DNA of 64,000 bases from Escherichia phage vB_EcoM_TH18. The stretch lies in sequence record ON075799. The stretch is one strand, 5' to 3'. The notes under the pieces were generated by a model. That model searched no databases. It worked only from the letters and a program-made list of their open reading frames with translations, and had not been told where the DNA came from. This document shows positions 1 through 64,000 of this stretch, one piece after another. Both the position numbers and the translations under genes were made by a program. Within the stretch, counting starts at the first letter, position 1, and each line of letters starts with the position of its first letter.

Positions 1-17
1 ACCAATCTGCAATAATT

Positions 18-94
18 TGGTGTGACGGACAGGATTCGAACCTGTGACCACCTAGTCTTCAGCAAGGCACTCTACCAACTGAGTTACCGTCACA
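18..94 (-). tRNA. tRNA-Phe (anticodon GAA)
   Basis: Hand-folded cloverleaf on minus strand: 7-bp acceptor, D-stem actc/gagt, anticodon loop CTGAAGA, T-loop GGTTCGAATCC, CCA encoded. Confidence 0.75.
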
Positions 95-98
95 TAAT

Positions 99-175
99 TG
101 GTGGGCGATGAGGGACTCGAACCCCCAAAATTCAGGTTCTAAGCCTGACATGTATACCAATTCCATCAATCGCCC
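99..175 (-). tRNA. tRNA, anticodon UAG (Leu-like decoding) but short variable loop; atypical
   Basis: Minus strand: acceptor gggcgat/atcgccc, anticodon stem tcagg/cctga with loop CTTAGAA, T-arm with TTCGAGT loop, CCA encoded; type-I length (77 nt) despite Leu-type anticodon. Confidence 0.55.
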
Positions 176-189
176 ATCTATATTAACAG

Positions 190-381
190 TTATGGTTTTC
201 CACGATACACAGAAATAGTTTTCCCATTAGCATTGATAACATAAGCGGTCTGATCCTCAGACAAAAACACTTTTTGATCAATGCCGGAAATAGCTATAGA
301 CTTTTGATGAGCACAATACCCAACAATTTTCCCACAAAAAATTTGTTCATCATTTGGAGAGACGACTTTAACTGTTAACAT
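190..381 (-). CDS. hypothetical small protein (63 aa; ORF 190-462 trimmed to internal ATG)
   Basis: Internal ATG at 381 preceded by AGAGGA; the longer ORF would overlap tRNA-Pro. Confidence 0.4.
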   Translation of the reverse strand: MLTVKVVSPNDEQIFCGKIVGYCAHQKSIAISGIDQKVFLSEDQTAYVINANGKTISVYRGKP

Positions 382-423
382 GGTATCCTCTGTACATTTC
401 TGCTTTGATATGTTTATGTTTGT

Positions 424-501
424 TGGTCTGTCCGGTTGGATTTGAACCAACGACCTGGTCATCCCAAGTGACCCGCGCTACCCAAGCTGCGCTACGGACA
501 G
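424..501 (-). tRNA. tRNA-Pro (anticodon UGG)
   Basis: Minus strand: acceptor ctgtccg/cggacag, D-stem gcgc/gcgc, anticodon stem ggtca/tgacc loop CTTGGGA, T-loop TTCAAAT, CCA encoded. Confidence 0.75.
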
Positions 502-585
502 AGAAATGTAGATTTTAATTGTCCCAGAATCTACTAACTGGTATCGCTGGCTAGGTGATATCTGTGACTTGATTAAGTCAAGAAT

Positions 586-677
586 TGGCGGTTCCTGAAG
601 GATTCGAACCTTCGGTGGGGAGATTCATTCCCAACGGCTTAACAGGCCGTCACCATCGACCACTCGGTCAAAGAACC
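586..677 (-). tRNA. tRNA, type II-like (long variable arm), anticodon loop CTGTTAA (GUU?); identity uncertain
   Basis: Minus strand: acceptor ggttctt/aggaacc, anticodon stem acggc/gccgt, extra stem-loop ggga-atgaatc-tccc, T-arm gaagg-TTCGAAT-ccttc, CCA encoded; 92 nt. Confidence 0.5.
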
Positions 678-686
678 TGAATATTT

Positions 687-763
687 TGGTGGATCTGGTT
701 GGGGTCGAACCAACAATCTCTCGATTAAAAGTCGAGTGACTTAAACCATTTGGCTACAAATCC
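687..763 (-). tRNA. tRNA-Lys (anticodon UUU)
   Basis: Minus strand: acceptor ggatttg/cagatcc, anticodon stem ctcga/tcgag loop CTTTTAA, T-arm gttgg-TTCGACC-ccaac, CCA encoded. Confidence 0.7.
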
Positions 764-780
764 GTTAAATTATCTTTAAA

Positions 781-810
781 ATAGCTAATTACTCGCACAT
801 AATTAGCTAT
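781..810. repeat. perfect 10-bp-stem hairpin (atagctaatt / aattagctat) in inter-tRNA spacer
   Basis: Exact inverted repeat with 10-nt loop read directly from sequence. Confidence 0.6.
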
Positions 811-996
811 ACGCAACAACTCTCCAAGGAGAGCACACTAATGATCGATTACGATTATATGACTAAATTTAGACCATCATAAGTGTTTGGCTTACGCCAG
901 TAAAGAGCGGACTGCTCTGGGGTATCGGTAAGATGGTTGCAGCCATCTACCGAAAAATCACACCAAGCAACTAAACAAGCTACATTAAAGATAACT

Positions 997-1085
997 TGGA
1001 GGAGGCTGACAGAATCGAACTGTCACCATATCTCTACAGCGGGACTGGGTTCAAACCAGCTTGTGCACCATGCACCCCAGCCTCC
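997..1085 (-). tRNA. tRNA-Ser (anticodon UGA)
   Basis: Minus strand: acceptor ggaggct/agcctcc, anticodon loop TTTGAAC, long variable arm, T-arm gacag-TTCGATT-ctgtc, CCA encoded; 89 nt. Confidence 0.7.
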
Positions 1086-1156
1086 AAAGATAGCCTCTGC
1101 CGAGGATATACACCCAACAAAGGAGGCGCTCAGGTCAGAAGAAATCTGAGCCTTAA

Positions 1157-1250
1157 TGGAGGAAGATGCCAGACTTGAACTGGCACACCCATTTCTGGGT
1201 TACTATCTCCTTAGCAGGGAGATCCCTTACCAAATTAGGGTTAATCTTCC
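1157..1250 (-). tRNA. tRNA-Ser (anticodon GCU)
   Basis: Minus strand: acceptor ggaagat/atcttcc, anticodon stem tctcc/ggaga loop CTGCTAA, long variable arm, T-arm gccag-TTCAAGT-ctggc, CCA encoded. Confidence 0.7.
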
Positions 1251-1271
1251 AATACCTTAGTAATTAAAAAC

Positions 1272-1361
1272 TGGTGGAGAAGGAGAGAATCGAACTCTCA
1301 AGCCGTTTTACCAGTCAGCACATTTCCAATGTGCTTTCGTCGCCAATCGATTTGCTTCTCC
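1272..1361 (-). tRNA. tRNA-Ser (anticodon GGA)
   Basis: Minus strand: acceptor ggagaag/cttctcc, anticodon stem gcaca/tgtgc loop TTGGAAA, long variable arm, T-arm gagag-TTCGATT-ctctc, CCA encoded. Confidence 0.65.
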
Positions 1362-1370
1362 GTTTTAACT

Positions 1371-1446
1371 TGGCAGGGGATGGTTGATTCGAACAACCGA
1401 TCACGGGGTCAAAGCCCGTTGCATTAGGCCACTATGCTAATCCCCT
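1371..1446 (-). tRNA. tRNA-Gln (anticodon UUG)
   Basis: Minus strand: acceptor aggggat/atcccct, D-stem gcat/atgc, anticodon stem acggg/cccgt loop CTTTGAC, T-loop TTCGAAT, CCA encoded. Confidence 0.7.
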
Positions 1447-1452
1447 TTTGCA

Positions 1453-1527
1453 CGAGAGTGAGGAATAGAACCTCTTAGTCACTGGTTTTGGAGGCCAGCC
1501 TTCACCCAGTGAAGTTACGCTACTCTC
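1453..1527 (-). tRNA. tRNA-Trp (anticodon CCA)
   Basis: Minus strand: anticodon loop CTCCAAA, T-arm with TTCTATT loop, acceptor gagagt/actctc; CCA not encoded. Confidence 0.6.
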
Positions 1528-1535
1528 ATTAAAAA

Positions 1536-2093
1536 CTATTTTCGAAAAGGACTTATGAAAAATGCCAACATCACTCTCTCTCTTGAAAAAGCTCTGTCTT
1601 CAGGAACCACACTCTTCAGTTTCCAACCGACATAAATTCGCCAGTAAAATTGTTTTCCAAACAATCTAAAAGACGGGACAAACGCGAATACACCCCACGC
1701 ATTGTCATTCCACATCAACAAATAGCCTTGTTGGTTATCCTCCACATCAGAGCTTACATGGAGGTTTCCTTTCCACTTTGTCACAGATGTGATTTCACGT
1801 CCAAGTACGTGATAGGAGAAATTGTAGGCTTTATTTCTCCACAACCAAGCAACTCGTTGTAGGTAAACACCAAAACTTCCTATTTTACGGACTTCTTCCC
1901 ATCTCTCTATGTGTCCTCTATCACCGTCTATAGGATTATCATATGTCTCCATCCACCTGAAAATATAAGGCAGATGCCCTGTCTTCTCATTATAGAACGG
2001 AACAACAAAAGGAGCCAGAATAACACAGAGAACCGACATAACTGGGTCAAGAGGTGCTAACAGGATCCACGATAAATATTTTAAGTATCTCAT
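1536..2093 (-). CDS. hypothetical protein (185 aa, aromatic-rich, hydrophobic N-terminus)
   Basis: Long ORF between tRNA sub-clusters; no recognisable motif. Confidence 0.5.
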   Translation of the reverse strand: MRYLKYLSWILLAPLDPVMSVLCVILAPFVVPFYNEKTGHLPYIFRWMETYDNPIDGDRGHIERWEEVRKIGSFGVYLQRVAWLWRNKAYNFSYHVLGREITSVTKWKGNLHVSSDVEDNQQGYLLMWNDNAWGVFAFVPSFRLFGKQFYWRIYVGWKLKSVVPEDRAFSRERVMLAFFISPFRK

Positions 2094-2320
2094 GCAGGAT
2101 CAAGCCTAGATATAATGTACTGGTTTAAATCTGAATATGGGAAGATACTTTCAAAGATAACCTGTTTAAATCTGAAGCCGCACAAACCGAAAAGTACCTT
2201 CTGACACTCACCAAAAGAGCAATCTTTACCAACTTTTATCACAACCGTATCGGCAATCTGCACACTTTCTATCTCTTTAGATTCATGATGCCGTACTATG
2301 ATTACTTTAGAAACCATCAT
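2090..2320 (-). CDS. hypothetical protein (76 aa)
   Basis: ORF whose stop overlaps the start of the downstream gene by 4 bp (translational coupling pattern). Confidence 0.4.
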   Translation of the reverse strand: MMVSKVIIVRHHESKEIESVQIADTVVIKVGKDCSFGECQKVLFGLCGFRFKQVIFESIFPYSDLNQYIISRLDPA

Positions 2321-2445
2321 ACTCGTCCATATTAAAGCCTTCTACTAAAGATAGTAGATGTCTAGGGTTGGACCGCAAACGCAACCCCATGGAATTTGTT
2401 ACGGTCTTCAGTTGACCCAAGCGGATTTCATTGACATCTTTTAAC

Positions 2446-2520
2446 TGGAGCATCCAGAGGGTATCGAACCCTCGACTTCAGCTTGGAAGGCTGTAGTTTT
2501 CCCAATTAAACTATGGATGC
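2446..2520 (-). tRNA. tRNA-Gly (anticodon UCC)
   Basis: Minus strand: acceptor gcatcca/tggatgc, D-stem gttt/aaac, anticodon loop CTTCCAA, T-arm gaggg-TTCGATA-ccctc, CCA encoded. Confidence 0.7.
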
Positions 2521-2525
2521 ATATT

Positions 2526-2601
2526 TGGTGGGAGTGGTAGGCTCTGCCCCTACGTCCTCTCGATTATCGGTCGAGCGATCTACTAACTGATCTACACTCC
2601 C
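2526..2601 (-). tRNA. tRNA-Ile-like (anticodon GAU), atypical T-loop
   Basis: Minus strand: acceptor gggagtg/cactccc, D-stem gatc/gatc, anticodon stem ctcga/tcgag loop CCGATAA, T-stem gtagg/cctac but loop GGCAGAG lacks TTC; CCA encoded. Confidence 0.5.
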
Positions 2602-2665
2602 AAACTGTACTGGCCCAACAACCACGATTGGAGGGTATCGTCACACATCAAAGCCAGTACAGTTT
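2602..2665. repeat. 13-bp-stem hairpin (aaactgtactggc / gccagtacagttt, 38-nt loop) filling the spacer between two tRNAs
   Basis: Exact inverted repeat read from sequence; no T-loop, so not a tRNA. Confidence 0.55.
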
Positions 2666-2669
2666 TAGT

Positions 2670-2759
2670 TGGTGTGCCGTGATAGAGTCGAACTACCCGA
2701 GTCCCTTTCGAGACAGGAGATTTACAGTCTCCCCCGCTACCCCTACGGTCTAACGACAC
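2670..2759 (-). tRNA. tRNA-Tyr (anticodon GUA), type II
   Basis: Minus strand: acceptor gtgtcgt/acggcac (one G-U), anticodon stem ggaga/tctcc loop CTGTAAA, long variable region, T-arm ggtag-TTCGACT-ctatc, CCA encoded; D-arm irregular. Confidence 0.6.
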
Positions 2760-2760
2760 A

Positions 2761-3108
2761 TTAACCTTGTTTGAATTGAACAATATCCGTCGAGAACGGT
2801 TTAGCTGCCTTAATAGGTGCTTTTTCTGAGTTATCTTTTTCGAGTAACTCTTCGTTTTCCTCATCAAAGTAATCAGAAAGCATCTGCTCACCTTTCTCAA
2901 TAACATAACGAGCTATATTTTCTCTGATATTGTCTTTTGTATTCACATTCTTCATCAAATCCCTAAGAACCTGATGAGCTTCAGGAATCATTGCAATCAG
3001 ATTCGTTTTTAAATCTAGGATATTTTTCTCTAACTGAATTGCATTAGATTCCTCTTTCAGAGGACGACCTTTTCCTCTTCTACGTTTTGTAAGCTGCTTA
3101 GTAGCCAT
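2761..3108 (-). CDS. hypothetical protein (115 aa from internal ATG; acidic C-terminal half)
   Basis: ORF 2761-3333 trimmed to the Met at 3108 because the upstream part overlaps tRNA-Cys. Confidence 0.45.
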   Translation of the reverse strand: MATKQLTKRRRGKGRPLKEESNAIQLEKNILDLKTNLIAMIPEAHQVLRDLMKNVNTKDNIRENIARYVIEKGEQMLSDYFDEENEELLEKDNSEKAPIKAAKPFSTDIVQFKQG

Positions 3109-3193
3109 TTTAAAACCCCACTTAATGATATTATCAAATAAAAACATATCTGTCAAGTGGTATTTTAACATATTTACCAAGAAATTGAAAGTT

Positions 3194-3270
3194 TGGAGCA
3201 CGGTGTCGGACTTGAACCGACATATATCTGTTTTGCAGACAGATCCGTAACCAAATTCCAGCAACCGTGC
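3194..3270 (-). tRNA. tRNA-Cys (anticodon GCA)
   Basis: Minus strand: acceptor gcacggt/accgtgc, anticodon stem tctgt/acaga loop CTGCAAA, T-arm with TTCAAGT loop, CCA encoded. Confidence 0.7.
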
Positions 3271-3356
3271 AATAAGTACCCCAGGTAGAGAACCTATAGA
3301 GTGGGTCTTACGAGCCGCGCTGACGATTCTCAAGTTGGGGTTAATCTGGTCGAGGA

Positions 3357-3433
3357 GACAGGATTCGAACCTGTGACCTACGGCTTAGAAGGCCGCTGCT
3401 CTATCCAACTGAGCTACACCCCGAAAATAAGAA
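3357..3433 (-). tRNA. tRNA-Arg (anticodon UCU)
   Basis: Minus strand: canonical D-arm tagctcagttggatagagc, anticodon stem gcggc/gccgt loop CTTCTAA, T-arm acagg-TTCGAAT-cctgt, CCA encoded. Confidence 0.7.
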
Positions 3434-3623
3434 TGCTTTATAGTGTATGGTTACTCAACCTCACTCCAACTTCCACAGTTGGTGCTCTACGAGCATGACT
3501 ACGTTTGAAATCAACGTTGCGCACCGATAGCTTTCTCACGCATTGTATGCCTCATTCCCAACAAATGCTGATCAGACATTTATATCGAATAATATAAGCT
3601 AATACACTATAAAACAAACTTGT

Positions 3624-3720
3624 GGCTGGGTGATGGAATCGAACCACCTATGTATTCAACGGCTTCCCCGTCTATTTTCAGGATTATAAATCCTCGCCCT
3701 TGCCAAAGGGCTTACCCAGC
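3624..3720 (-). tRNA. tRNA-like gene, unusually long (about 97 nt); anticodon loop TTTATAA (UAU?) with about 30-nt insertion before the T-arm
   Basis: Minus strand: acceptor gctgggt/acccagc, D-stem gccc/gggc, 4-bp anticodon stem agga/tcct, extra hairpin acgg-ggaag-ccgt, T-arm ggtgg-TTCGATT-ccatc; CCA not encoded. Confidence 0.4.
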
Positions 3721-3722
3721 AT

Positions 3723-3797
3723 TGGTGCTCGCAGCAGGTTTCGAACCTGCAACCCCCTGCTTACAAGGCAGGTGCTCTACCGTTGAGCTATACGAGC
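3723..3797 (-). tRNA. tRNA-Thr (anticodon UGU)
   Basis: Minus strand: acceptor gctcgta/tgcgagc, D-stem gctc/gagc, anticodon stem cctgc/gcagg loop CTTGTAA, T-arm gcagg-TTCGAAA-cctgc, CCA encoded. Confidence 0.75.
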
Positions 3798-4162
3798 AAT
3801 AAGACATTGCTTCCGATTAACAGCCTTGAGGCTTTACAGACCATATCTTGTGAGCCATAACCTGTGCCAAGGATTTCAGATGATAAACGAAATTTTATCT
3901 TTCAAGAGTCAACTTTCAAGTTTCATCTTTTACATTTAACCATTGACCTTTATTGTATGAACTTTTACTTAGTGGAAACAACAAGGCATCTTCGTGTGCC
4001 TCGCTGCATCTATGTCCTGTATTATCCTCATACATATACGATACATGGTGGGGGATATTTAACCTCCAACCCCCAGGAGGCAAGATGATGTAAACTTCGT
4101 TAATCAAAAGCAATGTTTTAAATTTCAAAACAAAGGAACGATAATGATATTATCAGAGCCTT

Positions 4163-4810
4163 TTAGAGAGAGTGCTCAATCTCAATTTCTGTCTTAGCGT
4201 TTGACTCAGACAACGCAAAATCAACGTTAGACAAGAAATCTTCAATCTCTTCTTCAAGAGAACGAATCTTAGAAGCCAGTTCAAGAGGATCCACAACCGA
4301 TGGTGTGTTCATCATTCGAATAGGAGCTTCCACAGTCTTAATCTGCTCTGCATCTGGCGCTTTATCACGTTGGATATATGGCGCTCTTGCATTTTCAAGT
4401 TTATCTTCCAGAGATTTTTCTTCTTTTGCCAGAAGAAGCTGTGCAGAAGCACGCTGTGCACAAAGTTTGTTTAACAACTCTTGTTTAAAGCAAATCGTCC
4501 GTTTGCGTTCGATTGCCTCAGCAACTGTCATAGACACATTACCAATTTTGACAATTGTCTCAGCATTAGACTTAACAATTTTTGCTTTCAGTTCATCACG
4601 CACTGCCAAGAGGTCTTGCAGACTTTGATAGTCGTTGATCGCAGATTTCTTAAAATCATCAACAGAGCCGATATAACCCGGAATCTTACAATTATTCTCA
4701 GTTCCTTTTGCAATCTTAATACAATCAAGATTGTAGATACGCTTATTGATCTTATCTTCAATTTTAGAGATAGAAGCAAGTGCACGAGTTACGGAAATCT
4801 TAGTAGACAT
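4163..4810 (-). CDS. hypothetical protein (215 aa, predicted coiled-coil, K/E-rich)
   Basis: Long ORF; composition only. Confidence 0.55.
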   Translation of the reverse strand: MSTKISVTRALASISKIEDKINKRIYNLDCIKIAKGTENNCKIPGYIGSVDDFKKSAINDYQSLQDLLAVRDELKAKIVKSNAETIVKIGNVSMTVAEAIERKRTICFKQELLNKLCAQRASAQLLLAKEEKSLEDKLENARAPYIQRDKAPDAEQIKTVEAPIRMMNTPSVVDPLELASKIRSLEEEIEDFLSNVDFALSESNAKTEIEIEHSL

Positions 4811-4883
4811 GCGATCTCTCCTATGTAAATCAGCTTTGATAAAGTAACTATCCAGAAAAACAAAAACTATGTCAAGAAAAATT

Positions 4884-5075
4884 TTAATCTTTTACAGCAT
4901 CTTTTATAGAATCACAAAGATCTTGAACAACATCAGATGTCGGTGACAAAATCATCTCGTCGGCTGCTGCTATAGCATCTGATGCTAAATCAACAAACGG
5001 AGTTGTTACCGCAGAAGTCACTTCAACAGCCGTTATTGTTACTTCGCTTGCAATCTTAAGCAAAGATCCTATCAT
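4884..5075 (-). CDS. hypothetical protein (63 aa)
   Basis: Small ORF downstream of the tRNA-Met gene. Confidence 0.3.
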   Translation of the reverse strand: MIGSLLKIASEVTITAVEVTSAVTTPFVDLASDAIAAADEMILSPTSDVVQDLCDSIKDAVKD

Positions 5076-5151
5076 AATCTCAACCCTCCTGAATATCCGT
5101 GATTCCCTTTATTTAACGACGCTGGCTCACGGTGGCACTCTCGTCAATAAA

Positions 5152-5475
5152 CTATTTTTTAGTTTTCTTACCGTTTTCTACAGAAATGCTTGTTTTCTGT
5201 TTCGCTTCTCGTTCGCGCTTTGTTTTCCCAGTGCGAATACGATATGAAGCAGAAATAACTTCACCACCAATGACACGAGACACAGATTCGTAATACATTT
5301 CAGTATTACCGTCTTCATCTTTGCGTTTTTTCAGAACTGCTACAGTTTGCGTTTTACCACCAAGGCGCACATCGTGCGGTGCAGAATGTGTCTGCGTGGA
5401 TTTTGATCCAAACTGAAAAGGTTGCTTTATCGCCTCGATAGCTGACACCTTTTTAGCAGACTGTTTCTTAGCCAT
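5152..5475 (-). CDS. hypothetical basic protein (107 aa from internal ATG, Lys-rich)
   Basis: Internal ATG at 5475 preceded by GGAGG; Lys-rich termini. Confidence 0.45.
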   Translation of the reverse strand: MAKKQSAKKVSAIEAIKQPFQFGSKSTQTHSAPHDVRLGGKTQTVAVLKKRKDEDGNTEMYYESVSRVIGGEVISASYRIRTGKTKREREAKQKTSISVENGKKTKK

Positions 5476-5527
5476 TAAGTTTTCTCCTCCGAAAACAATA
5501 AACATAGTTTATTTCGTGTGCCACATT

Positions 5528-5604
5528 TGGTGGCCCCTGCTGGACTTGAACCAGCGACCAAGCGATTATGAGTCACCTGCTCTATCCAACTGAGCTAAGG
5601 GGCC
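5528..5604 (-). tRNA. tRNA-Met (anticodon CAU; elongator-type or Ile2-type)
   Basis: Minus strand: acceptor ggcccct/aggggcc (G1-C72 paired), canonical D-arm, anticodon loop CTCATAA, T-arm gctgg-TTCAAGT-ccagc, CCA encoded. Confidence 0.7.
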
Positions 5605-5936
5605 GAATCTCTTAATATGAGATGATATTATCCTGTATGATCTACATTGTCAAGAGATATTTTAAAATTTTATACATCCCAGTTTTCTTCTTGATAACAA
5701 CCTTCCCCGAATCCAACTTCTTTTTCAAAATCAATACCTTTTTTCATACATTCCTCACATTAACAGATATTGTTTTCAAACTCAAAACGTAAAATACGAA
5801 CTCTGTCAATACACTGCTGTAATCTACAAAGCAACAACTCAACTTGTTTATGCGTCTCTTCAGTATACGTTTTGGTCATCTTGCTTTTCTCCGTGATCTT
5901 TTCATTGCAGCTTCTGCACGTCTTTGTTTACGATTT

Positions 5937-6185
5937 TTAGATGGTTGTTCTAAGGATCCTGATAACGTACTTTGTTGTGCTAATCCCTTCGATGGGGTAG
6001 AAATAATATAATCCCCCTTCTTCACCGAACGATGCAATATATTTCCAGGATTCAATTCCAAAACCAGTTGTAGAAAAAGCGACATCATCCGCTTCTTCAA
6101 GCGCATCATCATGTGTTTTATGGAAAGACTCATGTTCTACGTACTCCCCGTTATCAGACTTAAGAACCATTTTTAATTTAAACAT
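5937..6185 (-). CDS. hypothetical acidic protein (82 aa); overlaps an alternative-frame ORF 5876-6133
   Basis: Two overlapping minus-strand ORFs in different frames; the true product is unclear. Confidence 0.3.
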   Translation of the reverse strand: MFKLKMVLKSDNGEYVEHESFHKTHDDALEEADDVAFSTTGFGIESWKYIASFGEEGGLYYFYPIEGISTTKYVIRILRTTI

Positions 6186-6253
6186 AACAAATCACCACTA
6201 ATTTTATTTTTATCTTGTTATTAGATCTTATCAGTGGTGTTTATTTTTGTCAA

Positions 6254-6460
6254 TTAAACTATTCCAAAAGCCTTGACACCACGCTCGTATTCTGCTACTG
6301 CAAGCTCATGAGGAGAAAGGTCACATGAGGCATCCTTGCAAAGACCGACTTCGATGTAATGTTCTTCTAGTCCATCAAGGATATCTGGCTCCCACGCTTT
6401 TTTCATGTCTGGATGGACTGATGCACGATTTCTATCGTACTTCGCTACGAGATTTCTCAA
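6254..6460 (-). CDS. hypothetical protein (68 aa)
   Basis: Small ORF just downstream of the NAMPT gene on the same strand. Confidence 0.35.
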   Translation of the reverse strand: MRNLVAKYDRNRASVHPDMKKAWEPDILDGLEEHYIEVGLCKDASCDLSPHELAVAEYERGVKAFGIV

Positions 6461-6513
6461 AACATTCTCCTCAAAATAAAAACCCCTCCATGTGGAGGGG
6501 AATGATTATGGTG

Positions 6514-8229
6514 TTAAAGCTGTGATAAGGCTCTTTGGCGAATTTCTTCAAGATCCTCATCCACAAGCAGCTTACCATTAACAAAAACTGTTCTAAGCTC
6601 GTTATCATGGTCAGATACTTGGTTAATACCAAGATTATCTACCAGCTTCAACTCGCCATCATCACCACGAATAACTTTAACAAAACCTTTCGCAGATTTC
6701 TTCCCAAGATCAGTCTTAGGCTCTTTTACGACCATTACTTGTCTGCCATCAATCACAGCACCAGTAGCTTTTACAGCCATCCCAAGAGAATCACGGGTTG
6801 TATATTGCGTTGTATAAGACCCTACACCAAACACAATGTTACTGGAAGCAAACCCTCGTTCTTCAAGGCGCTCAAAGATCTCTTTAGCACGGGAGATTGT
6901 GATAGAGTCTCCGTAGATTAAACCAACATGGCTATCAAGAACTTTGTAACCCAAAGAGTTTACACTACCACCAAAGATTTCCCACAAGCATTGTACAGCA
7001 CCCTTAACTTCCTCTTTTGTCAGATAATTTGTAAATTCATCACCTGTCAAAGATTTCCAATCTACGAGGTTGCCTTCCGAATCTCGCATCCATGAAGTGT
7101 CTCTGGACATCTCGTATAAAGTGACATATTTGCCATTTTTAAACAGCACAGCATCCATGTCACAGCACTGCCCCGTTGCCCATTCTTCCTGAGAGCACAC
7201 GCGATAACCAGCAATGATGTGCTCTGGGATCCCACTGTCAGGTCGGAAGACCAGCTTGCCATCACGAGACATAATCTCATCTTTCAGGATTTTTGCTGCC
7301 TGTGTAATGATTGCCCAAAAATCATAGCTGTCAGCGACGTATGAAGCATAACCTGATGGGAAAATCTCTGTCACATAACGCTTTAAGAACTCAACTTCAG
7401 CACGAAAACGTGCTTCATCAAGCGGCATATCAGGATTTTCCTGCTGGATACGCTCAACAATAAAACCAATGTTCGTTGTCGCTACGCTATGCTCAGATGC
7501 GGGAATAGACCCAGCAACAAAGCGACCTTTCATGTTGTAATAGCGATTTGCGTAAACAATCGCTGGAATTGTATCTGTGCCCATTGAGCTAATCAGTTGC
7601 CCAAATTCGCTCTGTGCTGCGTCATGTGTTCCAGCTTCACCACGGTATGCAAAACAATGGTTCTGGAAAGGAACATGATCGTTGTTATCACATGTTTTCT
7701 TTGCCCACAGTTCTGATAGTTTACGGTATTGCCAGAAAGTCGTTGCCGTGGTAATTGTCTTCCAAGTCTCCGATGAGATCACGCTCTCAAGGAAGTTCGG
7801 CAGCCAGTAAAAATCAGGATGCGTGTTCTGAATCGTGAACATGGGAACCTGAACAGGAACAAGAGTTCCTTCAGGCAAAGCCCTAATTTCAATTGGGAGA
7901 TAACCAAGGTCATGCAATTTCTCAAAACCCCAAGTTTCAACAGCATCCTTCCCAATGCTCAAATCACAAATCTCTTTGTAATCCTGAATCGCCTTTTCTT
8001 TCGGTAAAGCGAAGAAATTATTATTAAACATGTCGATCAGGAACCACTTGATAAATCCCTGAAGACCTGCAAACATCACACGATGGTCATCATCTGCAAA
8101 GTGTACAAAGTGTTTCACATTGCGTGGGGTCATGTTGTCTTGAACAAACTGTGAACGTCTATCGTACATCGAGATGTGACTTGGTTTATAAAAATCTGCG
8201 AACAGCAATGGACTTTCTTTGTGAAGCAT
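6514..8229 (-). CDS. nadV: nicotinamide phosphoribosyltransferase (NAMPT/NadV-like)
   Basis: 571-aa ORF; remembered NAMPT-family signatures including the RPDSG motif and GSYT segment. Confidence 0.8.
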   Translation of the reverse strand: MLHKESPLLFADFYKPSHISMYDRRSQFVQDNMTPRNVKHFVHFADDDHRVMFAGLQGFIKWFLIDMFNNNFFALPKEKAIQDYKEICDLSIGKDAVETWGFEKLHDLGYLPIEIRALPEGTLVPVQVPMFTIQNTHPDFYWLPNFLESVISSETWKTITTATTFWQYRKLSELWAKKTCDNNDHVPFQNHCFAYRGEAGTHDAAQSEFGQLISSMGTDTIPAIVYANRYYNMKGRFVAGSIPASEHSVATTNIGFIVERIQQENPDMPLDEARFRAEVEFLKRYVTEIFPSGYASYVADSYDFWAIITQAAKILKDEIMSRDGKLVFRPDSGIPEHIIAGYRVCSQEEWATGQCCDMDAVLFKNGKYVTLYEMSRDTSWMRDSEGNLVDWKSLTGDEFTNYLTKEEVKGAVQCLWEIFGGSVNSLGYKVLDSHVGLIYGDSITISRAKEIFERLEERGFASSNIVFGVGSYTTQYTTRDSLGMAVKATGAVIDGRQVMVVKEPKTDLGKKSAKGFVKVIRGDDGELKLVDNLGINQVSDHDNELRTVFVNGKLLVDEDLEEIRQRALSQL

Positions 8230-8292
8230 GATCTCAACCCTCCAACCTAAAAGCGTATTTTTTCACTAAAACGTATCTTTGTCAAGATGTAA

Positions 8293-9102
8293 TTAAAAAT
8301 TTTCTGTCCAGTCGTAGTACGCATAGATTTCGTCAACGCCACCGTTGAGAATAAATTCTTTCCCACGAGAGAAAATCCCATGCGTGACATACAAGATAAC
8401 ACGTTTAGCACCAGCAGCTTTCAAGGCTTGAGCTAAGTTTGTAAACGTAAACCCACCATCGCAGATATCATCAACAATCAGGCACATCTTCCCATCGACA
8501 TCACCAAACACTGTTGTGCCTGTGATTGCCCCTGTTCCCACATCACGGATTTTACCAGCTTCAACCACAGATAGTTCCAAGGCATCAGCTACCTTCTGGG
8601 TCTTCTTGCGTGCACCTGCATCTGGAGCAACCAACACAAGCGATTCGTCCGTAAGCAGATCAAAATCAAACTTCATGTTCAAGAACAATTCAGTCTGAGA
8701 ACGAATTTTCACGTTATCAAGCAGTGCTGCGGATACGTCACTGTGTGGGTCATCGACGATGACTTTGTGGAAACCCAGCGAGTTAATCATTGTGGCAAAG
8801 ACTTTCACCGACAGAGCTTCACCAGGGTTCATAACTCGGTCTTGTCGAGCATACGGGATGTACGGCAGGTGTAAAACCTTTTCCACACCAACATCCAAAT
8901 TGCCAAGACGATTGACTGCATCAACAAGCAACGCAAGACACATCACATCTTGGGAGTGCTTAATGCGAGCGAAGATATCCACAAAACCAATCGAACCCTT
9001 AGGGATATAGTGCATATCGATCTTCACCTGCTCCTCACCACCACTGAAGGTAAAATGGTCAACTGGAACATGCAACTTGTTCAAACTCAAACGAATATTC
9101 AT
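8293..9102 (-). CDS. prs: ribose-phosphate pyrophosphokinase-like (PRPP synthetase)
   Basis: 269 aa; PRPP-binding loop VDDICDGGFTF (type I phosphoribosyltransferase fold); next to NAMPT. Confidence 0.75.
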   Translation of the reverse strand: MNIRLSLNKLHVPVDHFTFSGGEEQVKIDMHYIPKGSIGFVDIFARIKHSQDVMCLALLVDAVNRLGNLDVGVEKVLHLPYIPYARQDRVMNPGEALSVKVFATMINSLGFHKVIVDDPHSDVSAALLDNVKIRSQTELFLNMKFDFDLLTDESLVLVAPDAGARKKTQKVADALELSVVEAGKIRDVGTGAITGTTVFGDVDGKMCLIVDDICDGGFTFTNLAQALKAAGAKRVILYVTHGIFSRGKEFILNGGVDEIYAYYDWTENF

Positions 9103-9500
9103 GATTTATCTCCTCTAGCACGATTGACGATAATATAATTTCTTGGTTTCACGTTACCATCAGAATCCTGAAATCCTGATCTGACACGCCTGACATAACC
9201 AAAGCTCTCCATCCGAGACAGAAATTCAGACACTTTGGTTCGTGAGTTTTCGTTCCACCCCAACAGACCACACAAGGATTGCTGTGACGGAAAGAATACC
9301 AGTTCCCCACCCAAGGGGTTCCGACTCTTGAAATACTCGTATCTCCACAACAAGCGTATCAGTCTTTGCAGATCGCTTGGTGATAACCGTTCATCAAAAA
9401 CCCACTCTGTCGGCACAGCGATGTACGACCCAGCTTTCGGATTTACATGGAAACCCCCAACATTCGATTTCAAGGCAAACTCCGGTGTGTAATTCAACAC
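9099..9500 (-). CDS. hypothetical protein (133 aa), first gene of the leftward operon
   Basis: ORF whose stop overlaps the prs start by 4 bp; sits immediately left of the AT-rich control region. Confidence 0.5.
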   Translation of the reverse strand: MLNYTPEFALKSNVGGFHVNPKAGSYIAVPTEWVFDERLSPSDLQRLIRLLWRYEYFKSRNPLGGELVFFPSQQSLCGLLGWNENSRTKVSEFLSRMESFGYVRRVRSGFQDSDGNVKPRNYIIVNRARGDKS

Positions 9501-9540
9501 CGAGAATGCTACTCATAACACCACACAATGTCAACCCCTC

Positions 9541-9859
9541 CCATATGTCCCCATTTCAGGGACATTATGATCTAATATAATATATATTATATAATATAAT
9601 TTAATATAATACTACGTATTATATATATTATAATATATATATATAATTTATATAAAATACACTAAGTCTTGAAGAATGTCAAGACTTGATTTTAAATATT
9701 TTTGTTGATATGATTCGATTGAGTCGAATCGTATGGTTCGATGATTTCGAATCATAGAGTTCATGTTGTTTTGCCTGAAATCGTGAGTCGATGAGACTCT
9801 TCAGGCAATACGTGAGTGTGTAAGATGCTCACTGCGCTGATAGCTTGTGATCATCTAAC
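9541..9859. promoter_or_regulatory. divergent intergenic control region: about 80-bp near-pure A/T tract (9585-9660) plus short palindromes and TCGA-containing repeats
   Basis: Composition and repeats read directly; lies between the leftward (tRNA/NAD) and rightward (small-gene) transcription units. Confidence 0.5.
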
Positions 9860-9978
9860 CCTCATGAGCCATTCTGAGATAAACCCACATCAACAAACCC
9901 CACAGGTTTGTCTCTGTGTGTTAATCTCAATCATGGATTCGGGTTGTCACAAGTCACTATGTGACTCTGTGTGGGGAT
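9860..9978. repeat. 119-bp inverted repeat, copy A (identical to the reverse complement of 63882-64000)
   Basis: Base-by-base comparison of the reverse complement of the window end with 9860-9978: 119/119 identical. Confidence 0.9.
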
Positions 9979-10094
9979 TTCGAATGTGTACCGGAGCATG
10001 GCGCACAGGACTGGTTCATCTGTCCGTCTCAACTGGGGCGCGGCGGGGGTTAAGGTTTAGTTTTACGTTTTGTGTGGGTGTGGAGGAGAGTTTT

Positions 10095-10373
10095 ATGGCC
10101 TACGATGAAAATTCTATCCGGGTGCTGTCACCTGATGATATCAAACAACGATTTGACTGGGTACGCATCGGGGATTTGGTTCACGAATATAACTTACCTG
10201 TGGATTGGGTCAGACGTGGCTTTGAAGCGTGCTGGAGGTTAAACATCGAGCCTGATTATTTTATCAACAAGTACATCCTCAAGCAGGATGTTGAACCTGT
10301 ACCTGATTTCGAGGTTGTTTTTAAAGAGATTGTTATGGAGTCTCGATTCAAGGATCAGGTATGCTCCAGGTAG
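10095..10373 (+). CDS. hypothetical protein (92 aa)
   Basis: ATG at 10095 preceded by GGAGGAGAG; the upstream part of ORF 9816-10373 is the repeated non-coding sequence. Confidence 0.45.
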   Translation: MAYDENSIRVLSPDDIKQRFDWVRIGDLVHEYNLPVDWVRRGFEACWRLNIEPDYFINKYILKQDVEPVPDFEVVFKEIVMESRFKDQVCSR

Positions 10374-10491
10374 TCTCAAAAACGCACCTGTGAATCAGAT
10401 TTGCAAATGTAGTCCACAGATAGGTAAAAACATCAACGCAAATCGATTCTCCGCTGGATCTACAGAGTAAATTTTCAATTTTCGGAGAAAA

Positions 10492-10866
10492 ATGATGAAA
10501 CGTACCATGACAGACAAAGAGCGCGAAATTGCCCTCCAGTTAGCAAGAGAAAAAAGAGAGCAACAAAAGCGAGAATGGGCTGCGCTGGCAGAAGCGGGAA
10601 AAATACGCCAACATTTCGCTGACGCTAATCACTGGGCAAGGCTCCGTAGTCAATACGGGATTACATCTCCGTACAAATTAGCTCCGGCAGAAAGTGATCA
10701 TGGCATGAAAATTCTTAGACGAACGATCAGACTGACCGGAGGATTCGAGTGGTTCAATGAGTCTTTCGGTATGGACATCAAGCAGTTTGTCAGAATGAAC
10801 CCTACGTGGTCTGCATACGCTATTCAGGGGGTAATCCTTGAAGAGTGGGATGATTATCAGAATTGA
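10492..10866 (+). CDS. hypothetical protein (124 aa)
   Basis: ORF with GGAGA ribosome-binding site; followed by hairpin and T-run. Confidence 0.5.
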   Translation: MMKRTMTDKEREIALQLAREKREQQKREWAALAEAGKIRQHFADANHWARLRSQYGITSPYKLAPAESDHGMKILRRTIRLTGGFEWFNESFGMDIKQFVRMNPTWSAYAIQGVILEEWDDYQN

Positions 10867-10908
10867 TTTTTGTTGTGTTTCTGGTAATCAACTGGTATGT
10901 TTATTACA

Positions 10909-10944
10909 GGGAGTGATAACCACTCCCGTGTTACTTGTTTTATA
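10909..10944 (+). terminator. hairpin gggagtg-ataac-cactccc followed by T-rich tract
   Basis: Stem-loop and downstream T-rich sequence read from the sequence. Confidence 0.45.
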
Positions 10945-10959
10945 CAGGAGTATTAATAT

Positions 10960-11583
10960 ATGTCTTGGCCTTTTTTGATTTATCTTATTGATGTTCTTAG
11001 CACAGACGGGAAGTATGAAGGTTGGGGATTCTTGTTGTTTCTGTGTGTTATTGTATACATGCTGATGCGTATTCTTCCAAAGATCCTCGAAGAACCTAAG
11101 CTGGATATCTATCCAGGACAAAACCTTGTTTTAGCACAAGACTGGTCACGATTTAAAGCCGGAGATGTTCTTGTTGTGAAGGATACTGCGGGTGGTGATG
11201 TTCTTCTTCGCCACGGGGAGGAATCACTTGGTTCTTGGGTGAGTAAGAGCATTTTACGAAAAGTGTGTAAACTTGATGAAAAACAAGGATATATCCCACA
11301 GCAAGATGCGATGGAAACACCGCGAAAGTTAACTGTGATTGCTATGGTTGTCTGTGTGATGGGTATTCTATACGCCAACTTCATGCCGCAGAAAGAGACT
11401 TCTTACAAGATGCTTGCTGCGTATGTTGGTCAAAACATTGTAGAATCTCCAAGGACTCAACAACTTGCGGATAGCACAATCAAGTATCTGGATGCCCAAA
11501 TCAAGAAGTACACTCAAGAATTAGGTGATACTTCAGGAGTGGCGAGTAAGGATTCTAAGCCTGGTGAGAAGGTGAAAGAGTGA
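10960..11583 (+). CDS. membrane protein (207 aa, two hydrophobic segments)
   Basis: AGGAG ribosome-binding site; hydrophobic stretches at the N-terminus and mid-protein. Confidence 0.55.
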   Translation: MSWPFLIYLIDVLSTDGKYEGWGFLLFLCVIVYMLMRILPKILEEPKLDIYPGQNLVLAQDWSRFKAGDVLVVKDTAGGDVLLRHGEESLGSWVSKSILRKVCKLDEKQGYIPQQDAMETPRKLTVIAMVVCVMGILYANFMPQKETSYKMLAAYVGQNIVESPRTQQLADSTIKYLDAQIKKYTQELGDTSGVASKDSKPGEKVKE

Positions 11584-11945
11584 TGGGAAAGTCATTTGAA
11601 ACAAAACGAATAGCGTTGGACTTTGATGATACTTTCACGCTAGAGCCTGAGAGATGGTCACAATTTGTTGCTCTATTTGCAGCAAAGGATTCAGGTTGGT
11701 GTGTTAAATTTGTTACTTATCGCTTCGATTCAGATGATAACTCTGATATCCAGTTTTGGGCTGAAAAACTAGGTATCGGAATAATTTATTGCAATGGTGT
11801 CCAGAAAGCACAAGTTTGTGCGGAACTTGGCTGGATCCCAGATGTGTGGATAGACGATTTTCCTGTTCTCATCCCTGTGAAACAACAACTACAGGGTATG
11901 CTTTTAGGGATAGAAAATAACGAAGAAAAACATAATGTTAAGTAG
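11580..11945 (+). CDS. HAD-superfamily hydrolase-like small protein (121 aa)
   Basis: DxDxT motif (ALDFDDTFT) and late WIDD motif; 4-bp overlap with the upstream gene. Confidence 0.45.
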   Translation: MMGKSFETKRIALDFDDTFTLEPERWSQFVALFAAKDSGWCVKFVTYRFDSDDNSDIQFWAEKLGIGIIYCNGVQKAQVCAELGWIPDVWIDDFPVLIPVKQQLQGMLLGIENNEEKHNVK

Positions 11946-12130
11946 TTTAAGGGGGAGTGTTGAGAAGCATTGCGTATTACAAATTCAAATGTTGGGAGAA
12001 ACTCTATGATTTGAGCTACCTTATTTTTGGGAATCTCCCTGTCACTGAAGACATTAAACACAAAATGTATCTTTCATACATGAAATACCGTCTCCACGAA
12101 AGAAAGAGTGGTTGATGAGAATGTTATAAT

Positions 12131-12160
12131 GCCCTGTAGAGAGTGTCTACAGGGCTTTAA
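12131..12160 (+). terminator. hairpin gccctgtag-agagtgt-ctacagggc
   Basis: 9-bp perfect stem; only a weak T-run follows. Confidence 0.35.
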
Positions 12161-12182
12161 TGCTTAATCACAGGACTTACCA

Positions 12183-13013
12183 ATGACAAGTATTTTACAC
12201 ACGACAGGTATTTTACCACACTATCAGAAGGAATATTCTTTCCCTGATTTATCTGGGGATATGTTGCAAATATACGACAAAGTGCAAGGCGAAGTGTCGG
12301 AGCTACAATTTAGTTCAGACCCTGATGATGAGCAAGAGTTTGATAAACAGATTTGTCGTGTAGAAAACGAGCTTATAGAGCTACAATCATTAGCCAAATC
12401 AACAGATATCGAAGACTTAAGGCGACACGTTGAGAATCTTGAAAATTTAGTGTTCGGGCTTTCGCAAGCTATTATAAACATTGGTGAAATTGCTAAAATT
12501 GCCTCTGACAAGTTGCCAGACAACACAGAAGATATTGAAGAAGCGTTGCAGAATATCTGCTATGAAGGAAGTTCTGCTCTCGGTTGTGAATGTAATCTAG
12601 GAAATGCTCTTGAAGAGCGTGGGTGGAACCTGTTCCAAAAAACTTTTGTTTATCGTGTTATTGGTGGTGAGTTTCCTCGGCTCATACAACTTAATGCCCT
12701 TTTTGGAAACAGCCAGGGTGATAATATTGCATTAGGTATTGATGGCTGGTTCTGTTTAAGAGGTAAAGAATTAGCATTTTGTTGTGGCGATGATGTGTTA
12801 ATTCTCAATGCTTATAAACCAGGTGTTGAAATAACAACAAAATTAAATGGTAAGTCCACTAAATTTCACACCAGAGAGTTGGAAGATATTTTCATGGACA
12901 TATTTGATCCTACAGAAGACGAAATTCTTATGTATGAAATGACCAGTGGAAAAAGATATGATATTTTGTCGTGGAGAAATATTTTTGGCAAGAAGAGAAA
13001 GCCTGTAGCGTGA
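12183..13013 (+). CDS. hypothetical protein (276 aa)
   Basis: Long ORF, no recognisable motif. Confidence 0.55.
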   Translation: MTSILHTTGILPHYQKEYSFPDLSGDMLQIYDKVQGEVSELQFSSDPDDEQEFDKQICRVENELIELQSLAKSTDIEDLRRHVENLENLVFGLSQAIINIGEIAKIASDKLPDNTEDIEEALQNICYEGSSALGCECNLGNALEERGWNLFQKTFVYRVIGGEFPRLIQLNALFGNSQGDNIALGIDGWFCLRGKELAFCCGDDVLILNAYKPGVEITTKLNGKSTKFHTRELEDIFMDIFDPTEDEILMYEMTSGKRYDILSWRNIFGKKRKPVA

Positions 13014-13036
13014 TATTTTATCACTGATATTTGTTT

Positions 13037-13064
13037 TCCCTGTGATATTTTTGTCACAGGGAAA
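13037..13064. repeat. 10-bp-stem hairpin ttccctgtga / tcacagggaa
   Basis: Perfect inverted repeat immediately after the 12183-13013 gene. Confidence 0.5.
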
Positions 13065-13273
13065 GTTTCAATAGTGGATATTTTCTTGATACTTTAAATT
13101 CCTACCAGAAATTTAAATTCTGTAAATTTAGAAAACTATTACTTATAGGCGTTTCGACACAATTTTGTTATGAAAGCCTTGTTTTTATATAAAAACCTGT
13201 TTTAGCATGGGTGGTAGGATCACACTCCATACTACCTTTATTCCTACAGATGAGCATCTCCATGTTCGAAAAC

Positions 13274-13458
13274 TCGGTTCTCGATCGAAAATTCATTTTC
13301 CAGATCGTATTTGCTCCTTACGGAGAAAATTTTTTAGGGCTACAAGTTTCAGTTCTCGATCGGTTTTTCGATTTCAAAATCGTATTTGTTTTTTCTTGCG
13401 AAATTTTTCGCACGCTCAGTTCTCGATCGAGTTTTCAAAATCGAAATCGTATTTGCTC
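13274..13458. repeat. iteron-like direct repeats (three units of about 42 bp containing GTTCTCGATCG ... ATCGTATTTG)
   Basis: Three imperfect direct repeats at about 13274, 13350 and 13417, plus a tgcgaaa/tttcgca palindrome between the second and third. Confidence 0.6.
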
Positions 13459-13860
13459 TATAGTGCGAAAAAATTTTTATGGGTATCATAATTCTATCAC
13501 ACACTTAAACGCAAAGCAACATAAAAATTTTTGTTGAATGATAATCATTCTCATTTGCAGAATGACAGGTAGGATCAGTGTCTTATCCTCCCCCGTTGAC
13601 CATCGTCGCCGTAGTTTGAAGTTTATAGCCGTTCTCGGCTTATCTCTTTGTTAGAGATAGATTACCATAATTGATAAAGAAAGCAAGCGTTAATTGTAAT
13701 CTTTACGTTTCTTTACAAATTTATTTTAGACAAACTACCGGCGATCGACCTTCCAACCAGCGCCCTGGTATGTTAGCCCCGCCTTTACGCCGTGGGGATG
13801 GCGTTGCCTCTTCTGTATGTTAGGCATTATAAGCCCAATCCCTGGGCTTGTCAAACATTT

Positions 13861-14124
13861 TTATTTATTTTCTTGCCAGGTTAGGACACCTAACCAGAAA
13901 TGGCAATCACCTTTCGCCCATTGTGGTATATTGCTTTCTTTCCCACCTTCCCGCGCCCAGGAATAACCGCCCGTGTAACTTTGTAATTGATAACTATCCT
14001 CGACCTTATAATCTGACAGGTTGAGAACTGTTTCTACCTTTAAGCCTGTTGCGCTCGCTACCTGGTGGATAGTTCCCCCTTGCCAGCCTAACGCGTGCAT
14101 AAGGTGCATTGTGGTAGTGGTCAT
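13861..14124 (-). CDS. hypothetical protein (87 aa), possible helix-turn-helix regulator, divergently transcribed
   Basis: AGAGGA ribosome-binding site; own sigma70-like promoter; segment GTIHQVASATGLKVETV weakly resembles a helix-turn-helix. Confidence 0.35.
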   Translation of the reverse strand: MTTTTMHLMHALGWQGGTIHQVASATGLKVETVLNLSDYKVEDSYQLQSYTGGYSWAREGGKESNIPQWAKGDCHFWLGVLTWQENK

Positions 14125-14156
14125 TTTTTCTATTCCTCTGTTAGTTGGTTGTCAGA

Positions 14157-14185
14157 ATTGTATCTATAACCAACCAGGTTAGCAA
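14157..14185 (-). promoter_or_regulatory. sigma70-like promoter (TTGCTA-17-TACAAT) for gene 13861-14124
   Basis: -35 and -10 hexamers with 17-bp spacer on the minus strand. Confidence 0.5.
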
Positions 14186-14220
14186 GATAAATAAAAGAGA
14201 AAAATTTTTTAAAAATACTA

Positions 14221-14249
14221 TTGACAGCTAGATAGTATAGGTCTACTAT
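14221..14249 (+). promoter_or_regulatory. sigma70 promoter (TTGACA-17-TACTAT) with AT-rich upstream element
   Basis: Consensus -35, 17-bp spacer; the upstream A/T tract is nearly identical to the one at 19246-19263. Confidence 0.6.
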
Positions 14250-14303
14250 GTGCACATCAAGGCGATACACCGCCACCAACCAACCTAAAAGGGGTAAATC
14301 AAT

Positions 14304-14927
14304 ATGAAAACCATTGTTAACGCTGAGAATGTATCTTTCGATAAGTTGAACGACGCACAAAAAGAAAAAGCCATTGATCTTATTCGTGAGCGTGAAAGAG
14401 AAAGCGCCGATAATTTCTTTGCGGATAGTGTCATTGAAGACTATAAGAATGACATTTTACCAGAGTACGGGATCGATGACGCGGTTATCTATTGGTCAGG
14501 ATTCTGGTCGCAAGGCGACGGCGCATCTATCAGCACTGATCGCGTGGATATTGAAAAATTTTTAAGAAAAGTTAAATCTTTAACAAAATTTAGAGGTATC
14601 CGCAAACTATTTGATCTTGGTGAATATAGTCAGTTATACGCAAGCATTGAGCGGGATAATTACAGCCGCTACCATCATGAAAATACTGTTTCCGGTTACG
14701 TTGAAACTATGTATTGTGGTGATTTAACGGCAAAACAGGAAGATCTAGCCAATCAGCTTGAAAACTTGTTAACTGAAACGATCCGCGATCTGTCTTGTAA
14801 ACTTTACAGAGATTTAGAATCAGCCTATGATGACCAGTTTACAGATGAAGCCATCACCGAATCAATTGAAGCCAATGATTATCGTTTTGATATTGATGAA
14901 GATGGAGAAGTTTACGCTATCGCTTAA
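14304..14927 (+). CDS. hypothetical acidic protein (207 aa)
   Basis: Ribosome-binding site AAAGGGGTAAAT; strongly D/E-rich. Confidence 0.6.
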   Translation: MKTIVNAENVSFDKLNDAQKEKAIDLIRERERESADNFFADSVIEDYKNDILPEYGIDDAVIYWSGFWSQGDGASISTDRVDIEKFLRKVKSLTKFRGIRKLFDLGEYSQLYASIERDNYSRYHHENTVSGYVETMYCGDLTAKQEDLANQLENLLTETIRDLSCKLYRDLESAYDDQFTDEAITESIEANDYRFDIDEDGEVYAIA

Positions 14928-15014
14928 AAGTACTTGCATTCAGTTTTAAAATAGTATTATACTACTAAAACAGGACGGGGAACTGCTCCCCGTCACATTC
15001 AGGAGATCATCAAA

Positions 15015-15227
15015 ATGGCTAATATTCGCACCTTGTTAAAAAATGCAAAGCAAGTTTTATTTTCCGATCACGATTATTTCAATAAAGACATTACAGGCGT
15101 AAAGAATATCAAAGACGTAAAAAATGTCATGGGTATCTATTGCAATATGAAGCGAGTAGGCACATTTGGCAATAAAGTATTATATCAGGCAGGTGACTAT
15201 AATTTTACTTTGACAATTATTTCATAA
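15015..15227 (+). CDS. hypothetical protein (70 aa)
   Basis: AGGAG ribosome-binding site; preceded by hairpin gacgggga-actgc-tccccgtc. Confidence 0.5.
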   Translation: MANIRTLLKNAKQVLFSDHDYFNKDITGVKNIKDVKNVMGIYCNMKRVGTFGNKVLYQAGDYNFTLTIIS

Positions 15228-15292
15228 AACCACTTGCAAAGTTATATAGCTCTGTTATACTACCAACATTGACAAACGAGAGGTAAATAAAA

Positions 15293-15649
15293 ATGGCAAT
15301 CCAGGCAATCATGTTAGAACTTACAGATTTCCGTAATACTGTAAAAAATTTATCTAAGAAACAGGTTGACAATATCATCAACGGATACCGTAGCAAGATT
15401 AAAGATCTTCCGCTTAAACGCGATCAACATGCGGCTAATATGATGTTTAATGCTATGATTAAAAAGATGATCCAATGTGATCTTTCTCTGGCTTATGAAT
15501 ACGCTGGCGATCTCTTTGCAACGTATAACAAGCCCGTGCTAGGTATGAGCACCACGGAAGAATTACACGCCTTAAATCTGCGGCAAGATGCTTGGGATAA
15601 TATGCACCGCGTTATGGTGTGGGTAGAAAGCGGTAAAATTTATCAATAA
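15293..15649 (+). CDS. hypothetical protein (118 aa)
   Basis: Promoter TTGCAA-16-TATACT at 15235-15262 and ribosome-binding site GAGAGGTAAAT. Confidence 0.55.
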   Translation: MAIQAIMLELTDFRNTVKNLSKKQVDNIINGYRSKIKDLPLKRDQHAANMMFNAMIKKMIQCDLSLAYEYAGDLFATYNKPVLGMSTTEELHALNLRQDAWDNMHRVMVWVESGKIYQ

Positions 15650-15703
15650 AAGTAGTTGACTTTTAGTTATGCCGTGATAGAATACACGGCATAGATAAGA
15701 GAA
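15650..15703 (+). promoter_or_regulatory. 54-bp repeated promoter/operator element, copy 1 (TTGACT ... TAGAAT with the -10 inside an 8-bp-stem palindrome)
   Basis: Direct repeat of 19883-19936 with one mismatch. Confidence 0.6.
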
Positions 15704-15725
15704 ACTACTTATCAGAGTTTAAAAG

Positions 15726-15944
15726 ATGAAAAATATTACGGGTAAAACCGAACTATTAAAGGCGCTTTCTGTTGGTGAGTCAGCTTTATGGGTATGTGAA
15801 AAAGATCGCCTACCATCGCGAGAGATGGCCTTATTTAAGGCTTTATCTCTGAAGCTGAAAATTAAATTATCCCAAAAATTAGCGGTTGTTGCCGCACCGA
15901 GGGAAACCGCTTTCAGTGTTGTAATGGTTAAACGGTTGGAGTAG
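15726..15944 (+). CDS. hypothetical protein (72 aa)
   Basis: Small ORF immediately downstream of repeated promoter copy 1. Confidence 0.5.
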   Translation: MKNITGKTELLKALSVGESALWVCEKDRLPSREMALFKALSLKLKIKLSQKLAVVAAPRETAFSVVMVKRLE

Positions 15945-16030
15945 AAAAAAATTAAAAATTATCTTGACAAGCAAAACAGCAAAAATTAAACTTACACACA
16001 GTTAAACAAACAATATTGACGAGGTAAATC

Positions 16031-16402
16031 ATGAAACAGTTAACCGCTTCCCAAAAAACAATGATCCGTGAGTATGTTTTAAATTCTCTTTCTTTTGATC
16101 TTGAATCTGATCTCAAACAAGATCAGATTCAAGAATTAAAAAACCGCTTTGAATCTGAATACTGGTACGATAGCAACAAGAAACGCTATCAAAATGATAA
16201 AGTACAAGGCCTTAAAAACTGGCTACAAGGCTTGCCAAGCGGTGTTGATATTGATTTCACTTATTACGATATTGAGCAACGCCTTAAGGATTTTGGAATC
16301 ATCACCGACACGACCAGAGAAAGCACCATTGAAAAATATGTTTCTGAGTGGTGGGATCTAGTAGCGCCGTTTTATGTGGGTCTGATCGTAAACTTAAAAT
16401 AA
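16031..16402 (+). CDS. hypothetical protein (123 aa)
   Basis: Promoter TTGACA-17-TAAACT at 15964-15992; ribosome-binding site GAGGTAAAT. Confidence 0.55.
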   Translation: MKQLTASQKTMIREYVLNSLSFDLESDLKQDQIQELKNRFESEYWYDSNKKRYQNDKVQGLKNWLQGLPSGVDIDFTYYDIEQRLKDFGIITDTTRESTIEKYVSEWWDLVAPFYVGLIVNLK

Positions 16403-16479
16403 TTCTTGAAAACTGTTTTAAATTGGCTTAAATTAAAGGGGTGAATTTAATCACCCCCAACATGAAAGAGGTTAATCAA

Positions 16480-16791
16480 ATGAATACTTATTTTTCTACT
16501 CGTTCACTTGCACGCATTGCAGCGAAAGAAACAGGCGGTAAAGTTTTAGACAATGGCAAAGATTCACCGATCGGTAAACGTTGGCAGGTTATCCCCGGTT
16601 ATGTTGTCGAAGCCTCCCAGGATACAGCAAAACAACGCGCGGAGATGGAAAATAAACCAGTAGTTACCTTATCCATCGGCAAGCGTAGCAATGTAGCGAA
16701 TAAAGCCCGTAAGGCGCTTTATTACGCCATCAATTACGCAAGAAATAATAAAACTGTACCAGTTTATCATAAGCGTTCATTTAAGAAATAA
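16480..16791 (+). CDS. hypothetical basic protein (103 aa)
   Basis: Ribosome-binding site AAAGAGGTTAAT before the ATG at 16480. Confidence 0.55.
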   Translation: MNTYFSTRSLARIAAKETGGKVLDNGKDSPIGKRWQVIPGYVVEASQDTAKQRAEMENKPVVTLSIGKRSNVANKARKALYYAINYARNNKTVPVYHKRSFKK

Positions 16792-16861
16792 TTTTTAATT
16801 AGATAAAAAAGCGCCCTAGGAAATGGGCGCTAAACAAAAACACTTAAAGAGGTAAATTATT

Positions 16862-17212
16862 ATGACTAATATTGCAGAAGCTTTTCAAAAAGCTATCGAA
16901 AATAAAAACGCTGAGTTGTCTTTAACTTCTCTGGATTTTACGGATGTGTACGGTAACACTTATTTTGTTTATGAGCTTGCTTTTACTTGTCCTGAGTTAA
17001 AAACATGGGAAACGTTGCATAAATCTCGCGAGCTGCAATATGGTTATGGCGATCATGTTCTTCATGTTGCAATGAAAGACCTTTCAACTATCGCCGAGGT
17101 AAAATCTGAGGCCGCATATATTACCCGTTGGGCGCATGACAACGGCTTAAAAATTAGTGTCAACAAGCGCACCAATTGCCGGAAAAAAGATTTAAAACAG
17201 TTTATCGCTTGA
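16862..17212 (+). CDS. hypothetical protein (116 aa)
   Basis: Ribosome-binding site AAGAGGTAAAT. Confidence 0.55.
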
Positions 17213-17237
17213 TCCTGTTAATCATCTTGGTGGTTGT

Positions 17238-17588
17238 ATGATTCAGTTTTATATAATCATCGCGGCGCTTGCAATTTACTTAGGATTGCACAAAAAAGTA
17301 TTCAGGTTAATTCTCTGGTTTTATTACGAGTACAGGATCAGAATGGTTTTCCATTATATTGAATACTCTTTCCACGGTGAGAGATACCACACAAGGAGAT
17401 CCGGCCCATTAAATGATCTTGAGGGAAACGGTTTAATCTGTGAGGTTAAAAAGCGTGGCGGGAAAATTCTTTACCACAAAGAGGGCACTTTTGATTATAT
17501 TGATGAGGTGATTAATTTTAGGCAACAAGCCGTAAAAGATCACGCAAGCAAAATAATCAACGGCAGCTATAAACGCAAAGCGGGGTAA
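17238..17588 (+). CDS. hypothetical protein with N-terminal transmembrane segment (116 aa)
   Basis: Hydrophobic N-terminus IIIAALAIYLGL. Confidence 0.5.
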   Translation: MIQFYIIIAALAIYLGLHKKVFRLILWFYYEYRIRMVFHYIEYSFHGERYHTRRSGPLNDLEGNGLICEVKKRGGKILYHKEGTFDYIDEVINFRQQAVKDHASKIINGSYKRKAG

Positions 17589-17589
17589 T

Positions 17590-17772
17590 ATGCGGAATTT
17601 TGAAAAAATTGTTAAAGCTAATCGCCTGGAATACGGGGAAACAGACGAAAAACGGGAACGGGTAGGCAAACGCCACAAGCCTAAAAAGGTTCCTAAATTG
17701 TGGTGCCCTGATAAATACGACCACAAATTAAAACAACGCATCGCTGAAAAACAGCGATTAAATGCAAGATAA
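17590..17772 (+). CDS. hypothetical basic protein (60 aa)
   Basis: Lys/Arg-rich ORF followed directly by a terminator. Confidence 0.45.
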   Translation: MRNFEKIVKANRLEYGETDEKRERVGKRHKPKKVPKLWCPDKYDHKLKQRIAEKQRLNAR

Positions 17773-17779
17773 CAGACAA

Positions 17780-17803
17780 GGCCGGAACTATCCGGCCTTT
17801 TTA
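17780..17803 (+). terminator. rho-independent terminator (ggccggaactatccggcc + TTTTT)
   Basis: GC-rich hairpin immediately followed by a T-run. Confidence 0.7.
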
Positions 17804-17991
17804 GCACCTAGTAGCGCCTGTAACGATTAAAAAGGCCAACGGTGGCATGATGCACCACAAAATAAAATAGCTCGTTAGAGAGTGTTTTAGAGGCCTTAAA
17901 ATCGATCCGAAAAATATCTATAAAAATGCTTGCAATGCTTTCCCGCTATCGTTATAGTGTTCCCAACAAGCAAGCAAACGAGGTAACGGCA

Positions 17992-18129
17992 ATGATTGAG
18001 ATTCTTAAAAATCCTATTTTGTGTGGTATGGTTGTTTCTGTGTCACTTCCGATCGTGCTGTTAGTCGTTAGCGAAATAGATGATTTTATTTTCAATAAAA
18101 GACTTGCCAACAAGTCAAAAACAAATTAA
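17992..18129 (+). CDS. small membrane protein (45 aa)
   Basis: Promoter TTGCAA-17-TATAGT upstream; ribosome-binding site CGAGGTAA; hydrophobic core. Confidence 0.35.
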   Translation: MIEILKNPILCGMVVSVSLPIVLLVVSEIDDFIFNKRLANKSKTN

Positions 18130-18166
18130 TATAGTACCAACATACTAACTAGCGAGGTGATTTAAT

Positions 18167-18385
18167 ATGTTTGGTTTTATTGTTCTATCTTGTTCTCTTT
18201 CTGTTACTGCTGCAAAGGTAGAATGTAACTACACTGTAAAAGAGACTTTTAATGATGAAAAGTCTTGCAATGTATACGAAAATAATTATAAACTAGGAGA
18301 CGGGGAGCAGTTCGGGATCTGTGATGAATTAAAGGACGGTATCAAGAAAGGCGATAAGCGCCCGATCTTGGTCCTGAAAAAATAA
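18167..18385 (+). CDS. small secreted or periplasmic protein (72 aa, signal-peptide-like N-terminus, 4 Cys)
   Basis: N-terminal hydrophobic segment ending in AAK; ribosome-binding site GCGAGGTGAT. Confidence 0.5.
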   Translation: MFGFIVLSCSLSVTAAKVECNYTVKETFNDEKSCNVYENNYKLGDGEQFGICDELKDGIKKGDKRPILVLKK

Positions 18386-18426
18386 TTTTTCTAATCATGT
18401 TGATCAATTTTTAAGAGGTGAATAAA

Positions 18427-18714
18427 ATGTTTGAAGTTTTCGCGGGTATGTGTTTTTATACAGCTTTGGCAATTCGTCAGTGTGATGATTATATCGTTGA
18501 ATCATACGATGATCAGCTGACTTGCGAAATAGTCGCTAATGACTACGGCAAAAAAGATCGCTGGATTAATCCGGCTTGCATACCATCCCCAGAGGTAGAA
18601 GCCATGCCGGAAGGGGAAGAGGTATCAGATCCAGTTGTGGCGGTATCCTCCTTTTTCGTTGACAACCTGGACGCCCAAGAATTGATCGACATGTATGTAA
18701 AAAATCAAAAATAA
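18427..18714 (+). CDS. hypothetical protein (95 aa)
   Basis: Ribosome-binding site AAGAGGTGAAT before the ATG at 18427. Confidence 0.5.
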   Translation: MFEVFAGMCFYTALAIRQCDDYIVESYDDQLTCEIVANDYGKKDRWINPACIPSPEVEAMPEGEEVSDPVVAVSSFFVDNLDAQELIDMYVKNQK

Positions 18715-18716
18715 CG

Positions 18717-18754
18717 CTTGACGTTGATTTGTGCCGCTTTATAATAGGCGGCAT
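18717..18754 (+). promoter_or_regulatory. sigma70 promoter TTGACG-17-(T)ATAAT with the -10 inside the palindrome tgccgc...gcggca
   Basis: Hexamers plus a 6-bp inverted repeat flanking the -10. Confidence 0.5.
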
Positions 18755-18804
18755 AGGCAAGCGAAAGCGGATATAAATCTTAAACAAGTTAAGAGAGGTA
18801 AATC

Positions 18805-19125
18805 ATGGAACAAGCGAATAAATTTTTCTTTCTGGCTGGGATCGTGGATAATGTGAAATGTGATTTCAAGCGTGAAAATGATAAGACGTTACTCACTTTC
18901 TGCGATATGCTTGATCATGAGAATGCCGACACGTTACGAATCGAGATCCGCACGATAACCAATATCGACAATTTAAGCCGTTTAATTTATAAATCTCATT
19001 CTATAGCCTACAACCTGGAAACATCAACAAGCTGCCTCCAACAAGGAGAGAGCTTGCCCATTCTAAATAGTGCCGATGTATTTGGCGCGGTTGTTGCAAT
19101 TGTAAATGATGTTTTTTCTCGTTGA
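18805..19125 (+). CDS. hypothetical protein (106 aa)
   Basis: Ribosome-binding site AGAGAGGTAAAT. Confidence 0.5.
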   Translation: MEQANKFFFLAGIVDNVKCDFKRENDKTLLTFCDMLDHENADTLRIEIRTITNIDNLSRLIYKSHSIAYNLETSTSCLQQGESLPILNSADVFGAVVAIVNDVFSR

Positions 19126-19263
19126 TTGGTGTTAATATTATGTTAGAGAATATTGTGTTCTTGTGTGGTGTCGTTCTTGCTGTTGTGGTTGGCCTCCTGG
19201 CGACGATGGCGAATATTGTGATCTCAAACAACCTGGCAGGGTAAAAATTTTTAAAAATAGTAT

Positions 19264-19291
19264 TGACATACTTGCGGCATATGGTATTATT
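19264..19291 (+). promoter_or_regulatory. sigma70 promoter (TTGACA-16/17-TATTAT) with repeated AT-rich upstream element
   Basis: The upstream A/T tract plus -35 nearly duplicates 14199-14226. Confidence 0.6.
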
Positions 19292-19341
19292 TACCACATG
19301 AAGGGGCAAGATTGACTTGCCTCACTAACGAAAGGTAAATA

Positions 19342-19611
19342 ATGATGAACATTTCTAAAACTACTTTTAACTTTGCTAAAAAGCGCGGTATTGAGCTTGA
19401 GCTGATCGAAGCGGATGATCGCTTGGTCCTGGCTTTTTATGAGGCTAAAAATGAATGTGAATGGATGTTCTCTTATAATGTTAATCATGATTGCCTAACA
19501 TGGCGCGGCAATATCTATCTTTCAAACGAAGTAAAAGAGGAGTTACCCGCCACGATCACGACTGAGAAAAAACTACGTGAGGTTATTGATTTCATCTCTA
19601 AAAATATCTAA
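19342..19611 (+). CDS. hypothetical protein (89 aa)
   Basis: Ribosome-binding site GAAAGGTAAAT. Confidence 0.5.
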   Translation: MMNISKTTFNFAKKRGIELELIEADDRLVLAFYEAKNECEWMFSYNVNHDCLTWRGNIYLSNEVKEELPATITTEKKLREVIDFISKNI

Positions 19612-19658
19612 GATTACATGAAAAGGGGCGAAAGCCCCTACCGAAGAAGGTAATAAAA

Positions 19659-19883
19659 ATGGATAAAGTAACAAAGATTGAGCATGAGGTAATTGACTTG
19701 GCACGGGCCAACAAGCCATTTGATAAGATTTATTCTAAGGAGAATAAAGAGATCTTGAAAGACCTAACGCAAGGTCAAAAAGATGGCTTGCGCCGCTTAT
19801 ATCGTGAGGCGTATGACTATTTTCGTTGGTGGGAAATAGAAGAGGCTAACGCGAAAATAGAAGGCCTAGAAAATTTAGTATAA
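19659..19883 (+). CDS. hypothetical protein (74 aa)
   Basis: Ribosome-binding site GAAGGTAAT; preceded by hairpin gggcgaaagcccc. Confidence 0.5.
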   Translation: MDKVTKIEHEVIDLARANKPFDKIYSKENKEILKDLTQGQKDGLRRLYREAYDYFRWWEIEEANAKIEGLENLV

Positions 19884-19936
19884 AAGTAGTTGACTTTTAG
19901 TTATGCCGTGATAGAATGCACGGCATAGATAAGAGA
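19883..19936 (+). promoter_or_regulatory. 54-bp repeated promoter/operator element, copy 2
   Basis: Direct repeat of 15650-15703 with one mismatch. Confidence 0.6.
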
Positions 19937-19978
19937 GACGGCACAAGCCATTGATTAAACTTAAAGAGGTAAATTATT

Positions 19979-20380
19979 ATGAATACTTACAAAACTGTTT
20001 TTAATTTCGACAATTTCAAAGCTATCTGCGACGACCAGATCGGCAAGTGCCGTAAAGAAAAAGGATTCTATAAATCTTATAAGTTGATTGCGGTTGTTGA
20101 TGAAGAGATCACCGAAGTGGCAACGCTCAACCTGTACCACACTAACGCTACTAATTACGCTTGCTTATGGATGCACTGGGCCAATATTAAAGGTTGGGAT
20201 CATGGCTATGTTGGCGGGAAAGCAAGCGGATACGGTTACAACAGGGAGGAGGCCGCGATCCATGTCGCAGCTAATAAACTCGGTATCACTGGCAACTGGT
20301 TTAACGGTGAACAATTGTTAGATGCAATGGCACGTAATTTTGATATGAAAGGCGCGAAGGTTATCTGCTGCAACGCGTGA
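19979..20380 (+). CDS. hypothetical protein (133 aa)
   Basis: Ribosome-binding site AAAGAGGTAAAT. Confidence 0.55.
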   Translation: MNTYKTVFNFDNFKAICDDQIGKCRKEKGFYKSYKLIAVVDEEITEVATLNLYHTNATNYACLWMHWANIKGWDHGYVGGKASGYGYNREEAAIHVAANKLGITGNWFNGEQLLDAMARNFDMKGAKVICCNA

Positions 20381-20427
20381 TCACTCAATAGCGGGGAATA
20401 TTCCCCGCTTATAGATAGGGCATAATC

Positions 20428-20886
20428 ATGATTTACGATCTTAAATATTACGACGAATTGAGTATTGCAGCACAATTAACCGCCCGTGTCAATATTATAG
20501 CAGACCTGGAAAATCACCATAGAAAGCGCATAGTCCAGACTATAGCCAGTTTTAAAAATGATCCTCATAAAGTGATTAATGACACGAAGCACATTCAACG
20601 CCTCATAAACGGCGCAAAGACGCTTTATAGTGTACGTCATTACGGGGATGATTACCTTATAAAGTTTATTCGTGATAATCGTTTGATCTTTACCCCTGGT
20701 GGTAGCTATATAACCTATAGCGACGGCTTTATGATGATTATTGGAGGTAAGGAATACACCCCCACGGCCTCACAACAAAAAGCATTGAGAGAGCTTTATA
20801 TAGCCATTAATGAGCGTGGTCAATCATATCATGATTGGTTATATAGAATGCACCACAAAATAAAAATTTTTATGATTCCCGCTTGA
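20428..20886 (+). CDS. hypothetical protein (152 aa)
   Basis: ORF preceded by hairpin ggggaatattcccc. Confidence 0.55.
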   Translation: MIYDLKYYDELSIAAQLTARVNIIADLENHHRKRIVQTIASFKNDPHKVINDTKHIQRLINGAKTLYSVRHYGDDYLIKFIRDNRLIFTPGGSYITYSDGFMMIIGGKEYTPTASQQKALRELYIAINERGQSYHDWLYRMHHKIKIFMIPA

Positions 20887-20964
20887 CACCTACATAAAAA
20901 CGCCTTATTATCTATCTCATAAGGCGGGGAGCGGTTCCCCGCCACACTTAAGAGGTAAATAATC

Positions 20965-21354
20965 ATGCGTAACCTGGTTCATGTTTCCAACGTTGAAAAA
21001 TTCCAATCTTTACAGGCTATCGTAAACGATACAGCGCCTTTTATCGTTAAAGGCTTGATTGCCAGAATGCAACAGAAAAAACCTGAAATCTGGGCTAATT
21101 ATTGCCTTGATAATGATGATCAGGCTGCCGCTTTCATGGTTGGCGAACTGCTGGGAAGTGTAGGGAACATGCTACCGGAAAACATCGCAGAAGAGATCAC
21201 CTACCGTTATAATATGGCGATAACTTATCAGGAAGTCGCACAATTTAACCTGATGGATGACGACGAACAACAGGATCAGGAAATTTTCTGGGAGTATGCC
21301 GACCGCCAAGCCGTTTTTGATGAGCGGTTAGAGATGTACTATAACGAATGGTAA
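20965..21354 (+). CDS. hypothetical acidic protein (129 aa)
   Basis: Promoter TTGACA-17-TATTAT at 20883-20911; ribosome-binding site TAAGAGGTAAAT. Confidence 0.55.
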   Translation: MRNLVHVSNVEKFQSLQAIVNDTAPFIVKGLIARMQQKKPEIWANYCLDNDDQAAAFMVGELLGSVGNMLPENIAEEITYRYNMAITYQEVAQFNLMDDDEQQDQEIFWEYADRQAVFDERLEMYYNEW

Positions 21355-21359
21355 TAAAC

Positions 21360-21389
21360 AGGCCGCTAATATGCGGCCTTTAATTTTTC
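21360..21389 (+). terminator. rho-independent terminator (aggccgc-taatat-gcggcct + T-run)
   Basis: Hairpin followed by TTTAATTTTT. Confidence 0.65.
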
Positions 21390-21450
21390 TATTGACAATA
21401 TCGCACTAACCTTTAAAATGTTCTTTGTTAAGTATCTTTAAAGGTGTAAC

Positions 21451-21630
21451 ATGTTCCAATCAATCATTGATATTCTATCAGTCGCTAATAACGTGATGAA
21501 CGTAATTACAATGATTAAACTTGTTGCGTGGTTTGTTTCCGGGGATTATCGCTATATTAAATGGCGCAAGCCAACCATAAAAGACGTAGTGAAGATCTCA
21601 TTTGAAGCAATGACAGAATATTATCTATAA
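21451..21630 (+). CDS. hypothetical small protein (59 aa; below the ORF-track cutoff)
   Basis: Promoter TTGACA-16-TAAAAT at 21393-21420, ribosome-binding site AAAGGTG, and an open frame translated by hand. Confidence 0.35.
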   Translation: MFQSIIDILSVANNVMNVITMIKLVAWFVSGDYRYIKWRKPTIKDVVKISFEAMTEYYL

Positions 21631-21986
21631 CGATTATTTTTTGTTGACATCCAAAAGATTTTTCAATACCATTGATCACATAAGGGCGGCAATGATGCTG
21701 CCCACAACTGAAAGAGAAATCACCATGGCGCTTAAAAAACTAACAAGTAATACACGTTGGGATGAAATCGGCGGGGAAGTATACATTTTTACCCGTAAAC
21801 CAGGTGACCAAAAATGATCAAAGGCTTTTACTTGCCACCCTGCAACCATAGACCTGATAAAAAGGGAAGGTTTACGCGAAGCAGTAGCAAGAAGTTTACT
21901 GATCCCTTATAAAAAATAGTTTGAAATTAATTTCACTATTGATAAAATATTATATAAAACTTTAACCTAAAAAGGGGTAAATTAAT

Positions 21987-22187
21987 ATGAAACGTTTTAC
22001 TTATGGTGTGGTTGATGGTTATGTATCTAACCGTTTTTACAATACCGAGCGTGGTGCTAAAAATGCGGCTACCCGTGAACATGGCAATAGTGTAAATTTA
22101 CAAGTTGGCTATATTAGCAAAATTAGCGGTATGTTTATTCCGGTTGCTCAACGCGGCATGTATTGCATAAACTGGATGCCAATGTAA
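21987..22187 (+). CDS. hypothetical protein (66 aa)
   Basis: Ribosome-binding site AAAAGGGGTAAAT. Confidence 0.5.
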   Translation: MKRFTYGVVDGYVSNRFYNTERGAKNAATREHGNSVNLQVGYISKISGMFIPVAQRGMYCINWMPM

Positions 22188-22202
22188 AAAGGAGTAATAA
22201 AA

Positions 22203-22394
22203 ATGGATGTATCACAAGTTAGAAAGGTATTAGCAGCGTTACGCTATCACAATCATAGCAAGGTGAAGAATGATCCTGATTATGTTGATTCAAGTCTGGA
22301 GGAAGACACCTTGCAAGCTATAAGCCATATGCAGGAATTGCTTAAGCGTATGACAGAGAAGAACAGATCTGACTATATAGGTGACGAGATCTAA
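22203..22394 (+). CDS. hypothetical protein (63 aa)
   Basis: Ribosome-binding site AAAGGAGTAAT. Confidence 0.5.
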   Translation: MDVSQVRKVLAALRYHNHSKVKNDPDYVDSSLEEDTLQAISHMQELLKRMTEKNRSDYIGDEI

Positions 22395-22490
22395 TCTTTA
22401 CAATCTCGCCTATTGACACCGGATCACGCTTACATTATTATCTATCTTGTAGGGCAAGCAATACCGCAAGCCCACAAAGAGGACAATAAA

Positions 22491-22859
22491 ATGAGCAAAT
22501 CAGCAATTAAAGCACTTGAAAAAGCGCAAAAAGTGATCGCTACTTCCACCACTGGCGCAAGTATTAATCTGATCGCTTACTTGGAAGATGAAACTATCCG
22601 TAAAAATTGGCGTAATACTGATTTGCTGGCTTGCTTATTGATTAATAGTGTTGCTAATGCTTTCCAGTGTGAAACAGCCGAGAGCCTGGAAGAAAACTTG
22701 TTTGACAATATGGATCAAGCCATTGAAACCTATATCCAATCAAATCTGGATAGCTGGAACAGTAAAACATGGCCCGACAGCTTACGCGATACAACTGACC
22801 AACTGATCCGCCTTGCGGTGATGGTTGAACGCGATAACGTTTACAGCCGCACAAAGTAA
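22491..22859 (+). CDS. hypothetical protein (122 aa from internal ATG)
   Basis: Promoter TTGACA-17-TATTAT at 22415-22443; ribosome-binding site AAGAGGA before the ATG at 22491. Confidence 0.55.
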   Translation: MSKSAIKALEKAQKVIATSTTGASINLIAYLEDETIRKNWRNTDLLACLLINSVANAFQCETAESLEENLFDNMDQAIETYIQSNLDSWNSKTWPDSLRDTTDQLIRLAVMVERDNVYSRTK

Positions 22860-22867
22860 GATAGTAC

Positions 22868-22897
22868 AAAGGGCGCTTAATGCGCCCTTTCTTTTTG
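22868..22897 (+). terminator. rho-independent terminator (aagggcgc-ttaa-tgcgccctt + T-run); end of the plus-strand module
   Basis: Hairpin followed by TCTTTTTG. Confidence 0.7.
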
Positions 22898-22929
22898 CCC
22901 TAACAAACATGATAAGTTTTATCTATCAA

Positions 22930-23230
22930 AACACCACACAGAAAGAAAGTGAATAAAACGCGGTATCGAGCTAAACGAGGGTGGGCAATACAACGGCAAG
23001 GCTAAACAATTAAGGCTGTTATAACGCGATTTAGGCCGCTTAAAATCGATCCCCACCACAAACAACACCCACAAAATGACCAAAACGACACAACATGACT
23101 TAAATGATAACCATTCCCAACAACATAAGCATTTTTATGCAATTTGAGTGAATATCTATTTAAATGATAATGACTCTCAACAACAAACTAACACGACCGA
23201 AGCGATTCAATCGCCTACCACAAAATTAAT
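22930..23230. repeat. C/A-rich, G-poor tract with repeated CACCACA(C)A motifs and a 28-bp imperfect direct repeat (about 23098 and 23158)
   Basis: Motifs read from sequence; reverse-complement orientation of the TGTGTGG motifs at 24044-25283. Confidence 0.5.
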
Positions 23231-23284
23231 CACTTGTAAAGAGTAATTTGAAAAAAGCTGCGTAGGTGGCGCGACCGTAGGGAG

Positions 23285-23361
23285 CGACACAATAACGCAG
23301 TAGTAGCCCCTCACCCCTCCTTCCAGTCGCCCCCGGTATCGGGGCAGCGTTATTGTGTCGC
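23285..23361. repeat. 15-bp perfect inverted repeat (gcgacacaataacgc / gcgttattgtgtcgc) around a 47-nt C-rich loop
   Basis: Exact reverse-complement match read from the sequence. Confidence 0.8.
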
Positions 23362-23373
23362 TAAGCGACAACG

Positions 23374-23437
23374 CGTTAACAATTTTGCAAGATTTTATTA
23401 ATACTTTAACTGTTATAATTTTATTGCAAAATTGTTA
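23374..23437. repeat. 16-bp perfect inverted repeat (gttaacaattttgcaa / ttgcaaaattgttaac), 32-bp spacer
   Basis: Exact reverse-complement match read from the sequence. Confidence 0.8.
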
Positions 23438-23444
23438 ACCTACT

Positions 23445-23555
23445 GCGTTATTGTGTCACGTAGTGATTAGTTACATATGTAACTAACAGCTATCACTGCA
23501 AAATTGTGTCACGTAGTGATTAGCTGAGAATCAGCTAACCCGTAAAACGGGCTAA
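23445..23555. repeat. direct repeat ATTGTGTCACGTAGTGATTAG (two copies), each followed by a palindrome (ttagttacatatgtaactaa; agctgagaatcagct), then cccgtaaaacggg
   Basis: Exact repeats and palindromes read from the sequence. Confidence 0.75.
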
Positions 23556-23799
23556 ATTGTGTCCGGTACGGATGAGATAATCTCTCATTAATCCCCGATT
23601 ATTACGCAGTAAATCACCATGAATCACCTGTTTTTAACCCTGTTATTGTGTTCTTGCCCAGGGATAACCGCTTACTATGCGGTTAAATGCTGTATAGTCG
23701 CTACGCGATTAAGCGCGATGCGCTTAACCTGCAAAGCAGGCTTCTAAGTGCCTGAAATGCCAGATCAATTTGGTCACTGCGTGATCATGATTGCGACAA

Positions 23800-23995
23800 T
23801 AATTTGCTTATGATTTGCTATTTATTTGTTTGTAGTTGGTTATAGTTGTTATGGTTTGTTTGTTAATAGTTGCTATAATTTTGCTTTATTTGATTTTATT
23901 TGTTAAACACCCTTTTATCATTCCTCTTACATTTTCGCAATATTTATTTTTGTTATCGTTTTCCCTCATTTCATTTCGTTATTGAAAACAAGAAT
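23800..23995. repeat. AT-rich tract of short phased T/G-rich repeats (GTTAT, TTTGTT)
   Basis: Composition; possible DNA-unwinding or bending element. Confidence 0.4.
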
Positions 23996-24043
23996 TATTA
24001 TCAATGCGCCTTAACAGGCTGACAGGTCTGTTAGTGGGCTAGC

Positions 24044-25283
24044 TCTCTGTGTGGTTATGTGTCGGCTGTTATTGTTAGCTTGCTTATTGTTGTGTGGTGT
24101 ATGTACCAGTTAACTAGTACATTGTGTGGTGCGCATAACGTGTATTATGTTAAATCGCTAAGCCCACAAATCAGGTGACTTGTCAATAACAATAAGTGCT
24201 GTGTGCGGTAGGTCTGACCTATCAGTGTGCCCCTTTGTTGTGTGGTGCTTCCAATGGCTGGTCTGCCTGCTGTCTGTGCTGCGTCAGGAATCGAGGGGAC
24301 TCGATCGCAATAGCTGTAAGATATTTTGTAAAGATTCGTAGTTTTTCTTGACACCCACAATCGTCTGCCTAACCCTTCAGAGATAAATACTTCAGAGATT
24401 TATCTGGGCTTTTTACCCTTCAGGTATAGAGACGTGTGTTTTATCCCTCACTTCTGAGATAAAGCCGTAGATATTTTCACTCTTCACATCATGTGCAAGT
24501 TAATACATGTATGTCTTTACAGACGGGGTGGGGTAACAATCAGGAAGTGGTCTGGCAGTGATAACGCACTGGATAAAAGCTCTGTGTGGATTGTCGATGA
24601 TATTTGTGTGTGTGGGAAATGCTGATAGGCAAGAGATAAGACACTTGTCTCCGGCAGGGGTGGGGTGTGGAAAAGAAATGGGCCTGTCCGACCCATTGTG
24701 TTACAGAGATGAAACGCCTATCTCACCATTGACCAGGTAAGCCAATATCAAGGCCAAATTCGTGACATTCATCCCAGTCAAGACTTTGATTCCAGTTTGT
24801 AACTGTTTGCTCTGTGTGGTGGGTGTGTGATGCTCTCTGTGACTGCTTGGGCATCTTTTTTGTCTGGGATTTCCCGAAGAGAGGTGTGTTGTCATTAAGT
24901 CTTCCGGCAGCCTTTTCACCCTTTTTGACTTGTCTCCCACGGGCATTCCACTGCTCCAGTGTCCTGTAACACATAAAATGATTCTCCTGTAATATCTGGT
25001 GTGGGAATGATAGTGGAGAATGTCAGTCGTGTCAAGTAGGTTGCTCAGAGGCGCTATTATAAAAATTTTTTGGTGGCTTTCTGGGGCTTGTTGTGGGACT
25101 GTAAACAAGCTGTGGAGCCAGATGTGACGGGGCTTTCAGCCATGTTGTGTGTTGATAGCAAATAAGGATAAAATAATCAATATAAATGCGGATAAATGTT
25201 GTTTTATTGCGGTTGTGTGACTAGTGTGTCAATTCTTGATAGGCTATGTCTTGTACATATTTTGTACAATTGTGTGGTGTGTG
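24044..25283. repeat. dispersed same-orientation TGTGTGG(T)(G) motif, at least 7 copies
   Basis: Copies at about 24044, 24087, 24121, 24235, 24580, 24810 and 25268; no convincing ORFs in the region. Confidence 0.6.
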
Positions 25284-25365
25284 GAGTTTGGGTGGCAATT
25301 CCCCAGACGGGGTAGGGTAGGTTATGGTGGGGAGCAGGGGCATGGTTAGCCCCATATGATCAGGG

Positions 25366-25683
25366 TTATGCGTCTGTTTGTTTGAACTGGTCTTTTGAAC
25401 GTATTATATAGCTGCATCCGTATTTTCTTAGCCAGACAAGTTCCCATGGACTATCACTCAGGTTCTTCCTGTTTATCTCTTTTAGCTGGGCAACCGCATC
25501 GTCCCATGATGTGACTTCGAGATAACCGATAAGACAGTCCTCTCCAAAATCTCCGTAATCAAATGTGCATCTGACCTTGGCGATAAACTCTGTTTGTGGG
25601 CTTGTTGGTTTTACAAAAGCCCGGTGAAAGATTTGTTCTGTGCAGTGCTCATTAACCCATCTGATTTGTGTGGTCATAATCAC
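25366..25683 (-). CDS. hypothetical protein (105 aa); last gene of the leftward block
   Basis: ORF; hairpin ggggctaaccatgcccc downstream. Confidence 0.5.
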   Translation of the reverse strand: MIMTTQIRWVNEHCTEQIFHRAFVKPTSPQTEFIAKVRCTFDYGDFGEDCLIGYLEVTSWDDAVAQLKEINRKNLSDSPWELVWLRKYGCSYIIRSKDQFKQTDA

Positions 25684-25686
25684 CCC

Positions 25687-26310
25687 TCATCGTATAATTT
25701 CGCCTCGGAAAACTGTCTCTTGCTCCTGAAGATGCCTTGTCATGTAGTCTTTGATCCGATCATCAACCCATTTAATACGTTCTGGGTTGGTGTGGCAATT
25801 AGCGTTGGTACTTTCCAACCAGTAAGCCGCCTGGTCCGTGGCGAATGGAAAATTCAATGGACGACCCGCAGCTACGAATTGTGCTTGCATCTCCCGAAGT
25901 AAGTTATCCCTTTCTCGCCATGACCAGCGCCATTCTGCATAAGCCTTCAGATTGTTTTTCAGGCCTGTCTGTGTTGAAAACTTATACCCTAAATATTTGT
26001 CAGGGTCATTAAGCCATTTCTGGTAAGCCGTGTAAAACTCATACAGTTTTTCACTTGAAACTTTTATCTTTGTTGCCTGTGTGGGTGGCAGAGGCAGATA
26101 TCTCCAGTGTGTTGGTTCACACACAATACGCGTGTCATCGTGGTAAGCATACTGAAACACACCTTGCCCAATATGAGCACCAACAAACATTTCTTTAGTG
26201 TCTGAACAGAACACCAGAACATCTACAAAATCTTGTGGTAACTTATCGGAACACATTGCCCATGTATCTTGATGATAGGTTTTTAATTCCGCAAAAAATT
26301 TATTTTCCAT
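25687..26310 (-). CDS. hypothetical protein (207 aa from internal ATG)
   Basis: Internal ATG at 26310 with GAGGG ribosome-binding site; avoids overlap with the upstream gene. Confidence 0.5.
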   Translation of the reverse strand: MENKFFAELKTYHQDTWAMCSDKLPQDFVDVLVFCSDTKEMFVGAHIGQGVFQYAYHDDTRIVCEPTHWRYLPLPPTQATKIKVSSEKLYEFYTAYQKWLNDPDKYLGYKFSTQTGLKNNLKAYAEWRWSWRERDNLLREMQAQFVAAGRPLNFPFATDQAAYWLESTNANCHTNPERIKWVDDRIKDYMTRHLQEQETVFRGEIIR

Positions 26311-26312
26311 AC

Positions 26313-26558
26313 CTACACCCTCAAAAATAAGGAAAACAGACAGGCAATCCCACCGAATACACTGACGCAACTTAGAAGAATACCCCTGAGCCTTTTCCAA
26401 CCTTTAACAGAGGCACTTTCCCAGAGTCCACTGACTGCCAATACGAAATTGGCAATCCCAAGAAAGGCTAGTAGTAAATTTAATAGTATATCCATTATCG
26501 GCATCACCCAAACCACATTACTATCCCCAGTACCACGAAAAGAAACCCAAGTAAACAA
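26313..26558 (-). CDS. small membrane protein (81 aa or shorter)
   Basis: Two hydrophobic segments. Confidence 0.4.
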   Translation of the reverse strand: MFTWVSFRGTGDSNVVWVMPIMDILLNLLLAFLGIANFVLAVSGLWESASVKGWKRLRGILLSCVSVFGGIACLFSLFLRV

Positions 26559-26860
26559 AAGGAGGTCATTCTCTCTTTCTTTTTAAACTCTTTTGTTGGG
26601 TTGTAATTTTCCTGTTTTAATACAAGGTTCTCATCATACCAAGTAATCCGTTGCCCGTTCAGGTTATAATACCGCTTATGAAGCTGCACAGCTTTTTTGG
26701 CAATATCTCCTGTTGGGTATGGGTTTGAGTACATGGCATCGCCATCATCTGAAACTACTGTTTGATTTATCGCATTACCATCGTAGTACACTTCCCAGCA
26801 GGATTTAGTTATAACCCCATCAACCATGTCTTCTATGTGGTATATATTGTACTTGCTCAT
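26504..26860 (-). CDS. hypothetical protein with C-terminal transmembrane anchor (118 aa)
   Basis: Hydrophobic C-terminus. Confidence 0.45.
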   Translation of the reverse strand: MSKYNIYHIEDMVDGVITKSCWEVYYDGNAINQTVVSDDGDAMYSNPYPTGDIAKKAVQLHKRYYNLNGQRITWYDENLVLKQENYNPTKEFKKKERMTSFCLLGFLFVVLGIVMWFG

Positions 26861-27210
26861 ACGTACTCTTTTATCTCCTGGATTGCATCTTTCGATAGCC
26901 AGTTATCAACAGGAATACTACTGAAATCCTTGTGCCCCTCCCTATGGTCAAGGGGACATATATCCTCTGGCACTTTAAAATGAATGCCTTCGATATCGTA
27001 ATAGTTTCCGTCTATAAGGGTATAGACGTGTCCTTGTATCCTGCTATAGCATATTTGTGCTTGTGGAAAAATGTGTTTAAGTACTAATGCCACCTGGTAG
27101 CACTTTCCATTCTGACCAACCCACACACTATCTACTTGTGGTGGGAAAATATCTCTGATTTTTCTTATCAAAGATGTTATATGGTTCTCTACACAACCTG
27201 CCATACTCAT
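26857..27210 (-). CDS. hypothetical protein (117 aa)
   Basis: ORF with 4-bp overlap coupling to the downstream gene. Confidence 0.5.
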   Translation of the reverse strand: MSMAGCVENHITSLIRKIRDIFPPQVDSVWVGQNGKCYQVALVLKHIFPQAQICYSRIQGHVYTLIDGNYYDIEGIHFKVPEDICPLDHREGHKDFSSIPVDNWLSKDAIQEIKEYV

Positions 27211-27503
27211 CGCCTTGTTTTTAGCAGTGCCTTGAAAAATTTTCTCGCTGCTTTTTCTGCTTGCCCCTTACGAGAAAACTCATTCTCTCTGAATCTCCAT
27301 TTCCCAGTGTCCTCGTCCTTCCAGACTTCTGTGTCAAGGAAATCAAGGATAGTCATCTTGTCTATGTACATAGTGCTTGGAATCATTCCAATATCCTCAT
27401 CTGTAAACCAGTATTTTATAACTCCGTTATAGACTTCTCGGAGGTACTCTCTACGATCATTACCAGAAATCATATTTTTCCCTGATAGCTGCTCCCAGTC
27501 CAA
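27207..27503 (-). CDS. hypothetical protein (98 aa)
   Basis: ORF only. Confidence 0.45.
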   Translation of the reverse strand: MDWEQLSGKNMISGNDRREYLREVYNGVIKYWFTDEDIGMIPSTMYIDKMTILDFLDTEVWKDEDTGKWRFRENEFSRKGQAEKAARKFFKALLKTRR

Positions 27504-27645
27504 TACCGATAGCTAATAATACTGCCACAGTGATCAACCAAAAGAGATAAGCATTGCCAAAAATGGTTGTTGGAAACACAACAATGAACAAAACAAGCAG
27601 TACGACAGGAACCCCGATACACAAATTCTTCAGCACTTCCTTCAT
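27460..27645 (-). CDS. small membrane protein (61 aa)
   Basis: Two hydrophobic segments. Confidence 0.4.
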   Translation of the reverse strand: MKEVLKNLCIGVPVVLLVLFIVVFPTTIFGNAYLFWLITVAVLLAIGIGLGAAIREKYDFW

Positions 27646-27647
27646 AA

Positions 27648-27968
27648 TTACAAACTATCCTCTTTCTTTGGTAAAGGTTTAAAGCATGGCGGTAATTCAC
27701 CACCTAACGACCAACGTAGAAGATAATTATATCCTGGAAGTCTCTTGATACCGCCTTCTCCTTTATACACCCACGGAACAAGCGTAGATTCAAATTTTCT
27801 CTTGCCTGTCTTTGACTCATACAATAGCCACATACCTTTGGTATTGGTTCCTGTATCCGTCCAGTTTATCTGCCACTCTGATGTTCCCACTAATTCGAAA
27901 TTGTCTGTTTCTTTCTTTTTCTTAAACCATCCAAACATTACTCTATCCTTACTGATACATATCGCCAT
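27648..27968 (-). CDS. hypothetical protein (106 aa)
   Basis: ORF only. Confidence 0.45.
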   Translation of the reverse strand: MAICISKDRVMFGWFKKKKETDNFELVGTSEWQINWTDTGTNTKGMWLLYESKTGKRKFESTLVPWVYKGEGGIKRLPGYNYLLRWSLGGELPPCFKPLPKKEDSL

Positions 27969-28095
27969 GTTCTTTTGTAATATTCTACAGTTTCCTTCAG
28001 TTTGTCAAGAGGTACTTTGGTTTTCAACACCCACCAGTTTCCCAAGTATTCGGCAGAACATGCACTCATCCTGCCACATATGGTATACGTTGCCA

Positions 28096-28296
28096 CTACA
28101 TCCTCCACGTTAGTTTCTGAGCGATCTCTAACAAGGCATCTATCTTGTGCATATACTCTTTCCTTTTCTCACTACCAGGAGGGAATTGGTCTCTCGTTTG
28201 CATCAAGGTTTTTATCTCTTCAGACAGATGATTAAGGATTTCAACGCGCTCACGTTTTCGACCTAGTTGCTCAATTTCTTTATCACGACAATTCAT
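28096..28296 (-). CDS. hypothetical protein (66 aa)
   Basis: ORF, divergent from the plus-strand gene at 28376. Confidence 0.4.
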   Translation of the reverse strand: MNCRDKEIEQLGRKRERVEILNHLSEEIKTLMQTRDQFPPGSEKRKEYMHKIDALLEIAQKLTWRM

Positions 28297-28375
28297 AATA
28301 CACCCTACAGTGTTGTCAAACTATGAGAGTATGATAATATATGGTGCAACAACTTACAATAGCAGGAGACGATTT

Positions 28376-28657
28376 ATGACTGTAAAAATCCCTAAAGGTG
28401 GCAGACCAGATAGAAATGCATGTGACATGCGTGTAAGGGTAGGGAGAATGTGTCTAATTTATGGAATAACTTATCCACCAATGGTGCGACTTAATGGTAA
28501 AATATGTAAGGTCATCGACATACCAAAAGATAACACAACACGCTTCTTGTGCAAGGTCAAAGATGAAGAGAAGGTTTTTAACATCCCACACAAAAACCTA
28601 ACAGTTTTGGATCTTAATGACAACATTGTTATCTCTAAATACCGTTGTATAAGCTAA
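28376..28657 (+). CDS. hypothetical protein (93 aa); lone plus-strand gene inside the minus-strand block
   Basis: Own promoter TTGTCA-16-TAATAT (about 28312-28345), AGGAG ribosome-binding site, and a bidirectional terminator downstream. Confidence 0.45.
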   Translation: MTVKIPKGGRPDRNACDMRVRVGRMCLIYGITYPPMVRLNGKICKVIDIPKDNTTRFLCKVKDEEKVFNIPHKNLTVLDLNDNIVISKYRCIS

Positions 28658-28660
28658 CAT

Positions 28661-28684
28661 AAAAGCCCCGCATGGGGCTTTTAT
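28661..28684. terminator. bidirectional rho-independent terminator (AAAA-gcccc-gcat-ggggc-TTTT)
   Basis: Hairpin flanked by an A-run and a T-run, between convergent genes. Confidence 0.7.
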
Positions 28685-28686
28685 GT

Positions 28687-29490
28687 TTATTCAAAATCAT
28701 CAACACCACTATCGGTAAGGTTTTCTCTGCTTGAAGGTTTTGTCGAAAGAACTTGCTCAAGCAGAGAGGAAAATTTCTGCAAATTACTTACAGAAGAAGT
28801 ACCTGCTGCCATGGCAAGCATATCCACTTCTTTTTCGGTAGGTTGAGCCCAGTCTAGAAACATCTCTTTCATGTACAACGTTGATGACCCTATTGGTGTG
28901 GCGAGGTCAACCCTATCAGCATAGATCCAGAAAAGAACCTCTTTCTCTATACATACACACAAAGCAGCACCCAACGAGTATCCTGTAACGATGGATGGAT
29001 ATCTTGCAACGAGGATCTCGACATTCAGGTCATCCCAGTGAAATACAACACCCAAATACTTCATACCCACAATGTCTTCCACTGCGGGTTTTAGCTCCTC
29101 ATGGGAAGAAAGGGAGTCATAGTTAATATTCTTTATGAATTTAAGAACGTCTTGGCGGTTGTAGGCACAATCGTTATCACCTTGCTTCCAATAACCCCAA
29201 AATGAAGTCGATAAATTCAACCAAAAACTTGCAGTTGTCCCTAATGTCTCAGCCAGTTTTTCAGCCACATCTTCTGATACTTCTTCCATGTTATAAAGGA
29301 TGGTTCTCAACTTATTTACCGGTATACCAGATTTGTCGGCAAGATCATCCACACACCAACCTAATGGATCTAGATATTCGTGGATAATAACCTCACCTGG
29401 TGATACTGGTGCTCTTTCTTTTAACATTCTTGCTCCTCTATCTATATCAGAAAACCCTGCAAAGCAGCAGGGTTCTGTCACTCTTAACAC
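28687..29490 (-). CDS. HigA/XRE-type helix-turn-helix domain protein with about 170-aa C-terminal domain of unknown function
   Basis: N-terminal segment SPGEVIIHEYLDPLGW...IPVNKLRTILYN...AEKLAETLGTTASFWLNLST matches the remembered HigA-antitoxin helix-turn-helix pattern. Confidence 0.55.
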   Translation of the reverse strand: MLRVTEPCCFAGFSDIDRGARMLKERAPVSPGEVIIHEYLDPLGWCVDDLADKSGIPVNKLRTILYNMEEVSEDVAEKLAETLGTTASFWLNLSTSFWGYWKQGDNDCAYNRQDVLKFIKNINYDSLSSHEELKPAVEDIVGMKYLGVVFHWDDLNVEILVARYPSIVTGYSLGAALCVCIEKEVLFWIYADRVDLATPIGSSTLYMKEMFLDWAQPTEKEVDMLAMAAGTSSVSNLQKFSSLLEQVLSTKPSSRENLTDSGVDDFE

Positions 29491-29687
29491 TTAGGTGAGC
29501 ATTTATCGCACGAACATGAAATTCCGTGGAAACACAATCCTGTCCCGTCTTTCTTGACCCCTGTTCCACCACACTGGGGACAACTATCGTGTAAACATTT
29601 TGTTTTTGTTGTCTCCTCTTTATCTTTATTAAAGAGGTTTTTCATAATCATTTTCTGTTGTTCAATCGTAAACATTTGCGTCCCCAA
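29484..29687 (-). CDS. Cys-rich small protein (67 aa, zinc-finger-like)
   Basis: C-x2-C and repeated Cys pairs (CPQCGG ... CFHGISCSCDKCSPKC). Confidence 0.45.
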   Translation of the reverse strand: MGTQMFTIEQQKMIMKNLFNKDKEETTKTKCLHDSCPQCGGTGVKKDGTGLCFHGISCSCDKCSPKC

Positions 29688-29968
29688 AATCTTTCAAGTG
29701 CTTCTGCCTCTTCCATGTTCGGGAAGATACCGTAGAAACAGAACTTACCTTTAGAGAAGTACGGAATAAATACCCGCCCATCACTGGTTTCAAACATCTT
29801 ATCAAAATTTGGTAGCTTCAGGTGTGATTTTATAGCCTCTTTAATACTTTTATCCCATTGATGCTGCCATTTACAGGCTTTTAGGTATTCACTAATATTG
29901 TAAGAACCTACTCTCCTCAAAATACTGGTGAGAAACTTTTTGTTTTTACGAATAATCTTCTTTTTCAC
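29648..29968 (-). CDS. hypothetical protein (106 aa); paralog of 29946-30251
   Basis: Shares N-terminal MKKK(I/L)xRxNKxFL(T/S) with the adjacent gene. Confidence 0.5.
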   Translation of the reverse strand: MKKKIIRKNKKFLTSILRRVGSYNISEYLKACKWQHQWDKSIKEAIKSHLKLPNFDKMFETSDGRVFIPYFSKGKFCFYGIFPNMEEAEALERFWGRKCLRLNNRK

Positions 29969-30251
29969 TCAAAAGCCTCATTTCTTCAAACTGCTCTGGT
30001 GTCAATAAACTTGTTCCTACACGACTGCCATTACCACACATAAGAGGTACGGCAATCATATGGCTATCCTTTTCTGCATTACCTAAATCAAGGTACTCCC
30101 CATAACGTTTGATAAGTCGAATGCTCATTTTTGAATTAGCTAAAGCCCTTGTGTTATAGAGATAATCCTCAAGGTACAAATGTAGATCGTTTGCCACCTT
30201 TAAAGATTTTGATAAGAATAATTTATTACGCCGTGCCAGTTTTTTCTTCAT
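29946..30251 (-). CDS. hypothetical protein (101 aa); paralog of 29648-29968
   Basis: Tandem duplicate by N-terminal similarity. Confidence 0.5.
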   Translation of the reverse strand: MKKKLARRNKLFLSKSLKVANDLHLYLEDYLYNTRALANSKMSIRLIKRYGEYLDLGNAEKDSHMIAVPLMCGNGSRVGTSLLTPEQFEEMRLLSEKEDYS

Positions 30252-30444
30252 ACACCCCTCGCTTGTGCCTGTACATTGCCAGAGGCCATACAGAACTCAC
30301 TATAAAGCATTTCCATGCCCAACCCCATGCAGTTTTTGGTGCATAGACCTGTTCAAGTGTTTTACTATTCTCCATCTCTGCGGTATGCACAAACCATACC
30401 GCAATATACAATGTAACTGTAATGTAGATAAAGCTATTAATCAT
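30226..30444 (-). CDS. small membrane protein (72 aa)
   Basis: Hydrophobic segments. Confidence 0.4.
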   Translation of the reverse strand: MINSFIYITVTLYIAVWFVHTAEMENSKTLEQVYAPKTAWGWAWKCFIVSSVWPLAMYRHKRGVYEEKTGTA

Positions 30445-31498
30445 TCATCTTATCCCAACACATTTGTTGCGCTGTCATCAAGACGTCAGCAGCAAAATCA
30501 AGGTCTGTTGACTTCGGTAAATGCGTGCTCTTGTACAGAGTGTTACGAATATAATCATCCTTCTCTTCTGCCCAAGCCAAGAGCTTCTCCAAAGACCATG
30601 CACCATTCCTGATTGCAAGAAGCTCCTGAGCATCAGGTCTTTTTACTAAGACTTTACCTTCTGCTAGGATCTCCTCAGCCATACGCATCAATCTTACCAA
30701 ATGGAGAGCATGTTTGCAATCGTACCCGTACTTTTCTTCTAAGTCATGCCGAACCAGATTTCTGTTTTTAACCCATGCCCAGTAGTTCTTATGTTTTTCC
30801 TTTGCTTGTTTATGCTCCTCTGCCAGATATTTAACAATTAAAATTGGCTTACGTCTCTTATCCTCGTCAGAGAACTGCTCGTAAGGAACTTTACGAATAG
30901 AACCATCAGAGTTAAACAAGCCAGCATTGTCGTGTGTTCCGATCACGCCATAGATATTATCACCCATGGGTAAAAAGACACACAACTTGTTAAGATCATC
31001 CAACATTTTCTGGAAGTCTTTGTGTTTTGTAAGATTATCATCCATCCACGAGTGTGTCAAGCGCATGAACTCTTTTTGTGTTGGTTGCTCTTTAGGTTGC
31101 GGGTTATTAATCCATTTATTATGGCCTTTGATACGCTTAAGTTGCGCCATCGCATACCCAGAAAAAGTAAAAGCAACTTTGCTGGATAGGAGTTTTGGCG
31201 CTTGCTCGCGTAGGTACTCGTAAACATCTGAAGTTTGCAGAATGTCACCTCTATCAACAAACATAAGCTCGATGATGTTTGGGTTCATATCAACGAACAA
31301 CTTCATGTAGTTTGTTAGCTCATACAGCTTACCATCCTCTTCATCAATAAGGGTCATTTCTCTGTCAACGAAAAATGGGGTAAGAATGCTTTTAGGCTCT
31401 GCACAATAAATTCCGCGAATATCCACATCGGATGTTGGTAAGTTAGTTCCATATGCAATGCTGCCGGAGTAACAGCGCATTAGTTCTAGTTTCTTCAT
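30437..31498 (-). CDS. nucleotidyltransferase-fold protein (Pol-beta superfamily, GS...DxD motif), 353 aa
   Basis: N-terminal YSGSIAYGTNLPTSDVDIRGIY matches the minimal nucleotidyltransferase signature; substrate unknown. Confidence 0.5.
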   Translation of the reverse strand: MKKLELMRCYSGSIAYGTNLPTSDVDIRGIYCAEPKSILTPFFVDREMTLIDEEDGKLYELTNYMKLFVDMNPNIIELMFVDRGDILQTSDVYEYLREQAPKLLSSKVAFTFSGYAMAQLKRIKGHNKWINNPQPKEQPTQKEFMRLTHSWMDDNLTKHKDFQKMLDDLNKLCVFLPMGDNIYGVIGTHDNAGLFNSDGSIRKVPYEQFSDEDKRRKPILIVKYLAEEHKQAKEKHKNYWAWVKNRNLVRHDLEEKYGYDCKHALHLVRLMRMAEEILAEGKVLVKRPDAQELLAIRNGAWSLEKLLAWAEEKDDYIRNTLYKSTHLPKSTDLDFAADVLMTAQQMCWDKMND

Positions 31499-31857
31499 TC
31501 TCGTACCTTTGTGCTTTTTCTTACATTATCCCAAAAATCAAGGATATTTTGGTATCGGATCTTGTCTTCCATATATTCAGCCTCATCACGAAGATCGCAT
31601 ACATGGTCTATTAAGGCACACACTTCATTATAGTGTTCTGTATCACTTGTGATGTGCTTAATCATACAAGATCCTGCTTTCCACTTTGAAAGTGAGTATC
31701 TCAGATTATCATCTTTCTCTGTGGGGGACGCGTCAACTAATATTTTTGCCTTATTGCCTTTTATCTTTTGTACCACCCCTCTGCGCAATTCATTATTACC
31801 CCAATAGATAAATACTGTATCGCCAACAAACAGTTTTGTTCCGCTTGCGTCTCTCAT
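31495..31857 (-). CDS. hypothetical protein (120 aa)
   Basis: ORF coupled to the downstream gene. Confidence 0.5.
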   Translation of the reverse strand: MRDASGTKLFVGDTVFIYWGNNELRRGVVQKIKGNKAKILVDASPTEKDDNLRYSLSKWKAGSCMIKHITSDTEHYNEVCALIDHVCDLRDEAEYMEDKIRYQNILDFWDNVRKSTKVRE

Positions 31858-31858
31858 T

Positions 31859-32203
31859 TTAAGACCCTAGTAAGAAGAAATAATAAATGGTTATTGCTGC
31901 AAAGTAAGTAATCCCGCTCAATAACCCAAACCAACATTGCTTGGCAGTATAAACTTTCTCTGACAAAAGATTATTCCCTGCTACAATATGCCTACACAAC
32001 CAAACTCCCATCAAGAATCCACCTATTAAGCCACCCGTCGGAGGTGTTAACATGGTGATCATTGCAAGACCTTCAAGCAAAGAGAATATTAAAAAACATG
32101 GGAATGCTTTTCTTTTACATTTAAAACCTTTTCCATCGACACAAACTTTGGCTAGGCTTGCTATGCAAAAGACCGTCCAAAGCACATACAATGTATAAAC
32201 CAT
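31859..32203 (-). CDS. membrane protein (114 aa)
   Basis: Multiple hydrophobic segments. Confidence 0.5.
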   Translation of the reverse strand: MVYTLYVLWTVFCIASLAKVCVDGKGFKCKRKAFPCFLIFSLLEGLAMITMLTPPTGGLIGGFLMGVWLCRHIVAGNNLLSEKVYTAKQCWFGLLSGITYFAAITIYYFFLLGS

Positions 32204-32267
32204 AATCCACTTAACCTTCGAATGTTAACCTCTCCTATTCTATCAGAGAGGTTTCAAAAATGATCTA

Positions 32268-32765
32268 CTACTCACCTTTTAGCTTAAAACTTTTCAACGT
32301 TTTGATAAAGTCTTTCTCTGCTGGTGTGTAAGTGTGAACTAAACCTGTTTCTTCACAGGTGTAGGTATCATTAACCTCCATTGCATGTTGAGGGATAAAT
32401 GTACCTTCAGGAACAGGCTTATATTCTGGGTTGTAGATAAACTCCGGCAGCACAACAGCCACAGCAGTCATTGCTCCATTCAAGGCTTCCTCTTCTTCAC
32501 GCCACCAAGCATATGGATAAGTTTTGAGAGGCATAAGTTGAGCAAGAAAATCTTGGAGTACTGACTGATAACCACCATTTAAAATAATGATGGTCTTATC
32601 TTTTTCTCTCCAACATTTCAACCAGTGGTGTGCGGTTAACTCCTCTGGCGCTCCTGCTGGTTGGTCATACCATGTCATGAGTTCCGCAATAGCATGTGCC
32701 GATTGGATACCTGCATGGATACCGGAGATATACTGATTAACAACACAATACATTCTTGTTTTCAT
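32268..32765 (-). CDS. hypothetical protein, possible PTH2-like peptidyl-tRNA hydrolase fold (165 aa)
   Basis: Weak motif resemblance (GIHAGIQSAHAIAE versus remembered PTH2 GKxAAQCSHAA); needs a profile search. Confidence 0.35.
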   Translation of the reverse strand: MKTRMYCVVNQYISGIHAGIQSAHAIAELMTWYDQPAGAPEELTAHHWLKCWREKDKTIIILNGGYQSVLQDFLAQLMPLKTYPYAWWREEEEALNGAMTAVAVVLPEFIYNPEYKPVPEGTFIPQHAMEVNDTYTCEETGLVHTYTPAEKDFIKTLKSFKLKGE

Positions 32766-33043
32766 TTTTCTTTCTTCCTAAAGATTATTCTATCTTCACT
32801 AAAAATTTCCTGTAACCCAGCAGCTATCAGTGCAAATATTGCTACCCACCATACAACTAACAGGAGTACCCCAACAAGCAAATCTCTACCTGTGATCTGT
32901 TGCTCAACCCTGTAGGTAATAATAAAGAAAGCTACGGATACTAAAGCACCAACAAAGAAGTAGATAAACACTTCAGTCATTATCTCTTTTCTCCAAGTAC
33001 CTTTTTTACCATAAGGGCCACAACGTAAATTCCCACAAGACAA
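32762..33043 (-). CDS. membrane protein (93 aa)
   Basis: Hydrophobic segments. Confidence 0.45.
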   Translation of the reverse strand: MSCGNLRCGPYGKKGTWRKEIMTEVFIYFFVGALVSVAFFIITYRVEQQITGRDLLVGVLLLVVWWVAIFALIAAGLQEIFSEDRIIFRKKEK

Positions 33044-33291
33044 ATCCAGAATGTGAAAATAATAGGTAAAAGCATTACCGCAAGCGTTATAAACAGTGGT
33101 CCTGCAACAGTGACGAATGCTGTTCCAAGCAACAACAAAAATACTACATATCTAACCGTTTCATCCACCTTCTTAAGATACACACCTAAACACACAGAAG
33201 ACAATAGGAATGATAGAATGGACAGCAACAGATACCAATTATCAATGAAAATGACAATTGGACTAGCAACATTTTCTAACCACCACATCAT
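32980..33291 (-). CDS. membrane protein (103 aa)
   Basis: Hydrophobic segments. Confidence 0.45.
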   Translation of the reverse strand: MMWWLENVASPIVIFIDNWYLLLSILSFLLSSVCLGVYLKKVDETVRYVVFLLLLGTAFVTVAGPLFITLAVMLLPIIFTFWICLVGIYVVALMVKKVLGEKR

Positions 33292-33305
33292 ATATTCATA
33301 CCTCT

Positions 33306-34562
33306 TTAGAATAACATATCCCTGCTAATTGCTTTACGAATAGCATCAATACGGGCTACTCGCACAGCTTCACCAATCTCTTTACCCTTCTTACCTTTTT
33401 CCAGAAGAGGGTTTGTGATAGCTTTAGAATCAACTTTTGTCATAGCGTCATAGGCTTCCAACAAAATATGACCTTGAAGGTAAGGTTTATGCCTAAAATC
33501 ACCACCTCTTCCTTTAGCATCACAATAACATGCATCTGCAAGTGTGTAAACCTTCATTTTCTGATCAGCTTGTCCAGCAGCTTCAAATATTTTCATGATG
33601 CTTTTTGGTTTCAAACCGTTGTTACCATCTGTGGGAGAGATGGCGTGCACTTTTGTGTGATTTTCTGCAACATATTTTGCCGTGTCACGATAGATATTAT
33701 AAATCTTTAACCTTTCGCACAAAGATTGGATAACATCCGCACCAGCTTTTTCATGACCATGCAAATTACCATTGTTCTTGTAAGTTACAGCTTTGCCAAA
33801 ATCATGGCAAAGCACAGCAAACTTGGTCAGTGGATCAGCTTCTAATTCATCGGCAACCCGTAACGCTAGAATTGTATGAGTGTAAGCATCCCCTTCTGGG
33901 TGGTGTTCTTTAGGTTGTTGTACACGACGCAGGGCTTCCAGTTCAGGAAGCTCGCCAATACGTCCCATATTGACAGCAAAAGATCTGAAATAATCACTCT
34001 TTAAGGCTTTCAACATTTCATTCCATTTACGCTCGGCGCTTATTTCTGCCAAAGAGTGTCGGTTGTCATAAGCCAGTTTAAAAGTCTCTGGGTGGATATG
34101 CCATTCTTCCCCAAGCTGGGCTTTAAATCTAAACAGGCGTAGAATACGTAACGGGTCTTCAATAAATGCCTGTGATGTATGACGTAATGTTTTAAGTCCT
34201 AAATCAACCTGGCCACCAAAAGGATCAATAATCTCACCACTGTCAACATCCATCGCCATGGAGTTGATGGTTAGATCTCTACGTGCCAAATCCTCTTCCA
34301 GAGTTACATCTGGGCTAAAGCATACCTCAAATCCTTTATGGCCTTCGCCTGTTTTTCTTTCTGTGCGTGCAAGAGCGTACTCTTCTTTTGTTTCTGGGTG
34401 AAGATAAACTGGAAAAGATGCGCCAACTTGTGTGAACCCTCTTTTCAACATCTCTTCATGCGTAGCTCCAACAACAACATAATCACGGTCTGATAATTCA
34501 CGACCCAATAATTTATCTCTAACCGCCCCACCTACCAAATATACCTTCATTTCTTCACCCAC
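33306..34562 (-). CDS. cca: tRNA nucleotidyltransferase (CCA-adding enzyme) with HD domain
   Basis: YLVGGAVRD and RRDLTINS motifs of class II nucleotidyltransferases; C-terminal HD-like histidines; 418 aa. Confidence 0.85.
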   Translation of the reverse strand: MGEEMKVYLVGGAVRDKLLGRELSDRDYVVVGATHEEMLKRGFTQVGASFPVYLHPETKEEYALARTERKTGEGHKGFEVCFSPDVTLEEDLARRDLTINSMAMDVDSGEIIDPFGGQVDLGLKTLRHTSQAFIEDPLRILRLFRFKAQLGEEWHIHPETFKLAYDNRHSLAEISAERKWNEMLKALKSDYFRSFAVNMGRIGELPELEALRRVQQPKEHHPEGDAYTHTILALRVADELEADPLTKFAVLCHDFGKAVTYKNNGNLHGHEKAGADVIQSLCERLKIYNIYRDTAKYVAENHTKVHAISPTDGNNGLKPKSIMKIFEAAGQADQKMKVYTLADACYCDAKGRGGDFRHKPYLQGHILLEAYDAMTKVDSKAITNPLLEKGKKGKEIGEAVRVARIDAIRKAISRDMLF

Positions 34563-34873
34563 ATGTTCATATAATTAACAATATCTTTTATGGTTCTCTT
34601 GCCGTCCAGTGGATAAACCATGTCATCGCTCATCCCACCGTGTTTTAGCATTGCTACCAGCCTAGTATATACCCCTTTTGGTCTTTTGCAAGTTCTTTTC
34701 TTCCATTTATGACCGTCTGGGGAGTACTCCTTATCTTCAAGAGAGATATGAAGTATATCTCCTATAAACTCTTTTGCCTGTGTGCTGTAAAGTGGACGGT
34801 AGAATATGTAGAATTTCATCGCTTGCTCCTTTGTTGTAATAACAATACCAGTGCAAGCCACCTGTGTCAACAC
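34547..34873 (-). CDS. hypothetical protein (108 aa or shorter)
   Basis: ORF only. Confidence 0.45.
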   Translation of the reverse strand: MLTQVACTGIVITTKEQAMKFYIFYRPLYSTQAKEFIGDILHISLEDKEYSPDGHKWKKRTCKRPKGVYTRLVAMLKHGGMSDDMVYPLDGKRTIKDIVNYMNMWVKK

Positions 34874-34908
34874 ATAAAGAAAAACCCGCTAAAAAGCGGG
34901 TTAATCTC

Positions 34909-35190
34909 TTACCATGTTACAAATATGTTTATAGATGTGCCTTGTTTTGTTGGTTGATAGCTAATAATATCCACCATGAAACCACCACCACGAAGATCGC
35001 CAACAATATGAGGCAGGTAATCACCCATTTCCTCCGGGAACTGTAGTGACATACCCATTCCAAATAGACCTTTCTTTGCACATTGGCTTATCCCGTTTAC
35101 TATCTGGTCGTACAGTTCCACCAGAGATTTTGGGGTATCCTTCTTTGACTTGTTCGCTATCTCTCTCATTTTGCTGGCGACATTTGCCAT
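34909..35190 (-). CDS. hypothetical protein (93 aa)
   Basis: AAGAGG ribosome-binding site; overlaps the 3' end of the methyltransferase ORF in another frame. Confidence 0.45.
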   Translation of the reverse strand: MANVASKMREIANKSKKDTPKSLVELYDQIVNGISQCAKKGLFGMGMSLQFPEEMGDYLPHIVGDLRGGGFMVDIISYQPTKQGTSINIFVTW

Positions 35191-35701
35191 CTTTACCTCT
35201 TAAAAAATAGAAAGGCTTCAAATTAAGGGTGTTCTTTTTGTCCCACACATACCATGCATACCCGCTTCCATCTGTCTTACCATCCTCTGTAAAAGATGGT
35301 CTTTGAGAAAGTACAAGCAGAGATGTTGGGGGATTATCTTGCCACCACTCCCACCTTTTCATACTTTCAAGAAAACCAAGACGTAGAAGCATGATAACGA
35401 CATCAGCATCACGTAGAGCTTTCTCAACAAACTCTTGAGCCAGTGAGTATGGAGGGTTAGAGATTATGATGTCTGTGTGATTATACTCTGTTGTCAGATA
35501 ATCAACACCTTGGCGTATTTCTCCCCAAGCACTTCCGATTGGTAGAAAATTATAAATCCTACCGGAAGCTCTGCACGGCTCCATATATTTCTTTTTCATA
35601 TCTATGGGGATGACTTCCAACAGGGCTTCAACAGCCCATACTGGGGTTTCATACGTGTCGTACTCTCTCCGATCACCCTTCCTTTTCAGAGGTGCTACCA
35701 T
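35021..35701 (-). CDS. DNA amino-methyltransferase (N6-adenine or N4-cytosine), NPPY motif
   Basis: IISNPPY catalytic motif and upstream SAM-binding-like segment; C-terminal 50 aa low-complexity, possible frameshift. Confidence 0.6.
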   Translation of the reverse strand: MVAPLKRKGDRREYDTYETPVWAVEALLEVIPIDMKKKYMEPCRASGRIYNFLPIGSAWGEIRQGVDYLTTEYNHTDIIISNPPYSLAQEFVEKALRDADVVIMLLRLGFLESMKRWEWWQDNPPTSLLVLSQRPSFTEDGKTDGSGYAWYVWDKKNTLNLKPFYFLRGKDGKCRQQNERDSEQVKEGYPKISGGTVRPDSKRDKPMCKERSIWNGYVTTVPGGNG

Positions 35702-36648
35702 CAGTTACCAACCTTTTCGATAGTTTCTTTCAAAATATCTTCGGAAACACTAAGAATTTGATTCAGTAGAATGTCTCTTTTGTGTGGTATTACTCTGGTC
35801 TCATTCTCACCATATTGCAGGTTGTTTAATTGCGCAAGAATTTCTTTTAGCTCGTCAACGTTAAAACCATCAAAATCACGGTCGTTCAAAGTTGACATAT
35901 TGAAACTAAAATTCTCGCCACCAACGGTAATGTTCATAAGCATTTCTTGTACCTCACCCTTAGGAACGGCATCTATGTTTTTGGGTGTGACATTCTTAAC
36001 CACTGTTGTTTTTGTGGTTTTTAGGCCAGTTACATACCGCAAACCTTGCTGTTCTCTTCGGATATTCTCTTTATCCAGTAAAGCGGCTTCAGTGCGTACC
36101 AAAATATCTTCTTCTGTCAGCCAAACTTCCCCACCACCTTTAATGGTTTCCATTTCTTCAGGTGTTAGCACATCCTTATAGAAATGATCGAAGACACGAT
36201 CAAAGTAGTCTTTTTGGAACACAGCTTGGCGGTAAATGTTGGATCCGTCCCCGCCTATCCAACCCTGATAGTTATGGAACATAAAAATTGTCAATGGTGA
36301 GACAGTTCTGCGCTCACATGCCAACCATAATACTGTTCCTGCTGAACACACTTGGCCTTCTGCATGAACAATAACCATGGCCTGACTTTCTCGGATGGCG
36401 CTAACGTATGCCATAGCAATAGCAACATCCCCACCCAATGTATTTATAATAATGCGTACTGTATCCTCTGGATTGGCTGCACGAATTGTTTGTAATCGCT
36501 CTTGGTGGTCTTCCAACCAATGCATCTCATTAACGTATATGACATGATTATTAGCATGAGCACGATATGTAAAAACGTTAGCAGTCTCTACACGGTTAAC
36601 ATTAAAACCATTATTCAGTTTTTGCATTACAACCTTCTCCGTTTTCAA
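35701..36648 (-). CDS. ClpP/S14-like serine protease family protein (315 aa)
   Basis: INTLGGDV and GQVCSAGT segments resemble ClpP active-site regions. Confidence 0.5.
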   Translation of the reverse strand: MKTEKVVMQKLNNGFNVNRVETANVFTYRAHANNHVIYVNEMHWLEDHQERLQTIRAANPEDTVRIIINTLGGDVAIAMAYVSAIRESQAMVIVHAEGQVCSAGTVLWLACERRTVSPLTIFMFHNYQGWIGGDGSNIYRQAVFQKDYFDRVFDHFYKDVLTPEEMETIKGGGEVWLTEEDILVRTEAALLDKENIRREQQGLRYVTGLKTTKTTVVKNVTPKNIDAVPKGEVQEMLMNITVGGENFSFNMSTLNDRDFDGFNVDELKEILAQLNNLQYGENETRVIPHKRDILLNQILSVSEDILKETIEKVGN

Positions 36649-37108
36649 TGAGGATGCCCCTCAAAATATGACTATTACTCAAAAGCCAATCTATGTTTAT
36701 GCCACACTCCTCATCAACAATAACTTTGTCGCTGTACATGGAGCACCGGATAACTCTACGGGCATATTCAGCCGCTATAGCTGCTTGGTGTATAATTGTA
36801 AACCTATCGAGATCTTTTTTAGCAAGATAAATGAACTTAGATTTGCCATTCATACAGATAAGGTGCTCTAGCAACTCAATTCTGTTAGAGAACATCAATT
36901 CGGCATCCCTCTTAGCAGCACTTTCAGAATAAAACATACTAGCCAAGAAGCCTTTATTAACAATTCTCAAAGAATTAGCTACTGTGATCATATATCTATT
37001 ATAAAGCTCAGTAGCCATCTCTTCAAACACGTCAGGCTCTACAACCCCACAATTCTGTAACTTTACCAAGGTATCGTTTGTTAAGACACTGTAGACAGTA
37101 CTTTTCAT
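36611..37108 (-). CDS. hypothetical protein (165 aa)
   Basis: ORF only. Confidence 0.5.
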   Translation of the reverse strand: MKSTVYSVLTNDTLVKLQNCGVVEPDVFEEMATELYNRYMITVANSLRIVNKGFLASMFYSESAAKRDAELMFSNRIELLEHLICMNGKSKFIYLAKKDLDRFTIIHQAAIAAEYARRVIRCSMYSDKVIVDEECGINIDWLLSNSHILRGILIENGEGCNAKTE

Positions 37109-37114
37109 TGTCCC

Positions 37115-37444
37115 CTACCTAGCAATTAAATATCGTATCTTTCCGTCATCTTCCTGATACCCGACATCTACAACATAGTATTCTCCAACATCAGGAATCA
37201 ACAACTTATCCCCAACTTCATACTCTTTTTGGGTATGATACACCATTGACTCTGTAAAATATTTGTACTTATTTGTATCGTTAATGTTGCATGAAACTTC
37301 CATTTCTCCGCTCTTGTTGAGGATAAGAATATCCTCACCATTCTTTTTTCCAACCACATAACCGCCAGCCAATGTCTTGACCAAGCACAGTGTTTTATTG
37401 AGTTTGTCTTGGAACTTTGGCAAAAGAGTCCTCCATCTTGTCAA
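37115..37444 (-). CDS. hypothetical protein (109 aa)
   Basis: ORF only. Confidence 0.5.
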   Translation of the reverse strand: MTRWRTLLPKFQDKLNKTLCLVKTLAGGYVVGKKNGEDILILNKSGEMEVSCNINDTNKYKYFTESMVYHTQKEYEVGDKLLIPDVGEYYVVDVGYQEDDGKIRYLIAR

Positions 37445-38039
37445 GGAAAGTTTTTAGGAGTTTTATTCTTTCTGGTGTGTTAAGATTAAGAGTTTTAATC
37501 CCTTTCATTTTGGCAAGGTTGACAGCAGTGGCTGTACCTCCTTTCGGGTTTCCGTTCTTATCTTCTTTTGCAAAGTAAAGCACAAAGGAAGATGGCTTTG
37601 GGTTGTTAATATTCACTCCCAATACTTGATGCACATTCCTGGAATGTAGAGCAAATGCTGCTCTGTTTCTCAGCAATGCTTGTGGGTTTGGATGCACCTT
37701 TTGTACTAACTCATTTCGGTATTCCATTTGCTCGATATACAGATGGTTAATATATTGTAAGTCATAATCCCAGTTATCGTACAAATCAGCTTCTTTATCA
37801 CCAAAACCTTTCCATGGTATGTAAATTTCTGCGAGTCTGTTACCATACAACATCTTTGTTTTATCGTCAAGGCTATTGAAATATCGCTGCATCCCTCTCT
37901 GGAACGCTGCATCGGCTCCTTCTGCCTTACCGCTCCGCAATGTAAACCCTAACCCAGCCAGTCTAAAAGCAGCGTCTTCCATGACGCTGATAACTTCTGG
38001 GGGTGTTTCACGAGAACCTACCCCAGTATAATAACGCAT
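37395..38039 (-). CDS. DprA/Smf-like Rossmann (SLOG) domain protein (214 aa)
   Basis: GVGSRETP ... SGKAEGADAAFQRG resembles the remembered DprA GSR...SGxAxGxDxAAH pattern. Confidence 0.45.
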   Translation of the reverse strand: MRYYTGVGSRETPPEVISVMEDAAFRLAGLGFTLRSGKAEGADAAFQRGMQRYFNSLDDKTKMLYGNRLAEIYIPWKGFGDKEADLYDNWDYDLQYINHLYIEQMEYRNELVQKVHPNPQALLRNRAAFALHSRNVHQVLGVNINNPKPSSFVLYFAKEDKNGNPKGGTATAVNLAKMKGIKTLNLNTPERIKLLKTFLDKMEDSFAKVPRQTQ

Positions 38040-38047
38040 AAACCCCC

Positions 38048-38833
38048 TTATGATGCCATTGGTGTGTAAATACCTTTATCTCTGTCTTTCAACAATCCCT
38101 TGGCGATCTCCTTGACAACACCACCACGGACTACATCCTGTAGTTGATTAAATTGAACAATACCCACACCAGAAATATTATGTCTGTGGAGAAAATCTTC
38201 AACCCATTCCAAACCAGAGACACCACGTATATCTTTTTGACTTTCATCCCCCATGATGACAAGAGTGCAATTATCTGAAATGCGAGTTACAATACTCAGC
38301 ATTTCTTCTGGAGTGCTTTGTTGTGCCTCGTCAATCAGCAGGAAGCTGTTTTCATCAAACGATCTTCCTCTAATACTTTCCAACTCTTGCACCTCGATAC
38401 GTCCATGCAATCCATCTTTCAATGAATTGTAATACGCCCCATCACCCATTCTTTTACGAATTGTGTCGAGCATATTTCTTACGTAAGGATATAGTTTCTC
38501 CAGAGTAGAACCAGGTTTGAAGCCTGAGGTCTTTCCCGTTTGCACATATGGTCTTGCCACAATGATTTTATCTATCTCATTTTTCCTGAGAAGATCAGCA
38601 GCATATGCAGAGGCGAGATATGTCTTTCCTGTTCCAAAGATCCCTTTTGCTATAATGATGTTACAGGTCTTAAGTTTTTGGAGGTAATCTTGTTGCTTTC
38701 TATTCATGGCAACAAGTGCTGGGGCGCTGTTTCTATCTTCATCAAACTTAGGATTGTATTTCATCTTTCTTTCAGCGCGTGCTTTCTTCCTTGCGGCAAG
38801 TTTCAAAGCACGCGTCTCTTTACTTCTTCCCAT
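38048..38833 (-). CDS. phoH: PhoH-like ATPase
   Basis: Walker A GTGKTYLA and overall PhoH-like layout; 261 aa. Confidence 0.8.
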   Translation of the reverse strand: MGRSKETRALKLAARKKARAERKMKYNPKFDEDRNSAPALVAMNRKQQDYLQKLKTCNIIIAKGIFGTGKTYLASAYAADLLRKNEIDKIIVARPYVQTGKTSGFKPGSTLEKLYPYVRNMLDTIRKRMGDGAYYNSLKDGLHGRIEVQELESIRGRSFDENSFLLIDEAQQSTPEEMLSIVTRISDNCTLVIMGDESQKDIRGVSGLEWVEDFLHRHNISGVGIVQFNQLQDVVRGGVVKEIAKGLLKDRDKGIYTPMAS

Positions 38834-38845
38834 CAGAGGGTCTCC

Positions 38846-39550
38846 TTAAGAGTTCAGAACAGATTTAGCTTTATTATAGTATGCAGTTCTTTCAGACAGA
38901 TGGTTTGTCCCACCATTCACAAGTTTTGTTATTTTTACAATATCATCAGCATCACAAGCTGCATTAATATTCCTAGATTGCCAGTACCAACCAGCACTTA
39001 ATACAGCATATTCCGGCTGCTCAAGAAGCTCTGGGTGATTAATCAAATCTATGCCTAGAGCTTTGCCACAATCTCTGTAATTGGCATAACCTGTAATCTG
39101 GATAAGGCCTCTTCCTTTATACTTTGCCCCATCACCATCTTTTTCCGGTGTATTGCCGAGTTTTTTTGCTAGGCTACCTGTGTCATACTTGTCAAAATAG
39201 GAATCATTCCCAAGTTCCCTAACATATTTAAATTCAGCAGATTCAACCCCTATCTGGGATAGGAAACCAGCTATCCTGTTTGTGGTGTTTATATTTGTCT
39301 TTGAGAATAGCTCATTCAGAGGCTCAAGAAATTTAGAATTTCTGTTGGCTTTCGCACCTGTAGGAAAGATCTTATCTAGTTGCGATTGTGTTAGTAGTGT
39401 ATTCCCCCCGTTTGTTGAGTTAGCTTTCTGTATGCATTTTTCCAATGCGGATTTAGTGGCGGGGCCATATATTCCATCAGCCCCTGATTTTCCTACACTA
39501 AAACCACCATTTATCAGCATACGTTGAATTTCGGCTATCGCAGAGTTCAT
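38846..39550 (-). CDS. endolysin: peptidoglycan-binding domain plus GH19 (chitinase-like) catalytic domain
   Basis: N-terminal peptidoglycan-binding repeat (GADGIYGPATKSAL); GRGLIQITGYANY GH19-like motif. Confidence 0.7.
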   Translation of the reverse strand: MNSAIAEIQRMLINGGFSVGKSGADGIYGPATKSALEKCIQKANSTNGGNTLLTQSQLDKIFPTGAKANRNSKFLEPLNELFSKTNINTTNRIAGFLSQIGVESAEFKYVRELGNDSYFDKYDTGSLAKKLGNTPEKDGDGAKYKGRGLIQITGYANYRDCGKALGIDLINHPELLEQPEYAVLSAGWYWQSRNINAACDADDIVKITKLVNGGTNHLSERTAYYNKAKSVLNS

Positions 39551-39565
39551 TTTCCCTCTTCTGTG

Positions 39566-40024
39566 TTAGCCCTCTCCAATTGCCTCACTAAAAGCTGTTT
39601 GAAAACTGGAAGCAACTCCAGCAAGTTTAATCGTAATTCTTTCTTGATAAATTGCATACGCTAGCTCATCTGGCGAGAGAGCTTCTTTCAAATGACCAGC
39701 CATTACACCCATTACTTTCTCAAGTGTATCTTCAGATAACATCTTCTTGAGCCGTTTCTGGGCTGTGTTTAACTCTTTCTCAAGAGTTGGATTAGAGTCT
39801 TTCTTAGCTTGCGCTTTCATCATCTTCATGGAATCAATCATTAACTGAGTGTCCTCAGTCACCTGATTAATCAATCTTGGGAAGATCAATTCTGCGAAAA
39901 TATAGGCCAACTCTTGATGAGTTTTAAGGAGTAAACTATCAATCGCTAGTTTTGGTGCGTACAAGTTTTCTTCATTAATGATATCTGCCATGATATTATC
40001 CTCTACGGGTTGCTCGTGCTGCAT
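39566..40024 (-). CDS. hypothetical protein (152 aa)
   Basis: ORF only. Confidence 0.5.
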   Translation of the reverse strand: MQHEQPVEDNIMADIINEENLYAPKLAIDSLLLKTHQELAYIFAELIFPRLINQVTEDTQLMIDSMKMMKAQAKKDSNPTLEKELNTAQKRLKKMLSEDTLEKVMGVMAGHLKEALSPDELAYAIYQERITIKLAGVASSFQTAFSEAIGEG

Positions 40025-40142
40025 TATCAGCCATTACCTGAAACAATTCCTCTTCGGTAATTTTTCTTTTCTTGCGTTTTCCACTGCGCAGCGCCAGCGC
40101 AAGCTCTTTTTCATATGCTTTTCGTAGAGTTTTCTTACTCAT

Positions 40143-40616
40143 TTAAATCTCCTCTTTCCACAAACCATCTTTTTTAACCCACATTTTTTGGTTATCAGAA
40201 CCCCTGAACCTTTTGGTTGTAGGCTTAGACATATCATACTTACCATCTATAACAATGTCAACAAGATTTTTAATACTTTCAGGTATTTCTTCAAATAAAT
40301 ATCCTGTCCACAGCCAAATGTCTTTATCATCTCCGTAAACTGACCGTACCTTTAAAATAATCTTTATAACACCATCAATATTTTGTGGATCAAGTGGTTC
40401 CCCACCTAAAATTGAGAGTCCTTTTATTTGCTTACGTGCCAAATCCTTTATAATTCTATCTAAGTGTTCGTCTGTAAACATTTCACCATAGCTATATGAC
40501 CAAGCTCTTTGGTTAAAGCATCCGCGACAACAATGACCACATCCGCTAACCCAGAGGGAGCATCGCACTCCCTCCCCGTTGATCATATCTGTTGGTTCAT
40601 AACCGCAGAAATTCAT
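40143..40616 (-). CDS. nrdG: anaerobic ribonucleotide reductase activating protein (radical SAM)
   Basis: CxxxCxxC-type cluster (CGHCCRGC) near the N-terminus; 157 aa; adjacent to nrdD. Confidence 0.8.
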   Translation of the reverse strand: MNFCGYEPTDMINGEGVRCSLWVSGCGHCCRGCFNQRAWSYSYGEMFTDEHLDRIIKDLARKQIKGLSILGGEPLDPQNIDGVIKIILKVRSVYGDDKDIWLWTGYLFEEIPESIKNLVDIVIDGKYDMSKPTTKRFRGSDNQKMWVKKDGLWKEEI

Positions 40617-40993
40617 GTATGTTTCACTCTCTCTACAACTTCTTGCATCTTACCCTTGTTATAAGGACGGCTGTTTGGAGCAGACAAATATCCAGACACA
40701 CGTCTAATCACACTTATTGTTTCTTCATCATGATTGCCACAAGAAGGGCACTCGAATCCCTTAGCTGTGGCCTTGAACTCACCAGAGAAACCACACTCGT
40801 AACATCTATCTACAGGCTGATTTATACCAAAATAAGGGATGTGTTCATATCCATAATCCACTAAGGCTTCCAACGCTTGCATGTTGTTTCTTAGATTAGG
40901 AACTTCCACATAACCTATGTTACCACCATTGCTTATCTCAGCAAACCCACATTCATAATCCCATTTGGAGAATGGATCAGACGTTTTCCACAC
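40613..40993 (-). CDS. nrdD: anaerobic ribonucleoside-triphosphate reductase NrdD, C-terminal segment (exon 3; frame open upstream to about 41116)
   Basis: Zn ribbon CYECGF...CPSCG and glycyl-radical motif RRVSGYL; upstream in-frame YLTNSFH. Confidence 0.75.
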   Translation of the reverse strand: MWKTSDPFSKWDYECGFAEISNGGNIGYVEVPNLRNNMQALEALVDYGYEHIPYFGINQPVDRCYECGFSGEFKATAKGFECPSCGNHDEETISVIRRVSGYLSAPNSRPYNKGKMQEVVERVKHT

Positions 40994-41092
40994 TGGTTGA
41001 TGAAACGAGTTTGTCAGATAATCTCTTTCGATTAATCCTGGGTATGCTTCTTTAAGTTTTGTGGCAAATTTATAACACAGAGATTCTGCCGA

Positions 41093-41379
41093 TGTACCGC
41101 TGCTTTCGCAGTATTTTCACGGACTAGACTATATCACGATCTTGTGACCACTCACAAGACCCTCCACATTTCGCCATTCAAGGCTACTCTACTCGCTTCT
41201 TCACATCAGGTGAAGCTGATGCTATGCTTTCGATAGTCGTTAGAGACAATCTCTTGCCTACGGGGTTAGCTCTGCCCCAACAGGGTTTAGCCTTTCTTAC
41301 CAGCTTATTGTTTATTCAGCTATGCCCGTTTAGTGGAGTTATTCGACAACCATCACTGGTTGAAGGCCCAATTGTGTTT
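41093..41379 (-). other. intervening sequence B in nrdD (about 290 nt, no ORF); candidate group I intron
   Basis: Conserved NrdD motifs FSLYGTP and SAESLC...YLTNSFH are separated by non-coding sequence with stops in frame; boundaries approximate. Confidence 0.45.
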
Positions 41380-41871
41380 AGGCGTGCCATATAGGCTAAA
41401 TGCTAAACCACTTCGCTCTTTAAAATCAGCACAAATATCCTTCATATATTTCAAGATATTCATTGCCATCTCTTTACGAACTGGTTCGCCATACAAAATT
41501 TCAACTGCTTCATAAAGACCCACATAGCCAATACTGATTGATGCGTAGCCATTAAAGAAGAGTTTACTAATCTTTTCATCAGGTCCGAGCCGTGCAATAG
41601 CCCCCTCCATAAACATTGTGGGATTCTGGGATGCTTTTACATCCATCAATCTACCGACTCTAACCATGTGCGCTTTATACGCCATTTCCATGTGCTTTTC
41701 AAGCAATTCGGTAAACAGAGTTTTCTTAGATTTTGCTTCTGCTGCAATCATAGGTAAGTTTAGAGAGACAACACCAAGATTGAATCTACCATCATATTTC
41801 TCACCATGTTCTGTTGCATAATAAGATAAGAAACTTCTACACATTATGTTCGAAGTGGTTCGCAAGGCCAC
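41353..41871 (-). CDS. nrdD: NrdD, middle segment (exon 2)
   Basis: Contains MCRSFL and NLGVVSLNLP motifs as remembered from class III RNR. Confidence 0.7.
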   Translation of the reverse strand: MALRTTSNIMCRSFLSYYATEHGEKYDGRFNLGVVSLNLPMIAAEAKSKKTLFTELLEKHMEMAYKAHMVRVGRLMDVKASQNPTMFMEGAIARLGPDEKISKLFFNGYASISIGYVGLYEAVEILYGEPVRKEMAMNILKYMKDICADFKERSGLAFSLYGTPKHNWAFNQ

Positions 41872-42120
41872 TCCCGCACCACTACGTGCTGCTGCATGTC
41901 ACCATGCAGACCAGACCATATCTTCATGCTTAAAGCATGTCTGCCGTTTGGGGTGTCATCAGCTTACACTCTACATCCCTACATTCATCAGGATTGGTCG
42001 TTAGGCATTTACGGTTGATACCGATTTAGCACGGGATTCCCTCCATAGAGGATTCCCCCGTTTAGGCAGATTTTACATGAGCAGTTATAGTTTACCCATG
42101 CTTGTAACACGCCCGTCTGA
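41845..42120 (-). other. intervening sequence A in nrdD (about 275 nt, no ORF); candidate group I intron
   Basis: Lies between the motifs GDPNYD...KKVTGS (exon 1) and MCRSFL (exon 2); stops in all frames; boundaries approximate. Confidence 0.45.
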
Positions 42121-43260
42121 AGAACCTGTTACCTTTTTATTCAACGGTACAGATATGAAATCTGGATAAATCCTTTCAACACAACACTCCATGGCTAATT
42201 GCTTTAAGTCGTAGTTGGGATCGCCAGGTTTCATGTTTACACCATCTTCCAAGAAGAAGATAACTTTTGGAAAAACAGGTGTGACTTTGTCTTTGCCAAG
42301 TCCGTTTTTGTGAACAAGAAGATAATTCTTTGTAATCATTCTCCCAAAATAGGAAGTATCAAGCCCAAGACTCAAGGTGATAAATGGGCATTGACCGTTA
42401 GCACTCATCAAGGTATTTACCTGATAAAGCAATGTCTGCATAGCATCGTAAACATCTTTTTCCGTCATCTGCATAGCTACACCTTCTGGGTCTGGCAGCC
42501 ATTGCTCCTGACAAAATTTTAGATTTTTATCGTAACTTGCCTTGGCATATTGTTTTAATCCTTCATCAATATGGGTGTATGACTGACCACCATATTGAAC
42601 CGAAGAAACTGATTGGGATATCTGGCTAAGAATGGTACAGGCAACACCTATCGATTTCGGCTTTTCTATTTTTGCATTGCCAATTTTAAAACCGTTCTCC
42701 AACATATCCCTATAATTTACAAGACTGCAATTAGTTAATGGGCTTATCAAATAATCTAAGTCATGTATATGACCATAACCATTTGTATGCCATTCAGCCA
42801 ATTCTTTTGGTAGAATTTGAGTTAGTGAGACGTGCTTGCTAAGGATACCCGCGAGAAGATCACGATGGCTACTAACCACCCCACTTGGTTTATTAGCGTT
42901 TTCTTTAGTAAATTCATCGGCAGTTTGTTCTAAGAATCCCGTAATATCTGCAAACAGTTTTCCTTTACCTTCCCTAACGTTATCACGCGTTTTACGATAT
43001 TCAATATACGCCCGTGCAGCGTTCTTGAGGTCAAGATCCATTAGTGAATCTTCCACAATGCGGTGAATATCACAAACAGCCACTTTCTCTTGCGGTGGTT
43101 CTGATTTTTCCAGAGTTTCATAGGCTTGCTCGCCAACTGCACACGCCAGAGGATATGATTTCTCACCATAACCAGCAGCAATTAAAGCGGCTTCTGCCGC
43201 TTTAATAACTTTCACACCATCATAATCTTCTTCACGCCCATCACGTTTAACAACTTTCAT
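42085..43260 (-). CDS. nrdD: NrdD, N-terminal segment (exon 1, ATP-cone plus catalytic core start)
   Basis: N-terminal MKVVKRDGREEDYD ATP-cone-like start; GDPNYD motif near the end. Confidence 0.75.
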   Translation of the reverse strand: MKVVKRDGREEDYDGVKVIKAAEAALIAAGYGEKSYPLACAVGEQAYETLEKSEPPQEKVAVCDIHRIVEDSLMDLDLKNAARAYIEYRKTRDNVREGKGKLFADITGFLEQTADEFTKENANKPSGVVSSHRDLLAGILSKHVSLTQILPKELAEWHTNGYGHIHDLDYLISPLTNCSLVNYRDMLENGFKIGNAKIEKPKSIGVACTILSQISQSVSSVQYGGQSYTHIDEGLKQYAKASYDKNLKFCQEQWLPDPEGVAMQMTEKDVYDAMQTLLYQVNTLMSANGQCPFITLSLGLDTSYFGRMITKNYLLVHKNGLGKDKVTPVFPKVIFFLEDGVNMKPGDPNYDLKQLAMECCVERIYPDFISVPLNKKVTGSSDGRVTSMGKL

Positions 43261-43263
43261 TGT

Positions 43264-43566
43264 TTATTCCCCCAGTTCAGTATTAATAAACGCAATAAAT
43301 TCATCTGCCGTGCCAACATATACAGTATCGACACCGCACTCATAAAAAATCCGTGGGACTGTTTTTGGGATAACAGGAGAGCATTTTAAGACCAATTCCT
43401 CTTTGGTGAAATCTTCTCCTAATTTCTTATAGATAAAGTTAAGTCCTTTTTGTTTTGCAAACTCTTTTGCTCTTACACAATGAGGGCAATTATCTTTCCC
43501 ATAAATTACAAACGTGCATTCTTTAAAGTTCATCTTAAAAATCCCAGATTTCTTCTTCTGCATCAT
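43264..43566 (-). CDS. glutaredoxin/NrdH-like redoxin (CPHC active site)
   Basis: CPHC dithiol motif near the N-terminus; 100 aa; between nrdB and nrdD. Confidence 0.7.
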   Translation of the reverse strand: MMQKKKSGIFKMNFKECTFVIYGKDNCPHCVRAKEFAKQKGLNFIYKKLGEDFTKEELVLKCSPVIPKTVPRIFYECGVDTVYVGTADEFIAFINTELGE

Positions 43567-44623
43567 TCACCGTTGTGTTAACACGATAGTCTGTGTTGGA
43601 CATTTCTTGGTTAGCCGTCTGCTGCAATGCAGGATTCATCCATACTTGCATTAACGGTAAAGGGTCTTTGGAAGGAGGGTTGAAGTCCCTATCAAATCCA
43701 AAATGGTCATAGATAGGAGCACAATTATAATCAACCCACTCTTTCAGCAATGATTCGTTAAGGCCAATGATTGCCCTACCATCACTGAAGATATAGTGAC
43801 TCCAACTATACTCTTTAAATCTAACTTCGTCAAGAATTTCTTTCAATTCATGTTTGATGGCATTAAAGCTGTTCAACCATACAGGATCTTCTAACAGAAT
43901 TTCAATAATTGCAAAGTCGTTTTTTGTATGGAGAATCTCATCAAGCATTATTTTTTGCACAAGCTGTGCAACTTGAACAAAAATCCCCTGTTCCGCTAGA
44001 GCAAATGTGCACGCAAAACTGGATATGAACTCTATGGCCTCTAGGCCAAGCAGAGCAAACATAGCTCTCAGAATACCTCTACGGATATCTTCTTTATCTA
44101 TAGAAGCAGGATCCAGTCTGTATTTAGCACCAAGAACTTCTAGTTCACGCATATATTTGACAATGACACCAGATCTGTTTAAAACTTCTTGGTTGTTTTG
44201 TACTTCTTCAATAATTTCTCGTGCATTTGGCAAACACTGTCTGACAATTTCTGAGTATGTCAAAGCATGAAGCACTTCGATTTCTGCCTGTTTCATCATC
44301 AAAGCGTATAATTCACTGTTTGTGATGAATGGGGCAAATAAACAGATAATTGATTGCGCTGCAACACTATCAGCTTCCCATTGCCACATCAAAGTTTGCA
44401 CCATAACATCATAGGTTGATTTACTGCATGTAGCAAAATCTGAAATTGATTGTACTAAATCAACTTCGTCTTCTGACCAGTCTTGCTCTTTTTGTTTTTT
44501 ATACAAATCGAAAAGTTTTGGGTATTTTTTATTAATGGAGTCATACATCCCCATCTGCTGACCAAGAAACAGAGGGTAATCCCCAGTTTTATGTGCTGTG
44601 TTTTCTGTATTGAATAATGCCAT
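43535..44623 (-). CDS. nrdB: ribonucleotide reductase small subunit (class Ia beta)
   Basis: 362 aa, immediately downstream of nrdA, with Glu/His-containing helices typical of a di-iron site. Confidence 0.8.
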   Translation of the reverse strand: MALFNTENTAHKTGDYPLFLGQQMGMYDSINKKYPKLFDLYKKQKEQDWSEDEVDLVQSISDFATCSKSTYDVMVQTLMWQWEADSVAAQSIICLFAPFITNSELYALMMKQAEIEVLHALTYSEIVRQCLPNAREIIEEVQNNQEVLNRSGVIVKYMRELEVLGAKYRLDPASIDKEDIRRGILRAMFALLGLEAIEFISSFACTFALAEQGIFVQVAQLVQKIMLDEILHTKNDFAIIEILLEDPVWLNSFNAIKHELKEILDEVRFKEYSWSHYIFSDGRAIIGLNESLLKEWVDYNCAPIYDHFGFDRDFNPPSKDPLPLMQVWMNPALQQTANQEMSNTDYRVNTTVNDAEEEIWDF

Positions 44624-44663
44624 TTAAACCTCGATGAAAAAGGGGCTTTCGCCCCTTAATAAA

Positions 44664-46979
44664 TTACAATGCACAACTCTCGCAGTACGGATCTTCAACT
44701 GAACTGTCTGCAATCAAAGGATAGTTCTTTTTAGTTTCTTCCTCAGCTTGTCTCTTCGCGTGAAGTTCCGCTGTCAAGGAATCACCAGCACCAACCTTAG
44801 AATTTAGATAGTACCACGTTTTCATACCCACTTTTGTTGCTTTGATAAGATACCCTAGCTGCTCTTTCATAGAAATCTTACCATCTTTTTGTTTGGTGTA
44901 ATCAAGGTAGAGATCTGCACTGATCGTCTGCCCAGTAAATTTCTGGAATAGAGCATAGATATCTATCATGTCATTTGTTGGTGTATCCCAAGCAGATGTG
45001 TAGTAATCTTTTAATTCTTCATAATCAGGGACAATAAAAAGAACCTGACCTTGAGGTGATTTTTTAAAGATCACATGATCACGAACAGGGTATATACCAT
45101 TTGTTGTGTTTGTTGCCAAAGACGAACTTTCGTTCGGCATGTAGGCTTCCAGCACACTGTTCCTTATTCCACCAAAATCAATAATCTCCTTGCGTAATGA
45201 CTCCCAATCCTGTTTGAGTGTGGGATCCTCCACCACACTATCAATCGCCTTATTATAGGTATCGATCGGTAGCCAGCCAGACGGGTATTTTGTTTTACCA
45301 ATCCACTCACAAACACCACGTTCTTTAGCTAACCGCAGACTTGCCTTATGAAGGCTGTAGCTGTGCAATTCAGCTAAATCATGTACCAACTGTTTGCTCT
45401 CAGGAGAACCATAAGGAACTCTATGTGTCGCAATATAATGTGCCACGTTTGTGATGCCAACACCAATAGACCTGCGTTTTTTAACTGTACTCTCCATATT
45501 TTCATACGGATAGGTCATGATATCCATCACGTTGTCAATCATGAGTACGGTATAGTATGCCACATCTTCATATTCTTCTGGTTTAACTCTGCCAGCAACC
45601 AACGAGGCCAAGAAGCACAAAGCAACTTCACCATCTTCAGCATCATACTTGAAGAGGTTACGCATATCTGAATAACCTTTTGTTGGGAGTGATATCTCAC
45701 AACACAGATTGCTTGAATAAATAATTTCCTTAAATGGGGTGTGTCTATTCATCTCGTCAGTCCAGTAAACATAAAGTCTACCAGTTTCTGTACGCTGGGT
45801 AATTATCTCTATTGCCAAATCTCTTGCCTTAATCCAAGTTTTTGGAATAGAAGCATCTTTGGCAATCTTATCAACTTCAGAGTCAAACTCCTCCATTGTC
45901 ATAGTGAACATCCCATCATGGAGTTGTGGGGCATCTTTATAAGATACCAGCATCCAATCCAAGTTTTTCGCAACACGATTGACAAAAGATTTGTTAATAC
46001 CAACGGAATAATCCATTGTGTTAATTCGCTTAGATGTCACAGTCATAGGGTTACGTAAGCGAATTAATTCATCAATTTGTGGATCAAGAGCTAAGAAAGA
46101 AACTGTTGCTGAACCACCTCTGGACTGTTGCCTATTCTCTTTTACCCCAGCATCAATACCACGATAGTAAGGTAGTTTGCCCATATGCTTGATTGTGTTC
46201 CCTCTAACACCATCACCAATAGAGCGAGATGCTAGATAATAACCAATACCAGCTTGATTAACAGTCATCGTATATGCAACTTCTCGTGCAACACCGATGG
46301 ATTTAGCTGTATCGTCTGCCTTGATTACACAACATGAAGCATATCCTGTTTTTCCGGTACGAAGCCCGTTAAGGTATGGTGTCGGGGCGTTAATCTTAAG
46401 ATCAGACAAATATGTGTACAATTTTGTCACATCTTTAATACGACGAGCCTTGGGCATATTCTTCATAACTGCCATTGCCATCCCCATAAACATCATCTGC
46501 GGGGATTCAAAAAGGATGTCATTAACAGCGTCCTTAATACCGTACTTATCACGGAACTGTTTCAATACAGCATACCCATAAGACAGGTCTTTACTATGGT
46601 CGATAACAGCTTCTAATGCTGTTAGTTCCAAACCTGTGTATTTCATATCTTCCCAATAGCCTGAATCAACCATACGGTGATAGAAATTTGGCAAACTAGG
46701 AATTTTTGTGAACCCACCAAAGGCTTCTTTATAAATCTGCCCGACTAAAACTCTACCAGCCATCCGTGCATGTGCTTCATCTTTACGGCTAATACACGCA
46801 TCTATAATAGCTTGGTTAACTTCTTTTGTTGTGCAACCATCATATAATCTTCTATATGCGTCAAGAGCAATGTGTGACCAGTTGCCGTTGCCATCATCAC
46901 CAAAAATGGCAGCTTTGTTAAGACGCTCAGGATCGAACACTACCTCTGACCCATCGCTTTTAATAACTTTAGTAATCAA
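44664..46979 (-). CDS. nrdA: ribonucleotide reductase large subunit (class Ia alpha)
   Basis: 771 aa; N-terminal ATP-cone-like start (VIKSDGSEVVFDPERL), NxCxE-like active-site segment (SNLCCEIS). Confidence 0.85.
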   Translation of the reverse strand: MITKVIKSDGSEVVFDPERLNKAAIFGDDGNGNWSHIALDAYRRLYDGCTTKEVNQAIIDACISRKDEAHARMAGRVLVGQIYKEAFGGFTKIPSLPNFYHRMVDSGYWEDMKYTGLELTALEAVIDHSKDLSYGYAVLKQFRDKYGIKDAVNDILFESPQMMFMGMAMAVMKNMPKARRIKDVTKLYTYLSDLKINAPTPYLNGLRTGKTGYASCCVIKADDTAKSIGVAREVAYTMTVNQAGIGYYLASRSIGDGVRGNTIKHMGKLPYYRGIDAGVKENRQQSRGGSATVSFLALDPQIDELIRLRNPMTVTSKRINTMDYSVGINKSFVNRVAKNLDWMLVSYKDAPQLHDGMFTMTMEEFDSEVDKIAKDASIPKTWIKARDLAIEIITQRTETGRLYVYWTDEMNRHTPFKEIIYSSNLCCEISLPTKGYSDMRNLFKYDAEDGEVALCFLASLVAGRVKPEEYEDVAYYTVLMIDNVMDIMTYPYENMESTVKKRRSIGVGITNVAHYIATHRVPYGSPESKQLVHDLAELHSYSLHKASLRLAKERGVCEWIGKTKYPSGWLPIDTYNKAIDSVVEDPTLKQDWESLRKEIIDFGGIRNSVLEAYMPNESSSLATNTTNGIYPVRDHVIFKKSPQGQVLFIVPDYEELKDYYTSAWDTPTNDMIDIYALFQKFTGQTISADLYLDYTKQKDGKISMKEQLGYLIKATKVGMKTWYYLNSKVGAGDSLTAELHAKRQAEEETKKNYPLIADSSVEDPYCESCAL

Positions 46980-47254
46980 ACATTCTCCTTCTCTTCTACA
47001 TCATATCTAGCCAAAAATAAAGCAGCTTCATCATTAAGATCTTCTTTTAAAGAGTCTCTATCATCTGCAAGGATATTAATTACTTTTCCTGTGTATGCGT
47101 CATAATAAACATCATCATACATCTTGCTATCATCTGTAAGATCATTAAAATATAACCACCCAGCATAATGATATTTATCATCAAAACCGCGATCTTTCCA
47201 TTTGGTCTTTTCTCGTGCCATTAATCCCCCAGACCAAACATATCGCCAAGCCAT
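46976..47254 (-). CDS. hypothetical protein (92 aa)
   Basis: ORF coupled to nrdA. Confidence 0.45.
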   Translation of the reverse strand: MAWRYVWSGGLMAREKTKWKDRGFDDKYHYAGWLYFNDLTDDSKMYDDVYYDAYTGKVINILADDRDSLKEDLNDEAALFLARYDVEEKENV

Positions 47255-47697
47255 GATTCATCTTTAGAATCAAAGTTAATATCTAAACTCTGCTTTCTTT
47301 CTCCACGCTTTGTGTATTTTCTGACATTGACTTTTTCTGTCACAGGAAGATCATACGGAAGATCAATAACAAATTCCATATCCTTTTCTGAATACATTTC
47401 TACATCAAGAATATCTATGCCATTATAAATTCCTGCGTATGGATAATCATTCCTCATATCACCTACAAAAATTGTTGTTTTTCTATAGGTTGATGGGTAG
47501 TTGGCACAACGAACATTCTTGTTGTGTAGCATTGTAATATGTTTAGGAAGTCCATCAGCATCACTGACTTGGAATCCAATAGCATACAACGCAGCACGAA
47601 GTTGATTTTCTTCTTTAATATTAAAACCGGGGATTGTGCGAAGAAAGTCCAGCGTCACAGAAATATGCTGTGTAGGTTTACGTTTTGTTTTTTTCAT
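47221..47697 (-). CDS. hypothetical protein (158 aa)
   Basis: ORF; promoter-like TTGACA-17-TATTAT upstream at about 47750-47785 on the minus strand. Confidence 0.5.
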   Translation of the reverse strand: MKKTKRKPTQHISVTLDFLRTIPGFNIKEENQLRAALYAIGFQVSDADGLPKHITMLHNKNVRCANYPSTYRKTTIFVGDMRNDYPYAGIYNGIDILDVEMYSEKDMEFVIDLPYDLPVTEKVNVRKYTKRGERKQSLDINFDSKDESWLGDMFGLGD

Positions 47698-47781
47698 ATA
47701 TTCTCCACCACATTTGCAAACTAGGGGACAAATAGCCCCCTATACATCATGCAAACATAATATGTATTTTTATTAAATTTG

Positions 47782-49671
47782 TCAACCTGCCACAACATTG
47801 TTGGGAACTAGTTGGCGGTATTGTACCCACCCACGTAGATTTCCTGACCACATGTTTCCCTTTCTATCCATATGCGTCACGCCGTCACTTGCCTGTCCAT
47901 CCCACCACAATGAAGCCTCATTCTCCAACATAGGTGTTGCAACATGCTCAAAAGGAGAGGCGTGTACCTTATCACCACTTGTTAACTTTTTATAGATATC
48001 AAGGGCTTTATCCTTAGTGTTGTTAAGCACGCGATAAGAGACTTGTGCACAACAAGACACAGAAATAGCAATTGCCTCATCAACACGTAGCATCACAGGT
48101 TCGTTGTTTTCGTCTAAAACACAATACCCCTGAAATTCTCCAACACCCTCACCAACCTCAACTGTGTAGAGGTGCGCTACATATGGGGTGTGCCACTGCC
48201 CAGGTTCTAATGGTTCAGGTACAGACTCATCCACAGCTTGTTTCATGAGAGATGCTAGTTTATGGATCGTCGGGTCCGCATCTCCATCTTCGCGCAGATG
48301 GAAAAAATTATTCCAATCCGTAGCAGTAACAACAGTTTTCATCCTCTGGAACGGTTCCAGTAAGCGATTTGCCACCTGCTTGTGGTATCCAGCTTGTGAG
48401 TATGCTTCGGCAAAACGTGATGCACTTAAAGCCGCCAATTGCCACCAATCCTCTGGGGAATATCCAGCATCTATTTCAGCATTGTGATTACCATCATCTT
48501 GCATACCAGGTTTATTCTTACCAAATTGAACAGGCATGGCAGGATTTTTTCGTACTTGCTCAATCATCTTAGAGATTGGAATTGCTCTGCTACTCATGGC
48601 ATTCCTGCTAAACAGTCTATGCGTCATAAGTTCACAGTTCCCACTGATAAATACGACACCTTCCCTTCGAACAACCACGTAGGAGGTGTCTACACTTACA
48701 CAATACACCTTCCCTACATAGTCCTCATACTCGAAGATATCTTTATCCTGCCTTAGACTAATGTAGTTCGTAACTTTAAATGAGCATTTATACAGAGAGC
48801 CATACTTACGAATATTCACAGAGTCACCATTCAGGTGAGCTAACACCTGAATTTGGTTAATCAGTGTTTTGGATGTGGTGTTATACTCCATGTTGTCAAT
48901 ATTGCCGTCTGAGAGTAGCAATGCTCTCTTAAATAAGCGGTACTGCTCCTTATTTAACCCTCTGATATATTTTGGTAATTTTTTCTCCCCTTCTCCAGTG
49001 TAACATGCTTCTGTTAATGGGTTTTTATTAAAACTGATAACTATATCGTCCCCATATATAGAGGTGCTATATTCGTATCCACACTCTTCAAGGATACGTG
49101 TAACTTCCTGTACCTTCCGAGACTTTTTAAAGTGGAAGTTTGCCTTATTCCCCTTTTCTGGGGTATGCCCATCAGCAGCAAACCAAACACAAAATTCAAT
49201 CTCCGCATCAGAAAGGTCACACTTTGCATCCATTACCCCAGACTGCTCGATACGTAATGTTCCATAGTCTCCTACAAGTTCCTCAGCAAGAATCGTCTTA
49301 CTTACAAATTTACCCCCAGTGGTCCTTTTTTTTTTCGTAAGGACTCGATGCTTGTCTGTAACAAGCATGGGGAACTTCTTCTTGTTCAGAGATACCATCC
49401 GATGACGACCTTCGTTCTCTATGTGTGCGGATGGGGTTACAAAGCTAATAGCTCCTGTTGTATCATCATACTGTGCTACCTTAGCATTGAGTGCAAATAC
49501 TTCCCTGAAAGATCTGAACTCTGGCAATTCCGAGTTAATCTGACTGAGTATCTCTGTCTTCTCGTCAAAGCAGTGAATAATGCGAGGGTATTCCAACTCA
49601 AAAGTGGTAATTCTGATACCTTGTGGGGAAATACTGTCAGCTACGATATGTACAGAAATCTGATTATTCAT
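47782..49671 (-). CDS. thyX: flavin-dependent thymidylate synthase (ThyX)-like protein interrupted by an intein
   Basis: C-extein begins CELMTHRLFSRNAMSSR, matching the ThyX HRxxSxNxxSxR signature; 629-aa precursor. Confidence 0.55.
   Translation of the reverse strand: MNNQISVHIVADSISPQGIRITTFELEYPRIIHCFDEKTEILSQINSELPEFRSFREVFALNAKVAQYDDTTGAISFVTPSAHIENEGRHRMVSLNKKKFPMLVTDKHRVLTKKKRTTGGKFVSKTILAEELVGDYGTLRIEQSGVMDAKCDLSDAEIEFCVWFAADGHTPEKGNKANFHFKKSRKVQEVTRILEECGYEYSTSIYGDDIVISFNKNPLTEACYTGEGEKKLPKYIRGLNKEQYRLFKRALLLSDGNIDNMEYNTTSKTLINQIQVLAHLNGDSVNIRKYGSLYKCSFKVTNYISLRQDKDIFEYEDYVGKVYCVSVDTSYVVVRREGVVFISGNCELMTHRLFSRNAMSSRAIPISKMIEQVRKNPAMPVQFGKNKPGMQDDGNHNAEIDAGYSPEDWWQLAALSASRFAEAYSQAGYHKQVANRLLEPFQRMKTVVTATDWNNFFHLREDGDADPTIHKLASLMKQAVDESVPEPLEPGQWHTPYVAHLYTVEVGEGVGEFQGYCVLDENNEPVMLRVDEAIAISVSCCAQVSYRVLNNTKDKALDIYKKLTSGDKVHASPFEHVATPMLENEASLWWDGQASDGVTHMDRKGNMWSGNLRGWVQYRQLVPNNVVAG
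48637..49572 (-). mobile_element. intein with LAGLIDADG homing-endonuclease domain (about 312 aa) inside the thyX-like gene
   Basis: N-terminal Cys (CFDEKTEIL), TxxH block (LVTDKHRVLT), two LAGLIDADG-like motifs (FCVWFAADGHT; RALLLSDGNID), C-terminal ...FISGN then Cys. Confidence 0.6.
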
Positions 49672-49991
49672 TATAAAGCCCCTTCCAGTTTCTTTAGAAA
49701 GTCATCTTTAAAACTATCTACCAGTTTCATATATTCTTCTGCAATCATATCCTCAATAATCCCACGGCGTTCAGAATATTTTTTATCGAAGGAGATCATT
49801 TCTTCGATTTCTTCTGCGGTGAAGATTTTTAAGTGCATATCGTTAATAATTTTAGTAACAAATTCCTCTGTGATACCCAGATCTTCAATTGTGATCCCTG
49901 TTCCTTCAAGGCCAAGGATAGGGATGATTTTACCTGCACGAGCAATCATTTCAGTCTTAAGGTATTCAAAAGATTCTTTTTTCAACATCAT
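49671..49991 (-). CDS. hypothetical protein (106 aa)
   Basis: ORF only. Confidence 0.45.
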   Translation of the reverse strand: MMLKKESFEYLKTEMIARAGKIIPILGLEGTGITIEDLGITEEFVTKIINDMHLKIFTAEEIEEMISFDKKYSERRGIIEDMIAEEYMKLVDSFKDDFLKKLEGAL

Positions 49992-50185
49992 CTTCCTCTC
50001 TTTTTTATCTTGAACTTTGTTTGTGGATCCATGCCAGCTTTAAAAACAAGATATCTTGTAAGAATATCGTTACACATATCGCTGGTAGCTTTAAAAGATA
50101 TTAAGAAGTCTCCACTCTCTGTGAAAACTTCTACCCAATCTCCATATTTTACTACAAAATCACCTTTTGTGCATCGTCTAATCAT
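49988..50185 (-). CDS. hypothetical protein (65 aa)
   Basis: ORF only. Confidence 0.4.
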   Translation of the reverse strand: MIRRCTKGDFVVKYGDWVEVFTESGDFLISFKATSDMCNDILTRYLVFKAGMDPQTKFKIKKRGR

Positions 50186-50787
50186 GCTATATCTAAAACA
50201 AAATCACGTATTGTATACCAATCATCTGTTTCAAGGTCTAGGGATGTCTTTAATTCTTCAGACTGATCGTAAGGTGTTTTAAATTTAATTTTAATAACCT
50301 CTGGACCAAACTGATTAAGGAACTCATTCCTATCATCAATAATAACATCAACATCTACCCCAGCTTTATGCTTTGTTGCATAGAAAGCATGACCGGAACC
50401 AGGCTCTAGGCTGAAAAACTCTTCTGTTTCTCTTTTTAGAAAGCGCACTTTAGATGAAAAATGACCTTTCATGCAATAAGAGACAAAATGATTAAAATGA
50501 CCAGCTTTAGCCCATGCAGCCACGGCTTCCACTGCACCGGGGAGAGGTTTCAACTTATCGTAAAGATAAGGATCCTCCCAAAATTCATAAGGACTAAGCT
50601 GATGCACCTTCGCAGGTGGGAAATACTTAGAAACATTGTAATACAGCATACCTTGTGGATTAGGTGGTGGTAATGATAAATCCATTTTAACACCATAAAC
50701 CTTTTCCAACCACTCAATCCAAGGTGTTCCAGAGTCAACAAATGTCAAATCCACATCAATTCCGATCTTAAGCCTGTTCATCCTCAC
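50182..50787 (-). CDS. HAD-family 5'(3')-deoxyribonucleotidase-like hydrolase
   Basis: N-terminal DxDxT motif (IGIDVDLTF); 201 aa. Confidence 0.55.
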   Translation of the reverse strand: MRMNRLKIGIDVDLTFVDSGTPWIEWLEKVYGVKMDLSLPPPNPQGMLYYNVSKYFPPAKVHQLSPYEFWEDPYLYDKLKPLPGAVEAVAAWAKAGHFNHFVSYCMKGHFSSKVRFLKRETEEFFSLEPGSGHAFYATKHKAGVDVDVIIDDRNEFLNQFGPEVIKIKFKTPYDQSEELKTSLDLETDDWYTIRDFVLDIA

Positions 50788-51392
50788 TTCACCTCACCAA
50801 GACCAGTTACTGAAAAAACGAACCACTTATGGATTGATTTGGCACACTCTTCCATCTTACCATCAATATTCTCGAAATCTCTTTCGTACCCTCGGATCCC
50901 GTCTAAACAGAGCCAATTACGACTATCATTGCCCCAGTCGCAACCTTCTCTGTGAATACGTGCCAAGAAGAATTTACCGCCAGTTTCATAGGCATAGTTG
51001 GAAAGCTCAAGAATCTCTTCTTTAAAACCACCATCTGAAAAAACAACCAACCACGCTTCTTGATAATTTTTCTTTAAGTTCTCTACAGCAGCTTTGCCAA
51101 ATGCATTCTCACCGAAAATTGGTTTAATCACATTCTCTGAACAATGGATCATCCATTCTCGTGGTGAAACATGCTTTCCATCAATTTGCAGGTAAGGGCA
51201 CGGTTTTTCTTTGTATCTACGGTCATAAAGACTGTTCCATAAATCTTTTGAAACTCCAGAAGACCTAACAGCAACTTCAAAAAGCAATTTCTTCACTTCT
51301 TCGTGAAAAACACCAGAAATATTCTCACACAAATAAGAGCAAATAGCGTCTTTTCCAGCACCAGGTGGTGCATTTAAAACAAGAATATGCAT
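50784..51392 (-). CDS. P-loop nucleotide kinase (dNMP kinase-like)
   Basis: Walker A NAPPGAGKD at the N-terminus; 202 aa; nucleotide-metabolism context. Confidence 0.55.
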   Translation of the reverse strand: MHILVLNAPPGAGKDAICSYLCENISGVFHEEVKKLLFEVAVRSSGVSKDLWNSLYDRRYKEKPCPYLQIDGKHVSPREWMIHCSENVIKPIFGENAFGKAAVENLKKNYQEAWLVVFSDGGFKEEILELSNYAYETGGKFFLARIHREGCDWGNDSRNWLCLDGIRGYERDFENIDGKMEECAKSIHKWFVFSVTGLGEVK

Positions 51393-51406
51393 TCAATCTC
51401 CAACAA

Positions 51407-52381
51407 TCAGATGATATTGACAAGAGTATTAGCCATCTCTTCTTTGGTGCGGATATTACGTCTATCACGCATAACAGATCCGCAACATTCGCAACGGTAA
51501 GCCTGGAATTTTGATAAATATGTTGTCCCTACCTTACCATCCATAACTGACAAATTATCAGAATTGCATCTTACGCAACGAAGCCCCACATTATCATCCG
51601 GCTCATTAAAAAGCGTAACGTTAGGATGTTTTTTCATAAAAGGTCTTACTTTAAGGTAAATACCTTCCAGTGTTGGAATATCACCAATATTATAGTACTC
51701 CATTTCCTCAAACGCCTTAACATCTCCGTGGCAGCATCGTTTCCACAAAGAGATCCCTTCGTGGTGTCTTTTACGAGCTTCCAGTTGAAAGTAGTTACAC
51801 GCAGCTTCTAAGGAGTTAGAAGGTAATGAAAAAGCATTCTTTAACTCAGCAAGAGTATCAATAACAATATATGGCGAGGGGGGGTTCATACCATGAAAAG
51901 CAAATCTTTGGTTTGCCCAACCCTTATCAAATTTAGCATTATGTGCAATAAAAATATCACACTCATCCAGAATATGCCACAAATCTTCCACAAGCTCTCT
52001 GTCATTATGGATATCTGTTTTAAATGTTTCGTAGTCAGGTAATTTACGACTTAATATTGCGGGGTTGTCTAACCACTTTCCTGCCCATGTTAACATATAT
52101 GGTTCGCTCTCTACGTGGGACGGAGAGATGTTTTCTTTAACTCTTCTAAAAACCCAAGCCAATGTTGGTGCTACTTCCACATCACCAAGAAAAATCTTTG
52201 CCCCTGGTTTTTTAGTTAGGACTTCGACAATCTGTTTTGATGCCCCAGCATTCTGAGCGTGAGCTTTAAGAACTAACCTGATATGGGACTCTTTGCTTTC
52301 TTTTCCCAGATACCGACGAGCTATTTCTCTGTTGCTCAAGCCTTTAGATTTTAACTCTAGAATTTCTTCTGCACTAAGCAT
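51407..52381 (-). CDS. DEDD-family 3'-5' exonuclease (DnaQ-like) with N-terminal helix-turn-helix and C-terminal zinc ribbon
   Basis: FLGDVEV (Exo I-like), IAHNAKFDKGW (Exo II-like), C-terminal CxxC...CxxC; N-terminal GLSNREIARRYLG. Confidence 0.55.
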   Translation of the reverse strand: MLSAEEILELKSKGLSNREIARRYLGKESKESHIRLVLKAHAQNAGASKQIVEVLTKKPGAKIFLGDVEVAPTLAWVFRRVKENISPSHVESEPYMLTWAGKWLDNPAILSRKLPDYETFKTDIHNDRELVEDLWHILDECDIFIAHNAKFDKGWANQRFAFHGMNPPSPYIVIDTLAELKNAFSLPSNSLEAACNYFQLEARKRHHEGISLWKRCCHGDVKAFEEMEYYNIGDIPTLEGIYLKVRPFMKKHPNVTLFNEPDDNVGLRCVRCNSDNLSVMDGKVGTTYLSKFQAYRCECCGSVMRDRRNIRTKEEMANTLVNII

Positions 52382-52593
52382 TACACCTCTCTAACAAACT
52401 CGATGATATCGTTAACAGCAAAATCACGGACATCACCCTTGTCGATATCGTATGCCCTCATTAACCATTGGGGTTTTTTGTGATAAGGGGTCGTTCCAAA
52501 CCACAATTTTGGGTCTAAAACATTCCTGTACCCACACTTACCTTTCCAGTTTTTATAATAAAAACGTAGAGGGTTATTCAAATCTTCAGCCAA
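52381..52593 (-). CDS. hypothetical protein (70 aa)
   Basis: ORF only. Confidence 0.4.
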   Translation of the reverse strand: MAEDLNNPLRFYYKNWKGKCGYRNVLDPKLWFGTTPYHKKPQWLMRAYDIDKGDVRDFAVNDIIEFVREV

Positions 52594-52873
52594 ACTTCTC
52601 CTCCGTCTGCCTCACAAATTCCTTCAAATACAAGATGATACTATCCTGCTTCTTAGCAGTTGAAGGAATGTCTAATCCAAGGTCTTGTTTTGCTCTTTCG
52701 ATAATCTTTTCATTAGAGCATCTTCTTAAGAATTTTAGCATGTCATCCTTATATGAGGGATGTAATGGGTAACTGCTAAAATCCCTCTCAAGATAATCTG
52801 CAAGGTTTCTTAATGCTGTAGACAAAGATGTTTCTGTGTGAAGTGACACATACTTCATCCAAGCCTTCAACAC
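52586..52873 (-). CDS. hypothetical protein (95 aa)
   Basis: ORF only. Confidence 0.4.
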   Translation of the reverse strand: MLKAWMKYVSLHTETSLSTALRNLADYLERDFSSYPLHPSYKDDMLKFLRRCSNEKIIERAKQDLGLDIPSTAKKQDSIILYLKEFVRQTEEKFG

Positions 52874-53097
52874 GTAACCTTCGAAAGTGTTAACACACTG
52901 ACTAAGGACTCCACGGCATTTTCCTTCAAAATGGTCATGATCAAGACAAGGGTTGCGAAGTGGCTCACCTAAAACAGGATCAAGACCATTCTGGTCTAAG
53001 ATCAGATATTCTCTAAACTCAGCTATTTGCTTAGGATTTTTTAACCAGAGACTATCGTTGAGAGGGACGCTTACTGCTTTCTTCCTTGGCTTACGTT

Positions 53098-53727
53098 TTA
53101 CTTTCTGTTGTTTTTGTCTTTTTCTTGGGATAATTCCTCCAAGAATTTTTTACCTATTAGGTAAGCATCAGCATAATCGGATTTACCAGCAGCCAATGTA
53201 ATACCATCTAACCAACCAGGACAAACACAATCAACAGCTCGTATCATGTGTGATTTTTCCATCTTTACTTTACGAGATGAGTATACCTTTTTCCCAGTCT
53301 TTTTGTCAAGTCTTTCTTTAACTATTTCTCTATCTTTTTCTGGGAGTAAGTTTCTGGCAAAAGACTTTAGAGAAGTTGGTGGTATTTTATGTATATTATC
53401 AAGCCACTCAGGTGATTTATCACATAAGGCATAGACAATGCAATGGAACAAACCTGCCAAATCACGCGTCGCATTCCCTACAGATCCGAAACTCAAATCC
53501 TCCATCACATACTTATCTATCTTGTACTTATCAACTAATTCCAAGATCTTTTGAACTATGTGTCTGATTTGTTCGTAGACTGTATCGTAATAAACGACAT
53601 CTTTATTTTTCTTAGACCTGCTGGAGTTAGATCCTGTTCTAATCATCTCTCTATATATGGGAACACCATGCTCCCATATAACAACAGCGCAGTGGGAGAT
53701 TGACTGGTCAACCGACATCAGTCGCAT
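53098..53727 (-). CDS. hypothetical protein, possible RuvC-like (RNase H fold) nuclease
   Basis: Weak resemblance only (acidic residues spaced as in RuvC-like resolvases); needs a profile search. Confidence 0.3.
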   Translation of the reverse strand: MRLMSVDQSISHCAVVIWEHGVPIYREMIRTGSNSSRSKKNKDVVYYDTVYEQIRHIVQKILELVDKYKIDKYVMEDLSFGSVGNATRDLAGLFHCIVYALCDKSPEWLDNIHKIPPTSLKSFARNLLPEKDREIVKERLDKKTGKKVYSSRKVKMEKSHMIRAVDCVCPGWLDGITLAAGKSDYADAYLIGKKFLEELSQEKDKNNRK

Positions 53728-54037
53728 CTAAACCCCCGCCAAAATCTTCAACAGCCTGATCTTTAAATAAAACTAAACCACATTCTAAATCACCATGCAA
53801 CACACTTGTCAGAAGAACTAGTCTTTCTCCTTCTACCAACTCACAATCTTCTAAAATCTGTGCAGCAAACATTTTATCCTTGTTTATAAAATCATCCTTA
53901 AAAAGGATATGATCACCATTCTCATCTTCTACTAATTTCCACTGCCCTGTACCAACCAAGAACTTCGGTTTCAAAGACGATACAGAAAGTGCTTGGGAGT
54001 CCCTCATCACAGCTTCTATAATCATCACATCTATCAT
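53708..54037 (-). CDS. hypothetical protein (109 aa)
   Basis: ORF only. Confidence 0.4.
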   Translation of the reverse strand: MIDVMIIEAVMRDSQALSVSSLKPKFLVGTGQWKLVEDENGDHILFKDDFINKDKMFAAQILEDCELVEGERLVLLTSVLHGDLECGLVLFKDQAVEDFGGGLDATDVG

Positions 54038-55167
54038 AGTACCCCTACCCTTTTCAATTCTGTTGCTAGTGTTGTTTTATCATTGGGGTGTCTTTTCATG
54101 TAAACCATCTGGAAAATTACAGATGCCCATTGACCAGCACTCATCTTTTTAAGGCTTCCATCCCAAGATGTAAATTCAACCCCGTTTGGAAACCATGCCT
54201 TATACTGGTCAACAATTGCTTCCCACATCTCTTTTTCTGTTCCAAGATGCCCGATCAAATTGAAAGCCGCAGTATCCCCAAATCTTCCGTTTATATCAAA
54301 GCACTGGTATGGCTTAATATTGTCAGAAATATCACCACAAAGCATCTGATAACCGAAGAACTTTTTGCCCCAGCCTTTAATCTTACTACCTTCCATCCAT
54401 ATTTCACCCATTGAGTCATCAATCAGCATTGGGGTTGGATGTTTCCACTGCTTCTCCCCGTTATCGCGCATCGTATCAAATAGCAGACCTGGTGTTCCTT
54501 TCTGATCCTTATCGAAGGATGCTATCAAGAAATTAAACTTACCTGTCTTCTTATAATTTTCCCACCCTGTGTACATTAGTACGGATAAGTAATCATCTGC
54601 TTCAACACCATTGATGACTTTTGCATTGTACTTCTTCTTAACGTAATCTCGCGTTTCCTGTAAAAGCAACGGCCTGAGTAGATCTTCCCTATTACCTTTA
54701 TATCTTTCTGGGGCAGGAAGCATAAGACGGAAATTATTCTCGCCACCAAGAACACCAACACCTTGCTTGCTGCTAATTTCAAGATGATCAAAAATAGCAT
54801 TAATCTTCATTTTTAGGAGATGCAAGCAATTCTCAACAGGCTCTGGTGTTTGGATATCCTCAACAAGGAAGTCTTCCCTCGTCCATGGTGTAAATGATTT
54901 TCCTGCGGCCTTCGCTTTCATTTCCATATTAGCATTTTGGTCTTTTAGCCAACCGCCTACAACTTTTTTTGTTGATCCCCAAAACTCTGTGCGATTACGA
55001 AACTCTTTAGATTTCCCAGATTTAATATGCGTCGCTCGGATGGTTCTTTTTTCAGAGCCAGCAGCCGATACGTAACATGTTTGATCTAAATCCAAGACAA
55101 TTACACAATCATTTGTGATTTTATCTTTCCAGTTTTTATCGTATGGATACCCCACAACACCTCTCAA
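54034..55167 (-). CDS. 5'-3' exonuclease / flap endonuclease (FEN-like)
   Basis: GVEADDYLS and LCGDISDNIKPY motifs as remembered from 5' nuclease domains; 377 aa. Confidence 0.65.
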   Translation of the reverse strand: MRGVVGYPYDKNWKDKITNDCVIVLDLDQTCYVSAAGSEKRTIRATHIKSGKSKEFRNRTEFWGSTKKVVGGWLKDQNANMEMKAKAAGKSFTPWTREDFLVEDIQTPEPVENCLHLLKMKINAIFDHLEISSKQGVGVLGGENNFRLMLPAPERYKGNREDLLRPLLLQETRDYVKKKYNAKVINGVEADDYLSVLMYTGWENYKKTGKFNFLIASFDKDQKGTPGLLFDTMRDNGEKQWKHPTPMLIDDSMGEIWMEGSKIKGWGKKFFGYQMLCGDISDNIKPYQCFDINGRFGDTAAFNLIGHLGTEKEMWEAIVDQYKAWFPNGVEFTSWDGSLKKMSAGQWASVIFQMVYMKRHPNDKTTLATELKRVGVL

Positions 55168-55601
55168 GTATTACCTAAATAATCTTTCAAATAGCTAACG
55201 TCAAGTTCCCATTCCTGACGCTTACTTCTCTCACGATACAAAGCAAATGCATCTTCAACATATTTTTCGGCTACATGTTGGGGGATGTTGTTGACTTTCA
55301 TGAAATGCTTCAAAGCTATATGCCCTCTACCTCGTAAACTAGCCAAACCGATATGTTTAACTTCGTGACACGATGGACATAGTGCAATAAGACCTTTCAG
55401 GGTGATCTTACCATCTTCAAAATCCCACACCTCGTGGCATTCAACAGGGTGTTTATGCCCTTTCCCTCCGCAGATTTCACATTTGTAACCTGCCTCTACA
55501 TAACATTTCTTTCTTACCTTGTCCCATTCTGATTTTGATAAGTAAGAACGTAGATTGTTGAACCATGCCGTTTTAGGTACTAGCTCAATAGTTAATTTCA
55601 T
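55164..55601 (-). CDS. HNH endonuclease
   Basis: CEICGG...H...CPSCHEVKH: paired CxxC zinc ligands with His-Me finger pattern. Confidence 0.55.
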   Translation of the reverse strand: MKLTIELVPKTAWFNNLRSYLSKSEWDKVRKKCYVEAGYKCEICGGKGHKHPVECHEVWDFEDGKITLKGLIALCPSCHEVKHIGLASLRGRGHIALKHFMKVNNIPQHVAEKYVEDAFALYRERSKRQEWELDVSYLKDYLGNT

Positions 55602-55779
55602 TCTTATTTCTCCCGAAGTACATATGCAAAATTCTCATCCAACTAGGCATTGGTAAAAGAGCCAGTAGAGAACATATCATTAATGCCTTCAAATCATAAT
55701 CTTGGCAAACAAGCCATCCAATGCTTACCAAACATAAAGACAGGATAAAACTTAACAACATTATTAACATATTTTTCAT
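55585..55779 (-). CDS. small membrane protein (64 aa)
   Basis: Hydrophobic segments. Confidence 0.35.
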   Translation of the reverse strand: MKNMLIMLLSFILSLCLVSIGWLVCQDYDLKALMICSLLALLPMPSWMRILHMYFGRNKNEINY

Positions 55780-55799
55780 AACAATCTATGTTCTATGTT

Positions 55800-56033
55800 T
55801 TAATGAAAGGTTCTTTTTGATGGGCAGCTTCCAGCACCTTCTTTAACCACTGCTTCTGTTCTATGCCCGTCGCTATAGATACAGACTTTGGAATCACCAT
55901 CACGATATTCTGCCTCAAGGCTCAAGGTGTTTGTGGTAGAAATTGCTAGAGGACTAAACAGAAGTGATGAGAAGAGGATAATGTTTTTAGCTTTCATTTT
56001 TACCACCTTTGAAAAAGCCCGATGAAAGCTCAT
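55800..56033 (-). CDS. small secreted protein (77 aa, signal peptide)
   Basis: N-terminal signal-like segment KNIILFSSLLFSPLAIS. Confidence 0.4.
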   Translation of the reverse strand: MSFHRAFSKVVKMKAKNIILFSSLLFSPLAISTTNTLSLEAEYRDGDSKVCIYSDGHRTEAVVKEGAGSCPSKRTFH

Positions 56034-56051
56034 CGGGCATACGGTATATTA

Positions 56052-56942
56052 TTACTTACCTGTAGGTAATGTTACAAACGGGGCTTGTGCTCCACTAGTC
56101 ATATACACAGGTGTTACACCATTCCATTTATTAATTGCTTCAAGCTGCATAATCTCTGGATTTTTACGCAGGGCAGCACCACGTAATTCAATAGACTCTG
56201 CATCACCTTTGGCAATCAGAATTTTGGCATCTGCCTCGCCTTGTGCCTGTAGACGTTTAGACTCAGCCTCACCACGAGCAGCCTCGATACGTTTCTGAGC
56301 TTCAGCTTTCACTTGCTGAATTTCGTTTTCACGAAGCAGTGCTTTTTGGGTTGCTTCGATCTTAGCATTGATGGAAGCCGTCACCTGTGGTGGATACACC
56401 AGATCGTCTGTATAAGACAGCTTCACAAGCACAATACCAACAGGATCAAGTTTTTGTTTCAGATGCTTGGTTACACGCTCAAGCAGTTGTGTTTTTCCAT
56501 CTCCAGCTAGTGTACCGATATCCATTGAACCAGCTTCCTTGATCAAGGCATCAGAGATATTCTGGCGAATATTTACCTCTGTAATTTCTTGCACACCTTT
56601 ACGGTACGTCTGGAAAATAGTTGTTACTTTAGAACGATCAACATAATATTCAACACCAATTTTCGCAGAAACTGTCATAGAGTCTTTTGTCTGGAAATTG
56701 AATGGTTGATCATAGTTATGCAACTGGTTAAAAGTCGGGAACTGATAAATCTCTTCGTTCCAAGTCAGCCAGTATTTACCTACCCCAACTTCTTGTTGTT
56801 GGACACCTTTTTCATCGCCGTACAGGTCAACTTTAACGCCAACGTAACCTGCTGGAACGGTTGCACGCTCACAACCTGTCAGACCAATTGCAGAGACTGC
56901 AAGAATACCTGCAAAAATAACTCGTTTAATAGATTTAAACAT
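56052..56942 (-). CDS. SPFH/band-7 domain lipoprotein (HflC/HflK-like)
   Basis: Lipobox LTGC after a signal peptide; Ala/Glu-rich coiled-coil tail typical of SPFH proteins. Confidence 0.7.
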   Translation of the reverse strand: MFKSIKRVIFAGILAVSAIGLTGCERATVPAGYVGVKVDLYGDEKGVQQQEVGVGKYWLTWNEEIYQFPTFNQLHNYDQPFNFQTKDSMTVSAKIGVEYYVDRSKVTTIFQTYRKGVQEITEVNIRQNISDALIKEAGSMDIGTLAGDGKTQLLERVTKHLKQKLDPVGIVLVKLSYTDDLVYPPQVTASINAKIEATQKALLRENEIQQVKAEAQKRIEAARGEAESKRLQAQGEADAKILIAKGDAESIELRGAALRKNPEIMQLEAINKWNGVTPVYMTSGAQAPFVTLPTGK

Positions 56943-56955
56943 TAAAACAATCTCC

Positions 56956-57168
56956 TTACTTTTTACGTTTCCCAGTCTTCTTCTTAGAAGACTTGCCTAA
57001 GAATACCTTACGCCCCCAGACAAAAATAATCATCGGAGACACAAGCAACATTGCAAATCCACACACTACCATCAGTGTGTCTTTTGCAGACAGCATTGTT
57101 GGCACTACAAATCCAATAATGACACAGATAAAAACAAGAATACCAACGCAATTTAAATACGTCTTCAC
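56956..57168 (-). CDS. small membrane protein, possible NfeD-like partner of the SPFH protein
   Basis: 70 aa, two transmembrane segments, Lys-rich tail; immediately upstream of the SPFH gene. Confidence 0.4.
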   Translation of the reverse strand: MKTYLNCVGILVFICVIIGFVVPTMLSAKDTLMVVCGFAMLLVSPMIIFVWGRKVFLGKSSKKKTGKRKK

Positions 57169-57170
57169 AA

Positions 57171-57488
57171 TTATCCCTCACTACCAAACAAAATATCCAC
57201 CTCAGCCATTTGTTCGATCTTCTCTTCAAGATCTTTACGTTTCTTTCCTGCTTGGTATTGTCGATCAAACAGAGCATTGATCATGGCATTAATAAATTTA
57301 GGATCGTAGCCGTGACTTTCTTTTTCTACTGAAACGATATCTTTAAGCATGTCACCTGCGTCTTTTTGCATGATGCGAGCTTCAACACCTTCCAAGATAA
57401 CTTTTTTCAGTCGATCGCACTCGACAGGATCAGAAGGTAAAGTATTTTTCAGTTCAATTTTTGTTTTAGGCATACGTGGCATTTTCAT
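57171..57488 (-). CDS. hypothetical protein (105 aa)
   Basis: ORF with strong upstream promoter. Confidence 0.5.
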   Translation of the reverse strand: MKMPRMPKTKIELKNTLPSDPVECDRLKKVILEGVEARIMQKDAGDMLKDIVSVEKESHGYDPKFINAMINALFDRQYQAGKKRKDLEEKIEQMAEVDILFGSEG

Positions 57489-57512
57489 CTCCTCTGTCTA
57501 CGTATAAATTTA

Positions 57513-57540
57513 ATTATAAAATTTTTATATGGTTTGTCAA
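57513..57540 (-). promoter_or_regulatory. sigma70 promoter (TTGACA-16-TATAAT) on the minus strand
   Basis: Consensus hexamers read on the reverse complement. Confidence 0.6.
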
Positions 57541-57546
57541 GGGGTG

Positions 57547-57753
57547 TTAAAGAAAATCTACACCAACCAAATCACCATCACAACGAGCAATATTATCTGC
57601 CACACTGCTAAGTTCATAGACATAGCAAGTATGAGCATATTTCTTAGCTCCACCCCAACGACGCTTCACAACAAAGCGTACAACACACTTCTGAAACAGT
57701 GTTTCTGTACCACCGCGTTGTTCTATCTTCTTGATAATATCTTCGATATTCAC
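57547..57753 (-). CDS. hypothetical protein (68 aa)
   Basis: ORF only. Confidence 0.4.
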   Translation of the reverse strand: MNIEDIIKKIEQRGGTETLFQKCVVRFVVKRRWGGAKKYAHTCYVYELSSVADNIARCDGDLVGVDFL

Positions 57754-57808
57754 TTTTCACCACACTTCCAAAACAAGCCCCTCATAAGGGGCTATTGTTA
57801 TAGATTGA

Positions 57809-58498
57809 TTATACTTTAATAATTGGTTCAACAAAGGTAATTGGTTTCATAATTTTACCATTGCCATCCATAAAAGCAACACGTTCACCGACCTGAGCAT
57901 GGATTACAGAATTATAACGCCCTTTTGAACGGCGTTCAATCTCTTTACATTCAAACTCCAACATCTCAAGTTCTTTATCCTTGTAGTCAGGATATTTAAC
58001 AAGTAGTTGTGTGATTGTTGGGAATTTAGAGTCGTTGGAATTAAGAACCTCTTCCATATTGTATCCAAGATTGATATCCAAATTATAGCATAAAGCCACA
58101 ACTTGTTTCAAAATCTCTGCATAATCAGAGATCGTCAACTTATCTTTGTGCACCAGGTCAAGTAAGCTGCCAATTTTCAACTCAACCATGTCTGATGGGA
58201 CCATACATGACTCCCATTTTTCAGTGTCCCATTGCACCAAACGCAAAGCGTAAGAGCTTACGACAAAAAGATCACATGCTGCATCAATAACCCCTGCCTT
58301 GTCGGATGAGGATAAGGCCTCAATAAGCTCAGAAAGCTCCTCTTTAATAAGATTTGTTTGTAGTTTAATATCTGTTGACATTCCTCCACGCCCAATCCTT
58401 GCCACCTCATTCCATTGGGCAACACGATGACCATATGCAATCATGTTATCAGGCTTGCTCATGGCTTCAAGTGTGGAATACATATTTTTTAAATTCAT
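57809..58498 (-). CDS. MazG-like nucleotide pyrophosphohydrolase (putative)
   Basis: EELSELIEA ... DAACDL spacing resembles the MazG EExxE/D motif pair. Confidence 0.4.
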   Translation of the reverse strand: MNLKNMYSTLEAMSKPDNMIAYGHRVAQWNEVARIGRGGMSTDIKLQTNLIKEELSELIEALSSSDKAGVIDAACDLFVVSSYALRLVQWDTEKWESCMVPSDMVELKIGSLLDLVHKDKLTISDYAEILKQVVALCYNLDINLGYNMEEVLNSNDSKFPTITQLLVKYPDYKDKELEMLEFECKEIERRSKGRYNSVIHAQVGERVAFMDGNGKIMKPITFVEPIIKV

Positions 58499-58507
58499 CT
58501 CTTCTCC

Positions 58508-58879
58508 TTAATTTACTACATCTGATGTATGATCGCCATCTGGTTGATCACGAATTATTCTTAGAGGTAACAAAGAACCATTTTTGCCTGTGAACAGACA
58601 TTTATCTGCATAACTACCATTCTTGTACCAAGAGTATGATGTATTAACTTTATAAGTCATCCCATCAAACTGGCAAGCAACAGTGTTAATTATTGGCCTA
58701 ATAAGACAAAATGTTAAGATACCAATAACAACAAACCATGCGATAATGATCTTACGAATATTTGGTTTTACCCAATCAATAAAATCATCTAATTTATCCC
58801 GTCTGAACCTATAAGCCAGATACACACATACAGCGAACAGTACAGTAGTCAGTAGAACGAACACCCAATACCAAATCAT
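58508..58879 (-). CDS. membrane protein (123 aa)
   Basis: Two or three hydrophobic segments. Confidence 0.45.
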   Translation of the reverse strand: MIWYWVFVLLTTVLFAVCVYLAYRFRRDKLDDFIDWVKPNIRKIIIAWFVVIGILTFCLIRPIINTVACQFDGMTYKVNTSYSWYKNGSYADKCLFTGKNGSLLPLRIIRDQPDGDHTSDVVN

Positions 58880-58891
58880 AATTATTAACCT

Positions 58892-60181
58892 TTAATATAT
58901 AGGGTCCCACGTCAAAGAATCTACCTCACGAACACATTTACCAACAGGGAATTGCGGAACACCGTCATCAGTCCTTGCTTGGTAGGTAAAAGTTATATAT
59001 TTGCCGATAAGTTTTTTCATATTCTCTTGTGAGCGTTCTTCGTGTGTGCCTCTCATCTTACAGTTAAATTGTGTACCATCCTTCTCAGCACACAACAGGA
59101 CACCTTCTCCATTCTTATCCTCAAAAGAATCAATAACTCTGGCCTCACCATCCTGAAACAGTTTCCACTTTTGGAGATCAGAGGATCTTTGCCCGAACTC
59201 ATACTTTCCGTGAAAGTTTCGTATTACAACACCCTCATAACCTGATTCCATAAACTCCTTGATGAGCATTTTAACACGATCCTCACCAGACACTATTGCT
59301 CCGTGCACTACTTTAATTAGGTTATAAGGCCATGTATATTCAGAGACTTTCTGTAAATTATTAAACCTACACCCGTTTGTGTCAGAAGACATCCATGGTG
59401 TGTCATCTTCCGAAGGGATATCGAAAATATGATATTCTAAGTCTAAACTTGAATAACCACAATACTTATTAATATTTTTCTCTGGTTTCTTTGTGATAGG
59501 ATGTTCTAACCCTTCGGAGTCTTTCCAAAATTCATCACCATTGTTAATTGCTTTTTCAAATCGCTTTATGTCTGATTGATAGTCTTTTTCTATCTCAGCT
59601 TCTATCTCTTCTGGGGATCTCCATTTTTTAGCTAAGGAGACTATTTTCTGTAAACTTAATCCATGAATATACAATTCCCCATCAAACATTTTCAATCCTG
59701 TCTTTTTGGCTAGTTTAGACATCTGATCAAGCAATTGGCCTTGTACAGGATATGTTTTATTGCCACGACTATTGAATACAGGCACGCCATCATCACAAAC
59801 CAGAACAAGTGCTCTGACACCATCAAGTTTTGGTTGAACATGCAAAGGATACACTAAAGAACTTTTCCTTTTTATGGCATCATGTGCAAGCATTGGTGAG
59901 AAATCTTGTGTTTTTGTCAGGTCATTCTTGGATACACGATAGCCAAGCCTGACTTGTTTTTCCCACTTAGCTTTTGCTTCTAAAGCAGCTTGTTCTTCAT
60001 CCGTTGTTTCGTTCTTCTTTCCAATATTTTTAGCAAAGCATTTGGTACGTTTATACTGCATTTTACCGTTTTCTTTGCCAAATTCAACTACGATCTCTGA
60101 CCCTTCTGTCCACACATTCCACACTTGGTGTGATCCATCCCTGTTCAGGGCATACAATGTTGGAAGATTATTCTCAGGCAT
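58892..60181 (-). CDS. ATP-dependent DNA ligase
   Basis: Nucleotidyltransferase motifs I (KLDGVR), III (FDGELY), IV (EGVVIR) and V (KWKL). Confidence 0.7.
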   Translation of the reverse strand: MPENNLPTLYALNRDGSHQVWNVWTEGSEIVVEFGKENGKMQYKRTKCFAKNIGKKNETTDEEQAALEAKAKWEKQVRLGYRVSKNDLTKTQDFSPMLAHDAIKRKSSLVYPLHVQPKLDGVRALVLVCDDGVPVFNSRGNKTYPVQGQLLDQMSKLAKKTGLKMFDGELYIHGLSLQKIVSLAKKWRSPEEIEAEIEKDYQSDIKRFEKAINNGDEFWKDSEGLEHPITKKPEKNINKYCGYSSLDLEYHIFDIPSEDDTPWMSSDTNGCRFNNLQKVSEYTWPYNLIKVVHGAIVSGEDRVKMLIKEFMESGYEGVVIRNFHGKYEFGQRSSDLQKWKLFQDGEARVIDSFEDKNGEGVLLCAEKDGTQFNCKMRGTHEERSQENMKKLIGKYITFTYQARTDDGVPQFPVGKCVREVDSLTWDPIY

Positions 60182-60959
60182 TAAAGTCCTCGCTTGTTAC
60201 GACATGTTTTCCTTCAAGGTGATTCTCTACCAACTCAATAAGTTTTGGGTTACTAAATGCTTCAACCGCCCCACAACGCATTTGGTACACACCAAATTTA
60301 TCATACTGCTCTTGCTCAAAGTAATTGATCGCTGGGTTTATCACAACAAGTTTAATACCTCGTTTTGCGATTGCATGTAACAATTCCCAGTTAAAATCAA
60401 TAACTTGGTTAGAGCAGCCAACAAGAAGCACAAGGTCTTGGGTATTAAGGTCATCAAGCATAGTAAACATGTCCTGATAAAGTAGTGCATTCTCACCGAA
60501 GAACACCACATTCGGCTTGCACCACCAGTAATCATCAGGATCAACACTCGTATATCCAACATCCATAACGCGCTTAGGAAATTCTTCACCATTCTGTACG
60601 ACAATCTCTTTTAGGAAACCATGCACATGGAGAATATCTTTCTTTGGGATTCCAGCGCGTTCAAGTAAATCGTCAACGTTAGTTGTAAGATTACGTACTT
60701 GTCCTGGATAACGGTTATACCATTCTGCTACACGCAGATGCGCCATGTTGGGATGTACAGTCTTCAATTCTTCACGACGTTTGTTATAAAACTCGTGTGT
60801 TTTGTGGTAAAAATTACCACGAAATGCATGAATATTACATACTTCTTCAAGATCATATTCTTCCCAGAGGGCTTTACCTGACGAAGTATCTGTACGGAAT
60901 GTGCGGATACCGCTTTCTGTTGACATACCTGCACCACTGATCACAAGTAATCGACGCAT
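60174..60959 (-). CDS. Sir2-family NAD-dependent protein deacylase / ADP-ribosyltransferase (sirtuin-like)
   Basis: GAGMSTESGIRTFR, TTNVDDLLERAG, HG and KPNVVFFGE sirtuin motifs. Confidence 0.75.
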   Translation of the reverse strand: MRRLLVISGAGMSTESGIRTFRTDTSSGKALWEEYDLEEVCNIHAFRGNFYHKTHEFYNKRREELKTVHPNMAHLRVAEWYNRYPGQVRNLTTNVDDLLERAGIPKKDILHVHGFLKEIVVQNGEEFPKRVMDVGYTSVDPDDYWWCKPNVVFFGENALLYQDMFTMLDDLNTQDLVLLVGCSNQVIDFNWELLHAIAKRGIKLVVINPAINYFEQEQYDKFGVYQMRCGAVEAFSNPKLIELVENHLEGKHVVTSEDFNA

Positions 60960-60967
60960 ACAACCAC

Positions 60968-61375
60968 CTATTGTAATTTTAAAGAGTTACGTAAACGTGC
61001 TTCTTGACGGTCACGAATAAACTGCGGAACAGCATGAATGCTTTCGTTGCCATGATAATTTTCCACAACAACAGATGTTACATCATAGCAGTACTTTTCT
61101 GCTAAGTCAAGATAAGGTTTCAACTCTTTCACAGAAGTTGTTGTGTTTGAAACAATAATCTTTTCAACTCCATTTTGCATATGGAGTTCTACCTTGTCAC
61201 GACACCATTGATGAGCTTTGTGGACATTTTCTTCCTTCCACTCATACACACCTTCTTCGGTGTAATGAAATTGGTCAGCTTCACATACAGGCCAACGACC
61301 ATCATCAGACAACTCTTTAGCAAGAGTTGACTTTCCTGACCCAGAGACACCACGTAAAATAAATAACTTTTTCAT
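60968..61375 (-). CDS. P-loop polynucleotide 5'-kinase-like protein (Pnk kinase-domain-like)
   Basis: Walker A GVSGSGKST at the N-terminus; 135 aa; resembles the kinase domain of T4 Pnkp from memory. Confidence 0.5.
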   Translation of the reverse strand: MKKLFILRGVSGSGKSTLAKELSDDGRWPVCEADQFHYTEEGVYEWKEENVHKAHQWCRDKVELHMQNGVEKIIVSNTTTSVKELKPYLDLAEKYCYDVTSVVVENYHGNESIHAVPQFIRDRQEARLRNSLKLQ

Positions 61376-61385
61376 TAGTTTCCCT

Positions 61386-61718
61386 TTAGTATTGGTGACG
61401 ATAAAACTTTATACCTAGAGTGTTTCCAAAATATTCTCTCGCCAACATAAACTTGTTCACGGCAGATGGGTTAGAGCTATGTACGTGAATTTCTTTAAGA
61501 TTCATGAACTTGCCATCGTGCAATTCACGTTCAACATAGAGGAAAGCATCATAACCTTCCTCATCACCACCCAAATCATTATCAAAATGAATGGAATCAA
61601 TGTCACTATCACTCATAAATTTTAGTAATGAGTAGAAGCTGGAGAGATTCTTACACCATATGGCATTAGGGTATCCATAATCTACTGGATTTCGCAGATC
61701 ATCCAACCACAGTCTCAA
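61386..61718 (-). CDS. hypothetical protein (110 aa)
   Basis: ORF between the kinase and ligase genes. Confidence 0.45.
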   Translation of the reverse strand: MRLWLDDLRNPVDYGYPNAIWCKNLSSFYSLLKFMSDSDIDSIHFDNDLGGDEEGYDAFLYVERELHDGKFMNLKEIHVHSSNPSAVNKFMLAREYFGNTLGIKFYRHQY

Positions 61719-62647
61719 ATTGCACCTCCGAAAAAATCCTCAATAATTTCACGACGGAATTGTTCATGCAAACATTCCCAATGTTCTTTAGAATAGTTAT
61801 CACGTAAATAATTTAAAAGGTTATAATACTCTTCATCAACTTTCTTCTTAGCTTCTTCTGGGTTTCCCCAAATCATATCCCACTTGTTCTTACCGCCACG
61901 CATCAAAAATTTCTTCGCCAAATAGTGTGGCGATTTGATCTTCAAGAGAAGATCTTGCTGTCCTGTAGCAGCACGCACAACAAATCCTTCATGTTTGCAT
62001 TCTTTAGACATTTTCAGGATGTCTGAAAAGTGCATATTTATGTAAATCTCTGGTCGTTTAAAACCGAACTCTTTTGCGATAAGATCAAGAGCTTTTTCAC
62101 TAAGCATAGAAGTTAATTTGTCTTTGTGAAATCGAACACCAATCAAATACACACCAGCCTTTTCTGGTACAATGTGTGGATCTGAAGGAGAGCAAATCTC
62201 AAAGATAAATGTTGTCTTTGGTTCTTCCACACATGATAACAACATTGGCAAATTAGTACATTCTGCCATGATCATACCTTTTGCAAGTTTTGCAAAATCG
62301 GAATCTAAAGTTCCTGTTGTTGAAACAATCAGCTCACCATTGTATGAGCTTACTGCTGCCATAAAGCCATTAACTTTACGTGCTGCATTCACAACCATAT
62401 CTTTTGGAAGATCAGTACCGTTCTCTAAATGGTTGAAAATTTTAGTAAAAGGCCACACAATGATGTTGTCATCACTGTCAACAACCATACCACGGCAATC
62501 AAGCAACCGACTATCTTGACACCACAGATTTTCCCAGAAAACTTTATTGCTGTATTTCAAAACAGACAAACCTTTAAACTCACCACTGGTATAAGTCTTC
62601 TTTTTAACAAGACCTTTTGATACTAAATCTTCAACATTGAATTTCAT
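61715..62647 (-). CDS. RNA ligase-like nucleotidyltransferase (putative)
   Basis: Motif I KVNG, motif IV EGFVVR, motif V LLKIKS; 310 aa; distinct from the DNA ligase at 58892. Confidence 0.5.
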   Translation of the reverse strand: MKFNVEDLVSKGLVKKKTYTSGEFKGLSVLKYSNKVFWENLWCQDSRLLDCRGMVVDSDDNIIVWPFTKIFNHLENGTDLPKDMVVNAARKVNGFMAAVSSYNGELIVSTTGTLDSDFAKLAKGMIMAECTNLPMLLSCVEEPKTTFIFEICSPSDPHIVPEKAGVYLIGVRFHKDKLTSMLSEKALDLIAKEFGFKRPEIYINMHFSDILKMSKECKHEGFVVRAATGQQDLLLKIKSPHYLAKKFLMRGGKNKWDMIWGNPEEAKKKVDEEYYNLLNYLRDNYSKEHWECLHEQFRREIIEDFFGGAI

Positions 62648-62844
62648 TTGTTTTCACCGTCACAATTGCAGAATTGTTTATTCAATGACTCTATTATACA
62701 TGTTGATCTTCTTGCGTCAACAGACTGGCTTGTTAAATCTTTAGCAACTAACAGCTTTTCCACATCATCTTTTCTGATGGATCCATAAGCACCAGAATCC
62801 ATCGTGAAAAAGATTTTATCCTCTGTTATCTTGTGTATTTTCAT
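62644..62844 (-). CDS. hypothetical protein (66 aa)
   Basis: ORF only. Confidence 0.4.
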   Translation of the reverse strand: MKIHKITEDKIFFTMDSGAYGSIRKDDVEKLLVAKDLTSQSVDARRSTCIIESLNKQFCNCDGENK

Positions 62845-62865
62845 TCATAAAATCTCAATAATTAT

Positions 62866-63444
62866 TCAATGACCATCAGCAGTGAAAATGTCTTTTTCCA
62901 TGCACATTTGGTATGCTTCTGGTAGATCCAAAATTCTCCCATGTACATCCCAACCCACATCAAGGATCCGCCCTTTCGCACTGTAAGATCCGTGGCAATG
63001 ACCGTGCAAGAATACAGACCCATAGTGAGATTTATTCCACGCGGCAAACGGGTAATGACTCATACAAATTTTTTGTTCATAATCGTTAAATTCGTAATAA
63101 TCGCACACATCATGACCACGTTTTTTGAATGTTTTAATCGCATCAAAATTGTCATGATTGCCTTTGACAAGGACGATATGCCCCACAAGTTCATCAAGAA
63201 TTTCTTCAAGTCTTTTAATAACTTGCTTGCCATGACCGAAACAGAAATCACCAAGCACAAAAGTCACAGTGTCAGCATTTGCGCCGTGGTTAAATTTCAC
63301 TGTGAGGTCTTGGTTCATTTGTTCAACGGTTTTGTACAAATCACCACGAAAACGTTTTGAACTCTCAAAGTTCAGGATGTTTTTATGCCAGTAATGTAAA
63401 TCAGATGTTACACGGTATTTAGTTCCCATTTCTCTCTCCCACAC
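62866..63444 (-). CDS. calcineurin-like metallophosphoesterase (phosphatase)
   Basis: Motifs SDLH, GDFCFGHG, GNHD, HGHCHG. Confidence 0.8.
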   Translation of the reverse strand: MWEREMGTKYRVTSDLHYWHKNILNFESSKRFRGDLYKTVEQMNQDLTVKFNHGANADTVTFVLGDFCFGHGKQVIKRLEEILDELVGHIVLVKGNHDNFDAIKTFKKRGHDVCDYYEFNDYEQKICMSHYPFAAWNKSHYGSVFLHGHCHGSYSAKGRILDVGWDVHGRILDLPEAYQMCMEKDIFTADGH

Positions 63445-63451
63445 ACCAAAA

Positions 63452-63889
63452 TCACTGTCGCTCTAACAAATCTTCTGCTGGATAAGCATACAGCATGTAT
63501 TCCCAACCACGATGATAGTGTCTGTGTTGCCAGTTGATTAATTTTAGACACACAATGTTCACCACGTTCCTGTCCCCATGAATAAAAACACAAGTCTCAA
63601 GGATTGACTTTCCAAACTCAACATGGCTGTCAAGATACAGTTTTGTGTTGTATCTTTTTTCAGCATCCAGCATGATCTGTTTCAGTGCCTGAAATGCCTC
63701 ACAACACACAGATTTTTCATCAGAAATCATTTTGATATTCAAGCATTCACCCCCACCCAGGCAACCACGTAAATCGTGTCTGATCACCACAACATAATCG
63801 GTTTGAAACAAACCTGTTTGACACACAAAACACATCGTCGTAGTGTCATGCCCAAACACAGACAGACATGATACGACGAAGATCCCCAC
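63452..63889 (-). CDS. hypothetical protein (145 aa or shorter); first gene after the right-hand inverted repeat
   Basis: ORF begins at a GTG inside the repeat; the true start is probably an internal ATG. Confidence 0.35.
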   Translation of the reverse strand: MGIFVVSCLSVFGHDTTTMCFVCQTGLFQTDYVVVIRHDLRGCLGGGECLNIKMISDEKSVCCEAFQALKQIMLDAEKRYNTKLYLDSHVEFGKSILETCVFIHGDRNVVNIVCLKLINWQHRHYHRGWEYMLYAYPAEDLLERQ

Positions 63890-64000
63890 ACAGAGTCACA
63901 TAGTGACTTGTGACAACCCGAATCCATGATTGAGATTAACACACAGAGACAAACCTGTGGGGTTTGTTGATGTGGGTTTATCTCAGAATGGCTCATGAGG
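63882..64000. repeat. 119-bp inverted repeat, copy B (reverse complement of 9860-9978); truncated by the window edge
   Basis: 119/119 identity after reverse complementing. Confidence 0.9.

Follow-up and report, generated by a model that had tools for sequence, protein, structure and literature searches.

The locus considered here is a three-gene unit on the minus strand of an Avunavirus (Vequintavirinae) coliphage, and it was analysed within a 64-kb stretch of DNA that we refer to as the window. Between positions 6483 and 9534, a small open reading frame (ORF133) is followed by a gene for a Prs-like protein (adps) and a gene for a NAMPT-like protein (namat), and we can say with high confidence that these make up a NARP1 (NAD+ reconstitution pathway 1) operon (Table 1). 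The initial annotation had already described the NAMPT-like and PRPP-synthetase-like genes as adjacent and phage-encoded and had recognised a Sir2-family gene elsewhere in the window. These observations stand: the three ORFs lie at the stated coordinates, all on the minus strand (a point the initial annotation did not give), the NAMPT-like and Prs-like ORFs are intact, and the Sir2 assignment is borne out by Pfam.

Table 1. Features of the NARP1 locus and of the Sir2 cassette, with positions in the window.
Feature	Position	Strand	Basis or remark
Intrinsic-terminator-like hairpin and T-run	6483..6500 (6500->6483)	-	CCCCTCCACATGGAGGGG then TTTTTATTTT
namat, NAMPT-like, 571 aa	6514..8229	-	Pfam, PHROG and PDB profile matches
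adps-namat spacer, 63 nt	8230..8292	-	GGAGGG Shine-Dalgarno ahead of namat ATG
adps, Prs-like, 269 aa	8293..9102	-	Pfam, PHROG and reference-protein comparisons
ORF133	9099..9500	-	Small protein, possible winged-helix DNA-binding
Promoter-like site, sigma-70 type	9506..9534 (9534->9506)	-	TTGACA-17-TAGCAT, consensus scan, pattern match only
MazG-like (PRA-PH)	57809-58498	-	Sir2 cassette
ATP-dependent DNA ligase	58892-60181		Sir2 cassette
Sir2-family protein, 261 aa	60174..60959	-	Pfam SIR2 PF02146, E 1.6e-25
AAA_33 kinase	60968-61375	-	Sir2 cassette
cREC (cREC_REC)	61386-61718	-	Sir2 cassette
Rnl1-like RNA ligase (RNA_lig_T4_1)	61715-62647	-	Sir2 cassette
Metallophos	62866-63444	-	Sir2 cassette

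The putative promoter lies 5′ of the three genes and borders an AT-rich divergent control region (~9540-9720). The ORF133 stop codon and the start of adps share 4 nt (ATGA), and the true start codon of this ORF is probably downstream of 9500. A consensus scan of the spacer between adps and namat found a weak promoter-like site (8285->8257), and no terminator-like site was found between the two genes; a strong terminator-like hairpin begins 14 nt past the namat stop and is probably the 3′ end of the operon. Co-transcription of adps and namat, which had been asserted from the outset, is plausible, since the genes share a strand, only 63 nt separate them, no terminator intervenes, and the hairpin follows namat. 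Both genes are under purifying selection, with omega values relative to Av-05 of 0.055 for namat and 0.13 for adps. The same arrangement, with adps directly ahead of namat on the same strand, is also found in SPbetaL1, ICP1, Felixounavirus Alf5, PD06, CR8, and VLCpiM5a. Natural Adps-Namat fusions also appear to exist, as the single profile PHROG 12872 has one half that matches Adps and another that matches Namat.

The 269-aa protein is predicted to be an Adps that catalyses the reaction ADPR + ATP -> ADPR-PP + AMP. It exceeds the Pfam cut-offs for Pribosyltran_N, Pribosyltran, and Pribosyl_synth, which points to a PRPS-like two-domain fold, and it matches PHROG 619 (E 7e-92). Its identity is 41.8% to the verified Adps of ICP1 (E 3e-49, 154 bits), 42.9% to that of Bas63 (E 2e-48, 152 bits), and 34% to that of SPbetaL1 (E 3e-24, 89 bits), compared with 28% to E. 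coli Prs (E 1e-21, 82 bits). Of the Prs models, only the broad subfamily model TIGR01251 accepts it, at 147 bits where E. coli Prs obtains 423; every more specific model rejects it, and it reaches none of the NCBIfam Prs equivalog cut-offs. For instance, it scores 121 bits with NF002320, the E. coli-type Prs model, for which the cut-off is 297 and E. coli Prs scores 533. Its placement in the Adps subfamily is supported by its being closer to verified Adps than to E. coli Prs and by the presence of namat 63 nt downstream. The margin is slight for the SPbetaL1 enzyme, which reaches 89 bits against the 82 of E. coli Prs.

The residues to which roles have been attributed in Adps (PMC13586617; Osterman 2024, bioRxiv 10.1101/2024.02.11.579819) are present. 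The catalytic hairpin lysine is K184, equivalent to K185 in ICP1 and K162 in SPbetaL1, within the motif K-I-R-D-V-G-T-G-A-I; the acceptor residues R86, H120, D161, D211, D212, and D215 correspond to R87, H121, D161, D212, D213, and D216 in ICP1; and F19 is also found. The PP loop, the element of Adps that holds the ATP donor, reads DDICDGGFT, and its DDICDG portion is common to the window protein, ICP1, Bas63, PD06, and CR8, whereas E. coli Prs has DDMIDT. The alignment ends ~45 residues short of E. coli Prs, and the protein has no C-terminal alpha11-alpha12 module; according to the structure paper (PMC13586617), loss of this PRPS module is a defining signature of the Adps family. The ICP1 enzyme, for which crystal and cryo-EM structures are available in that paper, shares with the window protein 42% identity, the conserved active residues, DDICDG, and the missing module. 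The two differ at the end of the loop, where the three residues past DDICDG are GFT in the window, AAS in ICP1, and GRT in Bas63 (the SPbetaL1 PP loop is SSFGGT), so that three of six residues in CDGGFT and CDGAAS do not match. They also differ at the adenine-contacting F92 and F223 of ICP1, which are M91 and N222 in the window and are unconserved in Bas63 and SPbetaL1 as well.

For the 571-aa protein, the predicted identity is Namat and the predicted reaction ADPR-PP + nicotinamide -> NAD+ + PPi. It matches the Pfam family NAPRTase PF04095 (E 2e-28) and PHROG 448 (E 9e-195) and passes the PRK09198 cut-off, but its best structural matches are 9W5X/9W5W (E 1e-124, 420 bits), the crystal structures of SPbetaL1 Namat (PMC12774641), against at most 181 bits (~1e-49) for true NAMPTs from Xanthomonas and human and 31% identity (E 1e-33) for KVP40-like NadV. 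The catalytic core and NAD+ contacts listed for Namat (PMC12774641), among them the phospho-histidine and the residues that bind nicotinamide and ribose phosphate, are intact, comprising D12, Y14, F193, R196, D219, A244, H247, R329, D331, G440, D441, G470, S471, R479, and D480. The clamp helix reads GS-Y472-T-T474-Q-Y476-T-TRD, which conforms to the Namat-specific motif GSX-Phi-X-Phi-X-Phi-TRD of the literature and places tyrosines at motif positions 3 and 7, both of them adenine-stacking, whereas the same site in the KVP40-like NadV of VH7D reads GGGLLQQLDRD. Position 5 is Thr across the Vequintavirinae clade, while the published description has it as most often aromatic. The loop of the selectivity clamp is said to require Arg, Lys, or Tyr as its third residue and, if this is Lys or Tyr, a following residue that stacks; in the window protein, K39 aligns with R40 of SPbetaL1 and K42 of the Bas63 type and is followed by H40-F41. 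At the residue level, the two proteins belong to the Adps and Namat subfamilies.

Some features of this Namat are unusual. The Vequintavirinae clade departs in three ways from all references compared: the HDF motif ahead of F193 has become HCF, with Cys for Asp; motif position 5 is Thr and not the usual aromatic; and GIPE takes the place of GDPV after RPDS. These odd substitutions are kept in three genera, down to 66% identity, and lie off the listed ligand contacts. Among solved structures, 9KE8 ranks second in closeness (E 1e-107) and is without the aromatic clamp pair. Since 9KE8 is similar overall and yet clamp-less, similarity by itself is no proof of ADPR-PP specificity. Namat also keeps a NAMPT side activity in vitro, at about half that of human NAMPT (PMC12774641; bioRxiv 10.1101/2024.02.11.579819).

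Escherichia phages 18-1-2 and 24-2-1 match the window DNA at 100% identity and Av-05 at 94%, and the supplementary tables of Osterman 2024 include the Prs-like and the NAMPT-like protein of each of the three. In Table S1, the Prs/Adps homologue is marked "Namat within 10 genes: Yes", and in Table S2, the NAMPT-like protein is classed as "Adps-associated" and not "Nmnat-associated". The same study began with the Pfam-based prediction that Prs and NAMPT would make NMN. Nevertheless, the Prs-like enzyme of SPbetaL1 pyrophosphorylated ADP-ribose, whereas its ribose-5-phosphate/PRPP control reaction yielded nothing measurable, and the NAMPT-like enzyme was found to favour ADPR-PP over PRPP and to form NAD+ directly. 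Osterman et al. found no phage that carries NARP1 and NARP2 together.

The closest parallel is the NARP1 of Bas63 (JohannRWettstein, Felixounavirus; genes 79-80), in which a lytic coliphage carries the same two-gene adps->namat operon under equally misleading Pfam labels. Both phages have a long-form Namat of ~570-590 aa, which shares two insertions when compared with SPbetaL1, a clamp loop made of Lys plus the following residue, aromatics at positions 3 and 7 of the clamp helix, and the Adps loop DDICDGG. However, identity is only ~42-43% in both proteins, and Bas63 belongs to another phage subfamily; the window Namat has HCF for HDF and, at motif position 5, Thr, the candidate for stacking in its clamp loop is His40 or Phe41 where Bas63 has Trp, and the window operon has the translationally coupled ORF133 upstream. 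Moreover, the function of the Bas63 operon has been proven genetically and metabolomically, whereas that of the window operon is predicted. With SPbetaL1, the window shares the full set of Namat residues that catalyse or touch NAD+ and the Adps lysine (K162 = K184), but the SPbetaL1 Namat has 491 aa, the window protein being ~80 residues longer through two insertions, the SPbetaL1 clamp loop uses Arg40 directly, and the SPbetaL1 Adps differs in the PP loop and in overall sequence, as noted above. The ICP1 Namat, as annotated in the record examined, is shorter (439 aa).

Two further systems share part of this chemistry. NARP2, composed of the NAMPT NadV of KVP40 and the bifunctional NMNAT/Nudix protein NatV, also uses a NAMPT-fold enzyme and nicotinamide for phage NAD+ reconstitution and is the route envisaged in the initial annotation, but it proceeds through PRPP and NMN, requires an NMNAT, and has GGGLLQ in the clamp helix; the 64-kb window holds no NMNAT, and its clamp region is of the Namat type. 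NARP1-AP of Vibrio phage Gary (Adps, Adpp, and Namat; bioRxiv 10.64898/2026.01.28.702374) has the Adps and Namat core chemistry, but its third gene encodes a Macro-domain ADPR-1''-phosphate phosphatase that allows escape from aRES, whereas the third gene here is the wHTH-like ORF133, and a Macro domain is absent from the operon and from the rest of the window. ADPR-1''-phosphate is no substrate of NARP1 without a dedicated phosphatase. The operon is therefore a basic NARP1 lacking the phosphatase Adpp, and because of this no rescue would be expected from an aRES-type defence, which produces ADPR-1''-phosphate.

Judged by sequence, the adps-namat pair is the standard, already published NARP1 route, which is complete with two genes. 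In the proposed mechanism, a host defence with a SIR2, TIR, or SEFIR effector would split NAD+ into ADP-ribose and nicotinamide, Adps would move the beta,gamma-pyrophosphate of ATP to the 1'' hydroxyl of ADP-ribose to form ADPR-PP, and Namat would let nicotinamide displace the pyrophosphate of ADPR-PP, giving NAD+ directly. An NMN intermediate, an NMN adenylyltransferase, and host salvage enzymes would all be unneeded. We infer both reactions and the counter-defence phenotype from Bas63 in vivo and from SPbetaL1, ICP1, and FADO in vitro or in vivo, and the assignment of the two proteins rests on 34-46% identity to characterised homologues. It is very likely that the pair serves NAD+ reconstitution against NAD+-depleting defences, a role that the initial annotation had anticipated. 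The same annotation had seen in the pair the first half of a route and had recognised no NMNAT. The latter observation was correct, as the profile search of neighbouring ORFs for NMNAT or Nudix was empty across the window, but since NARP1 makes NAD+ directly from ADPR-PP, the missing NMNAT is no gap, and the description as half a route has to be abandoned. More broadly, no match to CTP_transf_like, NUDIX, Macro, or RyR was found within the 64-kb window, for which Pfam was run on 105 of the 121 called ORFs (E 0.001) and targeted scans on the ORFs of the operon and of the Sir2 cassette (E 0.01), all three family lists being complete; the window covers 64 kb, and the whole genome should reach at least ~120 kb (120,938 bp in Av-05).

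The Sir2-family protein has E. coli CobB as its closest solved structure (E 2e-19) and contains the GAG, TTNVD, and HG motifs, although it has only one Cys at the site of the Zn-ribbon tetrad, falls under all CobB equivalog cut-offs, and has no defence-SIR2 match in PADLOC. Its gene lies 51 kb from the NARP1 operon. Iyer et al. (2022, PMC9503650 section 3.7.3) described, as a computational prediction, a sirtuin phage RNA-repair neighbourhood of the rV5/Mydo type, and the window gene is likewise flanked by genes for a T4-like RNA ligase, cREC, a nucleotide kinase, a MazG pyrophosphatase, and a calcineurin-like phosphoesterase, so that the sirtuin type 2 neighbourhood is found within 57809-63444 on one strand. 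That system is predicted to perform a KptA-like removal of RNA 2'-phosphates and is unrelated to NARP1 in sequence and position. Because the sirtuin belongs to this previously described cassette, a functional link between Sir2 and NARP1 is unproven. At the genus level, the host profiles of Sir2 and Adps carriers are strongly different: Sir2 records come mostly from Escherichia, Salmonella, and Klebsiella phages, the matches listed being mainly T5-like, rV5-like, phAPEC8-like, and jumbo phages, while among the Adps records there are large groups from Staphylococcus, Pseudomonas, Vibrio, Mycobacterium, and Bacillus.

Other readings of the operon have to be weighed against NARP1. One of them builds on the reaction originally proposed: the pair would act as genuine PRPP synthetase and NAMPT and make NMN from nicotinamide, ATP, and ribose-5-phosphate, and host NadR, the host PncC route, or an unrecognised phage NMNAT would finish NAD+. 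This agrees with the names given by Pfam, PHROG, NCBIfam, and GenBank, with the TIGR01251 (Prs-like) and PRK09198 (NAMPT-like) cut-offs being passed, and with the fact that Namat homologues still convert PRPP to NMN in vitro. We nevertheless consider it highly improbable. The NMN prediction did not survive testing on the homologous Bas63 and SPbetaL1 operons, where rescue holds in delta-pncC delta-nadR hosts and where Namat, when given both donors, yields NAD+ only, Adps giving no product in the ribose-5-phosphate/PRPP control (bioRxiv 10.1101/2024.02.11.579819). The window proteins carry the signatures of the Adps and Namat subfamilies and not those of Prs and NAMPT; the Prs equivalog cut-offs are failed, the C-terminal regulatory and filament module of Prs is absent, no NMNAT is found in the window, and the class in Osterman 2024 is the Adps-associated one.

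It is also very unlikely that, in this lineage, the NARP1 chemistry mainly salvages nicotinamide and ADP-ribose-type by-products released by the NAD+-consuming sirtuin cassette of the phage itself, which would close an NAD+ cycle within the phage and make action against host NADases secondary. The window does encode the sirtuin together with cREC, the calcineurin-like phosphoesterase, MazG, the kinase, and the RNA ligase, this cassette is predicted to consume NAD+ and to release nicotinamide and ADPr>P (PMC9503650), and in the related Klebsiella phage K54_rec1 this cassette sits ~2 kb from the NARP1 operon, in divergent orientation. Here, however, the modules are 51 kb apart, the genera of their carriers differ, the NAD+ cost of mending a few tRNAs would be stoichiometrically small, ADPR-1''-phosphate would need a phosphatase and there is no Macro-domain Adpp, and, in Bas63, ADPR-PP was seen solely in the presence of a host defence system (bioRxiv 10.1101/2024.02.11.579819). 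That adps and namat are decaying or non-functional remnants has a negligible probability: the clade-specific HCF for HDF and the Thr at clamp-motif position 5 could be taken as signs of decay, but the frames are full-length, the published catalytic and contact residues are present on alignment in both enzymes, the omega values are low, and the substitutions persist across genera. NARP1 directed against host defences thus remains the preferred reading.

ORF133 matches PHROG 8453 (E 1e-52), a family of unknown function, and weakly HTH_Crp_2 (E 0.002), and a comparison of its profile with the PDB returned only sub-threshold wHTH regulators (E 0.35-0.9). Its omega relative to Av-05 is 0.19. This is probably a lineage-specific small DNA-binding protein, which is kept beside NARP1 in several Vequintavirinae and is no known NARP1 component. 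A broader scheme, which we think very unlikely, would make Vequintavirinae NARP1 one arm of a larger phage NAD+/ADP-ribose economy. A sirtuin without the zinc ribbon would spend NAD+ on healing nuclease-cut tRNAs together with cREC, the phosphoesterase, MazG, the kinase, and the RNA ligase; cREC and the phosphoesterase would turn ADPr>P into ADP-ribose; Adps and Namat would rebuild NAD+ from that ADP-ribose and the freed nicotinamide; and the translationally coupled, wHTH-like ORF133 would act as the lineage-specific regulator of the operon. Homologues of ORF133 are found in 73 phage records, and those of Av-05, CR8, K54_rec1, Hena1, phiTE, and KP13-16 lie beside or near NARP1 genes.

The two ORFs that the initial annotation had read as a NAMPT and a PRPP-synthetase-like enzyme are intact and adjacent at the coordinates that it had given, both on the minus strand, as judged by ORF reading and Pfam. 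It was also right in its broader theme, NAD+ reconstitution by a phage in response to NAD+-depleting immunity. The mechanism that it proposed, in which PRPP is used to make NMN as the first half of a route with a missing NMN adenylyltransferase (NMNAT), is wrong: the enzymes carry the signatures of Adps and Namat, and NARP1, the pathway formed by these two, is complete with two genes. We consider it very probable that what is encoded here is a NARP1 operon of an Avunavirus phage, complete and in the basic form, with the enzyme activities being predicted. For phage Bas63, labels of the same kind ("Prs + NAMPT") mispredicted the chemistry and were the starting point of Osterman et al. (bioRxiv 10.1101/2024.02.11.579819). 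The Prs-like enzyme of SPbetaL1 gave no measurable product in a ribose-5-phosphate/PRPP control, pyrophosphorylated ADP-ribose and was named Adps, and ADPR-pyrophosphate (ADPR-PP) accumulates in infected cells (bioRxiv 10.1101/2024.02.11.579819). The NAMPT-like enzyme, named Namat, favours ADPR-PP over PRPP and converts it with nicotinamide to NAD+, so that two genes suffice and an NMNAT is unnecessary (bioRxiv 10.1101/2024.02.11.579819). Namat homologues retain a NAMPT side activity in vitro (PMC12774641).

Pfam identifies all three ribose-phosphate pyrophosphokinase domains in the 269-aa product of adps, and the PHROGs label of this protein is "ribose-phosphate pyrophosphokinase" (E 7e-92). 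It is 41.8% identical to ICP1 Adps (E 3e-49), for which ADPR-PP-forming activity and structures have been published (PMC13586617), 42.9% to Bas63 Adps (phage record MZ501086.1; protein sequence taken from the tables of Osterman et al.), 34% to SPbetaL1 Adps, and 28% to E. coli Prs. The catalytic hairpin lysine K184 corresponds to K185 in ICP1 and K162 in SPbetaL1, the acceptor residues R86, H120, D161, D211, D212, and D215 are present, and the PP loop begins DDICDG. All phage homologues aligned share the hairpin K-x-R-[DN]-x-x-T-[GN]-x-I; that of E. coli Prs is KRRPRANVSQV. Furthermore, the protein stops about 45 residues short of the end of E. coli Prs and lacks the alpha11-alpha12 module, whose absence is a defining Adps signature according to the structure paper (PMC13586617). 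In NCBIfam, it passes the broad TIGR01251 subfamily model alone, with 147 bits (423 for E. coli Prs), and fails every more specific Prs model, such as NF002320 (121 bits, with a cut-off of 297).

The 571-aa product of namat has a NAPRTase/NAMPT-family domain in Pfam and is labelled "nicotinamide phosphoribosyl transferase" in PHROGs (E 9e-195). Against all PDB sequences, its top matches were 9W5X and 9W5W (E 1e-124, 420 bits), which are SPbetaL1 Namat with nicotinamide and with NAD+ according to the depositors' paper (PMC12774641), and the true NAMPTs of Xanthomonas and mammals reached at most 181 bits. All the NAD+-contact and catalytic residues listed in PMC12774641 are conserved (D12, Y14, F193, R196, D219, A244, H247, R329, D331, G440, D441, G470, S471, R479, and D480). 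Missing active-site residues, which the initial annotation had proposed as grounds for refutation, were thus found neither here nor in Adps, where the lysine and the acceptor residues are all in place. The Namat signature at the adenine-clamp helix, GSX-Phi-X-Phi-X-Phi-TRD (the clamp motif), reads GS-Y-T-T-Q-Y-T-TRD, whereas the KVP40-like NadV, a NAMPT of the NARP2 type (NAMPT plus NMNAT, via PRPP and NMN) with 31% overall identity, has GGGLLQQLDRD at this site. In the variable clamp loop, Lys39 aligns with Arg40 of SPbetaL1 and is followed by His-Phe, which would correspond to the Bas63-type "Lys plus following residue".

The Vequintavirinae clade of Namat has some substitutions of its own, namely C192 (HCF) where every other compared homologue has HDF, T474 at the fifth clamp-motif position, which is usually aromatic, and GIPE where GDPV is found elsewhere. 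These are kept across Avunavirus, Mydovirus, and Certrevirus, with HCF and the threonine occurring in Av-05, VLCpiM5a (Mydovirus), and CR8 (Certrevirus), and such stability across three genera excludes, as far as sequence can tell, that they reflect decay. The second-best PDB match, 9KE8/9KEO (E 1e-107), is deposited as a "nicotinamide phosphoribosyltransferase", and its clamp helix, GAQTYQRNTRD, departs from the Namat and NAMPT patterns alike. A comparison with the phage collection gave no source phage (best match about 65% identity), a literature search found no paper describing these entries, and they may represent an intermediate cellular subgroup. Given their overall similarity and off-pattern clamp, overall similarity alone is insufficient for assigning specificity. 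We call the protein Namat because of its clamp motif, its Adps partner, and its published classification, which was taken by accession from the lists of Osterman et al.

Of the 121 ORFs called in the window, 105 were scanned with Pfam in three batches (E 0.001), and those of the operon and the Sir2 cassette by targeted domain scans (E 0.01). At these thresholds and with untruncated family lists, no NMNAT (CTP_transf_like), Nudix, Macro, or RyR domain was found in the window ORFs, nor were NARP3 components of the PnuC- or NadR-type families. The initial annotation had likewise recognised no NMNAT in the window, and this absence, which it took for a gap in the pathway, is consistent with a self-sufficient NARP1. 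An extended pathway, NARP1-AP, also includes Adpp, a Macro-domain ADPR-1''-phosphate phosphatase that gives phages escape from the aRES defence (bioRxiv 10.64898/2026.01.28.702374); we reject it for the window operon because no Macro domain was found in the scans.

The genes of the operon have no terminator-like site between them, and co-transcription of ORF133, adps, and namat is therefore plausible. TTGACA-N17 sites recur ahead of several small minus-strand ORFs (9534, 8285, 6253, 5653, and 4875).

Features of the predicted NARP1 operon, its flanks, and the sirtuin cassette
Feature	Coordinates	Strand	Remarks
Control region, divergent, very AT-rich	about 9540-9720		long TATATA-type tracts
Perfect 9-10 bp hairpin	9663-9688		AAGTCTTGA...TCAAGACTT; overlaps TTGACA promoter-like hexamers on both strands
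Sigma-70-like site	9534->9506	(-)	pattern match
ORF133, 133 aa	9099-9500	(-)	
adps	8293-9102	(-)	ATG overlaps ORF133 stop (ATGA); GGAG 8 nt upstream
adps-namat spacer, 63 nt		(-)	GGAGGG Shine-Dalgarno and weak promoter-like site
namat	6514-8229	(-)	last gene, 3' of the 63-nt spacer
G+C-rich hairpin then T-run	6500->6483	(-)	begins 14 nt past namat stop codon
Array of 15 tRNA genes	18-5604	(-)	same strand, directly downstream of the terminator-like hairpin of NARP1; small ORFs interspersed
Metallophos, calcineurin-like phosphoesterase	62866-63444	(-)	
Rnl1-like RNA ligase	61715-62647	(-)	
cREC	61386-61718	(-)	
AAA_33 P-loop kinase	60968-61375	(-)	
Sir2	60174-60959	(-)	PF02146
ATP-dependent DNA ligase	58892-60181	(-)	
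123-aa ORF	58508-58879	(-)	
MazG-like pyrophosphatase	57809-58498	(-)	

The DNA from 6400 to 9565 is 100% identical to that of Escherichia phages 18-1-2 and 24-2-1 (the latter's record, a scaffold annotated with RAST, stops at the NARP1 operon and leaves the rest of the window uncovered) and 94% identical to that of Av-05, a member of Avunavirus, Vequintavirinae. Klebsiella phage K18PH07C1 was left out, as its feature table is seemingly out of register with the match. Relative to Av-05, namat has an omega, our measure of selection, of 0.055 and adps one of 0.13. In the tables of Osterman et al., rows OK136180_00122, OK181861_00001, and KM190144_00031 of Table S1 are marked "Namat within 10 genes: Yes", and rows OK136180_00121, OK181861_00002, and KM190144_00030 of Table S2 are "Adps-associated", not "Nmnat-associated". 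The NARP1 proteins of the window are already catalogued by accession in the discovery paper of the pathway, and the locus is ordinary for its phage group. The order adps-namat is common to SPbetaL1, ICP1, the Felixounavirus Alf5 (the genus of Bas63), PD06, CR8, and VLCpiM5a. In addition, the N-terminal half of PHROG 12872 (547 positions) resembles the window Adps and its C-terminal half the window Namat; thus, natural Adps-Namat fusion proteins appear to exist in some phages.

ORF133 belongs to PHROG 8453, a family with no assigned function, and has homologues in some 73 phage records that come almost entirely from Vequintavirinae relatives; in several of these records, they adjoin or lie near the NARP1 genes. 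Nothing significant was found for it in Pfam, NCBIfam, or PADLOC, and a profile of four sequences (one of which, VLCpiM5a M5a_00108, is 21% identical and possibly no true homologue) gave only sub-threshold wHTH matches in the PDB, with winged-helix matches being weak elsewhere too. We regard ORF133 as a neighbour specific to this lineage, perhaps a small DNA-binding protein, rather than as a NARP1 component. In Klebsiella phage K54_rec1, an additional gene is inserted between the ORF133 homologue and adps; we considered it as a Macro-domain Adpp and rejected this, given that the protein consists of wHTH and T5orf172 (homing-endonuclease-like).

The Sir2-family protein reported by the initial annotation is also present, with 261 aa and a PF02146 match (E 1.6e-25). 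Its best solved match is E. coli CobB (E 2e-19). The GAG, TTNVD, and catalytic HG motifs are present, a single Cys takes the place of the four-Cys zinc ribbon of sirtuins, and the protein scores under all CobB equivalog cut-offs. A captured defence SIR2 of the ThsA, DSR, or HerA type is rejected, as the PADLOC defence SIR2 models gave no match and the best matches are CobB-like sirtuins. The gene is part of a cassette lying on one strand (57809-63444, minus) that corresponds to the rV5/Mydo type of RNA-repair neighbourhood predicted by Iyer et al. 2022 (PMC9503650). The prototypes of this neighbourhood are phage rV5 and Proteus phage Mydo, and its sirtuin is predicted to be KptA/Tpt1-like, stripping 2'-phosphates from RNA in tRNA repair (PMC9503650, section 3.7.3).

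The initial annotation had suggested that this sirtuin could be functionally linked to the NAMPT-like and Prs-like pair. Sir2 carriers comprise about 998 phage records, with a predominance of Escherichia, Salmonella, and Klebsiella phages (among the matches listed, mostly T5-like, rV5-like, phAPEC8-like, and jumbo phages, including the NARP2 phage VH7D), whereas Adps carriers comprise about 1,511 records with large Staphylococcus, Pseudomonas, Vibrio, Mycobacterium, and Bacillus groups. Given these different profiles, which compare carrier genera, there is no sign of an obligate association. A looser link is favoured by one point, K54_rec1 (PQ569687.1, 86000-102000), where the NARP1 operon and the same Sir2 cassette lie side by side in divergent orientation with about 2 kb between them, compared with 51 kb in the window. 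It is conceivable, but unsupported, that sirtuin by-products are recycled to NAD+ via NARP1; ADPR-1''-phosphate is no NARP1 substrate without a dedicated phosphatase.

The value of these findings is corrective, as Pfam, PHROG, NCBIfam, and GenBank labels still imply the wrong chemistry, with "ribose-phosphate pyrophosphokinase" and "nicotinamide phosphoribosyltransferase" in use. A search of NCBIfam release 20.0 (June 2026) gave no match to any model named Adps or Namat, and the window Namat passes the "nicotinate phosphoribosyltransferase" equivalog PRK09198, as does true phage NadV. Since Adps is caught by TIGR01251 and Namat by PRK09198, automated annotation will keep mislabelling NARP1 genes. 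Where Prs-like and NAMPT-like genes are adjacent in a phage, the pair is therefore best taken for a complete NARP1, except where the clamp motif and an NMNAT gene point to another reading. Nothing new is added to the biology of the pathway, but there are testable predictions for the Avunavirus lineage. The window phage is predicted to resist SIR2-HerA, DSR1/2, type I Thoeris, and SEFIR defences and, because it has no Adpp, to be sensitive to aRES, which would be relevant to host-range choice for O157-targeting phages such as Av-05.

Some observations concern the rest of the window. The tRNA array comprises Phe, Leu, Pro, Asn, Lys, three Ser, Gln, Gly, Tyr, Cys, Arg, Thr, and Met, and tRNA genes are likewise found 3' of NARP1 in VLCpiM5a and CR8. 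A minus-strand block of nucleotide and RNA metabolism (28687-47697) encodes aerobic (large and small subunits) and anaerobic (NrdD and activase) ribonucleotide reductases, glutaredoxin, PhoH, a Clp protease, a chitinase-class lysozyme, a CCA-adding/poly(A)-polymerase-type nucleotidyltransferase with an HD domain, and the RNA-repair nucleotidyltransferase RlaP. By position and matching length, 15015-15227 (plus strand) corresponds to Av05_0027, annotated in the Av-05 RefSeq record as a 70-aa "phosphoribosylpyrophosphate synthetase"; a Pfam scan of the window ORFs around it found no phosphoribosyltransferase-type families, and the label looks like a misannotation. The Av-05 RefSeq record is collinear with the window in part, with tail(-fibre) genes midway where the window keeps nucleotide-metabolism genes, pointing to a rearrangement or to a difference in assembly.

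What the first reader, a model, noticed from the sequence alone, without database searches (positions are those of the whole stretch)
9541..9859. Extremely AT-rich divergent control region between the tRNA/NAD operon and the small-gene module
About 80 bp of near-pure A/T (9585-9660) is followed by a palindrome (agtcttga-agaatg-tcaagact) and clustered TTCGAT / TCGAAT repeats. It sits exactly where leftward and rightward transcription diverge. This combination is typical of strong early promoters with upstream elements, or of a DNA-unwinding element at an origin.
Basis: partly seen in the sequence, partly recalled or inferred. Interest (0 to 1): 0.5.

Follow-up and report, generated by a model that had tools for sequence, protein, structure and literature searches.

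The report
Duplicated inverted early-control cassette, split by join
The AT-rich stretch is real, but it is the middle of a ~550-bp non-coding promoter/regulatory cassette present twice, in opposite orientations, in an rV5-like coliphage; the window cuts it with an artificial scaffold join that deletes 106 bp and probably puts the wrong genes next to it.

Summary
The window is the tail of two GenBank scaffolds of Escherichia phage 18-1-2 (Avunavirus, Vequintavirinae) joined end to end. The join, 9565|9566, lies inside the finding and omits 106 bp.

The features described are real. The AT tract is the most extreme in the window. The palindrome is at 9664-9687. The TTCGAT repeats are two tandem 7-5-7 inverted repeats.

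They belong to a ~547-bp non-coding cassette, E (9538-9978 plus the missing bases). A second, inverted copy lies ~54 kb away; its right arm is 63882-64000. This repeat explains why about 30 independent short-read assemblies break here.

E is orthologous to the divergent region between the tRNA/NAD operon and the nucleotide-metabolism block in related genera. It holds conserved back-to-back sigma70 promoters, an operator-like pair over the rightward start, a strongly structured 258-nt leader, an AT tract with clustered GATCT 13-mers, and two dyads that co-vary with the adjacent winged-helix gene.

Synteny and one 138-kb scaffold indicate that the true right-hand neighbour of the tRNA/NAD operon is the nucleotide-metabolism block, not the small-gene module.

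Best reading: a duplicated early-transcription control cassette. A replication-origin role for the AT tract is plausible but unproven.

The parts
9506..9534 (-). P_U1: sigma70-type promoter of the tRNA/NAD (U1) operon (TTGACA 9534-9529, 17 nt, TAGCAT 9511-9506). It lies just outside the repeat.
   Evidence: Promoter scans and coordinates. A counterpart TTGACA-17-TACATT follows the dyads in GEC_vB_MG. Consensus match only; no transcription start site has been mapped.
9538..9978 (+). Cassette E, copy A as present in the window: a ~547-bp non-coding repeat unit, here lacking 106 bp at the join.
   Evidence: The left boundary is defined by two different unique flanks joined to the same CTCCCATATG.... 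The right boundary is defined by two different flanks after ...GTGTGGGGAT. Full-length contiguous versions exist in Av-05, a 138-kb scaffold and an 83-kb scaffold.
9545..9565 (.). Dyad 1 (ATGTCCC-cattTca-GGGACAT), the first of two tandem GC-core dyads about 25 bp apart. Dyad 2 (TGTCCCC-gtttt-GGGGACA) falls in the missing 106 bp. Putative binding sites of the adjacent type-A winged-helix protein.
   Evidence: Tandem ~25-bp repeats occupy the same position in GEC_vB_MG, PVP-SE1, L024 and L029. They co-vary 6/6 against 6/6 with the type of wHTH gene. In L029 the dyad symmetry is weak but the direct repeat is kept, which favours protein sites over terminators.
9565..9566 (.). Artificial scaffold join (end of OK136180.1 | start of OK136181.1); 106 bp of real sequence are absent.
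   Evidence: exact identity, and 64000-9565 = 54435. The missing sequence is seen in Av-05, 24-2-1, the start of 18-1-2 scaffold 1, and ENA scaffolds.
9566..9662 (.). The part of the AT tract retained in the window (7% G+C). The full tract is about 190 bp, with four GATC sites (GATCTATTwAAT-type 13-mers) and two or three copies of the 6-3-6 motif TAATACtacGTATTA.
   Evidence: (composition and stability rank). GATC enrichment in the tract across relatives is 1-4 observed against 0.14-0.3 expected.
9664..9687 (.). 9-6-9 palindrome AAGTCTTGA-agaatg-TCAAGACTT. It carries the -35 of P_L and abuts the -35 of P_R, and it also scores as a weak terminator on both strands.
   Evidence: The right half, ATGTCAAG, is conserved in relatives, where it pairs with a downstream TTGACAT instead.
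9654..9682 (-). P_L: leftward sigma70-type promoter (TTGACA 9682-9677, 17 nt, TATTTT 9659-9654) with an A-rich UP-like stretch at 9683-9705. Its transcript would start in the AT tract.
   Evidence: Counterpart TTGACA-17-CATACT in the Seunavirus relatives GEC_vB_MG and EspYZU15; VIK251 keeps only the TTGACA hexamer. Inferred; not mapped.
9686..9714 (+). P_R: rightward sigma70-type promoter with extended -10 (TTGATT, 17 nt, TGaTATGAT). Predicted start about 9721.
   Evidence: The block is conserved in three genera. It is the only strong + strand promoter before 14221, and in the other copy the only - strand one before 62720.
9712..9753 (.). Two tandem 7-5-7 inverted repeats (O1 9712-9730, O2 9735-9753). 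They are operator-like: O1 overlaps the -10 and +1 of P_R. As RNA they could instead form stem-loops.
   Evidence: only two matches in the window; 0/100 shuffles with two or more. (fold -22.6 kcal/mol, z = -4.8). Identical in Av-05 and three metagenome versions.
9721..9978 (+). Shared, non-coding, highly structured leader (right arm), including hairpins at 9773-9806 and 9812-9832 and a long imperfect hairpin at about 9843-9954.
   Evidence: RNA MFE -95.3 against -68.2 +/- 4.3 kcal/mol for shuffles, z = -6.2. A 2-bp indel between strains rules out a conserved reading frame. No Rfam match. No covariation is available.
63882..64000 (-). Right arm of cassette E, copy B (inverted), cut by the end of scaffold 2. 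It leads into the nucleotide-metabolism block U4.
   Evidence: 100% reverse-complement of 9860-9978. The rest of copy B is seen at the start of scaffold 1. It is read contiguously next to U4 in metagenome contig OVXI01000030.1 and in the 138-kb scaffold.
9099..9500 (-). First gene of U1: a small winged-helix DNA-binding protein (type A), the candidate binder of the dyads.

Best explanation
The flagged stretch is the core of a ~547-bp non-coding early-transcription control cassette (E) of an Avunavirus (rV5-like) coliphage.

**Layout, left to right:**
- two tandem GC-core dyads, inferred to be binding sites of the small winged-helix protein encoded next door;
- a ~190-bp AT tract studded with GATC(T) 13-mers;
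- two back-to-back host-sigma70 promoters whose -35 hexamers sit in and beside a 9-6-9 palindrome;
- two tandem 7-5-7 operator-like inverted repeats covering the rightward transcription start;
- a 258-nt strongly folded untranslated leader.

**Two copies.** The cassette occurs twice in the ~134-kb genome, in inverted orientation about 54 kb apart.
- P_R of each copy drives a different gene block: U4 (phosphoesterase, RNA ligase, Sir2, DNA ligase, ribonucleotide reductases and others) and U3 (dozens of small genes of unknown function).
- The ancestral copy also faces the tRNA/NAD operon (U1), which has its own promoter just outside the repeat.
- The other copy sits downstream of a short unit (U2). 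There its dyads and palindrome may end incoming transcription before P_R restarts it.

**Shown:** the sequence features, the duplication, the orthology of the promoters with those of relatives, and the unusual RNA folding energy.

**Inferred:** promoter activity, which proteins bind the dyads and operators, the role of the leader (processing, stability or antitermination), and early timing.

The window misrepresents the locus. It lacks 106 bp at an artificial scaffold join and most likely has scaffold 2 in the orientation opposite to the collinear genome.
For: - **Window identity and the join:**
- **Missing 106 bp:**
- **Inverted duplication:** a perfect 119-nt inverted arm at the window end. 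Four distinct unique/E junctions are seen. The E core is read contiguously next to U4 in an independent 40-kb metagenome contig and in a 138-kb scaffold. An 83-kb scaffold stops exactly at E's right boundary. Twenty-eight further contigs start inside the right arm just upstream of U3, and two E. coli draft assemblies break or mis-scaffold there.
- **Orthology and promoters:** the P_R block is conserved in Seunavirus and Mydovirus, the P_L -35 in both, and the full P_L in Seunavirus. 'ACAATACTAAC', tandem ~25-bp repeats and GATCT 13-mers are shared with several relatives. No alternative strong promoter precedes the first genes of U3 or U4. Vequintavirinae early genes are reported to use sigma70-like promoters with UP elements (PMC7344957; PMC3606486).
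- **Operators:**
- **Structured leader:**. **Non-coding:** a 2-bp indel.
- **wHTH/site co-variation:**
- **Synteny for U1|U4 and U2->U3:**
Against: - No transcription data exist for any Avunavirus. All promoters are consensus matches supported only by conservation.
- P_R has a mediocre -35 (4/6).
- A 190-bp AT tract with conserved GATC 13-mers is far more than a promoter needs, and this model leaves it without a specific role.
- The RNA structure has no covariation support; only three nearly identical sequences are available.
- No assembly reads contiguously through copy B (U2-E-U3).
- Binding of the winged-helix protein to the dyads rests on co-variation alone.
Confidence: 0.7

Rival explanations
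1. The AT tract is the unwinding element of a replication origin, possibly in addition to the promoter role. The adjacent small winged-helix protein would bind the tandem dyads as an initiator or origin-marking protein. Transcription from P_L into the tract, or DnaA-ATP or SeqA acting on the AGATCT/GATCT 13-mers, would help open it. The phage would then carry two such origins in inverted orientation.
For: - The tract has the lowest duplex stability in 64 kb.
- GATC sites are enriched 10-20-fold in the tract in every relative examined. They are often tandem GATCT + 8 A/T 13-mers at 13-nt spacing, like the E. coli oriC 13-mers (the oriC comparison is from my own knowledge).
- P_L fires into the tract, the layout of the T7 primary origin and T4 oriF/oriG (own knowledge).
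- The neighbouring gene product matches PHROG 'replication initiation protein' families: type B at E = 7e-36 plus lambda O-like families, type A at E = 6.5e-4.
- Gene type and adjacent tandem sites are swapped together, 6/6 against 6/6, as with initiator/iteron pairs.
- The phage encodes a DNA methyltransferase.
- No origin is known for rV5-like phages (PMC3606486).
Against: - No DnaA R-box cluster.
- Only two copies of each candidate site.
- The protein is only 105-141 aa, a bare wHTH with no effector domain. The Pfam matches are generic regulators plus 'wHTH-PRTase associated', which fits a regulator of the adjacent PRPP-synthetase/NAMPT operon.
- No PDB sequence match.
- A separate, conserved ~1.8-2.5-kb non-coding region at the U3/U4 convergence tolerates no transposon insertions in Bas54 and is an equally good origin candidate.
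- In metagenome contig OVXI01000030.1 the copy next to U4 lacks the GATC cluster and the dyads.
Confidence: 0.22
2. The site is a physical genome end or packaging (pac) site, and the contig breaks reflect real DNA termini.
For: All assemblies of this phage group end in or beside the element. Clustered GATC hexamers in an AT-rich context recall the P1 pac site (own knowledge).
Against: - The breaks occur at both copies and expose four unique/repeat junctions, which is the signature of a collapsed repeat and not of an end.
- Several assemblies read straight through.
- rV5 and Certrevirus genomes are reported as circularly permuted, with headful packaging and no fixed ends (PMC3606486; PMC7344957).
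Confidence: 0.04
3. The AT-rich 'feature' is an artefact created by concatenating two scaffold ends of low-complexity sequence.
For: The join lies inside the finding and 106 bp are missing. The AT tract varies between assemblies.
Against: The 97 bp of the tract in the window lie wholly within one scaffold. The full tract is contiguous in Av-05, in two ENA scaffolds and partly in OVXI01000030.1. AT tracts at the orthologous site occur in every relative checked.
Confidence: 0.02

Closest known systems
Sigma70-like early promoters of Vequintavirinae (rV5: bidirectional promoters between divergent units; Certrevirus CB7/CR3: AAAA-N3-4-TGTTGAC-N17-19-TATAAT at 13-21 sites)
   Same: Host-type -35/-10 hexamers with a 17-nt spacer and an A-rich upstream stretch (for P_L), placed at the head of blocks of small early genes and nucleotide-metabolism genes. 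The window holds many more such promoters.
   Different: Here the promoter pair is embedded in a 547-bp cassette with operators, a 258-nt structured leader, a 190-bp AT tract and dyads, and the whole cassette is duplicated in inverted orientation. The papers I read (PMC3606486, PMC7344957, PMC4463512) report nothing like this.
Lambda/HK022 early control: PL and PR, each followed by a cis-acting leader RNA element (nutL/nutR, putL/putR) and, for N, an RNase III-processed leader
   Same: Two copies of the same promoter-proximal non-coding element, in opposite orientations, each at the head of a long early transcription unit. The leader is long and strongly folded. (The comparison is from my own knowledge.)
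   Different: No boxA/boxB or put-like sequence, and no Rfam match at E <= 1. The copies are about 54 kb apart instead of flanking a repressor gene. The function of the leader is untested.
Iteron-type plasmid origins (P1 oriR, F oriS) and E. coli oriC
   Same: An AT-rich region with GATC-containing 13-mer-like repeats beside tandem protein-binding repeats that lie in front of the gene for a winged-helix protein. (The comparison is from my own knowledge.)
   Different: Only two repeats. There are no DnaA R boxes. The protein is a single short wHTH, not a two-domain Rep. No replication evidence exists.
Genomes with a segment bounded by inverted repeats that can flip by homologous recombination (herpes simplex virus U_S with oriS between divergent immediate-early promoters inside the repeat; halovirus phiH L segment; plastid IRs)
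   Same: Two identical inverted copies of a control region bound a large segment (about 54 kb, roughly 40% of the genome). Either orientation keeps every transcription unit behind a P_R copy.
   Different: Inversion has not been observed here. The one trustworthy through-assembly shows a single orientation. The opposite orientation appears only in the chimeric 36-bp-read Av-05 record and in the arbitrary scaffold order of the window.

Membership tests
Sigma70-dependent phage early promoter | -35 and -10 hexamers close to TTGACA/TATAAT with a 16-18 nt spacer | tested here: met
   P_L 10/12. P_R 9/12 plus an extended -10 TG. P_U1 10/12.
Sigma70-dependent phage early promoter | Conserved at the orthologous position in related phages | tested here: met
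   The block ATGTCAAG-TTGAYA-17-TATGAT/TAGAAT aligns in Av-05, GEC_vB_MG, EspYZU15 and VIK251. It is visible in further IMG/VR relatives.
Sigma70-dependent phage early promoter | Mapped transcription start and early timing | not testable with these tools
   I found no transcriptome or TSS data for Avunavirus.
UP element (the AT tract as the promoter's upstream element) | A/T-rich sequence at -40 to -60 of the promoter it serves | tested here: not met
   For P_R, -36 to -57 is the palindrome. The AT tract lies at about -60 to -250 of P_R and in the transcribed region of P_L. Only a short A-rich stretch (9683-9705) fits an UP element, and that is for P_L.
oriC / iteron-type replication origin | AT-rich DNA-unwinding element with 13-mer-type repeats | tested here: met
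   Lowest stability in the window. GATCT 13-mers are conserved across relatives.
oriC / iteron-type replication origin | Cluster of DnaA boxes (TTWTNCACA) | tested here: not met
   There is one 1-mismatch site in E, and the locus-wide count equals the shuffle expectation.
oriC / iteron-type replication origin | Three or more iterons bound by an adjacent initiator gene product | tested here: inconclusive
   Two dyads and two 7-5-7 repeats. The adjacent wHTH shows PHROG 'replication initiation protein' similarity (7e-36 for type B, 6.5e-4 for type A) but only sub-threshold generic wHTH matches in Pfam. Gene and sites co-vary.
oriC / iteron-type replication origin | Replication initiates there | not testable with these tools
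   This needs marker-frequency or 2D-gel data.
T7/T4-type transcription-activated origin | A promoter firing into an adjacent AT-rich region | tested here: met
   The predicted P_L start (~9647) lies inside the tract and points leftward through it. This shows geometry only.
Intrinsic (rho-independent) terminator (palindrome 9664-9687) | G+C-rich stem-loop followed by a U run | tested here: inconclusive
   The scan flags it on both strands (9-10 pairs, only 3 G-C pairs, T-rich tails). Fold energy is -11.5 and -10.2 kcal/mol. The stem is weak, and it overlaps the P_L -35.
Lambda nut / HK022 put antitermination RNA | BoxA/boxB or put stem-loop sequence and structure | tested here: not met
   No Rfam family matches E at E <= 1 apart from a chance miRNA hit. 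I saw no boxA-like motif.
Invertible segment bounded by inverted repeats | Two inverted copies of a long, identical repeat | tested here: met
Invertible segment bounded by inverted repeats | Both orientations present in the DNA population | tested here: inconclusive
   U1-E-U4 appears in the 138-kb scaffold. U1-E-U3 appears only in the chimeric Av-05 assembly built from 36-bp reads. Metagenome contig OVXI01000030.1 has a codirectional gene upstream of E-U4.
Transposable element / MITE | Terminal inverted repeats and target-site duplication | tested here: not met
   By eye, the ends (CTCCCATATG... / ...GTGTGGGGAT) are not inverted repeats of each other, and the four flanks share no duplication.

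The most novel reading that the evidence does not exclude
The cassette is a combined origin-promoter module. The AT tract with GATCT 13-mers is the long-sought replication origin of PVP-SE1/Av-05-type Vequintavirinae, licensed by the adjacent small initiator-like winged-helix protein. In Avunavirus it has been duplicated in inverted orientation, so the phage has two origins, and homologous recombination between the 0.55-kb copies flips a 54-kb segment (about 40% of the genome). Virions would then carry two genome isomers, as in herpes simplex virus.
Probability: 0.12. Interest if true: 0.8.

Novelty: new variant of a known kind. Interest (0 to 1): 0.5.

Why it matters
**Practical consequences**
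- This repeat explains why every short-read assembly of this phage group falls into pieces of about 79 kb and about 54 kb. That covers three GenBank phages, two E. coli draft genomes and dozens of metagenome contigs.
- The genus reference genome, Av-05 (NC_025830), is a chimera with a T4-like phage.
- Scaffold order in the deposited records, and therefore in this window, should not be trusted. Gene-neighbourhood inferences across position 9565|9566 are unsafe.

**Biological consequences**
- It defines a compact, conserved control module for an understudied subfamily of therapeutic-candidate phages: back-to-back promoters, operators, a structured leader, and a winged-helix protein with cognate sites.
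- It yields a concrete, testable origin candidate for a group in which no origin has been found.
- It raises the possibility of large-scale genome isomerisation in a lytic myovirus.

Tried and rejected
- **Rfam scan of the whole element:** only a chance miRNA hit.
- **blastn 'distant' search with the intergenic region:** nothing outside Avunavirus, so the comparisons had to go through flanking proteins.
- **Bas54/Bas50 ~2-kb 'no transposon insertion' region as a homologue of this site:** rejected. It lies between convergent small-gene units, and its counterpart in the window is at about 22.9-24.7 kb.
- **Av-05 as a trustworthy contiguous reference:** rejected for adjacency. It was built from 36-bp reads, and the record becomes phiC120-like T4-type DNA after about 103.1 kb. 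Its sequence across the missing 106 bp is nevertheless corroborated by 24-2-1, 18-1-2 and an ENA scaffold.
- **Coding potential of the right arm:** the ORF 9816-10373 is an in-frame upstream extension of the real 92-aa gene. I rejected it because Av-05 and the metagenome versions carry a 2-bp indel.
- **DnaA boxes:** no enrichment.
- **Covariation for the leader structure:** too few substitutions.
- **PDB sequence searches with profiles of both wHTH types:** nothing significant.
- **Search for a long-read-resolved copy:** no match in complete E. coli genomes, and only an unrelated 188-bp fragment in plasmids.
- **Exact-protein look-ups to find a contig crossing copy B:** every contig stops in the right arm.
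- **Single-protein scan of IMG/VR:** returned only Av-05. An alignment query was needed.
- **PVP-SE1 paper (PMC3194984):** not held in the library.

Full report
**What the window is.** A megablast of 8300-11600 found 100% matches to Escherichia phage 18-1-2 (Avunavirus, Vequintavirinae). These matches stop or start at window 9565/9566. Window 1-9565 is identical to the end of scaffold 1 (OK136180.1, 79,447 bp). Window 9566-64000 is exactly the whole of scaffold 2 (OK136181.1, 54,435 bp). The window is therefore a butt-joined pair of scaffolds, and the join lies inside the finding. The sister phages 24-2-1 and 19-1-2 also break here, at slightly different bases.

**The observation.** All three features are present.
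- The stretch 9585-9660 has 5.3% G+C. The 80-bp window 9577-9656 has 3.7%, against 39.9 +/- 6.0% for the window as a whole. This is the most AT-rich and least stable duplex segment in 64 kb, and it holds the two longest pure A/T runs.
- The palindrome is AAGTCTTGA-agaatg-TCAAGACTT at 9664-9687. Palindromes of this size are common in this genome.
- The TTCGAT/TCGAAT cluster consists of two tandem 7-5-7 inverted repeats at 9712-9730 and 9735-9753. They are unique in the window, and 0 of 100 shuffles gave two matches.

Alignment with contiguous relatives shows that 106 bp are missing at the join. The missing piece holds a second GC-core dyad and about 85 bp more of AT-rich DNA with three further GATC sites. 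That sequence is corroborated by the 24-2-1 scaffold end, by the start of 18-1-2 scaffold 1, and by an 83-kb ENA scaffold.

**The region is one copy of an inverted repeat.**
- The last 119 nt of the window (63882-64000) are the perfect reverse complement of 9860-9978.
- The first 99 nt of scaffold 1 are the reverse complement of the left end of the element.
- Four different unique flanks are therefore joined to the same ~547-bp unit, which I call E (window 9538-9978 plus the 106 missing bases):
  - U1: winged-helix gene, PRPP synthetase, NAMPT, tRNAs.
  - U2: a short unit at the start of scaffold 1.
  - U3: small genes, starting at ATG 10095.
  - U4: 145-aa protein, phosphoesterase, RNA ligase, Sir2, DNA ligase, ribonucleotide reductases and others.
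- U1 and U2 join the left end of E. U3 and U4 join the right end.

Independent assemblies agree.
- A 40-kb metagenome contig reads from U4 through the right arm, the 7-5-7 repeats, the palindrome and into an AT tract.
- A 138-kb ENA scaffold reads U1-E-U4. Its 83-kb sister scaffold stops exactly at E's right boundary.
- Two E. coli draft assemblies break or mis-scaffold in E.
- Twenty-eight further contigs, from 14 or more sequencing runs, all begin inside the right arm, 146-177 nt before the first U3 gene.

The only record that seems to lack the second copy is Av-05. It was assembled from 36-bp reads, and it turns into T4-like DNA (100% identical to phiC120) about 300 nt after a solitary first dyad. 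It is a chimera.

**Which genes really flank it.**
- In GEC_vB_MG, EspYZU15 (both Seunavirus) and VIK251 (Mydovirus), the PRPP-synthetase/NAMPT/tRNA operon is divergent from the phosphoesterase-RNA ligase-Sir2-DNA ligase block, that is U1|U4.
- In GEC_vB_MG the U2 homologues run codirectionally into the U3 homologues.
- The collinear layout is therefore U1-E-U4 and U2-E-U3. This is what the 138-kb scaffold shows for the first junction.
- The window's 'tRNA/NAD operon | small-gene module' adjacency reflects how two scaffolds were concatenated. It is supported only by the unreliable Av-05 record.
- Both orientations would leave every transcription unit intact. Inversion by recombination between the 0.55-kb copies is possible, but it has not been observed.

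**Anatomy and comparison.** E is orthologous to the relatives' U1|U4 divergent region.
- The block ATGTCAAG-TTGAYA-17-TATGAT/TAGAAT aligns in all four genomes compared. In E this is P_R: TTGATT 9686-9691, then TGaTATGAT 9706-9714.
- The conserved ATGTCAAG is, on the other strand, the -35 TTGACA of a leftward promoter P_L (9682-9677, with -10 TATTTT 9659-9654). The Seunavirus relatives have TTGACA-17-CATACT there; VIK251 keeps the TTGACA hexamer but not that -10.
- P_R is the only strong same-strand promoter ahead of the first 4 kb of U3. In the other copy it is the only one ahead of the first two U4 genes.
- U1 has its own promoter, P_U1, just outside the repeat (9534-9506).
- These promoters fit published descriptions of sigma70-like early promoters in this subfamily.
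- Relatives have a short leader of about 30 nt after P_R. E instead has the two operator-like repeats over the -10/+1 region and a 258-nt leader.
- As RNA, that leader folds far better than shuffled controls: -95.3 against -68.2 +/- 4.3 kcal/mol, z = -6.2. It contains a long imperfect hairpin at about 9843-9954.
- A 2-bp indel between strains excludes a conserved reading frame.
- No Rfam family matches, and there is too little variation for covariation analysis.

**The AT tract.** Every relative examined has an AT tract at this position (85-141 bp, 21-25% G+C). Each carries 1-4 GATC sites, where 0.14-0.21 are expected from composition. These are often tandem 13-mers, such as GATCTAAAAACAA|GATCTTTTAGTAT|GATCTATATATTC. 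E has four (GATCTATTwAAT type) plus two or three copies of TAATACtacGTATTA.

The tract lies in the transcribed region of P_L and far upstream of P_R, so it is not placed like an UP element. Its conserved GATC 13-mers and extreme instability resemble an unwinding element. That resemblance to oriC is from my own knowledge and was not tested.

**The neighbouring protein.**
- The first U1 gene encodes a small winged-helix protein.
- Relatives carry one of two types. Type A, as in the window, comes with two GC-core dyads about 25 bp apart. Type B is unrelated or only remotely related, and comes with two CTCAAATTGA-type repeats 23 bp apart.
- The split is 6 loci against 6, with no exceptions. This co-variation argues that the protein binds those sites.
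- PHROG labels the matching families 'replication initiation protein': E = 7e-36 for type B plus lambda O-like families, and E = 6.5e-4 for type A.
- Pfam gives only sub-threshold generic wHTH hits, including a class associated with phosphoribosyltransferase genes.
- PDB sequence searches gave nothing.
- There is no DnaA-box cluster.
- The evidence therefore cannot separate an autoregulator of the tRNA/NAD operon from an origin-binding protein.

**Verdict.** The locus is best described as a duplicated, inverted early-control cassette that the window both truncates and probably misplaces. An origin function for the AT tract remains a live but minority hypothesis; I put it at about 0.2. A second candidate for an essential cis-acting site exists at about 22.9-24.7 kb. 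Fixed genome ends and a pure artefact are effectively excluded. I rate it a new variant of a known kind, with moderate interest.

Noticed in passing
window 22860-24700: A ~1.8-kb stretch with no ORF longer than 71 aa lies at the convergence of the small-gene unit (U3) and the nucleotide-metabolism unit (U4). It is syntenic with the ~2.5-kb non-coding gap of Vequintavirus Bas50 (MZ501060.1 92426-94929). That gap corresponds to the Bas54 intergenic region where a Tn-seq study found no insertions. The two share a collinear 33-nt match at 91% identity (24126-24158). Rfam gave only chance hits. It is a candidate essential cis-acting element (origin, pac site or ncRNA).
   Followed up: partly
L009 (NC_025830.1 100500-107500); record positions from ~103145: The RefSeq genome of the genus type phage, Av-05, is chimeric. 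About 300 nt after the solitary first dyad downstream of Av05_00171, the record becomes T4-like DNA that is 100% identical to phage phiC120. It also lacks the RNA-ligase end of U4. It was assembled from 36-bp reads.
   Followed up: yes
window 6514-9102 (- strand): The 'PRPP synthetase' (8293-9102) and 'NAMPT' (6514-8229) pair next to the element resembles the phage NAD+ reconstitution pathway (Adps + Namat). One database record labels the homologue ADP-ribose pyrophosphate synthetase. The attribution to that pathway is from my own memory and was not tested.
   Followed up: no
window 10376-10563: The stretch between the first and second U3 genes is 89% identical to an unannotated segment of an IncF plasmid (CP057076.1 80981-81168) and of a 3.7-kb plasmid (CP057083.1). 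I have no explanation.
   Followed up: partly
window 15656-15683 and 19890-19917: There are two identical promoter-plus-palindrome modules in the small-gene unit. Each has TTGACT-16-TAGAAT with an extended -10, and each has the palindrome ATGCCGTG-N8-CACGGCAT starting 13 nt after the start of the -35 (15669 and 19903). These look like a second class of regulated early promoter.
   Followed up: no
L008 (OK136180.1) 2499-3296, - strand: The first gene of unit U2 is annotated 'anti-termination protein'. It matches PHROG families for the Srd anti-sigma factor and sigma70 decoy (E = 6e-15 and 1e-18) as well as an HNH endonuclease family. This may bear on how sigma70-dependent early promoters such as P_R are later shut off.
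   Followed up: no
window 9501-9534: Other Avunavirus sequences have an open N-terminal extension of the winged-helix gene (141-aa annotation). In the window a TGG-to-TGA difference closes it. The conserved start is probably further downstream, at a TTG near 9475 preceded by GGAG. That position also fits the predicted P_U1 start near 9499.
   Followed up: partly
L017 (GCA_002972075.1 JZOQ01000111.1) and L019 (GCA_002972255.1 JZNW01000083.1): Two NCBI genome assemblies (GCA_002972075.1, GCA_002972255.1; organism not checked, apparently bacterial drafts) contain contigs of this phage that are nearly identical to the window. This suggests phage carried in, or contaminating, the sequenced cultures. 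One scaffold wrongly links an E-U4 stub to E-U3 through a run of N.
   Followed up: partly
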